64,000 nt of DNA, taken from Macrostomum lignano (taxonomy: Eukaryota). Numbering within the stretch: position 1 is the stretch's first letter; each line of letters opens with the position of its first letter. Below, piece after piece: positions 1-64,000 of this stretch. The stretch spans positions 59,700 to 123,699 of the forward strand of contig NIVC01003038.1 in NCBI GenBank assembly GCA_002269645.1, written 5' to 3'. The notes below the pieces were generated by a model that had not been told where the DNA came from, made no database searches, and saw only the letters and a list, made by a program, of their open reading frames with translations. The position numbers and the translations under genes are program-made.

Positions 1-410
1 CTGGTTTGTAAAAAGCAAATATCCAAGCTCGGGTGCAATGAAGAAATAGCAAAATGTAAGTTGTGCTTACCGGCTCTCTCTCGCGCCTCAGAAACAATGT
101 GAAGGCCCTGTTTGTTTCGTTAGCTAGCTAGCTCGTACGCGTGTATGCAGCCACCACAGCAAGCCAACACAGCAGGGCTTGCCTAATAAAGTGAACGATA
201 CTGCAGCTAGTATGTGTTTGTTCATGTTGCGCGACCAATGAAAGATGAAGATCAAAAAACAATCTGTCTTTATGCTTACGGAATTTGGACTGTGGACTAG
301 GATGCTATGCGGAAACTTTTGTTTTTATAGCAATTACATGTACATGGTTCTGTAGCAAGATTGTTTAATTATAAAATTTATTAGAATAATATCAACGAAC
401 TTTTCACATT

Positions 411-744
411 GAGCCTCTTCAATGCAATCGGTTCTAGAACCAGAATAAATTCGAGTTCTAGAACCAGAACCAGTGTGAAATGAAGAGCTTCGAATTCATT
501 TTATGTTTGACAGTCTTTACAATTTAATTTTGTCGTTCTTTGACTTTGTTTCCTCTTGGATATAACAAAAAACGGAATAATTATCTAACAATACAATAAT
601 AAAAAATTGATGGTTTCAAATATATATTACTGTTAAAGTGTAAACATGACAACGGTTCGAAAAAATTTCTCGAACCATATTCCAGAACCAGAACCATGTT
701 CCGGAACTAATTCTGTTTTTCGAACCGGCGATATGAAGAGGCTC
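411..744. mobile_element. Putative MITE (short inverted-repeat element)
   Basis: GAGCCTCTTCA (411-421) and its reverse complement TGAAGAGGCTC (734-744), with further imperfect inverted similarity inside (ATCGGTTC / GAACCGGCGAT) and internal AGAACC repeats. No clean target-site duplication. Confidence 0.4.
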
Positions 745-3615
745 ATGGTGAATTTTGGCTGTCGCGTGCGCTCGCGCTAAGACGCAGCTAAACATTGAGC
801 AACTTTGTATTGTTAGTTCTGTACCACTCTCTTTTTCTGGTTTTCATGGTCGCTCCAACCTGGTAAACCTAGCTAAAGTCCTACTGTACATGTAAATCAT
901 TTCCTGTAAATACTTTCCGGATAACCCCCGCCTGATCCTTGTAACATATGTATTTAGGCAATCCACTATCCAGTCATGCTATATTATGAAACCTCTCATA
1001 ATATTGAGCCTGTTTAGACTCAAGTCGTCTCAAGACAATGACAGAAACAGCTCTTACCACTCCCTGTGAAAGATTTACAGTTTACATAAATTTACAGTTT
1101 GAAGATTTCCCTTTCCTGTAATTACATGTAAAACAGACAAATTCTTCCTAATTTAGCACTGAATTTGTTTAAATATGCTCGTAAATGCAAGACTTTCAAC
1201 GAATTCACAATCAAATTCTTCGCGCAATTTCTAAATTAAGAGAATGTATTGTGAACGTATTCGAATTTACCTAAATGTCTAATCTCTTTGTTTATAACAA
1301 TGATCATTAGGCTATAGCTTAGGAATTTCTCTCCATTCTCTCATCTCGGCTAATTAGTTCTATACTAATTTATGCCATTACTATTAATTTTCTTAGGAAC
1401 TCAATGTAATTCGCTTAGGATCCTAATTTTGAATTGTTTTTGCATTTTTGAAGGTCAGACTGTCTGGGTTCGAGACGGATTGACCTCCAACAGTCTAGAC
1501 AGGCGACACTGTGAGGCCGCGTGAGAGCTATAAAAGGCGGCAACTCGACCCGCGCTCGAGAGAAAAAGGAGCAACAGCATCCCATCTGAGCGCTTCGGTC
1601 TCTGTGGATTCCTTGGCTACCGGCAGATAGGTCCTCTGATTGGTTTGGTGAGAGGCTTTCTTGACCTGCTTAACTGGGTGCACCCTTTGTCTGACCCCTT
1701 CCTAGGTAGTCTGATATGATTTGCACTTTTACTTACTTGCTTTTGTGTGCCAATCTCAAGGCAGAAGTGTCAGTTAATATTAAAAGTAGCCATTTGCTCT
1801 ACTCAATCTAAAGTGTTTAGGATTGCGGATTAAGTGAGAAAGTTAAATCTGGAAGTTAAAGACTTAGCGTTTTCTTTCTTTTTCGCAATGCCAGCTGAGA
1901 TGAGCGGCTAAATCTAGAGGCAGAGGTCACGGTGGACCGGAAGCGGCACAGTTCCCAGTCAATCAGACAATCTAAGAAATCATTGTGTTAAGCATGCAAA
2001 TTAAGAGCCAGACTGGCGTTTTGGCGCGGTCACAGGCAGTTAAGCGGCTAAAGTAAGTTAAATATTAGTCTAACGATCTCCGAAAGTGACAATGCATCTA
2101 CATCATCGCCATCTGTCGACGTGTTAACACATTTAGTGCCAAAAGCGTGCAGTTGCGTGTACTTTTACATGTACTTCTGGGAATTTGGTAATGAAATAGT
2201 ACATTTAGTAGTGTATGAAGGCTCGCCAGCGCAAGAACCCCCCTGCAAAAGTCCTCTCTGTCCCTGTATGGCCAATGCGATCTTAGTCCTAGCAGCGTCC
2301 CTTCTATTCGGCTATGACTTCGAGATTTAGACAGCTAAAAGACACTAGATGACAGGTAAGTGCAGTGCCCCTCTAGTCGGAAGTCCGATTTCGATAGCTC
2401 CGGTTTGGTGAGCCGGGGCGCACGGACTGGTGGCAGCGAGTTAGTTAATCCGCGGGTTAGCTAATTTCTACCTTTCAAATTCTCCCTGCTTGTCTCTCGC
2501 TGTCTTCTCCTAGCTATAGGACCTTGCTGCTCGCCCACAATCTAGCTACCATGGGGCTGACCATCTGACAGGAGTGAGAGGCCAGAGCTCGATCTTAGTG
2601 ATTCATTTCTGAGTTCTGCTGAGGCCCGAAGCTACAGGCTTAAAAAGGCCGAACCCATCAAACTTTAAAATGAATAAAATTATTGTGAACTTTATTGCTT
2701 GCGCGTGAGCATCGATCGCTAATTTGATTCACTTCTTTCCCAATATTTCGTATCTTTCTGCTGCGCCTGCATGCTAATGCTACTGAAACAGCCTTCCTAT
2801 TCGTATTTTATTATTAACTAATTAACTTTCAAGTTTTAAATAAACGAGTTACTTCTTTTACCGTATGCTTGCTTTTAGTAGTATTATACGCGGAGGTTTT
2901 TAAAATTATTTTCTATTACTTTCTTAGCTTGTAAATCGCTTAGATGAGCTCTGTGATTTCGCTAAAAAGGTGGAAAATCAAAGACAGTGCATTATGGAAG
3001 TCTGTTTTGGAAAAAAGTGCAAGATTTCTGTATTTTCTGTGTTATTTTTAACGGATTAACTCTTATTAACGATTATCAGTTAACTTTCAGTTTACTTAAC
3101 GAAATTAATAGTTAATAAGTTAAGATTTTTTTCTTTTAACGCTTTTGCCATTAACGGAAGTTAAGATTTTCATTAACGGTGCCCAACACTGCAATATTCG
3201 TTGTGGTGACAGATGAATGAATGAATGCGTGATGCGTCCTTGGCTTGGTGAAATGCGCCTTAATTTATTCCATATATATATTTGTATAATCTATTTTTGC
3301 AATAAAAGTAATTAGATATATTATTTAAACTGGATGGACTCGAATTCTGGAACGACTACGCTACCCTAGAACTACCACGGCCGCGCGCCTATAGAAACCA
3401 GCTAACACCAAACACAGCGCATTCGCGTTTCAAACGATACGAATTAACATACAGTAAAACAATAGTAATAAAGTACGTACAGTAAGAATCGCGGAAAAGA
3501 AAACACTACTGAATAAAAAACTGACAAAAATAATTGATAAATAATTTCCAGGAACGCAGGATACATTATAAAAAGTACATACATTCAAATGATGCGTAAA
3601 ACTTTACAAGAATTT

Positions 3616-3994
3616 GGGTCTCCCTAAAACACGCCCCGCACCGCCCTGCAGCGCTACACATTAAAACAAATTGGACTGTAACTGAAGACACTTTAAAATG
3701 CGTTTTCTGTTAAGCTTTAAAGTTTTTATTAAATTTAGTTTTTTACTATGAAATATAAAATTCGGTGAATAATATGTGATATTAATAATAATATTATTAA
3801 AATAATAATAATATAATTTAATAATGAAAACGAGAATATAAAAAATAATAATAATATTGATGATAATAATTAAAGATATTTATTTCGTTACTCTTACAAC
3901 AAATAGTTTTCTTTGCAATCAAATACTGCATTGACAAAAAAAGTTATAATGTGTAGCGGTTCGGGGCGGTGCGGTGCGTGTTTTAGGGAGACCC
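3616..3994. mobile_element. Mutator-type MITE
   Basis: Terminal inverted repeats GGGTCTCCCTAAAACACGC and GCGTGTTTTAGGGAGACCC, continuing imperfectly for about 45 bp. Exact 9-bp target-site duplication CAAGAATTT at 3607-3615 and 3995-4003. AT-rich non-coding interior. Confidence 0.85.
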
Positions 3995-4270
3995 CAAGAA
4001 TTTGTATATCGCTGCACGACAATTAACAACTAACTTGCCAGCAAGCTTGCTTCTTACAAATTTTACGAAAGTCGGTGCGCTTCTTATATCTTAAGAACCA
4101 GGTCCATTCTGTTTCAGTTAAAGTTTAAAATTATTCTTAAAAATTCGAAGGACCTAATCAACCGCTTCTGCTCTTGTGTAGCTGTAGCTACTCATTTTCT
4201 ATTTCATCCCAGCAATAAACACTGACTTACAGTTGCTAAGGCTAAGCTATCGACTTGATTGAAATCTTAA

Positions 4271-7200
4271 ATGTCTCGTGGTTCAAAGACAGTTTATGTT
4301 GGGAACCTGCCACCTGACGTCCGATCTAAGGACATTCGTGATTTGTTCGACAAATATGGAAACATTCGTGAAATTGATTTAAAAAATAGCAGGGGACCAC
4401 CTTTTGCATTTATTGAATTCGATGATGAAAGGTAATTTTATTGCAAAATGGAAATTATTGTACGTCTAAGCCTAGATGATTATTTGAGTGTTTGGAGTCC
4501 ATAAGACTATACCTATAGGTGATCTTCCAGTTTGTTTTGCAGTATTATTCGCTTGTTTATTTTAGTTTAAAATGGTGCATCAATGTAGTGAAACATCAGA
4601 AAACGATACCTACGGCCAAAAGGGATGTGAAATAGAAGCAGACGAGTAACAGTAACAGTTGGGGGGAAGAGGATCTGGTTACAGAGGATAATAATGCAAC
4701 CCCAATATAGCACAGTGCCAAATGCTGCGTCAGGGTATAGGTGGTGCCACAGAAATTCCTCAGGCAGCCAGTGAAATCAGAATGTCTTTAACAGAGCTAG
4801 GCCTATTTTGCATCCCTTTTGGCCATAGATATCATTTTCTGATGTGTCACAATGTTGTAGCACCAATTCAAACTTGAGAATAACATTGCAAAACAAATTA
4901 GAAGATTGCCAATCTATAATATGTACCTGAGTTGCATTTAACTAGGCCTATAACTATATATTATATTAACTAAGCCTATAAGATGCATTATATCTTATAG
5001 AGATAGGCATAATAAATAATATACTTAAAGACTTAAAGTATGGTCCAACAGAGCTAGACTTTTGGATATAAATTAAGTACTTAAGTCTAGTCAAGTTTTT
5101 TGACAAGTTGAGTAAGGCTTTTCTAGTTTTTTAAATGCAATCATAAGAATAGGGCCCAATGACTATTTTCATATAGTTTGTTATTTTATAGTTAATATAA
5201 TAGGCTTACTACTTACTGGCAATCTCCAAGTTTGTTGCATTAAACTATATTTCAGTTTTTTTCATATAAAGATAGTTGCAACAGGTGGAATACAAGGGTG
5301 CAAGGGTGCAAGCCCATTTTGGTAAAGTTTTTTTTGAAAGATGCTCCAGCAAAAGTGAATTTTTAATTTGCATAAATGGACATTTTGGCAAAAGAAAGTG
5401 ACCAGTTTGGTGATAAAATAGACTATTTATAATTGTAAATATACCACTAATTGGTGATTATAGCTTTTAATAAATTATTCATTGCCCATCTTGCACATAT
5501 TTGCATTTTGTATATTAAAAAACTTACAACTTAGCTAGTAGCTATGTTATGTATATATACAAAGTGCAATAAATTGATTAGTTATTAGATGTCATGGTCT
5601 TTTAGTTCATTTCTAAATTGTACTTGGAAATCCTACCATAAGGGTAATATGGCATATGCATGCTAGAATTAAATTTGGGAAGAGGCCCCTAGGCCCTATG
5701 TACACCAAGTATGCCAAAAATTGGAAATTTGATTGTCATATATGCCAAAATTTTAAAATTATACAACTTTACTTTTGTGCTGCAACAATAAATGACCTTT
5801 TTCCATTTTTGCATTTGATATTTGTATTTATATTATAACAAAATAAGTGTTGTGTCTATTTTTCCTTTATAATAACTTGCATTTAGGCGAAGTCTTAGTA
5901 TATAAATTATTTTAAATAGCATTATCACATTCTATTAACATTATTTTTCTTTTCATTTGCACTCCCATCATCTTTTAACCATAACCTTTTTATTTGAAAT
6001 GTTGATACAGTTTTTGTTACAGAAACTAAGGATACTTACATTTTCAAATAGCTTTGTATGCCACTTTCTTGTATGCCAAATGTATGCTAACTAAACTATT
6101 GAAGGGCTAATGCAGGTTAGAATTTTCAAGCAAAAAGGCCACCTTCCTGAGTATGGCATAAGGGAACAACACCTAAAAAAACAACATTTTACAAATAAAA
6201 TAACAAAATTGTCATAGTATAAAAAACATATCCTAATGTCTTTATAAAGTCAATCTTTTTATTTAGAAAGCTTAATATCAACATTTGAATATGATTGCAA
6301 TTTCTAACAACTTCAACGCGTTTCGCATGCCATGGTGCATCGTCAGGATTTTATTATAACAATTTGAGAAATTGAGATTGAAAGCGATTGATTAAATATT
6401 GGTTTTTTTGCAACGTACACAGGTAAGGAGGGTAAGATTGAAAACAATTGATTACAACTTGGCTTTAACAACATACATAAATATAGTAGGTAAGAGAGAG
6501 AATTATAGATTGAGATTGAAAGTTAAACCAAATGTACACAATCCTTGTCCAGTGGTCAAAAGGCAGAATCAGGGGTGGTAGCTTAAGTAATTGAACGTCA
6601 AGCTAAGTGTACACAGCGTGCACGACTGTGTCACTCACTGTTCAGAAAACGTGGAGAACGTGACCTGCACCACTATGTTGTAATTGTGTGTTGAGATTCA
6701 GGGTCTGAGCTTTTATGTGCAGGGCCTCGAGAATTCTAAGTTTGGCGTCAGTATGGCTTTGGTCAATGATTTTAAAGTGTTCTTCTTGTTTGCAGTCATT
6801 GCAGTTAGTGCATTCAAGGAGGTGAGTTTGTATAGCAGATGGTTTGAGCCAGTGTTCCCTGATCCTCATGTGTAGGTTTCTTTTGGTTTTCCCCACGTAG
6901 GAGACGCTCTGGTCCACAGAGCAGTTAAATTGGTAGACAACACCTGCACGCAGAGTACAAGGAACATGCGACTTTAATCTGCTAACAAAGTTCCCAATCT
7001 TGTTCGTGTGGAAGACGACCCGGATGTTACGATTGAAAGAGGCAAAGAATAACCTACGCATTCTGTTTTTAAAGGCTAGAGATGGAGGTCCAAGGAAGGG
7101 GAGACACAGAATAGGTTCAAATTCTTCAGTGGTAACAGATTGCTCAGGTTTTTGTTTGGTGATTTTGTCCGAGATGAACTTGTTGATGATTTTTTGGACC

Positions 7201-10200
7201 AGACAAATGGGGTAGTCATTTTGATGGAACAGTCTGGTGAGGAACTGCACCTCCCGGTCAAAGTTGATCCAGGTGTTACAGGTAGTGAAAGCTCTATGGA
7301 GCAAACACCTCACAAGCCCAGTTTTCCATTGTCTACGGCAACTGGCTTGGAAGTTGAGAATGAGATTGGTAAAGCTTTTCTTATGGAAGACTTTTGTGGA
7401 GAGGGTTTCCTTACTGTAGTCAATTTCAATGTCCAGGAAGGGGAGTCTTTGGTCAATAGCATGTTCAACTGTGAATTTTATGTTCTTATGAGTGGAGTTG
7501 AGAGCGTGGAGGAACTGATCAATTTTTTGCTCCTGATCAAAGATGGCAAATGTATCGTCAACATAGTGCCTGTAGAATTTGGGGGCACAGTTGAGAGACA
7601 TCCACTTTTCAGTTTCCCAGTGGGCCAAGCAGACATTCGCCAGAGTGGGGGCCAAGGGGCTTCCCATGGCACAGCTATCAACTTGCCTAACTTGCCTAAC
7701 TTTCAATCTCAATCTATAATTCTCTCTCCTACCTACTATACCTATGTATGTTGTTAAAGCCAAGTTGTAATCAATTGTTTTCAATCTTACCCTCCTTACC
7801 TGTGTATGTTGCAAAAAAACCAATATTTAATCAATCGCTTTCAATCTCAATTTCTCAAATCGTTCTAATAAAATCCTGACAATGCACCATGGCGTGCAAA
7901 ATGCATTGAAGTTGTTAGAAATTGCAATCATATTCAAATGTTGATATTAAGCTTTGTATTTATTCTTCTCGCCAAGCAAGCGACTCTACCAGCATTCTAT
8001 CTTTTTATTTTAAATTTTTATAAAACAATAGGAATTCTTTACTTTTTGCCAAAGCTTAGAATTATCTCTACAAACCAAAATAGCCAGCTTTAGACAAAAT
8101 GGTCATTGCAAAAGTATTTTTTGCCAATATTGACTTTTGCCAAAAATTCCTTTGCCCAAGTGGTTTGAAACCAAATGTGTAGCAACATGCTTGGGCGCAA
8201 CCTAGGGATTCACCTAGCCATTTCTATTGGCAACACACACACAAGTTGCTATTGGACAGAATAGTAGTCACATGACTGCTCTTAGCCAATAGCGGCTTAT
8301 ATGTGTGTGTTGCCAATAGAAATGGCCAAGTGATTCCCAAAGTTGTGCATGTATAAGTAGCAAGCATATTGTAAGTGTTATTATCAAGTAGGTATTATAT
8401 TAGTTAATAGTAAATAGTAATAATAGTAAGCCATCCAGTACAAAATGTTTCCAAAACCTTTCTTAAAATAGGTGGTATCATAATGGCCAAATAGCAAATA
8501 GTTGACATCTCGTTGATATCCTATTGACATCTTATCCAATAGCATACATGCCCAACACCTGTCCAACCTGTCTGAACTAGATGGGTAAAATGGCCACCAG
8601 CTAAGATAAGTTACAAAATTAAAAATGCAAAAAAAAACAAAAATTGGAGAAAGAAAAAAAGGAGAGGAAGAGAAAAGGAAAAGAAAGAAGGGAGAAGAAA
8701 AAGAGAAGAAAAGAGAAAAAGGCAAGAAAAGTCATATACAATGTGAAAATTAAGTCCCAATCAGGGAACTAAGTTGCAGTTAGGAGGAACTAAGTTGCAG
8801 TTAGGAGGAACTACGTTGCAATTGGGAGGAACTAAGTTGCAATTGGGAAATTTTTCTGCCTGTTGTCTAGGTGTTGCAATTGTGTATCTAGGCATTATAT
8901 ATATGGCAAATTTTCTAAGGCATGATACATAGAAGGCTCCAATTTGTGTGCAGCACAATGGTGTTAGAATAAATTGTTTCTTGCCCATGGTTTTAGTAAA
9001 CTTGTAAGTCCAACTTGACTTCCTGTCATCATAGATGCTTTATCTGTTGTAACAGCCCATAGTCTTATGAAACAACTGTCATAATACTATCTTAAGTAAA
9101 TAAATCTTTTATCATACAATGCTTTGTCTTATTTCTGACTGACAGTTGCTTAAATCTATAGAAGTACATTATTAGTTTGCTCTTCTCAAGCATCCAGAAG
9201 TATATCATTAGGTAACTGTTTATATTACTATATATCTTTTTCTTGGAGGACTCACTTCTTTGGCCATCAGTCTCAGTCTCCAAATCTGAGTCCAAATGAA
9301 TGGCTGTATGTGATTGTTGGATCTGGGCTTCAGTATCAGCATCAATTGATAAGCAACATTCTATAGCAATATATTCAACATGAGCATTGCGCCATCGTAC
9401 AAATTCTGTCTCAAGATATCTAGTTTCTTCATTCATTTCAAAAGCAGCTTTTCTTTCAGCTGACATTACTCAAGAAGAGCAATATGTGTGGGTTGTTGCA
9501 TCTGCACTATGAATCTCAATTTTTCCATTCTGCACAGCTAGATCTCTTTTAGAAGCAACAACCTCTAGATTTTGCATTGCCATTAACAGTCTCTCTCTGT
9601 GTGAGCTTGCTGAACATTGGGATGGTGGTGTTTCTAGTTTCCTTGAATGCACTGCAGCTGCACCATCAACTGATCCCTGGGCTGCACTTAAGATTGTTGG
9701 TAAATTTTCTTCTATATAAAATAATAAAAAATGCATACTAGAACAATCATTAACTTCTCTAGGAGTTATACAACCAAGTTTCCATTTTGAAAAAAGCAAT
9801 GGCTTTCGCTCTTCAGCTGCAGAAAGGGGGCACTGGTTGATGGAATAGTCTTCATGGCCTTTTTCATCCCATTCACATGTAGGATTCAGTATATAGTCAG
9901 GTGCAGGTCTATCTTTAAGTTAAATATATAATGACTCAAAGAATGTACACATATATATATATATGAGTGCACAGTGTACATATATAAGTTAGTCTGTCAC
10001 ATACAGTACAGTATGTAGAGTGTAATCTACAGGGTATAGGCTACAGTGCAGTTTAGTACTGCAGTCTGCAATGCTGCATAAGTTGAATGATAAATCAATT
10101 GGGAAAGAGAGAGAGCAGGAGAAAGGGAAAAGAAATGAGGTACTTCCATTCTTCAATAAGCACAAGCACGCAAGGCATGCTACCCCCCCCCAGTCCTTCA

Positions 10201-12369
10201 GTGTGGTGGCACATAGATAAGTCACAAATCTGGACAAAACTAAGTTGCACTGGATGGGTGAAATTTTGAGGTTGGGCATGTATGTCTAACAGTGCAAGCT
10301 TTTATAGGTTAAGGCTAATATCAATAAGCTTGGTAGTCAGCCTCCGGTTGGCTTTAGGCCATTGCAAAGTTGGCTAATTTAAATGTATGATATACATTCA
10401 TTACACATGGCAAAGTTCTGTTGAATTGACTGATTAGATAAGATAAGCATTTTGACTTGTCATTGTGTCTAGGTAAAAGTTCTTTATAATGGCTTTAAGA
10501 AATCAGACAGAAATAAGTCTCATTTATATGGCCTTTGGGTGTAGCCTAGCTAATGCATTTATTTTTCATTAAATGAATTTTCAATATATAAAGAATAGTT
10601 CAATTTAACAAAATATATTACATTTTTAACATATTTATATAGTATATGATCGTTATTTATATGGTTAGTCTTAAAGCAAGATTTTTTTTCAATTTTTCAA
10701 CACTTGGTAATTCTACAATTAAATTGCAAAAAGTAAGCATTTTTTGGAAACTCTAGAAACTGACTTTAAGTAATTAGAAACTTATGGTTTACTTTGGGAA
10801 CCCTCTGTTCTTAGTGTTCTTATAGAAAGCATGCAAATTATAATAATGCTTTTGTTGCAAGCATTGAAACATTTACATAAAATTACTGTTTAGCATTTCA
10901 ATTTGACAATTAAAACACTTTTTAACTCTTTTAATAAACATTACTAATGATAAATTGTATTTTATTATCAAACAAAGAAAAAAATTTAGTTAGCCCAAGT
11001 ACGCTACTGCCAGTAGACAAGTAGGAATTTATTGGAAAAGATCTAATCTAATACTCTATAAACACACACAGAGACGCTGAGGACGCCGTGCGCGGCCGGG
11101 ACACTTACAATTTCGACGGCTACAGCCTTCGAGTCGAGTTTCCTAGAAGCGCCGGCGGCCGAGGCGGCGGCGGCTACGGTCGCGATTTTGGCGGCCGCGG
11201 CGGCGGCGGCGGCAGAGGGCCGTCACGAAGGGGCGAATTTCGAGTCGTGGTGTCCGGCCTACCGCCGTCCGGCTCCTGGCAGGATCTCAAAGACCACATG
11301 CGCGAGGCCGGCGAAGTCGGCTTTGCTGACGTGCGCGGCAGCGTCGGCTTTGTTGAATTCATGCGCTACGAGGATATGAAGCGGGCCATCAGGAAGCTGG
11401 ACGGTACCAAGTTCAAGTCGCACGAGGTTGGCTTAACTCCTGCCTTTGTCTCTGCCTTGCCATGTCTTCTTCGTGTTTGTTGTATTTATATATATTTATT
11501 TATTCATTTATATTGCTCTTCAGGCACCGCTTCATTCAGCTCTTTAGGGCACACCTTCGTTTAGTCTTTCAGGACCTCTTGTCATTCCCTCATTCAGCTT
11601 TTCAGAGCGCTCTTGTCACTCCCTCATTCAGCTTTTCAAAGCGCTCTTGTCACTCCCTCATTCAGCTTTTCAGAGCGCTCTTGTCACTCCCTCATTCAGC
11701 TTTTCAGAGCGCTCTTGGTCACTCCCTCATTCAGCTTTTCAGAGCGCTCATGTCATTCCCTCATTCAGCTTTTCGGAGCGCTCTTGTCACTACCTTATTC
11801 AGCTTTTCAGAGCGCTCATGTCATTCCCTCATTCAGCTTTTCGGAGCGCTCTTGTCATTCCCTCATTCAGCTTTTCAGAGCACTCTTGTCATTCCCTCAT
11901 TAAGCTCTTAAGGACATCCGTGTCACTCTTCTCTTTGTCACTCTCTCTTTGATATTCTTGATATTCTATTTGATTCTCTTTGATACACAGTTTTATTGTG
12001 TATCAGCTCTTCAGGGCATTGGCGCCCACAAAATCTACTAAATGTACTCACAGTCCTTTAATTCAATGCGCCTGTACTTCATATTAAATTAAGATGATGA
12101 TTAGTTTATTAAATTCGTCTCCTCCTCCCTTTCTCTCCCCTTAGGGCGAGACGTCGCACATTCGCGTCAAGGAGGACCGAGGTGACGGCGCCCGTTCCGT
12201 CTCGCGCAGCCGCAGCCGCAGCCGGGGCCGGCGCAGTCCGAGCCGCAGTCGAAGCCGCGACAGTCGCAGTCGCAGCCGGAGCCGCTCTCCGCCTCGAAGG
12301 CGCAGCTCGCCGACCTATTCGCCGATGCGCGAGCGGAGCCGCAGCCGAAGCCGCTCCTACAGCGATTGA
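4271..12369 (+). CDS. SRSF1: Serine/arginine-rich splicing factor 1 (ASF/SF2): RRM1, Gly linker, pseudo-RRM2, RS domain; 246 aa
   Basis: Exons 4271-4431 ([30 protein letters not shown]...[12 protein letters not shown]), 11072-11426 ([25 protein letters not shown]...[22 protein letters not shown]...KSHE) and 12145-12369 ([11 protein letters not shown]...RS repeats, TGA). GT-AG junctions are in phase, 741 nt total. The SWQDLKD motif is diagnostic of the SRSF1 family. Confidence 0.95.
6301..6360 (-). ncRNA. Minimal type I hammerhead ribozyme of the Penelope terminal repeat
   Basis: Minus strand reads AATAAAATC-CTGACGA-T-GCA-CCATGGCA-TGC-GAAACGCGTT-GAAGTTGTTA. It has the CUGANGA and GAAA cores, stem II GCA/UGC, palindromic stem III ACGCGU, a GUU cleavage triplet, and flanks that pair as stem I. 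Confidence 0.75.
6642..7690 (-). pseudogene. Penelope RT C-terminal half plus GIY-YIG endonuclease (truncated ORF)
   Basis: ORF 6642..7823. The first about 42 aa are read through the inverted terminal copy; genuine RT sequence begins at [11 protein letters not shown]. Confidence 0.9.
8765..8848. repeat. 21-bp tandem repeat, 4 copies
   Basis: GGAACTAAGTTGCAGTTAGGA starting at 8765, 8786, 8807 and 8828. Confidence 0.9.
11576..11905. repeat. 34-bp minisatellite in SRSF1 intron 2
   Basis: CTCTTGTCA(C/T)TCCCTCATTCAGCTTTTCAGAGCG, about 9-10 copies. Confidence 0.9.
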
Positions 12370-13774
12370 TTGGCTGATCAACTGATTAGTTTGATTGTTC
12401 AACTGATTAGTTGATTGATTTAACTGATCAACTGAAAAATTGGTGTTGATTCATCGAGTTTGCCCGCCTGTTTTTATGTGTGAAATTTTACTTTATTAAG
12501 GGATTTCTTGGCAGTTCCTAATAGGCATAGAGGGTCTGTTTCGGGTCCAGTGCGTGCCTCACGTCTCGTATTTGATGTGGACTCCCTTCTTCAATTGGGA
12601 ACCATCTACTACTTGATGGGCTCTGGCACTCTCCTCATCTCAATAGACTCTGACATACTGTAAAATGCAAATATTGATTTGACAATGTCTAATTCAGCCA
12701 ATTGCCAATTCCATTCCCCCTTTTTCCTCAAGCGGATATTGATCATTGGAGAAGTGAGGATGCGGAAATGGTCATTTCTGTGGAGTGGAGGACCTGGCGC
12801 CCAAGCAAGCGTGAAGTGGAGTGGACTGCTGGGACGAACAGGTCATTGGCTTGTTTTTTATTATTAATGTGCTAAAAATTACTTTTGCTAAGCAAAATTA
12901 ACAATAACTGTAGCTAGTTCTTTTACTCTACTGCAAGTAGCGAATAGTGTTTTTTTCGTCTGGTAAATAATAAGTTACTGTAAATTAGGCTGTCTGCACC
13001 GATCTATCTTTTATTATGTATTCTGCTTATTAACCTGTTATTTACACTGAATCCAGACGGGACCCGGAGGATGGATGAGAGGATTAGAGGAGGAGAAAGG
13101 GATTAATGGAGGATGAGCATGAGGAGTCTCGTGCACGCGCGCGCGCCTCTGCTGCCGCGGGATTGTGGAAGCGCGCGCTCTGTCGGCGTTGGAGGCAAAT
13201 TTTGGTAAATAATCTAAAATTAAATAAATAATAACTTATTGTGTACTGCTTATTAATATCTTAATTTGTATCCATCCATATTTTATTTTTTCCGGTTGTT
13301 ATTAATCGCGCATATTTACTAATAGTAGTAAAATAATACAAAATATACTCAATGAACTGTCGGTTATCCCTCCGACTGAAAATTATTCGACTTGCATTAA
13401 AACAAAAAATTGCTCACCGAGTACAAATTTAGCAATGACCTGTGTGCAATTTCTTTTCATTTCTTTGATCAGCTCACTTCTCAGTGTTGATAACGGAAAT
13501 GTTGGTTTTAGTAGCAGGATATAAAAATGCATGCGATACAGAACAGGCAGACAGGTAGATAACAGTTGCTGTGTGGACATTGCTGATTAAAACCATGTAC
13601 AAGTGCGAATTGGTTAGTTTGATAAGACTCACTTCATACTTTTGCTAAGCTGCCTAACTCAGAAAGGGTAGCTAATAGAGGTTTAAAGCGCACACGCAGT
13701 GTAAACACAGACCAAACAGTTTTATTGTGTATCATTTCTGCATCTGTGCTGAAGGAAACTCTGGCATTGTGAGC

Positions 13775-16700
13775 ATGTCTGCTGGCTGCATTGAAGCCAA
13801 ATACAAGCCTATTGGCCTGGATCAGCTGTCTGGTGAATACCTCTAATTAACTGTTACTTTGTCTCTATAGGGGCTTTTGATAGTGCTGTTTTCAAATTTA
13901 AGCTACAACCCAACTTGATGTAGCTTAATTCCAAGCACTAGCATACATGCGCAACCTCCAAAATTCGGTCGGCCGTGCGACTTAGTTTTAACGAAAATGC
14001 GACGTAGTTTTTGGCCAAAAATGCGACTTACATGTAAAAGAAACCCTCAAGCAAAATTAACGCAACTTGGTTAAACGGCAGGAGTAACTATGACTGTCTT
14101 TTTAAGCCAAAAAGCCTCGTCATCTACTTAGTACTACTTTGGTATTTATTTGGGTGGGCATTTTTGCGACTTACCTAGGTTGGCCGCCAAATCGGTCGGC
14201 CGACTCAGTCGACTTGCGCATGTATAAGCACCAAGACATAGGGAATGTAGGGTTTTAGGATAGGGAGATTTTTCATCACACTTGATTTTATCAACTCCAA
14301 CTTTAATACTTCGGGTGTGTCATAAGTAATGTCACTGCAGGCTTCTGTCTAAAATATGTAGGCACATGGACTTGTGGGTAGTGTAGCTGCAAAGTATACT
14401 TAGTGAAGCAATACGACCAGTGCATTTGAGACGTGCATAGGTTGTTTATGGCCCAAGCTGTCGCAAGAATACGCCAAGCAGATTTAGCAAGTGCAACGCG
14501 ATGAAAAATCGTCTATGCAGCGAACAAAAATCACCATGAATCTCGACAAGACGCCTGCATCAAGCAGATCCGCAAGGTGTTCAGCAGGCGGGGCTTGAAT
14601 GACATCCTAAACTGCCTGGTTGCTGAGGATGAAAGCTGGCTCCACCTGGATGGCAAGGGCAGCAAGGCAGACAATCGCTGCTGGCTGGGAGCTGGGGACT
14701 CCAGGGCGACTGTGACCAGGAAGTCCATCTCGGACAAGAAGATCATGCTGCTGGTAGCCTTCACGCCAAACAAACGAGTCTCCATCTGCACAACTCCACC
14801 GAACACCAAAGTCGATGGCCAGTATTTTATCGACTTTATCCGGCACACTGGAGACCTCTGGCGCAATCTCCGGTCAAATCCATGTCACCTGGACGAGGTT
14901 CTGTGGCAGATGGACACCGCACGGCCGCACACCTGTAAGGCTTTTTTGAATTTTCTGCCTGCATGGCGAGTGAATATGCTCTGACAGAGTCCCTACAGCC
15001 CGGACTTCAACTTTTGCAAGAGATTCCTGTTCAAATGGCTGAAGGCTGAATTTTCCAAGAAGAGTTTCGCAAACCATGAAGAGGTCAAACAGGCCGCGTT
15101 GCACTGGTTATGGCAGTTGGAGGAAAAACACCTGCAGGCTGAGGTGGACAAGCTGTATGAGCACTGCCAGAGGGTGATTGATATTGGGGGACTCTATGTT
15201 GTTGAGTGGTACAGTTTTGTTCATCTGCGATTGCAAGTTCGTCTGTTTTCACATCAGTGACATTACTTATGACACACCCGAAGTAGAAGCATAAATACCT
15301 ATCTATTTAAATGAAATTTAAAATTGAAAACTAGTTCATCTAAAACCCATTTAGAATAATATTATAAGATCCTTTCAAAACCAACTAATTTATCAGCCAA
15401 AATATTAAATTATAGTTTATTACTTATTCCCTAATTTTACTAGTTAAAAAAACAAGTGCTCTTTTTCCAGAATTTTTTTTAAATAAACTATTCTTGGTGA
15501 CTGCTTTGTAGGGGATTGACAGATGGAGGTTGCCTCACCACTAAAATATTTTTAGCAGTTTTGTCCTTTTGGGCATCCTTTAAGTGCCTGGAAAAGTTTC
15601 AGAAAATTGGAAGCAATTTGTCAACCTAATTACTTGAAGAAGTCCGAATTGTGCCTGGTCCCGCTGTAGCCGGTTTTGCATTCAAGAGGTTTAGATTTTA
15701 ATTTCGGAGAGAAGTACACGTATTCTCAACAACATTGAGCAGTCTCCACCTTTGAGAGTGCGCCGTAAATTCTAGCCCATGGTATTGAGTTTGAAGTGAC
15801 GGATTTGGAAGAGCGGAGGGCGAAGATTAGATGGATTGAAGCTTCCCCCGATTTTCATTGTTTTTTAAAGCATTTTTAATATATCAAAATGGTTGGCCCG
15901 GTGATAGACGCTGGTCGAAGGACACTGATCACTGGGATAAAGAGTGGCGACTTTTCAATGTTGCTGAGTATACTTTTTCAGCGATTTTGCTGGACTTGTG
16001 GTCAGTCCTTGCTGAAGCACAATTCTTAAACTACCAAATAAAAATTGGTTGATATGTACTATAATGAAGTTTCAAATATACAAATAATGTGAAACTGCAG
16101 TCCACGCTAATTGATAAAAAAAACAAATTTAATCTTGTAACGATCAAAAGTCGAAACCAGATAGTTCCATCGATACTTAAGCTGGAACTTATGACTTAGT
16201 CCTAAGTGTGTTTTATAAACATTTATGGCTGGCTAACTTCGATCGTAGCTAAGATCGAGCTTATGCGTTTAGGGAAGATTGACGGCCAGAGACGATTGAC
16301 ATAATAAACCTTGACTAGTCATTACGACCTAAAAATAGAAAGCAACCACTCGATCACGCTCGGCAGCACCGGCGACATCTTGTTCTCCACCTTCAAATCC
16401 ATCTTCGAGGAAGGACTAAATGACTTAGGACAGCTCTCGATGTGTCTAAAAGTTAGGATCGAAGTTGGGGGCTTCAGCCATAGAATGCTATCTTTATAAA
16501 ACACTTTGACCATAAGTTCAATCTTATCTTACTCTAGGTCGCACCTAGGTTGGTTCCCAGCTAAGACTCGCATTTATGTATAAGATAACTGCGAGTCTAA
16601 CTGCGGGCCTGCGGCCCTCGGGGGCTTAAATAAATACATCCCTCAACTCTATGTGTCATCTCACTTAAATTCATGCGCTAAAAATACAACCCGCTAATTC

Positions 16701-19700
16701 ATATAACAGCTAGTACAAATTCTCCGGGTTGTATGTAATTACAACCTGCAAATTGGCCATAGACATCAATACTGTATTGGGGGTGTGGGGGCGAAGCCCC
16801 CACATTCTATACCATAGACATATTTTATAAAGACAGACAGAGGACAGATAAATAGCTGGAAAGCCTCACTATAACAATCGTCCTTGAATCGTCCAATTGG
16901 CAAAAACACCCTGGCAAAGTTTCTGCATGAGATGTGCACTGAAACCGAGATTTCTGGCCACAAGACTAATTATAGTCTACGCGCTACGTGTGCTACACGT
17001 CTTTACCAAGCTGGCGTTGAAGAACAGCAAATAATGGAACGAACAGGCCACCGAAGTTTGGCTGGAGTCCGCACGTACAAGCGGACGTCCGACATTCAAA
17101 TAGCCAATTCCTGCGCTGTATTGGACGCTAAAATACTACGCGAGGCTGAGACAGACGCAGCTAGCGTCCGCGGTGAGCGTCAGCTGAATTTCGGTTTTAA
17201 TAACTGTTCAGTCATCATCAAAAATTGATTACAAGCGTGCCATGAACCCAACTGTTAGTAACTAAAACTGATTAACCTTAAGCCGAAACTAACCAACTAA
17301 CCTAAGTAAACTAAGCTACTTTGCTGCCTACTAATAAGACCCGGAAATTTTCGTTTTCCAGTTATATTCATAATCTCGTTTTCTGTCATCCAGAATGAAA
17401 TATAAAATATACAACCCGAAAAATACAAATTCTAGCTCGGTGTTTTGTGTCTATGGTAAAAATACATCCCGGAAAAGAGCTTCGCAGGGATTTAACTTTA
17501 TAAAACATGTCACCCCTAAGTTCATGCGTAAGTTGGCACTTAAGATCAAACTTAGCTTTATAAACACCCCCAGACAGGGTTTGATTTCTCTTAAGGTACA
17601 CATGTATCAGCCTTTTCTCGTCAGAATTTTTGTCTATGGCGAAACCCCATTTAACGCTATATGCATTCTCTAGTAGATACTACTAAACGTACTACATGGC
17701 GAAACGAAAAACACGTTCGTTACCGACCTCCAGGTCATTTCTAAGAAAATCCAGTTCAGCAGATCCAGCTGTTTGATTTTTCCATGCCTTCGAAAGCTTG
17801 TATGAGATAAAACTATATAACATCACAAATTTTACATTTCATCCACATTACATATGTAACTTGTACCCGTGCATGGTTGCAGTGAGCCTGTTGACAGATT
17901 GCTCACACGACAGCAAGCTGATAAAGTGCGGCTACATCTGTCGCAGAGAGAAGATAGCGGTATGCGTTGCTGGCGGCTCATCCACAGGTGCAGCTGCAGG
18001 CCCTGATCAGGAATTTGATGACAACTGTGAGTGACAGGTATACTGCTATATATACTTAGGTCCTCTAAAATTTGCATAATCTCAAATGCTTACGAGTATC
18101 TAACTTAAAATTCCAGTCGTTCTCTACTATGCGGTACTTCGTGCCAAGCAATTGTTTCTATTCCACAATGAGGACAGCACTCAGTGCAAGGAGGTCATCA
18201 TCTTAAGCCAGTTTGAGTAAGAGCTGGGTCGTTTTAATTTTTTTGAGAGAGCTTTCTGCAAATTAATCAACTGCAGTCCTTGACTTAGCAAACCTTGGAA
18301 CCGTCCAGCAGTACATATAACTCTGGATTGTCAGATTATTTGTTGACAACGAAATTTATAAATTATCTAATTATCTAGCATGAGGTAAAATGAGTTTTCG
18401 GGTTGGCAGGCGTCAGTGTTTGATGCACCCGATATAAAAGTCTTCAGCGGTTGTCATCTGAGTTTCATTACACTGATGCGCGTGGCGTCTACTTACAACT
18501 GAAAGTGGAAGCAGTCGTGACCTGAGAGGGTCACCTGCCAATCCGACTGTGCCGATTTGCGATTGGTGTAAAAAATCGGTTTCGAGCTGGGGATAGCGCC
18601 TCCAGGTTGCCTGGAGCATGATACCAACGATACCAATAGCGCAGGTGGGAACCGGGATCCAGTTTAGGACCCTTAACTTACTTGACTTTGCTGCAGGGTG
18701 GTTCAATGACGCAAGATGGAAGTTGACCGCCTGAAGGGCCCGCATATAGATTAAGTAGGGACGATGGAGGCTCGTCTGGTACATTAGCCCGGAGGAACCG
18801 GATGAGCCGTGGGGATATTCTCATCGAATGACGTGTTAATCCCGAGGTGGTGGAGCTGGGCCCGGCTGAAGGCCAAACGCTAGCCCAGTTCAGGTCCATG
18901 AGGAACCAGATGATTCAGAGTCACAGCTTTAGCAGGGGCATTAGCCAGCTCATTCCCTTAAATCCACTGCAGCTTCCAATGGTCCCTACCGAGTACCGCA
19001 TGTCGAGTAGCTCTGCGGTGCAGAGTTTAATGGCGAGGACTTGGTTTAGTTTACCCAATACGATGTTGGCTGACTATTTGGACCAATCGATACCAACAAT
19101 TAAGCTCAAAGGAGTTCCAGTTGTCATGTATACGAGCTAGAGCCTTAATTGTAAGGAGCAGATTGAGCGTTGATTTGTTTCGGACTCAGAGGGCTTTTCC
19201 CCAGTGGGATAGTAGAGAAACAGGCATCTTATTTCAACTTACATGTAATTCTCTCTGAGGCTGAGAATGGAAGTCTCCCTGAGGCTGAGTGAGACTGCTA
19301 GAGATTCCTAAGAGATTTGGGACTAAAGCTGACGCCGCCCTTCAGAGCAATTGAAGTACTTTACCCCTAAAAGGCTTTCAACAAACCCCAGATACCTACC
19401 GGACGCGTCCATTGGACCGCCCAGCTGGCCGGAAGGCTTCAAGAAGTCGGCCACGCTGAGATCCGCAGTCCAAGACACCTCCGGCGGCAGCAACAGCAGC
19501 GGCAGCGGAGGCCAGGAGTTGCAGCATCATCTGGGCTGGTCGAGGCACAGCAATTGGCAGGCGCACATCCCGGACCAGCTGACCAAAGCGCGGAATGATA
19601 GAGCTGCGGCGCTGGCCGAAACTCGCAATCTGCTCATCGCCGCTCAGCAACTGCTCACGGCTCGTTCAGCCGCCACTTCCGCCGTCGCTTTCGAAGAGCT

Positions 19701-22700
19701 CCAGCTGCCTAGCAAGACGGAGAAACCGAAGTCGAGCATGCTCAATTCGCTAATAAACAAATTCCAACGGGTTCGGACGTTCAGCCAGGAACGAAACGAA
19801 GGCGGCGGCTGTGGCCCAGCCCAGTCGACGTCCCAGCAGCAAACGGCGGGAGCCGATCAGGACGACGAAGAGATGATCTACACGACGCTGGACGATTCGC
19901 TGGCCAATGTCGAGAAAGACAACTCGTCGAACCGGGCTATCGATGGGGACGATAAAGAGCAGACCTACGAGACGCCAGACGATCCTTCTCTCCCAACGCC
20001 GCCGCCGCCTCCTGCTGTTCCAGCAAAGCCACTGAAGCCACAGAAGGGCCTCGTGACGCCTGAGATGCTCAGCAGCCGGCAGCTCCGGCCGACTCCGCCG
20101 ATACCGGCGCCGCGAGGCCGATCCGACGATAGCGGCGACACCAATGGCAAACCCGAAATTACCGAGGGCGGAGAAGCACTGCGTCAGCGGAAGCCGTCCT
20201 TGAGCCCGACGCCCACACCGCGGCTCCCCGCTACCATTGAGGGCTCCCTCAAGGACCAGCTGCTTGCTGGCGCCGCTGTGGACGCCAGCGTGAGCTACTT
20301 TTACCAGGCGTTCAACTGCAAACCGCTGCTGCAGGATGCTGTCAGGCAAGTCTGCGGTGTTTTGATTTCAGACAGAAATTTCACGAGTTCATTGGGATAT
20401 TAGTCCCACTTTCTTCTTTCATTAGTTTAACCAAGTACCAGACAATGAGCCTCAATCGGGCACACAGTAAGTTATCGCGTCTCACTCTCTCGCGCTAAAG
20501 CACGAGCTATGCAGGTTCGCTTCCGTTCGCTGTCACATTTATTTGGGGCTCGTGCGATTCACACCAGCGAGGGGCCAACCCCCAACCCAAAGACACAGAG
20601 TACATGCAGGGCTGATGTACACTCACAAGTGAGCGTGGGCCTGTAGGCTTCTAAAAAACTATTTTTAGACACAAAAATTCATGCTAACTACGAGCTACAT
20701 TTGATCACTGCAATTAATCCATTGTAAATGAAAGGCTTGCTAGCGAGTAAGGCTTGAGGGGTCGCTTTCACAAGCTCAAAATTTCACATCGTCGAAAAGC
20801 CTTCTTGATTAAATTCATAATCTCGAAAACCAATAATAAAACATAAACTCGGAAGCGATTAGCCATGAAAATTTCCATTACTGTTTCATATTGGCTTGAA
20901 AAAACCGATTTGAATCTTATGATTTTTCGAGCTTGTGACATTTCAAGCTTGTAGAGGATTTCCTCTTTTGACGATGTGAAACTCCCTGCAGCGTTAGGTG
21001 GGTTGACTCAGCCAATGAGCGTAAAGCTTCGGAAAATTGCTGGGTTATTTATAGCACGGAGCAAAGCAAAGTACGAGACATTCGTGAGCTCCATTATGCT
21101 TCCAGCCAATAGGAGCTAAGCTATCGAGGGGAATCCCAGGTTATTTATAGAAATGCGCCAGGCTCCAGAAGTTCCATTCTTCTAAGCCTAGCCTGTAAGG
21201 ACTTCAACCGTATTTATTCATTTTACCCGCATCTAGCGAGTTGGAGGCGGCTCCCGCCGGAAGCTTCGTGGTGCACGGCGGCTCCAGCGGCCGCGGCGGC
21301 GGGCAACTTCGTCTGCTGACTCTGCTAGTTAGGTCTGCTGACCCGGTGCATTCCGTCTGCCGGTACACTATCAAGGAGACAACAACCAACGGAGTTCAGA
21401 TTGCCGGCTCCCTGGGCTCGGCCAGTCACGCAAGCGTCAACCAGCTGCTGTACTATTATCACATTCACGACCTGCCCATCTGCAAAGATCACCCGGAAAC
21501 CGTGATTAAGCTGGTTCGTCCGCTGCACTTGTCCCGGTGAGTGAGGATATTAATATCCATATCCATATATATACCCATATCTAAACGAGCTCTTATCTCC
21601 CTAAACATGATTCGTATTTCTCTCTCACACAGGCAAACGAGTTTTCTAAGCGCGTCAATCTGGTGCCTCGGTGACAAGCCCCTGTGTCTAAGGTGAGTGA
21701 GAACTACAAATTCATTGGCTATACCTTGCTCTGAGTTACTCACATCACCCCTGCTCAAATTATTGCAGTCTGCTGACAGGGGCTCAGGAAGGCACATTTG
21801 CTCTGCTTGTGGATCAGCAGACCAAGCAGCTATCATTATACGCAACGGCGACAGACAAGCAGATGACGGTGAAAATGCGCATTAACACCGATGGCAAGGT
21901 ACAAGTGAGACGCTTGGGGGTTACTCAACTTAAACCTAATAAGCTTATTCTAGCAGCCACCCCACTCCCAACCGCCTATTCTAGCACCCACCTCACTCCC
22001 TCCTCCCCATTCTAGCACCCACCTCACTCCCTGCTGCCCATTCTAGCACCCACCTCACTCCCTGCTGCCCATTGTAGCACCCACCTCATTCCCTGCTGCC
22101 CATTCTAGCACCCACCTCACTCCCTGCTGCCCATTCTAGCACCCACCTCACTCCCTGCTGCCCATTCTAGCACCCACCTCACTCCCTGCTGCCCATTCTA
22201 GCACCCACCTCACTCCCTGCTGCCCATTCTAGCACCCACCTCACTCCCTGCTGCCCATTCTAGCACCCACCTCACTCCCTGCTGCCCATTCTAGCACCCA
22301 CCTCACTCCCTGCTGCCCATTCTAGCAAGCCACCTCACTTCTGCCCAATTCATAATTCATCACAAAGCTACTCCACTTCCTTATGCAATGGCCTAATCGA
22401 ACGGTATTTCAAAATTTCAGCAGCAAAAGTTCTGGGTATCTGATTCGGAAAAATTTGACTCACTTGAGAAATTTCTGATGCATTATCACCGGTATAGTCT
22501 CAGTGTGATTTCTACCGACTCCGGCGGCAAGGAGGTGCCATTGCGGCTAACAATGCCCTGTCAGCTATCAGAGTGAGCTGATAGTGAGCTTCTATGTACT
22601 TTAAATAGCGAATGTCAGGTAAACGTTTCCTCTTCAATTTGCAATTCTCCAGAAAGTTTCAAACCAACCTGAGTCAGTACCTGACTGATCACGTGACTGA

Positions 22701-23429
22701 AGAGTGCACCGAGAGCGTCGTAAATGGCGGCGGTGGCTCTCTGGTGGTGAGCATCAAACGACTTGGTAGCGCCTGCGTCCGCACGGAGACTCTGCTGGAT
22801 GGCGAGGATAGCCAGATGAAGCTGACAGTAGCGGGCGGCTGGGCGGCTGGGGTGCTGGTTGAGGAGGCGAGAGTTCGCGGCTACCAGGTGAGAGAGTGAC
22901 TCGTTGACCTAACTGTAACACTGGAGTACGCCGACATGGCATTTAAAAAAACTATTTGAACTATTTTACTATTCAGTAGCAAATAAAGGAGGTGGCAGCT
23001 ATTTTCTGCTTAGGAAGGCCAATTAAATTAGCAGATAGATTGTTACCTACAGAAAGAATCACGTGACACAATTTGTTATCAGTGCAAGGGCAGAATGTAC
23101 ATTGGTCAGTGCAGCGGATATGTACATGGCAGCTTAACCCCCCCCCCCAGCCAGGACGCGATCGATGGGGGCAATAGAATGGGAGAGCAATAAAGCGACA
23201 AGGCCAGCAGTGTGCGTGGAATGGCGGAAACGATAGGCAGACAAATACGCCAATATGAATTCGGTAGGGAATCATACTACTGAGTTGACAGTAGCTTATT
23301 AGCATATGCTCTGCGTTTCAGTGGATCTACAGAATCGAAGGCCGGCCAGAGATTGAATTTGAAAGCATGGACAAGCTGCTCATGTACGCCAGCCAGCACC
23401 CGGACGGACTTCTGCTAAAACGAGGTTGA
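13775..23429 (+). CDS. PH, Pro-rich/Tyr-motif and triple SH2-like adaptor protein, paralogue A (about 746 aa)
   Basis: Exons 13775-13832 (first exon less certain), 17883-18026, 18117-18216, 19392-20345 (GC donor), 21237-21536, 21633-21692, 21769-21898, 22421-22572, 22653-22887 and 23322-23429 splice into one open frame of 2241 nt. PH strands: LIKCGYICR, YYAVLRAKQLFLFHNED, HLG..SNWQ. SH2 signatures: APAGSFVVH..SVNQLLYYYH..IKLVRP; IWCLG..QEGTFAL..FDSLEKFLMHYH; GSLVV..FESMDKLLMY..LLLKRG*. Confidence 0.8.
13946..14222. mobile_element. Tc1/mariner-type MITE
   Basis: CATGCGCAA and TTGCGCATG termini, each flanked by TA (13944-45, 14223-24). Subterminal repeated TCGGTCGGCCG and GCGACTT motifs. Confidence 0.6.
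14309..15283 (+). mobile_element. Mariner (DD34D) DNA transposon, internally deleted and defective
   Basis: Perfect 29-bp TIRs CTTCGGGTGTGTCATAAGTAATGTCACTG at 14309-14337 and 15255-15283, with TA TSD. Transposase catalytic fragment AEDESW ... MDTARPH ... QSPYSPDFNFC, with a premature TGA at 14982-14984. The N-terminal HTH region is missing. Confidence 0.93.
16875..17228 (+). mobile_element. Crypton-type tyrosine recombinase C-terminal fragment (DUF3504-like)
   Basis: RPIGKNTLAKFLHEMC..TNYSLRATCATRLYQAGVEEQQIMERTGHRSLAGVRTYKR contains the H-x-x-R box (here Y-S-L-R), TGH and the catalytic Tyr. It is 5'-truncated and intronic. Confidence 0.8.
21975..22335. repeat. 31-bp minisatellite (intronic)
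   Basis: TAGCACCCACCTCACTCCCTGCTGCCCATTC, about 11 copies. Confidence 0.92.
23052..23290 (+). repeat. Dispersed ~240-bp repeat family, copy 1 (copy 2 at about 25493-25700; copy 3 inverted at about 59425-59670)
   Basis: Shared AGAATCACGTGACACAATTTGTTATCAGTGCA...ATGTACATTGGTCAG...ATGTACA...GCTTAACC block and a distal ATCATACTACTGA. The reverse complement (GTGTCACGTGATTCT) lies near 59660. Confidence 0.7.
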
Positions 23430-23764
23430 CCGGGCGTGATGTCGTGTGGATTTCTCTGGTTCAACAATCGGATTCAGTTAATTTGTTATTGGATTATCCT
23501 CGACAATGCGATTCACTGTGTCTCTTACCCAGCCTTCATTCCGATTTTATTCAATTGATAATCCAGAAAAATTTAATACGTTTTTTCGATAACAATTATT
23601 ATATGATTTTCTATTTTCTCATCGTTATCAACAATAAAACTCAGATTTTTATTCGACAGCATCTGATTTCAGTTGCACTTTACTGCATAGCAAATTTCAG
23701 ATTTTTTACTTTTTTGTACATATTGCTTTGTGGTTGCTCTGTGCGTGTTACAGTGACTGGAAAG

Positions 23765-24495
23765 TGTCTGAGCAGTGTTTGAGCAGTGTTTGAGTAGTGT
23801 TTGAGCCGTCTGGGCAATGTCTGAGCAGTGTTTGAGCAGTGTTTGAGCAGTGTCTGAGCAGTGTTTGAGCAGTGTTTGAGCAGTGTCTGAGCAGTGTTTG
23901 AGCAGTGTTTGAGCAGTGTTTGAGCAGTGTTTGAGCAGTGTTTGAGCAGTGTTTGAGCAGTGTTTGAGCAGTGTGTCTGAGCAATGTTTGAGCAGTGTCT
24001 GAGTAGTGTCTGAGCAGTGTCTGAGCAGTGTCTGAACAGTGTCTGAGTAGTGTCTGAGCAGTATCTGAGCAGTGTCTAAGCAGTGTCTGAGCAGTATCTG
24101 AGTAGTGTCTGAGTAGTGTCTGAGTAGTATCTGAGCAGTGTCTGAGCAGTATCTGAGTAGTGTCTGAGCAGTGTCTGAGCAGTATCTGAGTAGTGTCTGA
24201 GTAGTGTCTGAGTATTGTCTGAGTAGTGTCTGAGCAGCGTATGAGCAGTGTCTGAGCAGTGTCTGAGCAGTGTTTGAGCAGTGTTTGAGCAGTGTTTGAG
24301 CAGTGTCTGAGCAGTGTCTAAGCAGTGTCTGAGCAGTATCTGAGTAGTGTCTGAGTAGTGTCTTAGTATTGTCTGAGTATTGTCTGAGCAGTGTCTGAGC
24401 AGTGCCTGAGCAGTATCTGAGTAGTGTCTGAGTAGTGTCTTAGTATTGTCTGAGTATTGTCTGAGCAGTGTCTGAGCAGTGTCTGAGCAGTGTCT
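23765..24495. repeat. 11-bp minisatellite between the two SH2 paralogues
   Basis: GAG(C/T)AGTGT(C/T)T, about 65 copies. Confidence 0.95.
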
Positions 24496-24977
24496 GTGCA
24501 GCATATTAGCATTTAATCAGTTACCAAACTGTGCCGTTATCTGCAGTGGACTGCAACATCCGTATAAGCAGTTAAATCTGATTCTAAGTTACTGAAAGTC
24601 ATGCTGCGGATTGCATCAGCTGTTCGAAGCCCTTGCTCAGGATCAGAGCGAAATGAAAGTAGCAGGTTTCCTTTTATCAGGCTGCTGAAATGCCGCCAAC
24701 GTACACGCACGCACATTCGTTAGCATTTTGCTAGCAAAGCGCGCAATAAAGTTTTTCGAGAACAGAATTTTTTACTAGTCAATTTTCTTTAGAAAATAGA
24801 TAAAACAACAACTTAAAGACGATAAGATAAGGAATTGTCTTTGAAAACTGGAGACATTTTCCGTAACAGGGCTTGCAGTGAATCATTGAGAGACCTGCTC
24901 AAAAGCTTTCACGACTCGACACGAAGTAGCATATAGGAGACGTTGGGGTTTTCCGTACGTGCTCGCAAGAACAGAAG

Positions 24978-36781
<11,804 letters not shown>

Positions 36782-36944
36782 TAGCGCGATACTAAATCTA
36801 TAGTATACTTACGAGCGTACTGGTAACAATATAATATTAACCCTGACTGATTTTTTTATTAATTCATGCGATTGAAACCAATATTTTTACAGTATATTTG
36901 TGTTTAAATGGATTAGATGGTGCAGGGAGTGATTAGACATGGTG

Positions 36945-37280
36945 ACACAAGACAGGATGAGACAAGACAGGGTGAGATAAGACAGGGTGAGATAAGACAG
37001 GGTGAGATAAGACAGGGTGAGATAAGACAGGGTGAGATAAGACAGGGTGAGATAAGACAGGGTGAGCGTGGGATAAGACAGGGTGAGGGTAAGATAAGAC
37101 AGGGTGACTTTGAGGGTGAGATAACACCGGGTGAGATAAGACAAGGTGAGGGCGAGATAAGACAGGGTGAGATAAGACAGGATGAGGGTGAGATAACACA
37201 GGGTGAGACAAGACAAGGTGAGGGTGAGACAAGACAAGGTGAGGGTGAGATAAGACAGGGTGAGATACATGTACGACAGG
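36945..37280. repeat. 15-bp minisatellite
   Basis: GATAAGACAGGGTGA units with variants. Confidence 0.9.
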
Positions 37281-38211
37281 GTGATAGAAAGAACGTATAG
37301 ACGGCCGAAATGATCCTTTCAGGTTCAGTTCCTAAAATCGTATAAAAAATAAATTGTTGGCATCATACTACTAAATTGCAAAAGTAGAGTAGTTTGCGAA
37401 AATACAGTGAAAGCAATATTTTTATAGTTACTAGATTTTTCAGCACTTGCATAAATATTTTGTGCTTTTCGTAGTACTTCGTGTGCTATGCGCGATTAAA
37501 TTTTGTGTTGCACCGTCACTGACTCAGTTTCTTGAGGCAGGAAGATCGAAAAAATGCGTCGTACCAATATTTTTTATCTAGCGAGAATTTTTTGAAGTTT
37601 GCACAAACAGATTTCTCATTGTTGTTGTTGTTTTTGTTGTTGTTTTTGTTCTTGTTGTTGTTCTTGTTGTTTTCCTTGAAATTTGTCATCGCTATTGTCT
37701 TTGTTTACCTACTGCTGTTATTTATCGCTGCCTTGGGTCGCTATTATGCAGCTGCAGTTGCAGCTTCCCATCAACCCAACTTTCCCAATCGGTTCCCATT
37801 CGGTGTTTTCGGTCGGGTTTTTTTAAGAAGAAAGGTCAATGATAACACCAGGCAGCTCCTCTCGGGCTGGAAGTCGGCGCAGATGCCCAGATGCCTTTTC
37901 CCTGCGCCCCCCCCAGCGTCTGACATCGGGGTAGAGAAAGCACTTCCAAAGCTACCCAACAGAGCCGTTTTTTGCCAGCCATCCATCTTCACTGCGATGG
38001 CCCAGCGAAAGCAGCGAAAAATAAACCCGTGGCTCTGCAGGTAAGGGGGCGGGTCCTGAGCGTGTTTGCCTGTCTGTCTGCCTGTCTAGCAACTATTAGT
38101 GCACAATAGTGCAAACCTCTCGACTGCGAAAGCTACGAAAAAATTGCAGTTTGGTGTGATTTCAATAGGTGCTCCTGTCTACAGAGTTTGCTGACAATAA
38201 TTAGCAGTAGG

Positions 38212-39320
38212 CGCTTAGTGTGATGGCGCTTAGTGTGATGGCGCTTAGTGTGATGGCGCTTAGTGTGATGGCGCTTAGTGTGATGGCGCTTAGTGTGATG
38301 GCGCTTAGTGTGATGGCGCTTAGTGTGATGGCGCTTAGTGTGATGGCGCTTAGTGTGATGGCGCTTAGTATTGTATGATGGTGCTTAGTGTGATGACGCT
38401 TAGTGTGATGGCACTTAGTATTGTATGATGGTGCTTAGTGTGATGGCGCTTAGTGTGATGGCGCTTAGTGTGATGACGCTTAGTGTGATGGCGCTTAGTG
38501 TGATGACGCTTAGTGTGATGGCGCTTAGTATTGTATGATGGTGCTTAGTGTGATGACGCTTAGTATGATGGCGCTTAGTGTGATGGCGCTTAGTGTGATG
38601 GCGCTTAGTGTGATGGCGCTTAGTATGATGGCGCTTAGTGTGATGGCGCTTAGTGTGATGGCGCTTAGTATGATGGCGCTTAGTGTGATGGCGCTTAGTG
38701 TGATGGCGCTTAGTATGATGGCGCTTAGCGTGATGGCGCTTAGTTTGATGGCGCTTAGTATGATGGCGCTTAGTGTGATCGATGGCGCTTAGTGTGATCG
38801 ATGGCGCTTAGAATGATGGCGCTTAGCGTGATGGCGCTTAGTGTGATGGCGCTTATTATGATGGCACTTAGAATGATGGCGCTTAGTGTGATGGCGCTTA
38901 GTATGATGGCGCTTAGCGTGATGGCGCTTAGTTTGATGGCGCTTAGTATGATGGCGCTTAGTGTGATCGATGGCGCTTAGTGTGATCGATGGCGCTTAGA
39001 ATGATGGCGCTTAGCGTGATGGCGCTTAGTGTGATGGCGCTTATTATGATGGCACTTAGAATGATGGCGCTTAGTGTGATGGCGCTTAGTGTGATGGCGC
39101 TTAGTGTGATGGCGCTTAGTATTGTATGATGGCGCTTAGTTTGATGGCGCTTAGTATTGTATGATGGCGCTTAGTTTGATGGCGCTTAGTGTGATGGCGC
39201 TTAGTATTGTATGATGGCGCTTAGTGTGATGGCGCTTAGTGTGATGGCGCTTAGTGTGATGGCGCTTAGTATTGTATGATGGCGCTTAGTGTGATGGCGC
39301 TTAGTGTGATGGCGCTTAGT
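38212..39320. repeat. 15-bp minisatellite, about 1.1 kb
   Basis: GATGGCGCTTAGTGT, about 70 copies with TATTGTAT and GATC variants. Confidence 0.95.
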
Positions 39321-39699
39321 AGAGGGCACCAGAATGGTGTTGTTGAACATTCTGGAGCAAACTAGCAAAATCCCACAAGCTGTTGGTACCAGCCGAGTGC
39401 AATAGTTTTATTGATCGCAATTTACATTTTTCTCCTTAGAACTGTTGGCTCTTTTTGCAATGCCGAAGTTTTTATCAATTAACTTTGGAATGTCAAGCAG
39501 TGCATACGAGTACAGCATTGGCCTGTTGACCGGATTGGCACATCTGACTCTGACTCTAGGATAGAGAAAGTGGCGTGGAGGGAAACGGGAGCATGTGGGC
39601 TTGGAGAGTGAAAGTGAAAGAGGGACTATACTGAGAAATTAAGAAGCGTAAAAGCGCGAGAAAAACATTTTGGATGGAAAGAAGAGAACGAGAGAGTGA

Positions 39700-40027
39700 G
39701 AGAGGGAGAGGGAGAGCTGAGAGGAGAGGGAGAGAGGGAGAGCTAAGAGGAGAGTGAGAGAGAGTGGAGAGCTGAGAAGAGAGTGAGAGAGGGAGAGCTA
39801 AGAGGAGAGTGAGAGAGAGTGGAGAGCTGAGAAGAGAGTGAGAGAGGGAGAGCTAAGAGGAGAGTGAGAGAGAGTGGAGAGCTGAGAGGAGAGTGAGAGA
39901 GAGTGGAGAGCTGAGAGGAGAGTGAGAGAGGGAGAGCTGAGAGGAGAGTGAGAGAGGGAGAGGGAGAGCTGAGAGGAGAGTGAGAGAGGGAGGGAGAGCT
40001 GAGAGGAGAGTGAGAGAGGGAGAGAGG
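39700..40027. repeat. GA-rich compound microsatellite
   Basis: GAGAGCTGAGAGGAGAGTGAGAGAG-type units; similar tracts at about 40388-40470 and about 42885-42925. Confidence 0.85.
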
Positions 40028-40387
40028 GGGGCCGTAGCCCAGCGGTCTAGCGCAGGCTCTGGTGTGCCAGCGACCCAGACTCGATTCCAAGTGCAGTCAC
40101 ATTAATTCGGGGCTGAATTGGAATCTCGGCTTGGCTCTGCTCGTGCAAATAACGGCCTTGAGAGCCAACCCCCCAAGGCGCAGTGAAGTGTACATGCCTA
40201 ACGATAATATAAAGTTAGGGCCGCTGTACACTCCTGTGTGAGTGTGTGCCTGCGTACGTATCCGCGCGCTTGTATGCCTGCTCAGGGGAGTCGGCGGAAT
40301 GGGCAGCAATGCCTCTCGCCGGTTGTGTGCCTATGTCGCTTAAAGTGCGCCGGGGTGCACACAACCCCCCTGCCTGTAATAAAAAAA
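40028..40387 (+). mobile_element. tRNA-derived SINE (head resembles tRNA-His) inserted in the GA microsatellite
   Basis: Pol III A box TAGCCCAGCGG (40035-40045) and B-box-like GACTCGATTCC (40078-40088) at tRNA spacing. No acceptor-stem pairing. Structured body of about 290 nt and an A-tail at 40378-40387. Confidence 0.75.
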
Positions 40388-41136
40388 GAGAGAGGGAGAG
40401 AGATAGCTGAGAGAAGAGTGAGTGAGGGAGAGAGAGACTGAGAGAGAGGGGGAGAGAGGGAGAGAGAGGAGAGCCTCCAATCCCGGGCACTAACACGGTA
40501 AAAAGACCAGGAGCAAAAGGTTTAAATTGTAATAGTTGCCGATATTTGTGAAAAGTGAAAAGTGAAAAGTAGCGACAAGTGGCGTTGTAAAAGTTATTAA
40601 ATAGGCGGGGTGAGAGGGGAGAGAGAGTAGACAGGTGGATAGAGAGCGTACGGTAAGTATGTACTCTTGGTGTGTGTCGATAAAACACTATTAGACTTAA
40701 AAATGCAAAATCACTGAATCAGTGCACAAATAAAGTGAACCGCACGTGGGCTGCAGCGACCCTACACGCGAAATAAATATAGGAGCGGTGCAACTGCACC
40801 GGTGTCTAAAAAGGAAAGAGTGACGCTAAGCTCTTTAGAAAATTACCTCAATAAATAAATAATGAGAAGGCCCTCAAAAACTGAAAAAATAAGCAATTGT
40901 ACGATAAGCAAAATAGTAAAAGAGAAAAGTGTAATAAAAATGTACAGGATGTCAAAAAACAATAGAAATCTAGATGGAGAATAAATGCTGAGAATATACA
41001 AAAGCTGAACTTGGACTAGCGATGAGAATAAAAAATCCCCCCAAGCCTAAGAAATGAGCAATAAGAGGCTAGGTAGGTACCAGCACGGTCTTGACAAAGC
41101 TAAGTAGCAATGAAAATAAAAAAATAAAATAAAAAT

Positions 41137-42745
41137 TCAATCAGTGGTGGACTCCAGTCGACTGGGACAGAGCAGCTGCCGGAGGTTCCGCCCTTTGGTG
41201 TAGGAGGGCAGCACCAGGGCCTCGCAGTGCCGGGCCACGCGATCCTTCACCGCGGCCACGAGGGCGTCCGACCTCGCACAATGGGGCAGGATCAGCGGGA
41301 TGGCCGGGTTATGCAGCGTGCCGGCAAGCTCGTTGACGCCGTGCGGGGCTCGAGTCTTTAACACCTCGATGAGCTTGGCGTCGTAGCGCTGACGCCGCTC
41401 GTTCGCTCTGGGTCCCGTGCCGTCACGTGACCAGATGCCGGTGAAGCCGAAGTCCGCCAGACTGTGACCATCACTGGTGAAGTGGCGGGCCACCGGAGTG
41501 TAACGGGCGTGCCGGATGTCGCCGATGTGCGCCAGCATGCGGCCGCGGATGCTGTTCGCAGTCTCACCGATGTAGACAGTGTGGTCGCACCGGCGGCAGA
41601 ACACGGCGTAGACGGCGTTGGTGGCGTTGCAGTCGATCCACTGACTGATGATGAGCTGGACTGTCGTGGCTGCTGATCCGGGGCAGACGGAGGTGAACCT
41701 GGTGTGTGTCCGGCAGCACCTGCACAGCCGGGTCGGGTTGCATTCCGAGCCGAATTCCCACCGTCTCGTCGGGTAGAAGCCCAGCTCCGTCAGCATCTCG
41801 TACTTAATCGTGCGCAGGAACCGCCGATTGTAGCCCTGGTGCTGCACCAGACTTGAAAACAGCCCAGTGCACGCTGCGTCGAAATCGGCCATCCGGGAGC
41901 ACCGTCGGGCGTATCTGAGGAGCTGGGACTTCACTACGCCCCGGAACGTCCACTTCGGGTGGAAAGAGTCACGGTGAATGAGCGTTCGGCTGTCGGTCAG
42001 CTTGAAATACACCTTGGTTGCCAGGCGCTTAACGTCGCCCTCGCGGACCCAGAAGACGGTGGTGTCCAAAAAGGCCACCTCCGTGCTGCTGTAGTTGAGT
42101 TGCAGCCTAATATTCGGGTCAAGGTCATCAAGGAGTCCGTGGAAGCGGATCAGTTCGTCTTCCGTCCCGCGCCACACGCCGAAGATATCATCAATGTAAC
42201 GGAGCCACAGGGCGGGTTTCTGCGGGCTGACCGCCAGGCCGTGCTGCTCCCAGTAGCCCATGTAGATGTTGCTGTAGCTGGGCGCAAACGACTTTCCCAT
42301 GGCCGTGCCTTTGACCTGCAGGAAGTAGCTGCCATTAAATCCGAAGTCGTTGCGCTCCAGATTCGGCTTGAGCAGACTGAGGAGGCTGGCATCCGGGCGC
42401 TGACTGTCCGGGTGCTCCCTGAATGCTCTCCGCACGCACTCGAGGCCGGCTTCCGTCGGAATGTTGGTGTACAGGCTGGCAACGTCCATGGTGAACAGGA
42501 AGGTTTCCTCAGACGTCGGACAGGTGATCCCGCGGATGGCGGCCTGGAAGTGGTCGGTGTCCCTGATGAAGCTGGGCAGCCTGATGACGATGGGCTGCCG
42601 GAAACTGTCGATGAAGCGGCCGCTGGCGTAGGACTCGCTGTCCACATCAGACACGATGGGCCGGCCCGGTGGAATGTCGCCGAGCGGGCACGATTCGACA
42701 GGCTTGTGGATTTCGGCAGAATTCGGCAGAACTTTCGGGGACAGG
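41137..42745 (-). CDS. Penelope (Neptune-like) reverse transcriptase plus GIY-YIG endonuclease, partial
   Basis: PPGRPIVS, FTMDVASLYTNIP, GTAMGKSFAPSYSNIYM, WLRYIDDIFGVW, VYFKLTD..HP; Cys-rich linker CNPTRLCRCC; then NAVYAVFCRRC..YIGETANSIRGRMLAH. A single-base frameshift near 42710 breaks the LPKIHK motif. Confidence 0.92.
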
Positions 42746-43384
42746 GAAAGTGGCGTGGAGGGGAACGGGAGCAGGTGGACTTGGACAGTGAAAGTGAAAG
42801 AGGGACAATACGCTCGTACTGAGGAATGAAGAAGCGTAAAAGCGCGAGAAAAACAGAAAGTTTAGGATGGAAAGAAGAGAATGAGAGGAGAGTGAGAGAG
42901 AGAGAGAGGGAGAGCTGAGAGGAGTGTGATAAGGTGGCAGTGGAGGGTGAGACAAGCGAGTGGGCATGGAGATTTAGGTCTGTCTGAATGCCCAATTATT
43001 GCATCAGACGCATCAGTGGGCAGGAGGTACTGAGTGCCCAAGCACCCGTGAGAGAGAGAGAGTTTGATCTGTGCAGTAGGCTGTAGGAACAAATTGAACA
43101 CTGAAAGCACCCAGCGAAATGAATTCTGAACACCGTCTGGTCCGGTGCGTCCGTACCAGCACTCAGTGCGCCACCCACCCCATTCAGCTGACAAATAAGG
43201 CAGCAAAAATGTCATTCGAAAAATATTTTCAATGGCTGACTCATGCTGCACCCTGACGTCAAGGAGTTATGGAATGAAACTACCATCCTTCATGGGATTC
43301 GAAAATCTAGTAGCATCAGAGGAATTGACATCAATAATCCATGAAATAACAAGCATCTGAAATAAAAACTTGTTTTTTCTTTAC

Positions 43385-44058
43385 TCCATGCAGGAATGCT
43401 GGACTCCAGGCATCTGGAATGGAAGCTGCTTGCTCCATGGAATGCTGGACTCCAGGCATCTGGAATGGAAGCTGCTTGCTCCATGGAATGCTGGACTCCA
43501 GGCATCTGGAATGGAAGCTGCTTGCTCCATGGAATGCTGGACTCCAGGCATCTGGAATGGAAGCTGCTTGCTCCATGGAATGCTGGACTCCAGGCATCTG
43601 GAATGGAAGCTGCTTGCTCCATGGAATGCTGGACTCCAGGCATCTGGAATGGAAGCTGCTTGCTCCATGGAATGCTGGACTCCAGGCATCTGGAATGGAA
43701 GCTGCTTACTCCATGGAATGCTGGACTCCAGGCATCTGGAATGGAAGCTGCTTGCTCCATGGAATGCTGGACTCCAGGCATCTGGAATGGAAGCTGCTTA
43801 CTCCATGGAATGCTGGACTCCAGGCATCTGGAATGGAAGCTGCTTACTCCATGGAATGCTGGACTCCAGGCATCTGGAATGGAAGCTGCTTGCTCCATGG
43901 AATGCTGGACTCCAGGCATCTGGAATGGAAGCTGCTTGCTCCATGGAATGCTGGACTCCAGGCATCTGGAATGGAAGCTGCTTACTCCATGGAATGCTGG
44001 ACTCCAGGCATCTGGAATGGAAGCTGCTTACTCCATGGAATGCTGGACTCCAGGCATC
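43385..44058. repeat. 46-bp minisatellite, about 14.5 near-identical copies
   Basis: CCATGGAATGCTGGACTCCAGGCATCTGGAATGGAAGCTGCTT(G/A)CT with period 46 (43435, 43481, ...). This is the source of all the overlapping ORFs at 43290-44122. Confidence 0.97.
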
Positions 44059-45258
44059 TCCTGGAACAGCATGTACCTATAATTTGACGCGTATGGCTTT
44101 CCTCAATAATAGCAATCCATGACGTTCGTTCATCCCTGCATATCTATCGTATATATAATAGTTTTCTACTTTGGCTACTGTTATACTCTCGTTATAGCAG
44201 CAAAATTCAACGCGAATACGGGCAATTCAAGAGTGTTGCGTTCCCTTCACTCTTCCAGCATCCCGAAACTTCCTGCATCATTAAAGTTGGTTTTGATTGA
44301 AGGCAGCTCGTTCGGTGCCGTCGTGGATGAAGAACGGTCCGATCGGCAGCAAGAGGCAGGCGGTCCAGCGCGCGCATCCTTCAATAAAAATTTCTGGCAT
44401 AAACGCTTAACACCTGCAGGTCACGGTCAGTAAAGTTCACCGAACCAGGAAGTTCACCGCATATGGCAGTTTTATGCACATTGTTGCCTTTACTGCGTTC
44501 CCAATGCGTTCCCTGTCTTTTATCATTCTTGTTTTCTTGGATCCTCTCTCTTCGCGGATTTGTCCTCAGTTGACCTCTTCGTTAGCTGCAGTAGTGGACA
44601 GGGACAGCTTCTGTCACCAATTTATTGCCGCTGATTTTGGAAGCAAATAATTGCAGAAAGCAAGCAAATTTATTGTTTCTAAAAATTCTAAACGTGTACA
44701 GTACTCTCTCCGCTGGCCATCATGCACTGCACGTGAGCCAAAACATTCATTTGTGAGCGCACAGAATCGTACGGGAAGCGTATTTGACATCATGAAAAGC
44801 ATTAAATATGAAAGTTAAGCTTTATTTCTTATTATGTGAGTGTATATTTGTATGATTTTAATATATTATATACTTAGCAACACTTTAACACCCCACGCAC
44901 CCCACGCACCCCACTCGCCATGCCAAACGGCCCAAAAGTTTTGCCTGGTCTCAGCTGCCCCAAGAGTTTATCAACCGGCTGGTGATTAGGTTGCCAGGGC
45001 ATTAATGACATTGTATGACTTTTGTGCCGCGTGACAGCGTCAGTTAGGGGGGGGGGAGCATAGATAGAAATTCTAGTGCTTCAGCATAATTTTTTAAGAA
45101 AACGGCAACGGCAACGCGGAGCAGAATAATTTCAACATTCGGGTAATAAATAAATAGCAACTAGCAATAGAAATATATTATTCAATTATTCGAACACTAT
45201 AATGTCACAGATTTGTACCGAAATTTATCCAACATAGCCAACAGCAAGGTAGCGTGTT

Positions 45259-48200
45259 TCAAACTGTCAGGGTACCGTTAATGTACTTGGCCCATTCGAT
45301 AATGTTCCTGGTGCAGACGACGCACCTGGCTATGTGGCCAGTGCCGCTCGCGTAGGTGAAGGTCTCCGATTTCAGCACGGGTTCCTCTGTCTCCGTGGCG
45401 CGCAGCCACAGGGTGTGAAAGTCTTTGAAGTAGCCGCAGCTGCCCTCGCCTCGGCATTCGATGAACATGTTCTTCTTGAACCTTAGGCAGCTGCCTGGCG
45501 AGGACAGGGGCTGCACCGAATCTCCAGGGGTTTGGCGGCCGAACTGCGGTGGGGGCGACGGGTTGCTGCTTGTAGATGTCTGATGGTGCTTGTGGATGTC
45601 TGAGTGTGCTTGTGGATGTCTGAGTGTGCTTGTAGATGTCTGATGGTGCTTGTGGATGTCTGAGTGTGCTTTTGGATGTCTGAGTGTGCTTGTAGATGTC
45701 TGATGGTGCTTGTAGATGTCTGATGGTGCTTGTGGATGTCTGAGTGTGCTTGTGGATGTCTGATGGTGCTTGTGGATGTCTGAGTGTGCTTGTGGATGTC
45801 TGAATGTGCTTGTGGATGTCTGAGTGTGCTTGTGGATGTCTGAATGTGCTTGTGGATGTCTGAGTGTGCTTGTGGATGTCTGAGTGTGCTTTTGGATGTC
45901 TGAGTGTGCTTGTAGATGTCTGATGGTGCTTGTGGATGTCTGAGTGTGCTTGTGGATGTCTGAATGTGCTTGTGGATGGCTGAGTGTGCTTGTGGATGTC
46001 TGAGTGTGCTTGTGGATGTCTAAGTGTGCTTGTAGATGTCTGATGGTGCTTGTGGATGTCTGAGTGTGCTTGTAGATGTCTGAGTGTGCTTGTGGATGTC
46101 TGATGGTGCTTTTGGATGTCTGAGTGTGCTTGTGGATGTCTGAGTGTGCTTGTAGATGTCTGAGTGTGCTTGTGGATGGCTGAGTGTGCTTATTAAGCGT
46201 AAATATAGTCATTGACAGTTTGATGCCAATAGATACTCACTGTTAAGAGGCTGTGACCATCCCAGAGCGATCTCCATCCCGAGGGACAATTCGGCCTAGT
46301 ATTGGTGTAGTTGTGAAATGCGTACACCTGCAAATAGATGGAGAGTGGTGGTAACGAATGAATCTTTTTTTCAGTTTCTTAAAATTGATTTAAATACAGC
46401 GTATATTTTCTCAGTGTACATTGCCTCAGTGCGTAGATGCTAATAAAGTAAACAATAGTTGCTACTAACCTTGCTGGGCGAATAGCACACGGCGCAACGA
46501 CTGATGTACTGGGACATGTTCCTGTAGGTGTCCAAGTCCATTGCCATCTCCATGGTAACGGAGACATCCGTGCTCAGCCAGTAGGACAGGCTGTTCCTCT
46601 GGGCGTTGTGGCAGTTCTTGGAGTTCTCGCACAGGCTGAACGGCATTACGTTGAAGCGTCGAAGGCAGGAGCCGGGACTGCCGAGGTCGTAGACTTTGCT
46701 GTACGAGTTCGAGAACACCGACATGAACGAGTAGCCGGCCCAAAGGCGCTGCGTGCCGCTGGGACAACCGGGAACGTCGGTCCGCTGACTGTGCAACGCA
46801 AACATGTCGCCCCGCAGGTTGCGACCCTCCGGACCGCGGTCACCGTCGCTGCCCGGCTCGCCTTTGGAACCGTTGTCGCCGCCGTCGCCGTGATCACCCT
46901 GCTGGCCTTTTGGCCCCGGCGGGCCCTTGTCGCCAATGGGCCCCGCCTCGCCCAGGTCGCCTTTTGGCCCCGGTGGTCCTCGCGGACCCCTCCCGCCGGC
47001 GAGGCCGTCGCGACCCTCTCGACCCGGCGCTCCCAGGGTGCCTTTCTCGCCAACCTCGCCAACCTGGCCGACGCTGCCGGTCACGGAGTCGCCCCGTTCA
47101 CCTTTCTCACCGTCGCTGCCCCGGTCGCCGACTTGGCCGCTCTGGCCGCGTGAGCCCAATCTGCCCTTGTCGCCTTTAAACCCGGCGACGCCTTTGGCTC
47201 CGCGTTCGCCCAGCTCGCCTTTCGCGCCAACTCGACCGTCCGGACCGACCGCGCCCTTGCGACCCTGCTTGCCCAGCGGCCCAGACGAGCCTTCAACGCC
47301 TGTGACGCCTTTGTCGCCTTCCAGGCCTACGTTGCCCTTTTCTCCGGCCTGGCCCTTGTCGCCTTGCCGGCCCTTGATAGCGTCCTGACCCTTCAAAGCA
47401 TCTTCACCGGCCTTGCCTTTGACACCTTTAGGTCCTGTGTCGCCCAGCTCGCCTTTATCGCCTTTCTGCCCGTCGGTTCCGGTTTCGCCTTTGAGCCCGA
47501 CGTCGCCATCGCGACCCTTCTGGCCCCGGTCGCCCAAATCGCCCTTGTCACCGACCGAGCCCTTGCTGCCGGTGGCGCCTTTTACGTACACAGTGTTCAC
47601 GTCACCGAGCTGGCCGCGGTCGCCCTTGTCCCCGGTGTCTCCGCTGTCTCCAGTGAAGCCTTTGTCGCCCACTGACCCTGTCGAGCCATTGTCGCCGCTA
47701 ACGCCTTTCTGACCGCGCTCGCTAGCCTCGCCAATCTGGCCTTTCAAACCTTTAGCGCCTTGGTTGCCAAACGTGCCTTTCCGACCGACGTTGCCGTCGC
47801 TGCCGTTGACTCCTGGCTCACCGACAGGGCCGCGGTCGCCTACCGGCCCCCTGGCACCCGTGTCACCCGGTGGACCCTGAGGACCGATGTCTCCGAGGTC
47901 GTCGCTGCGTCCGCCAGCCCCGCCGCGCATGCCTTTGGCGCCTTTCTCGCCCAACGGGCCCTTGGGTCCTCTGGGTCCCTTGTCGCCCGGTTGGCCATTC
48001 GGTCCCTTGTCGCCTAGGAAACCTTTGTAGCCTTGGTTACCGCGGTCACCCTGTGCAATATTTTTAATAATAACTGTAGTTTATATCCTTAAACTCCATT
48101 CTCTGTTCATGTGAATTGTGAACCAACCCCTTCTCTCCTGCTCCTATTTTCTTTTGATGAACGCTTAGCGCTCTGCCCCGTCCGTCATCTCTCTTTTTCT

Positions 48201-51200
48201 TATTCTCCTCTTCCCCTATGTACATGTAGGCCCATCCTTTCCATGGCTTTCTTGCAATGTACGCTTGCCGCTTCTCGCTCCACCCCGCCTGTTATTTCTC
48301 ATCTCCTACACTCACACATTCGGCCTATGTACAAGCATGCCCCACCCCTCCCCAGGTTTTTTTCTATGTACGCTCTCTCTCTCCCGTCTTTTGTCTCTCT
48401 CATCTCCTCACCCGTTCGTCTATGTACATGTAAGGCTCCCCTGTTTTATTATCGCCCATTAAAAGCGAAAATAAACTAACGAGAATGCTCCATGATGCTA
48501 CCACTGTCTTTTTCACTACAGAACAAACTATACTCCTCATTGATTCATATTTTAAAACAAGACTGATAGGCCTGATTATTGAAGTATAGCAACTTTAGAT
48601 CCGCTTGGTCTCACCTGAGCACCCAGCTCGCCTTTCCTGCCTTCTCGGCCGTCCATTCCAGCCGTGCCATTATCGCCAACGGTTCCCTTGGGACCCAGCG
48701 GCCCAGCCGGTCCGTTCGGCCCGCGAGGACCGACGTCGCCTTTCTCGCCCGTCGGCCCGAAGGCTGCGTAGCCGCGTGGCCCGACACTGCCATTGTCGCC
48801 TTTAGCTCCGACTGGACCGTCGGGACCAGGCGGGCCGCGGCTGCCAATATCGCCGAGCTTGCCCTTGGTGCCCTTGTACTCCTTGCCGGGCCAGCCGGGC
48901 AGCCCGACGTTGCCCTTCGGCCCGGTGTCACCTTGAACTCCTTTGAAGCCGGTGTGGCCGACGGGTCCTTCAATACCGATCGTACCGTTCTCACCTTTGT
49001 CGCCCTTGACTCCGACGTAGCCTTTCTCGCCTTGAACTCCTTTGTCGCCTTGCGGGCCTCGTTCGCCTGCGGTTCCGTTGGGACCGATCGGACCCCGATC
49101 CCCGGCCTCTCCGAAGTCGCCCTTCTGACCCCGGTCGCCCTGAACGCCCTGGTAGCCCTTGGGGCCGATGGGGCCCGTCGGGCCTCTGCGGCCAGTCACG
49201 CCCTGGTTCCGATTGGTCCGGTTGCGCCCATCCAGTCCGGGCTCGCCTTTGTCGCCAGTTAAGCCGGTTGCGCCTTTCTCTCCTTTCTCACCCCGGTCGG
49301 CTGGATTCTCGTCGCCTCGCTCGCCTTTCTGCCCAGTCCGTCCCTTCTCGCCGTTTGCACCCTGTTCGCCAAAATCACCCAAATAGCCGGTGGCACCTTT
49401 GATGCCGTTTGGCGCATCGTCGCCCGTCTCGCCGCGCGGGCCCGTATCACCTCGTTCGCCCTTGTAGCCGATGCTGCCATTCTCGCCGACGACGCCTTTG
49501 CTCGCGCTGCCTTCGACACCTTTGGGACCCTGGTCACCGCGACGGCCTTTCTGCCCGATGCTGCCATCAGTGCCGTTGTCGCCTTTGAGGCCTTTGACGC
49601 CTTTGAAGCCGAGGTCGCCCTTCTCTCCGACGTCGCCTCGAGCGCCCTGATCGCCGCGAGTCCCATTTTCGCCGCGGTCTCCGGTCTGGCCTTTCCGGCC
49701 GCGCTTGCCGTTCGGCCCTACGATGCCCTTCTCGCCGAGGCCGCCGTTGACAGCCGAATCGCCTTTGTCACCTTGCTCGCCTTTGAAGCCCAATTCGCCT
49801 TTGACGCCTTTGACACCTTTACGATATTCGCCTGTCTCTCCTTTGATTCCTTTGGCGCCTTTGAAGCCTTTGGCCCCGGCGACGGAGCTGGCGTTCTCGC
49901 CTTTAACACCGACGAAGCCTTTGGGGCCCTTCTCGCCTTTCTGACCTTTAGTGGCGTTCCTGCCGTCCAGTCCGTGCGCCGCATTGTCTCCCTGGCAGGG
50001 GCGGAGAGAAATAGTGAAATACTGTTGGAAACATTGTGGACCTACTCTGACTGCTCACTTTGGACCTTTCTTCACGGAACTAATTTTGGGACTTAATTTT
50101 GGGATGTGTACATCACTTTAAAAATTGTTTGGGACGGCTTTCAGGATTCATTTTATTTCATTTTGGCCTCCTTCAACTCTTATTTTAAAAAGGTTTATTT
50201 CAAGACAAATCTTCGGTACTTATTTATTATTGTTTTACTTCCTTTCATGACTCATAGCAAACTCAACAATTTTTCGACTTACCCTCTCGCCCTTGTCGCC
50301 AGTGTAGCCCTTGGCCCCCAATCTGGCGTCCTCGCCGAAGCTGCCCTTCTCGCCTTTTCGTCCAGCCTCGCCGGTGCTGCCCCGTTCGCCTTTCTCTGGT
50401 TCCCTGGTGCCCTGCGGTGGCCGAACTTCGCCCGGCTCGCCCTTGTCACCTTCGAAGCCTTTGGCGCCTTCATTGCCTGGGAAACCCTGGGGATGCGCAA
50501 TGACAGAGTGAGTTGTCGTCTATTCTTATTCTATTCTATATTCTCATCTAATTTTCTAATCTCTTCTAATCCAATCCTACCTTATTCTATTCTAACTTTT
50601 CGTTCTCCCTTGCTCACCTGCGGTCCCCGATCGCCGGCTTCACCTTCGTCGCCTCGCAGGCCGACGTCGCCAAAGTTGCCGGGGACCCCCTTCGGTCCGA
50701 CGTTACCGCGGTCACCGGCTCGGCCCTTGGCGCCCTGGTCGCCCTTCTGGCCCTTCCTCGGCGCCGGCGGCGTGCAATCCTCGTAGCAGCCGCCTTTGGC
50801 CCCGACGGTGCCTTTTTTACCAGTCTCACCGGAGCTTCCGGGTGGCCCCTCCAAGCCTTTGACACCCTTCGGTCCGCGCTCTCCCTTCGGCCCGACTGTG
50901 TCGTTGCCGGTCGGCCCAGGCAGTCCGGGCACCCCGATGCCGCCCTTGAAGCCAGTCTCGCCCGGTGGGCCCTTGTCGCCGCGCTCGCCTTTGCCCGTGT
51001 CACCGAATTCTCCGATATCGCCGACGTAGCCGATTCGCCCTGGCGGCCCTGTTGGACCTTTTTCGCCTTTCGGGCCTTCCTCGCCCGGGTGTCCGGTCTC
51101 GCCGGCCAAGCCTCGATTGCCGTCCGAATGGCCGAATCCCTTGGCTCCGGTGGCGCCCGGCTCGCCCTTTCGGCCACGCTTGCCGACCGGACCGAGTTCG

Positions 51201-54200
51201 CCTGGAGAGCCTGCGGAGATGAGAGATGAGAGATAACGGACCTGATAAGATAACTGAGACAGTGGATGCGACATTACTAGCTTAGGTACGAGATAACACA
51301 AGGAGACAAGAGAAAATTAGTAAAGATAGGAAGTCAGAGATAAGAGATAAGAGTTGGCAGCTCGAAGATCAAATCTGAAAAGTTGTAAAGTAAATTAATA
51401 GAAAATAGTCTTTTCAAACTGACTTACCCCTACTTCCCTGAGGTCCTGCATCACCAGTTGGACCAGGCGGCCCTTGGGGTCCCCTCGATGATGTCGTTGG
51501 ACCAGGGTCTCCAGTTGGACCCTTAAGGAGAAAATTCGAGGCCGAATACCACCGATTGAACAGGCTAAAGGCTGTGTGCTGTTACTACCAAATATGCCTT
51601 TAACTAACAAGTTCAGCCTAACCAACCCTTCCTGCACATCCATCACCCTATTCTGAAACACCCACCACTAATGACCCATGCAGGCACACCCGGCACCCGA
51701 GTCACTCAAACCCTAGCAAGCAAACCCACCACCTCATTCTAGCAAACTCACCACCCCTATTCAAACAAACCCACCAACCTCATTCCAGCAAACCCACCAA
51801 CCCCATTCCAGTAAACCCACCACCCCTATTCTAGCAAACCCTCCACCCCATTCTAGCAAACCCTCCACCCCATTCTAGCAAACCCACCACCCCTATTCTA
51901 GCAAACCCACCACCCCCATTCTAGCAAACCCACCGCCCCTATTCAAACAAACCCACCACCCCAATTTCAGCAAACCCACCACCCCTATTCTAGCAAACCC
52001 TCCACCCCATTCTAGCAAACCCTCCACCCCAATTTCAGCAAACCCATCACCCCCATTCTAGCAAACCCTCCACCCCTATTCTAGCAAACCCTCCACCCCA
52101 TTCTAGCAAACCCACCACCCCAATTTCAGCAAACCCATCACCCCCATTCTAGCAAACCCTCCACCCCCATTCTAGCAAACCCACCACCCTATTCTAGCAA
52201 ACCCTCCACCCCATTCTAGCAAACCCTCCACCCCATTCTAGCAAACCCACCACCCCAATTTCAACAAACCCACCAACCTCATTCTAGCAAACCCACCGCC
52301 CCTATTCAAACAAACCCACCACCCCAATTTCAGCAAACCCATCACCCCCATTCTAGCAAACCCTCCACCCCATTCTAGCAAACCCATCGCCCCTATTCAA
52401 ACAAACCCACCACCCCCATTCCAGCAAACCCACCAACCCCATTCCAGTAAACCCACCACCCCTATTCCAGCAAACCCACCGCCCCTATTCTAGCAAACCC
52501 ACCACCCCCATTCCAGCAAACCCACCGCCCCTATTCTAGCAAACCCACCACCCCCATTCCAGCAAACCCACCGCCCCAATTCTAGCAAACCCTCCACCTC
52601 TATTCCAGAAAACCCACACCTCAGGACCACTCACCCGCATTCCTTTCTGTCCTTTTTTTCCGGGGTCTCCTATATCGCCTTTGATGCCGATCTCTCCTGG
52701 GCCTCCTTTCCGTCCGGTGTTGCCGTCCTTGCCCGGCTCGCCTGCGACGCCACGCGACCCTACATCGCCGCGAGGTCCCGGTTTGCCCGGCGGGCCCTTC
52801 ACACCTGGGTCGCCGTTCCCTCCGGTACCACCTTGAATTCCGACAGTGCCCTGCAAATTAAATTACGAGCGTAATAGTTAAAAATCACCCCTATAATTTC
52901 AAGCTCTAGTATCGTCATTCAAGAACTTTACTACTAAATCCCAGCACTTAAGATACTCAAGTAAGCAAATCCATGTTTTTACAACCCAAAACCAATCTTT
53001 ACAACTCTTTAATCATAAATCCGAACAATTGAACCTTTAATATTGACCAGAAAAAATTAAACCTCTTTTTCAACTCCCTAATGATTGATAGTGCGAACTA
53101 AACTAAAAGCCGAAACAATCAAACTTCCCAATGATCAATAGAAATTCCGCATGATCATGACAGATTGAAGATCATCCCCCAATATTAGCGAGCCGCCAGA
53201 CCTGGTCACCCTTCACGCCTCGCTCTCCCTTAGGTCCAAGCTCTCCCTTGAAGCCTTTGTCCCCAGCTGGGCCGCTCATGTTATTGACTAGAATGTCCAA
53301 CAGCGAGTAGTTGCTCGATGTCAGGGCGATGCGAGTCTCGATGCCTGGACTGCCTTTTCGACCTTTTTCACCTTTGTAGCCCTGAAGACAGGTGGGAAGG
53401 TTAGTCCAATAGTCAATAATTAGAAATACGAGCGTAAATCGATACTTTAGTCTGGTAGCAAATGAACGCGCTTTGCTCTCACCTTCGGGCCGATGACAAA
53501 CTCTCCGATTCGGCCTTTATCGCCTCTCTGACCTCTCTGACCTTCGTATCCGAGTTGGCCCTGGAAGTAAGAATAGTTGAAATAGCTCTGAACGCTTTCC
53601 ATGAATTATCAATAATTGTGCCTTAGGTCACTTGAGTTTTTCGTAAAGACCCGCGTGAGTTTGAAAATTAACACAGGTGAGTTGTAGAATAAGTGTACAA
53701 TGATCGCACCTTGTTTCCTTTCTCGCCTTTGTAGCCCTTCTCGCCGGGAGGGCCTTCCGGTCCGGTCGGGCCGGGAAAGCCAATGTAGCCGGGGTCGCCC
53801 GGGTCACCTGGGAGGCCTTTGAGAGAGGCGAGCGACTCAGCCGGCTGGCCCTGGAAAAGAGAAGGGTTTGCCGGCAGCTTGTGTAAATTGCAAGTTGATA
53901 CAGGTGTGGAGCGATGGGTAAGGGTTTGCTGGGCTGGCTGTCTGGGTGTGGAGCGATGGGGAAGGGTTTGCTGGGCTGGCTGTCTGGGTGTGGAGCGATG
54001 GGGAAGGGTTTGCTCTGCTGGCTATCTGGGTGTGGAGCGATGGGGAAGGGTTTACTCGGCTGGCTATCTGGGTGTCGAGCGATGGGGAAGGGTTTACTCG
54101 GCTGGCTATCTGGGTGTGGAGCGATGGGGAAGGGTTTGCTCGGCTGGCTATCTGGGTGTGGAGCGATGGGGAAGAGTTTGATGGGCTGGCTGTCTGGGTG

Positions 54201-56372
54201 CGGAGCGATGGGGATTGGTTTGATGGGCTGGCTATCTGGGTGTGTAGCGATGGGGAAGAGTTTGAGGGGTTTCCTTTTCAGTACTAATTTCAGTCATATA
54301 GACCATCAAGATCATCGCCTTTGTTTCACCTTCCGACCCTGCGGTCCTCTGGATCCGTTGTCGCCCTTTTCGCCGAAATCGCCCGGAGCGCCCGGCTGAC
54401 CCGGATCGCCCGGCCGGCCGCTGCATCCGGGCTCGCCTTTAAAACCGAACGTGCCGTCTACGCCTCTGGCACCTCGGGTGCCCTGTGGATGAGGTTTTTT
54501 ATTGAAGAAAGATGCATAGACAGATCTGAAGCAGGTATTAGTGGCAGTAACAGAAACTCACCTTCGGTCCCGTGTCTCCCTGAATGCCAACTTCGCCCGG
54601 TTCGCCCGTTGCACCTTTGAATCCTTTCGGTCCGTAAGGCCCCTCGGCACCTTTCCGGCCTTTTTCACCTCGTGCTCCCGGAGGTCCAGCCAGGCCGTTA
54701 ATGCCTTTGATGCCTTTAGGACCTCGATCGCCCTGAAGAGAGCAATGGGGTGAAGAGCTTTTGAGAATGGCTGCTTTGACCGGGTGTGAGAGATTGGAAA
54801 AAGGTTTGTGAAGTTGGCTATCTAAGTGTGGAACGATGGGGGAAGGGGGTTGTAGATTTGGCTATCTGAGTGTGGAGCGATGGGGGAAGGGGGGGGGTTG
54901 TAGATTTGGCTATCTGAGTGTAGAGCGGTGGGGGAAGGGGGTTTGTAGAGTTGGCTATCTGAGTGTGGAGCGATGGGGGAAGGGGGGTTTGTAGAGTTGG
55001 CTATCTGAGTGTGGAACGATGGGGGAAGGGGGTTTGTAGAGTTGGCTATCTGAGTGTGGAACGATGGGGGAAGGGGGGTTGTAGATTTGGCTATCTAAGT
55101 GTGGAACGATGGGGGAAGGGGGTTTGTAGAGTTGGCTATCTGAGTGTGGAGCGATGGGGGAAGGGGGGTTTGTAGAGTTGGCTATCTGAGTGTGGAGCGA
55201 TGGGGGAAGGGGGGTTTGTAGAGTTGGCTATCTAAGTGTGGAACGATGGGGGAAGGGGGTTGTAGATTTGGCTATCTGAGTGTGGAGCGATGGGGGAAGG
55301 GGGGGTTGTAGATTTGGCTATCTGAGTGTGGAGCGGTGGGGGAAGGGGGTTTGTAGAGTTGGCTATCTGAGTGTGGAGCGATGGGGGAAGGGGGTTTGTA
55401 GAGTTGGCTATCTGAGTGTGGAACGATGGGGGAAGGGGGTTTGTAGAGTTGGCTATCTGAGTGTGGAGCGATGGGGAAGGGGGTTTGTAGAGTTGGCTAT
55501 CTGAGTGTGGAGCGATGGGGGAAGGGGGGTTTGTAGAGTTGGCTATCTGAGTGTGGAGCGATGGGGGAAGGGGGGTTGTAGATTTGGCTATCTGAGTGTG
55601 GAGCGATGGGGGAAGGGGTTTGTAGAGTTGGCTATCTGAGTGTGGAGCGATGGGGGAAGGGGGGTTTGTAGAGTTGGCTATCTGAGTGTGGAGCGATGGG
55701 GGAAGGGGGGTTGTAGATTTGGCTATCTAAGTGTGGAGCGATTAAGTTGCATCATTAATACAAGTTCACCAGATGACTTGACTGCTGCATTTTAGTCAAG
55801 TGATGAGCCATTTGCTTACCGCGTAGCCCTTGGCTCCGTCGCACATGCAAGGTTCGGTGGCGCAAGTCTGCAATGCAAAGAATCGTGGGGCAGCATGTTT
55901 TTGTCGGCTTTTATGACGCATCAAAGGTGACCGAGGGGGTAGTTTCCCAGAAAATAAGAATATTTACAACTCCTCCACTAGGTGAATTACCAACATGCCT
56001 GTGTTGCAAGAAATTAACATATGATTGTCTTCATGATAGAGTTTTGTGAAACCAGCTCAGCGGATGACCAGTCACTAAATCGATGCAGCGACAAATAGCT
56101 ACGAGTATTTATACAGCACTTAAAATTGCAAAAATGGTGAGAAGGCCTAAAAAGCTTCAAGCCTGAAGGCCTAAAACCAAACTAGCTCGTAAGTAAATTG
56201 GCTACAAATTATATCGACGGCTGTGGACTTCAGTATGAAAAAATCTGGAAAAATGCATCTTGAAACTCACCGCAGCCGACCTGACGGGCTCAGGAAGGCA
56301 GCTCAATGCAACTAGCAACGCAAAGAGAAGCAGCAGAGGCAGCCTGGGCGCATTACGACGGCGTTGCTCCAT
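45259..56372 (-). CDS. Type IV collagen alpha chain, complete (about 1769 aa): signal peptide, Cys-containing 7S, interrupted Gly-X-Y domain, NC1
   Basis: Exons 56372-56271, 55867-55820, 54732-54562, 54482-54330, 53850-53710, 53560-53483, 53381-53202, 52850-52635, 51521-51428, 51210-50618, 50486-50283, 49991-48615, 48050-46470, 46327-46241 and 45543-45259 join in frame (5310 nt). Signal [25 protein letters not shown]; 7[15 protein letters not shown]; NC1 [37 protein letters not shown] twice, with all 12 Cys. Alpha1-like versus alpha2-like class not assigned. Confidence 0.95.
45570..46192. repeat. 20-bp minisatellite in the last collagen IV intron
   Basis: GATGTCTGAGTGTGCTTGT(G/A), about 31 copies. 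Confidence 0.95.
51715..52605. repeat. C-rich ~21-23-bp minisatellite (collagen intron)
   Basis: ATTCTAGCAAACCC(A/T)CCACCCC(T) variants. Confidence 0.9.
53905..54262. repeat. 42-bp G-rich minisatellite (collagen intron)
   Basis: GGGTGTGGAGCGATGGGGAAGGGTTTGCTGGGCTGGCT(G/A)TCT, about 8 copies. Confidence 0.9.
54805..55741. repeat. ~45-bp G-rich minisatellite related to the 42-bp array
   Basis: GAGTGTGGAGCGATGGGGGAAGGGGGTTTGTAGAGTTGGCTATCT, about 21 copies. It shares GTGTGGAGCGATGGGGAAGGG and TGGCTATCT with 53905-54262. Confidence 0.9.
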
Positions 56373-57485
56373 TGAGATCACGCAAGTCCCGGGTGAAGCT
56401 CAATGCCGTCTCCGTTGCTCCGGAAGCCTTTCTAACCAGTATGCTAGCAGGGTTTATCAATCTGTTCTCTTCACCAAATTGGATCCAACTGTTGGACGGC
56501 GGCAATGTGCCGGCTGCTGCGGCGTTGCTAGGAAAATGCAAAACCGATTCCTGGGCGGATGGGTGGGTAGCGCCGCTTGTACGCGCCGCCAGGTGATGCG
56601 CAGAAGCGTTTCCTTTCCTCCTGCTGCCCGATCTCCTCTCGGCCCGGTTAGGGGAAGGTATAGTTCAGCAAAAGCTGGGACGTGGAGGGAAGTTTAACTG
56701 CGCTCTGATGCGCTACGAGTGGGCGCTCTGGAGCTGCGCCATCTTCCTCTTCTTTTCCCTAGAAGAAGACCAAGAACTGCGCATAAACCGGTAATGGGGG
56801 GGTGAAGGCAGGGCAGGCTAGGATGCAGCATCCGCAGCATCCGGGATGACGGGATGCGGAATTCGCCAGACAAATTTGGTACATTCGCTGCGCTCTTGTG
56901 CGCGCGGCAGTGCGTCAGACCCGGCCGGGGGCTTTGTAGCAGCATTCGAGCAAGCAGCAAATTTGGACGCTCTACCGGAACCCGCGCGCGACTGACTGGG
57001 CCAGATCGAAAACTCCAGAGGGTCGGGGCTGGGCTTAGAGGTGTTCGGGTAGGGTAAGGCGGAACCAGTGCGCGTTCGCCATTCACCTTGAAGAAAGAGA
57101 GGCGGAGAGGATGAGGAAAAGTTAGGCTGGGCCAGAAATTTGCTTTCACTTGCCTGTCTCTGAACCCCGCAATCCATCCACAAATGGCGCACAAGTAGCG
57201 AAAGTAGCGTTTCTACCCCGATATTCTGCGGCCTCATCCCCGCTTCCGAACTTCCCTCTCCTCTCCCAGTCTCCTATTTTCTCTCTCTCTCTCTCTATTC
57301 GGGTTTGATTTCGCAGCACAGCAACGAACCTCGCCGAGCGTTGCCTCTCTCGAGGATATCTCCAATTGCATCCGGACCCTCGAGCAGAGCCGTGTCCAGA
57401 GCAGCCAGCGGGTGTCCATTGTATTGTAGCGAATAGGTAACTGGAAGACGTCGGGTAAAGATCAAGGGGAACTTTGTCTGGTGGC
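56373..57485. promoter_or_regulatory. Bidirectional promoter and 5' UTR region between the head-to-head collagen IV genes
   Basis: Divergent ATGs at 56372 (-) and 57486 (+), about 1.1 kb apart. GC/CpG-rich, with a CT tract near 57250-57300 and CCAAT near 57361. Transcription start sites not determinable. Confidence 0.65.
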
Positions 57486-60400
57486 ATGGCGACCCGACGG
57501 TCTCAACTAAGGTGAGTCTTTAATCTTTTCGCCCCTTTCGCTCGTTTTTTTCGCTCAATCTTTTTAGAAGGGTTTGGCTTATCTTTGATTGTTCCTGCTA
57601 AAGCTGTCCTGCCATTGTTTTCATGTGTCCTGTACCTGCTTCAGGCATCCTGTTCTTGCTTCAGTGTCATTGCAAGATCAGGTGTCCTGACATGCTTCCA
57701 TAGGCGTAGGAATGGGGGGGACAGTTGGGCCATGCCCCCCCCACTTTTTAAAGTTGGGGGAGGGCAGTAATGGTATCTGGCCCCTCCATATTTTAAATGC
57801 AAAATGTAGATTTTTTGCTTATTTTTTACTTTCATTTTTTATTTTTGCTGCTTTGCATGTATGCATTTTGCTGCAGGGTGACAAAACATAGCGCCTGCAG
57901 CGCTAAACTGAGTGCCTGCGGCGCTAAAATGAGTGCCTGCGGCGCTTAAATGAGTGCCTGCGGCGCTAAAATGAGTGCCTGCGGCGCTAAAATGAGTGCC
58001 TGCGGCGCTAAAATGAGTGTCTGCGGCGCTAAAATGAATGCCTGCGCCGCTAAAATGAGTGCCTGCGGCGCTAAAATGAGTGCCTGCGGCGCTAAAATGA
58101 GTGCTTGCGGCGTTAAAATGAATGCCTGCGGCGCTAAAATGAGTGCCTGCGGCGCTAAAATGAGTGCCTGCGGCGCTAAAATGAGTGCCTGCGGCGCTAA
58201 AATGAGTGCTGACAACACCGATTCAAAAATAATTGGTACATGATAATGTGCATTTTCCATATAAAAAAACAGAAAAATCTAATTCGACAGGGGGCGTGCA
58301 CCCTGTGCGCCCCCCCCCCCTAAATCCGCCACTGAACCTGCCCCCCCCCACTTTTTGAAGCGTTCCTACGCCTATGATTGCTTCAGATATCCTATCATCT
58401 TGTCATCCTATAGGCTTAACTTTTTATGTTATCGCGCCCTTTATTTGGGTGCCCTTGCTTCAGGTATCCTGTTTCATCTATCTTGATGTTTAAAACGCCA
58501 TACACTATTTATGTACGAGATTTCGTTGCCTCCTTAGTATATTTATTTTTTCGCTATTTCGAATATCACAGAGCAACCTCTTATCGAAAATTACAGGCTG
58601 TTGGCAGTCAGCATTCTGTTCCTGTCATCTTTTATCCAGCAGTCGGATGCGCAGGTAAACCAACCTAATCATCGATCTACATGCATACACAAGGCACCTA
58701 CAAATTCAGAAATAAAAAATCTTATATGCGTCGATGCTCCTCTTTTAGGCAAGAAATTGTACCAAAGTTTGCAGAGATTTTGACTGCCGTTGCGTCAAAG
58801 GCGAAATGGTAAGCTCTGCATTGAGATTGCTGCTCAAAATAGCCGACTAATTGACCGATTAATTAACGCAATCAATCAAACCCGGCAGGGTCCCAGAGGC
58901 GCGTTGGGTGATCCAGGACTCATCGGCCAGTCCGGCATGCCCGGAGCTCCTGGCAGCGTTGGCAGCCGGGGCGAGCCGGGACTGCAGGGTCCGAAGGGTG
59001 ACCAGGGCGACAGGGGCTTGCAGGTTGGTGAAGAATAGCAGATAGAATGCATGTGCTAAAGAAGGAATTATACGGTTGCATTAGCAATTTATCAAATACT
59101 ATAAGTTTATTTCTATCATTTTCACAATACCACAAATTCGAAGAGATATAATGACGATTAGAATTGCAATTTGAACTCTAACAGTTCCAGCTCTGAGCTT
59201 GAGCTACTTTTGAGTAATTTACCTACAAAAGGACAAATGAAAAAATAGCTTTCCAGGGTAGGGGAAGTCATGATCCTCATTTTCTCAAGGAGGGTCAGCC
59301 AACCCCCCTAGATCCCTCCCTGGATCCGCTAGTGTTACAGGCATGAGGCATACGGCTAAAGTAAACTGACTATAGTAAACTAACTATACTTTTTCAATAT
59401 CAATAGTATTCAGATTCATTATATTCAATATATAATGTGTATCTCCTCCTCCTCACTTCCGATTGGCTTATCTATCTGCCTATCGTTGGCGCCTTTCCAC
59501 GCAAACTCTGCCCCTCTCGCTTCAATCTCTACCCCTATTTTATTGCCCATAGCTCTCCCGGCTAGGGAGGGGGGACGAACATTAAGCTGCCATGTACATT
59601 CTCTGCAGCGCTGACCGATGAGGTCCGATGTACATTTTTCCTGCACTGAAAATCTGTGTCACGTGATTCTCTCTCTCCTGATAAGAGTGTAGCCTATATA
59701 ATCCGTCTTGTCAAGGCAATTTTAATTTCCTCTCAGCTTTCCTGGGCAGAGACAACAGCTGCCACTTTCTTTATTAGCTAACTGCATCAATTTATTGCTC
59801 TTGTTTTTTTTAAATAATTTTTTTAAATCATTGAAAATTATTTAATGAGTTCTACTAACTACACAACATATCGTTTAACTTTTACAGGGTCAAATTGGTC
59901 AGCCAGGCTACCCTGGAACCTCGGGAGAAGCCGTGAGTTATTATTAATAACTTTCTTATCGTACTGGCTATGCGAGAAGTTGGTTTTTTGTTAAATCAAG
60001 TGTTCAGTTCCCAGACGTAATCTTCCTTAGATTACGCCTACGGAAGCTGCAGCATAGATTTCTTAAATATTTTATATATCCAAAGCTTCAAGAGCGTGAC
60101 CCCAACCATCTGATCCAATCCAGGGCATTCCCGGTATGCCGGGCCGGAAAGGCAACAAAGGCGAGCGCGGATGTGAAGGCAAAGCTGTAAGTCAGTTGAT
60201 TTGACACCGTGAACAATGCTTAGCCACTTATGTTCTCTGGTATCATGAAGCACTACGTTAATTCATTATTCTCTAGTTTCTAAATTACACTTGCCAGGTA
60301 ACAAGATCAATGACTTGCTGGTTAGCTATACTTAAACTGGTTCACTGGTTTTTTTAGTTTCATCGCAAAATTACCTAGCTCACTGGTTTCCTAATTCACC

Positions 60401-63400
60401 GGTTTTCTAAGTTACTGGTTCCTTAATTCATCGGTTCCCCAATTCACCGGTTCCCCAAATCACCGGTTCCCCAAATCACCGGTTCCCTAATTCACAAGTT
60501 CCTTAATTCACCGGTTCCCCAATTCACCCGTTCCTTAATTCACCGGTTCCCCAATTCACCCGTTCCTCAATTCACCGGTTCCCCAATTCACCCGTTCCTC
60601 AATTCACCGGTTCCCCAATTCACCCGTTCCTCAATTCACCGGTTCCCCAATTCACCGGTTCCCCAATTCACCCGTTCCTCAATTCACCGGTTCCAAAAAT
60701 AACTGGTTCTCCAATTCACCGGTTACTTAATTCACCGGTTCCCAAATTTACTGGTTCACAGATTAACCGGTTGCTTGATTCACTGGTTCACGGATTCAGT
60801 GGTTCACAAAGTCCTCCAAAATTCAAATCCTGAACTTGCCCAGGGTCAGCCAGGTCTGAAAGGCCTGTCCGGCTCCAGGGGCTACAGGGGTGACCCAGGT
60901 CCCGATGGCATCAAAGGCGAGAAAGGCGACTCAAGCGCGTCGGCGATGGGCGTCAAAGGCGAGCGAGGCCCGACTGGAACAGACGGCCGCAACGGCAGTC
61001 GAGGCGTCGAAGGTCCTCGAGGTGTCGATGGACCGCCAGGAGACAGGGGCGACCCCGGAGAACAGGTGAGTGGGTAGTCCTGAATACAATAATGAACTTT
61101 AATATCCGCTGTGCGAGCAGATAAAGAGGGTGGATGTTATAGAGTGAGAGATCGAGACTGAGAGGAATATGGGAGAGGAAGGGAGATTAAGATGGGAGCA
61201 AGCAGGAGAGACAAAAGATCGAGACTAAAAGAATGAGGGAGACCGGAGACCGATAAAATTTTTGGGCTTGAACAAATTTGAATCCGCCTGCACTGTCACC
61301 GCCACGCAGGGTCAAAAAGGCTACCAGGGTACCAAAGGCTACATAGGACTGCCAGGCGACAAGGGCGAAGGCATACGTGGAGACAACGGCACCACAGGCG
61401 ACCGGGCGCTCCCGGAGACCAGTGCTCAACCGTGACGCTCAGCGTGCCAAGAAATAAGCTACTTAATATGGACCAGACTATGCAAGGGCCGAAGGGTATA
61501 CGCGGTCCAAAGGTATGAAATCGCTTCGTTATTATTTTTACTCGTAGAATATAAAATTAGATTTTAATTTACTTAATGAAGTTGAAATTAGAATATTTGT
61601 ATCAATGGTGGGGAAGGGCAGAAAAGCCACTTTGAATGCACGCTTCTTAGCCAATCAGAATGGGTGAAGGGTGAAGAAGACAGGATAGAGGGTAAAAGAC
61701 CCCACTGCCAGTGAACGCTTCCTAGCCAATCAGAGTGAGCGAAGGGTGAGAAAGACAGGATGGAGGGTAGAAGACCCTCTGTCAGTGCACGCTTCTTAAC
61801 CAATCAGAATTGCTTGAAATAAAAGTAGAAAAGTAATGAAACTCGACACATTTCCACTACAATTTCAGGGCGAAAAGGGAGACCCCGGAATGCCCGGCGA
61901 CCGAGGCATCAAAGGAGATATGGTGATTTATCTAAGCCATTATTTGTCTCAGTTAATAAATGAAGAGCAATAAGAAGCCTGCTACTGACAACCTATCATT
62001 GCACACAGGGACGCGACGGCACAGTTGGTCAAAAGGGCGACCCAGGGCCGATAGGAGACCCAGGCTCGAAGGGCCAGCCAGGTGAAAAAGGCGACAAAGG
62101 ACCGAAAGGAAAGGAGGTAAATTTGGCTAATTAATAGCATTGTCACAACGGCACAAAATTTTGAAATCTGCAGGATCCCTCTAGCAACTATAGCTGAAAC
62201 CAGATATGCAGAATTCCAAACTAGAAACTACAGAAACCCAAACCGGAAGCTACAGAAACTCAAGCTAGAAGCTACAGAAACTCAAGCTAGAAACTATAGG
62301 CACTAATCTAGAAACTCCGGGAGCAAGAACTTCTCTCGAAGGGCCTGTGGGAATTGCAAAAACCAACTAAAAAGTACGTTGGACACTCACCACGTTCGAT
62401 GCTATCAGGGAAAGCAACGGTCGCGACGGCGGCATCGGCATTGACGGCAATGAGGCGATCGAGGACCACCCGGCGACCCCGGCATGGACGGCACGGAGGG
62501 CGTTAAGGCGTCAAGGCGACCCAGGACCGTCGGGCGTATGCCAAGCGCTAGAGGGTCCCGCTGGCATCAAGGGCGCCACCGGACCGCGTGTGGAAGTCGG
62601 CGAGAAGGGTCTGACGGTCCGGCCGGGCCGCAGGGCGCAAGGGTTTCCTCGGTGAGGCTGGAGCAAGGGCCAGCAGGGCGACACCTGCAGGAACGGCTCG
62701 AAAGGCGAGAAGAAGGCAACCGTGGACCTGAGGACCACGCGGTCAAAAGGGCGACGAAGGCGACCAGGGTCCAAGGGTGCCTCAGGCAACAAAGGCGCCA
62801 AGGGCTATCAGGCGCTGGAGTGAAGGCGACCAGGTGAGTTCAGTTAGTTAGTCAGTTTAGCTAGTTAGTTATTTCGTTGGAAGCGTCGAGTTCGCGCAAT
62901 TCCTTTACTCAGCTACTAATAGTAGGGGAGTAGGCACACAAATTAAAAATTTTATTTGCATGAACGCAGGGTCCGACTGGCGACAGGGGCTACAAAGAGC
63001 GATAAGGGTGAGCCGCGGCTATCGTGGCAACAAAGGCGTCAAAGGCGGCGCTATTCGGGCGATCCCGGCTCCACCGGACAGATGGGCGGGACAAGGGCAT
63101 CCACGGACCGGCTGGTAGTCGAGGCCGCAAAGGCGACAAGGGTGACGCTGGCCAGAACGGCGAATGCCGAGTGATCAACTGCACCAGGGGCGAGAAGGGC
63201 GACATGGGCCGAAGGCTGGAAAGGCGACAAGGGCCAGCCAGGTCCGGGGGGCCGCAGGGCGAGAAAGGCTACAAAGGCTATCTGGGTCCACAAGGAAACA
63301 AAGGCAGCATGGACCTAGGGGCTTGAAGGTAAGGACGTTGTCGACGTAAGCACACTACCCCACCCCTACTCATTACACACTGCCCCACCCCTTCTCCTAA

Positions 63401-64000
63401 CACACTGCCCACCCTTCTCCTTACACACTGCCGCACCCTTCTCCTTACAAACTGCCCCATCCCTTCTTCCTTACACACTGCCCCACCCCTCCTTACACAC
63501 TGCCCTACCCCTCCTCCTCACACCTGCACCCCTTCTCCTCACACTCTCGCCCCACCCCTCCTCCTCACACACTGCCCCACCCCTCCTCCTCACACTCACA
63601 CACTGCCCACCCCTCCTCGTTCAGGGCGAAACGTACAAAGGAGTCACTGGCGATCGTGGACTGCAAGGAGATGATGCGAGAGTGAATGTGACCACTATCA
63701 AAGGTGAGGAAATTGTTGACAGGTTATTATGAATCCATAATTTTTTTTCAAATTTTACAAATACGAATGCAAAAAGCGTCATCGGAATGTTACTTGAAGT
63801 ACAAAGTATCTGCGGAACGCCGCGACCTCACAGGTCACAAAGGCGAGTTCGGTTATAAGGCACCAATGGCGAGAAAGGCGAGAAAGGCGTGGCCGGAATC
63901 AATGGAAAAATTGGCAGAAAAGGCGACAGAGAGAAAAGGCGATAAGGTAAGTTTATGTCATTCCCTAACCAAATCTGCCACCCCAACTAAATCTGCCATT
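57486..64000 (+). CDS. Second type IV collagen alpha chain, 5' part (runs off the window; indels from about 61405 onward)
   Basis: Exons 57486-57511 (MATRRSQL), 58597-58654 ([20 protein letters not shown], signal), 58749-58808 ([20 protein letters not shown], 7S cysteines), 58889-59023, 59888-59932, 60124-60186, 60844-61065, 61310-61512, 61869-61922, 62009-62116, then Gly-X-Y exons at about 62409-62833, 62971-63330, 63625-63703 and 63835-63947. Type IV is inferred from the Cys pattern and head-to-head layout; NC1 lies outside the window. Confidence 0.85.
57699..58376. mobile_element. hAT-type MITE containing a 21-bp tandem array, in intron 1 of the plus-strand collagen
   Basis: TIRs CATAGGCGTAGGAA (57699-57712) and TTCCTACGCCTATG (58363-58376). 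Flanks CATGCTTC and ATTGCTTC are a 6/8 match, consistent with a decayed 8-bp TSD. Internal CTAAAATGAGTGCCTGCGGCG about 15 times (57893-58210). Confidence 0.75.
60370..60800. repeat. Degenerate ~16-18-bp minisatellite (collagen intron)
   Basis: AATTCACCGGTTCCCC / AATTCACCCGTTCCTC units. Confidence 0.85.
63350..63620. repeat. C-rich minisatellite (collagen intron)
   Basis: CACACTGCCCCACCCCTCCTCCT-like units. Confidence 0.8.

Follow-up and report, generated by a model that had tools for sequence, protein, structure and literature searches.

Tandem paralogues of Macrostomum lignano encode triple SH2-like arrays in which five of six domains lack the FLVR arginine

The SH2 domain is the textbook reader of phosphotyrosine (pTyr), and loss of its FLVR arginine is rare. 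The STAP1/2, SH2B/APS/Lnk and Gab/Dok/IRS proteins are membrane-proximal scaffolds in which an N-terminal PH domain is followed by a Tyr/Pro-rich docking sequence; STAP and SH2B also carry an SH2 domain, and proteins of this docking group have one SH2 or none. To our knowledge, no curated family has three SH2 domains per polypeptide. Three human SH2 domains lack the FLVR arginine: those of TYK2 and RIN2, with His in its place, and that of SH2D5, with Trp (PMC7530234). The TYK2 domain binds a receptor Glu without Arg-pTyr recognition (PMC7530234). In the tandem SH2 of Spt6, one domain bears the arginine, and its tightly packed neighbor is Arg-less, with the canonical pocket unused (PMC3507883, PMC7530234). 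A further solution is that of the "FLVR-unique" C-terminal SH2 of p120RasGAP, where pTyr is bound through basic residues at β-D4 and β-D6 and the BC loop, without the FLVR arginine (PMC7530234).

The locus described here belongs to the flatworm Macrostomum lignano. The window (the whole stretch of 64,000 nucleotides that was analysed) holds two tandem paralogues, gene A and gene B, both on the + strand, as are all features given below. Their adaptor-like products consist of an N-terminal PH-like region, a disordered Tyr/Pro-rich linker, in which acidic Tyr motifs and runs of PxxP occur, and three SH2-like domains (A-SH2-1 to A-SH2-3 and B-SH2-1 to B-SH2-3, or A1 to A3 and B1 to B3). Gene A (13775-23429, 746 aa) has ten exons: 13775-13832, 17883-18026, 18117-18216, 19392-20345, 21237-21536, 21633-21692, 21769-21898, 22421-22572, 22653-22887 and 23322-23429. 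Gene B (24978-36781, 635 aa) also has ten: 24978-25020, 25724-25831, 25935-26034, 30559-31188, 31301-31591, 35069-35134, 35206-35338, 35662-35816, 35910-36147 and 36638-36781. The interval of the original prediction is bounded by features of these genes, 21237 being the acceptor of gene A exon 5 and 36781 the last base of the gene B stop codon. The Rfam search found no RNA families in the window.

The gene B model is 99% identical to NCBI protein BOX15_Mlig002108g2 (P0001) and agrees with it at every splice junction; its introns are all GT-AG. The model of gene A was built by hand. It is in frame with a single terminal stop, and its exons are matched by two M. lignano UniProt models, P0005 and P0009. 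All its introns are GT-AG save intron 4, which we read as GC-AG (CAG/GCAAGT); P0005 and P0009 splice instead at a GT-AG pair that lies further inside by 5 and 4 nt, so that V-S-E is lost and DALEAAP replaces the DAVSELEAAP of our reading. P0005 has a shortened A3 β-B region, and the full A3 is present in P0009 and in a second copy of the locus, L001. A start codon at 17873, considered for gene A, was replaced by the upstream exon 13775-13832, which P0005 supports. An exact-sequence look-up found no contigs for P0005 and P0007. There is an annotation gap at this locus: in assembly GCA_002269645.1, the genes called at the collinear locus do not include gene A. One UniProt model fuses it with a neighboring SRSF1-like gene. 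The two SH2-like arrays share about 24% identity, and all nine intron phases (1,1,2,2,2,2,0,2,0) are identical between the genes. Low identity combined with an identical phase pattern supports the view that A and B are true, old paralogues.

The claim from which this study started, that five of the six SH2-like domains lack the arginine at β-B5, holds. The six hexamers were located on the + strand: GSFVVH (21259-21276, His at β-B5) in A1, GTFALL (21791-21808, Leu) in A2, GSLVVS (22735-22752, Ser at the presumed β-B5) in A3, GTFLLA (31323-31340, Ala) in B1, GTYSLR (35228-35245, Arg) in B2 and GAFVVW (36025-36042, Trp at the presumed β-B5) in B3. Only B2 keeps the arginine, and it also has Lys at β-D4. 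Profile alignments to the PDB, Src included, agree: the residue following G-x-F-x-[VL] aligns with the FLVR arginine, the A1 His falling on that of Src and tensin-2 and the A2 Leu likewise at the arginine. The β-B5 assignment is secure at positions 1 and 2; it is less secure at position 3, since it depends there on a hand alignment, applied locally because MAFFT misaligns the N-terminal half of the third domains. The C-terminal motif F-x-S-[LM]-x-x-L-[LV]-x-[HY], said to be retained in all six domains, is matched exactly by A3 alone (FESMDKLLMY); each of the remaining five departs from it at one or two residues (HASVNQLLYY, FDSLEKFLMH, FDTLEQLVFH, YDSLEDLLGS and FDSIESLVAH).

Homology of the modules to SH2 emerges from profiles. 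A profile of the six domains retrieves SH2 domains only among its best 60 PDB matches, including those of SHP2, PLC-gamma1, Src and Vav2, with a best E of 8.7e-08. Profiles of position 1 (E = 1.6e-3) and position 2 (E = 4e-6, PLC-gamma1) likewise give only SH2 among the best 60. Compared with hhalign, position 1 matches position 2 at E = 3.4e-9 and position 3 matches position 2 at E = 2.4e-5, the latter in the C-terminal half only; with the hand alignment, position 3 matches position 2 from β-B to α-B at E = 3.9e-4. Single sequences are less telling. Against Pfam SH2 (PF00017, cut-off 21), A2 scores 17.9 bits (E = 0.0035) and 15.9 bits; among two further M. lignano paralogues, C and D, the second domain of C reaches 18.8 bits and that of D passes with 30.3. 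The Pfam SH2 search gave no match in the gene B product and none with six exon fragments; spliced models and profiles were needed. Searched alone against the PDB by sequence, B3 had no match. AF2 models made for the whole database proteins P0001 (gene B) and P0005 (gene A) are of low confidence, with mean pLDDT of 44.8 and 38.9 for the two models. Their top Foldseek matches are nevertheless all tandem-SH2 proteins (PLC-gamma, Syk, SHP2, ZAP-70), with E from 1e-7 to 1e-4 and best values of 1.3e-7 and 1.6e-7. At pLDDT of only 40-74, the order of secondary-structure elements fits SH2 in B1, B2, A1 and A2, and loosely in B3.

Individually, the domains differ in how clearly they conform. A1 (20290-21536) spans the end of exon 4 and exon 5 and is modeled as αA-βB-βC-βD-αB at pLDDT 41-55. 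A2 (21633-22572, exons 6-8) aligns with the SH2 of BMX (E = 0.0066), its Leu opposite the arginine. A3 (22653-23429, exons 9-10), the weakest of the six, has an insert of about 16 residues after β-D and is left unfolded in the AF2 run on P0005, whose β-B region is shortened. B1 (31120-31591, end of exon 4 and exon 5) has SH2 topology at pLDDT 56-74, the best-predicted part of the gene B model; B2 (35069-35816, exons 6-8) aligns with the SOCS4 SH2 and reaches pLDDT 58-70; B3 (35910-36781, exons 9-10) remains at 27-58. These results support the assignment of all six modules as probable SH2 homologues, well beyond chance, with the third domains the weakest.

The N-terminal module of A and B is perhaps PH-like. 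In both genes it is encoded by exons 2 and 3 and the first part of exon 4 (17883-19700 in gene A and 25724-30960 in gene B, both ends approximate), and the N-termini of A, B and C align through GYICR, AVL...LFLF, WP and, in the C-terminal helix, a conserved W. The assignment draws on a single profile match to the PDB, the PH domain of PKD3 (2d9z), weak at E = 0.3, and on the secondary-structure pattern of the P0001 model, in which six strands (31-36, 51-59, 62-66, 76-79, 102-107 and 110-117) precede a C-terminal helix (125-137), all at low pLDDT. Pfam PH gave no match in the N-terminal regions.

Several described systems share traits with A and B. As in TYK2 and RIN2, His stands at β-B5 in A1 and in the third domain of paralogue C (C3), and as in SH2D5, Trp does so in B3. 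However, the human cases are single domains in unrelated architectures (FERM-SH2-kinase, Vps9/RA and PTB-SH2), whereas the flatworm substitutions affect five of the six domains of two adjoining genes; no orthology to TYK2, RIN2 or SH2D5 was detectable among 1.84 billion representative proteins. B resembles Spt6 in that an Arg-bearing reader is flanked by Arg-less folds, but Spt6 is a pan-eukaryotic, highly conserved nuclear elongation factor with two such domains, and the flatworm family, adaptor-like and with three, is restricted to its lineage. The p120RasGAP precedent is relevant to A1, with an Arg near β-D4, and to A2, with Lys and Arg on β-D, although the RasGAP arginine is present, salt-bridged to Asp, and in the flatworm domains it is replaced. 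SHP2, Syk/ZAP-70, PLC-gamma and p85 provide the best profile and Foldseek matches and have tandem SH2 domains, as do A and B. Their two SH2 domains bear the arginine and accompany a catalytic or catalytic-subunit-binding part, unlike the three SH2-like domains of A and B, which adjoin no enzymatic domain: no catalytic or iSH2 region is found in the 746-aa and 635-aa products, nor did the 1.84 billion representatives yield a homologue outside M. lignano at E <= 1e-3, which places the genes outside the SHP, Syk/ZAP-70, PLC-gamma, p85 and RasGAP families. The STAP/SH2B type, too, differs in that just one SH2, of canonical type, follows its PH domain, and phmmer returned only M. lignano proteins.

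Paralogues C and D help in ordering the losses. Both keep the arginine at positions 1 and 2 (C1, C2, D1, D2). A has lost it at both (His at position 1, Leu at position 2) and B at position 1 (Ala); at position 3 it is absent in all (Ser, Trp, and the His of C3). The arginines kept by C and D make the losses of A and B secondary and stepwise. Domain-by-domain scores cluster by position, so the triple array is older than the split of A to D. A phmmer search with P0001 against the 1.84 billion representatives yielded only M. lignano proteins at E <= 1e-3; the adaptor family is thus apparently restricted to Macrostomum and fast-evolving. A word-indexed search gave no match with the gene A array, though UniProt models of A exist, and profile queries with A2 and A3 returned only the two B proteins; negatives from this kind of search say little on family size. 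In the literature, nothing relevant was found on the locus tag, on Macrostomum SH2 proteins or on triple-SH2 proteins.

Loss of a canonical binding residue invites the thought that gene A and the Arg-less domains are relics en route to pseudogenes, the arginine losses marking relaxed constraint. Such a history would fit the absence of gene A from the NCBI annotation, the shortened A3 of P0005, and the fast evolution that has left neighboring genes at 24% identity with no relatives outside the species. It fits poorly with the comparison between the window and L001, a haplotype or homeologue of the same species, which rests on 25 differences in total. Gene A shows 8 synonymous and 3 nonsynonymous differences (pN/pS 0.12) and gene B 9 and 5 (pN/pS 0.18), with binomial P against neutrality of 9e-4, 2e-3 and, pooled, 5e-6; for two copies within a single species, these ratios are not near 1 and indicate constraint rather than decay. 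Over about 4.7 kb, the introns show 1.2% mismatch and 160 gap columns, whereas the exons carry no frameshifting indel: gene A has no gap and gene B one in-frame gap of 9 nt. The ten-exon reading frames are intact in two haplotypes (that of gene A both in the window and in L001), their splice sites follow the consensus and their phases are conserved, and the shortened A3 is that of P0005, the full domain being found in P0009 and L001. Purifying selection on both genes, with neither decaying, is therefore supported; gene A as a pseudogene is rejected on the integrity of its reading frame and its pN/pS, and the broader idea of relics is improbable. Still less credence is due to the suggestion that the modules are not SH2 at all and resemble it by chance. 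Most domains do score at or below threshold in single-sequence Pfam and PDB searches, but a chance likeness would hardly yield SH2 only among the best profile matches, with E down to 9e-8, a paralogue domain (D2) above the Pfam cut-off and Foldseek matches to tandem-SH2 proteins only.

More serious is the possibility that the arrays are unconventional readers, not pseudo-readers, with the Arg-less domains relying on basic residues elsewhere to recognize pTyr, pSer/pThr or an acidic residue. Besides its β-B5 His, A1 has an Arg at β-D3 or β-D4, the register shifting by one between alignments. A2 has K, K and R along strand β-D, for which three alignments give three registers, one of them (with PLC-gamma1) placing a Lys at β-D6. 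Position-2 domains share an invariant Lys in a G-x-K motif, aligned with a Lys of SOCS4 helix αA, and B3 has a net charge of +3. Both p120RasGAP, with its β-D4/β-D6 residues, and TYK2, whose His-bearing domain binds Glu, offer precedents (PMC7530234). Against this, B1 is strongly acidic (net charge -12, 3 K/R versus 15 D/E) and A3 is at -5, and in the family alignment the β-D4 and β-D6 residues are Cys and Ser in B1 and Gln and Thr in A2. We regard this alternative as unlikely overall. Nonetheless, with the β-D register ambiguous, compensating basic residues may be present, and the original prediction of a fully pTyr-blind A goes further than the A1 Arg and the A2 K, K and R on β-D allow. Its broader reading of the arrays as pseudo-SH2 modules is plausible; the lipid binding it also proposed is unlikely for B1 and A3, at least with anionic lipid. 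That the degenerate folds bind membrane or lipid together with the PH-like domain would agree with the membrane recruitment such a module suggests and with the mildly basic character of B2, B3 and C3. Yet the PH assignment is weak, A1 and A2 are nearly neutral, and C2 (-3) and D2 (-2) are acidic along with B1 and A3, making a role of this kind very improbable.

On balance, we lean towards A and B being functional, tandem-duplicated members of a Macrostomum-restricted adaptor family of PH-like, linker and triple-SH2-fold architecture, whose Arg-less folds would act independently of phosphorylation. One could envision an ancestral docking protein with two pTyr readers and a third SH2 already degenerate. 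In B, pTyr reading would have been left to SH2-2 alone, with its Arg at β-B5 and Lys at β-D4. The Arg-less domains may have been retained as structural modules or as phospho-independent peptide-binding ones; such retention has precedents in the Glu-binding SH2 of JAK/TYK2 and in the Arg-less C-terminal SH2 of Spt6, which packs against its partner. A would then be a scaffold that receives its inputs through the PH-like module, through Tyr/Pro motifs of its own and through contacts of its SH2 folds that do not involve pTyr. It is tempting to speculate further that the family forms a natural series with two canonical pTyr readers in C and D, one in B and none in A, the Arg-less folds being selected for phospho-independent ligands or because the remaining reader depends on them structurally; we hold this extension only tentatively.

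SH2 domains without the FLVR arginine are already known in kind, and the flatworm arrays are a variant of them. What is new is the M. lignano-only family, the retention of the arginine in C and D with secondary losses in A and B, and the constraint seen in pN/pS. Within one small gene family of one animal, the same domain positions occur both with and without the arginine in a shared architecture, apparently all under selection. This makes a compact comparative system in which to ask what role the SH2 fold plays once phosphotyrosine reading ends, and whether a degenerate neighbor domain supports a functional one. Knock-down of genes is routine in this laboratory flatworm, which makes the question accessible to experiment.

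Genes A (13775-23429; 746 aa) and B (24978-36781; 635 aa), whose hand-built models follow reading frames and splice signals, lie in tandem on the + strand, and each encodes a PH-like region, a linker and three SH2-like domains (A1-A3, B1-B3) in 10 exons. Their nine intron phases are identical (1,1,2,2,2,2,0,2,0), and their introns are GT-AG throughout with one exception, intron 4 of A, read as GC-AG (consensus CAG/GCAAGT). The interval of the original prediction runs from the acceptor of gene A exon 5 (21237) to the final base of the gene B stop codon (36781). A profile of both arrays retrieved BOX15_Mlig002108g2 (P0001), a 632-aa hypothetical protein of M. lignano that is 99% identical to the gene B product and has exactly the splice junctions of the hand model; its three additional upstream exons were then located in the window. 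P0001 comes from NIVC01004167.1 (GCA_002269645.1), a contig carrying a second copy whose sequence runs collinear to that of the window (96-98% identity); the genes called at that locus do not include gene A. Gene A matches two UniProt models, A0A1I8FWC5 (P0005), which supplied its first coding exon (13775-13832), and A0A1I8GKD5 (P0009). In both, the borders of intron 4 are GT-AG and lie a few bases inside those of the hand model (…QDA/LEAAP… versus …QDAVS/ELEAAP…). Either version stays in frame, and the sole reason to prefer the GC-AG site is that the intron then has the same phase as in gene B. At residues ~640-650, P0005 has GGGGSLVRLRPHETLL where the window (22735-22790), the second copy and P0009 have GGGGSLVVSIKRLGSACVRTETLL; the cause of this difference in A3 is an artefact of the model or else a variant copy in which beta-B/beta-C is shortened. 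P0009 is an annotation chimera, joining to gene A the exons of an SRSF1-like splicing-factor gene lying upstream (4271-4432 and 11070-11564, + strand; RRM E 3.4e-12).

The region has short exons, introns rich in mini- and microsatellites, and no long bacterial-type ORFs. Most of gene B intron 5 is an (AGAT)n microsatellite (31610-35024; ~860 copies, 3.4 kb), which accounts for the extreme GC skew in the composition profile and for a spurious 793-aa minus-strand ORF; its counterpart in the second copy appears much shorter. Three large minisatellites occupy gene A intron 7 (21947-22339; 31-bp unit, 12.6 copies), the space between A and B (23763-24501; 11-bp unit, 67 copies) and gene B intron 3 (28022-30443; 29-bp unit, 85 copies), and copy numbers differ between the two contigs. 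A fragment in gene A intron 1 (16875-17225, + strand) codes for the C-terminal portion of a tyrosine recombinase (Pfam Phage_integrase E 5.8e-10) and was probably left by a Crypton- or DIRS-like transposon. Gene B intron 3 holds a minus-strand ORF (26832-27341) whose aspartyl protease matches, of retroviral type, are weak and miss the Pfam cut-off (E 7.5e-4); it probably derives from an LTR retroelement. Two retroelement ORFs lie on the minus strand: one at 41137-42654 with a reverse-transcriptase match, the other at 6642-7823 with reverse-transcriptase and GIY-YIG nuclease matches, a pairing typical of Penelope-like elements; the latter's flank is present as an inverted duplicate (6192-6602 and 7080-8090). 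A type IV collagen gene occupies 46440-51301 or beyond on the minus strand; its Gly-X-Y exons are long (Pfam Collagen E 5e-50), and its product has a C4 (NC1) domain at the C-terminus (Pfam C4 E 1.9e-33). Between it and the retroelement, long tandem arrays (43290-44143 and 45259-46212) hold open frames on both strands, their translated repeats being ~46 aa (138 bp) and 20 aa (60 bp).

Taken singly, the modules of A and B match SH2 domains weakly; as a family, their sequences point clearly to SH2. Pfam found nothing with exon fragments and, with the spliced proteins, SH2 in A2 only (E 0.0035); B2 matches the SOCS4 SH2 at E 0.17. It is less likely that the modules are something other than SH2, since SH2 domains alone (SHP2, PLC-gamma1, Src, Vav2) fill the best 60 PDB sequences matched by a six-domain profile (best E 8.7e-08), as they do for profiles of position 1 (E 1.6e-3) and position 2 (E 4e-6) that take in two further paralogues, C and D. 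With a score of 30.3 bits, domain D2 exceeds the Pfam SH2 cut-off, and the profiles of positions 1 and 2 match each other over 90 columns (E 3.4e-9). AlphaFold models, made from an alignment of six rows only, are of low confidence (mean pLDDT 44.8 for P0001, 38.9 for P0005); they show the order alphaA-betaB-betaC-betaD-alphaB in domains 1 and 2, and Foldseek matched them to tandem-SH2 structures only (PLC-gamma, Syk, SHP2, ZAP-70; E 1e-7 to 1e-4). The assignment is least secure for A3 and B3: B3 alone has no match in the PDB, and the match between positions 3 and 2 is confined to the C-terminal half (E 2.4e-5) or, by hand alignment, extends from beta-B to alpha-B (E 3.9e-4).

The six hexamers quoted in the original prediction all lie on the + strand, starting at 21259, 21791, 22735, 31323, 35228 and 36025. 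In all alignments to solved SH2 domains (Src, SHP2, PLC-gamma1, BMX, tensin-2, SOCS4), the residue following G-x-[FYL]-x-[VLA] falls in the column of the FLVR arginine (beta-B5), which grips phosphotyrosine (pTyr) in canonical SH2 domains. This residue is His, Leu and Ser in A1-A3, and Ala, Arg and Trp in B1-B3. The alignments thus bear out the absence of the arginine from five of the six domains, less certainly so in A3 and B3. The alpha-B motif said to be retained in all six is exact in A3 alone; each of the other five departs from it at one or two positions, so that its retention is approximate only.

A phmmer search of 1.84 billion representative proteins with P0001 found no relatives outside M. 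lignano. Its matches were the gene A product, paralogue C (P0006), which sits within a chimeric model of 2139 aa, and paralogue D (P0007/P0010), partial with two domains. Paralogue C has the architecture of A and B: PH-like region, proline-rich repeats and three SH2-like domains. Domain-by-domain scores cluster by position and not by protein, indicating that the triple array is older than the paralogue split. C and D each carry the arginine at positions 1 and 2 (GVYMLR, GTYALR), and C3 has His at beta-B5. On the simplest reading of these sequences, the ancestor would have been canonical at positions 1 and 2, Arg being the rule in SH2 domains, and already Arg-less at position 3; A and B would have lost Arg later, at position 1 in both and at position 2 in A only.

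One could envision that these losses accompany gene decay, with dN/dS near 1. This is less likely, since the ORFs of A and B are intact in both copies and pN/pS between them (alleles or homeologues) is 0.12 for A (8 synonymous and 3 nonsynonymous differences in 2193 coding nt, from 17873 through exon 10; binomial P versus neutrality 9e-4) and 0.18 for B (9 and 5 in 1908 nt; P 2e-3; pooled P 5e-6), gene-level values from few differences within one species. Exons carry no gap in A and one in-frame 9-nt gap in B, in the disordered linker; in introns, 1.2% of aligned bases differ, with 160 gap columns in ~4.7 kb. Put to the original prediction's own refuting condition, the two copies thus give no indication of decay. 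In the main rival explanation, basic residues of beta-D would let some Arg-less domains go on binding phosphorylated or acidic residues. The C-SH2 of p120RasGAP binds pTyr via beta-D4/beta-D6, leaving its own FLVR Arg unused, and TYK2, with His at beta-B5, binds Glu (PMC7530234). In the family alignments, the beta-D4/beta-D6 residues, tentative and of ambiguous register, are R/T in A1, C/S in B1, K/S in C1 and V/R in D1, and Q/T in A2, K/V in B2, and K/R in both C2 and D2; alignment to tensin-2 moves the A1 register by one position, and those to BMX and PLC-gamma1 give two other A2 registers, one with Lys at beta-D6. Given this ambiguity and these precedents, the full pTyr blindness proposed for A does not follow. 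In B1 (3 K/R versus 15 D/E, net -12) and A3 (net -5), acidic charge speaks against the binding of phosphate and of anionic lipids alike; lipid binding is less likely as well.

The N-terminal regions of A, B and C can be aligned, sharing GYICR…, AVL..LFLF, WP and a Trp-bearing C-terminal helix. Pfam finds no match in this region; the alignment gives a single weak one, to the PKD3 PH domain (E 0.3), and the AlphaFold strand and helix order fits a PH fold with low confidence. The linkers are disordered, with PxxP runs and acidic tyrosine motifs (EEMIYTTLDD and KEQTYETPDD in A, DNTYNEAS in B). Taken as a whole, the proteins resemble docking adaptors.

Arg-less SH2 domains are already known (TYK2, RIN2, SH2D5, Spt6 C-SH2), and in UniProt these proteins already bear the name "SH2 domain-containing protein". 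Three features appear new, with no match in literature searches: the combination of PH-like region, linker and triple SH2; its occurrence, in the databases searched, in Macrostomum alone; and the graded loss of Arg across paralogues under purifying selection. While architecture, homology, Arg states and constraint are shown by the sequences, B is, as the most likely mechanism, a membrane-proximal adaptor with one phosphotyrosine reader, B2, flanked on either side by an Arg-less SH2 fold. By analogy with Spt6 and the JAKs (PMC3507883, PMC7530234), these flanking folds may act as structural partners or bind ligands independently of phosphorylation. Gene A would have retained the scaffold with the canonical reader absent.
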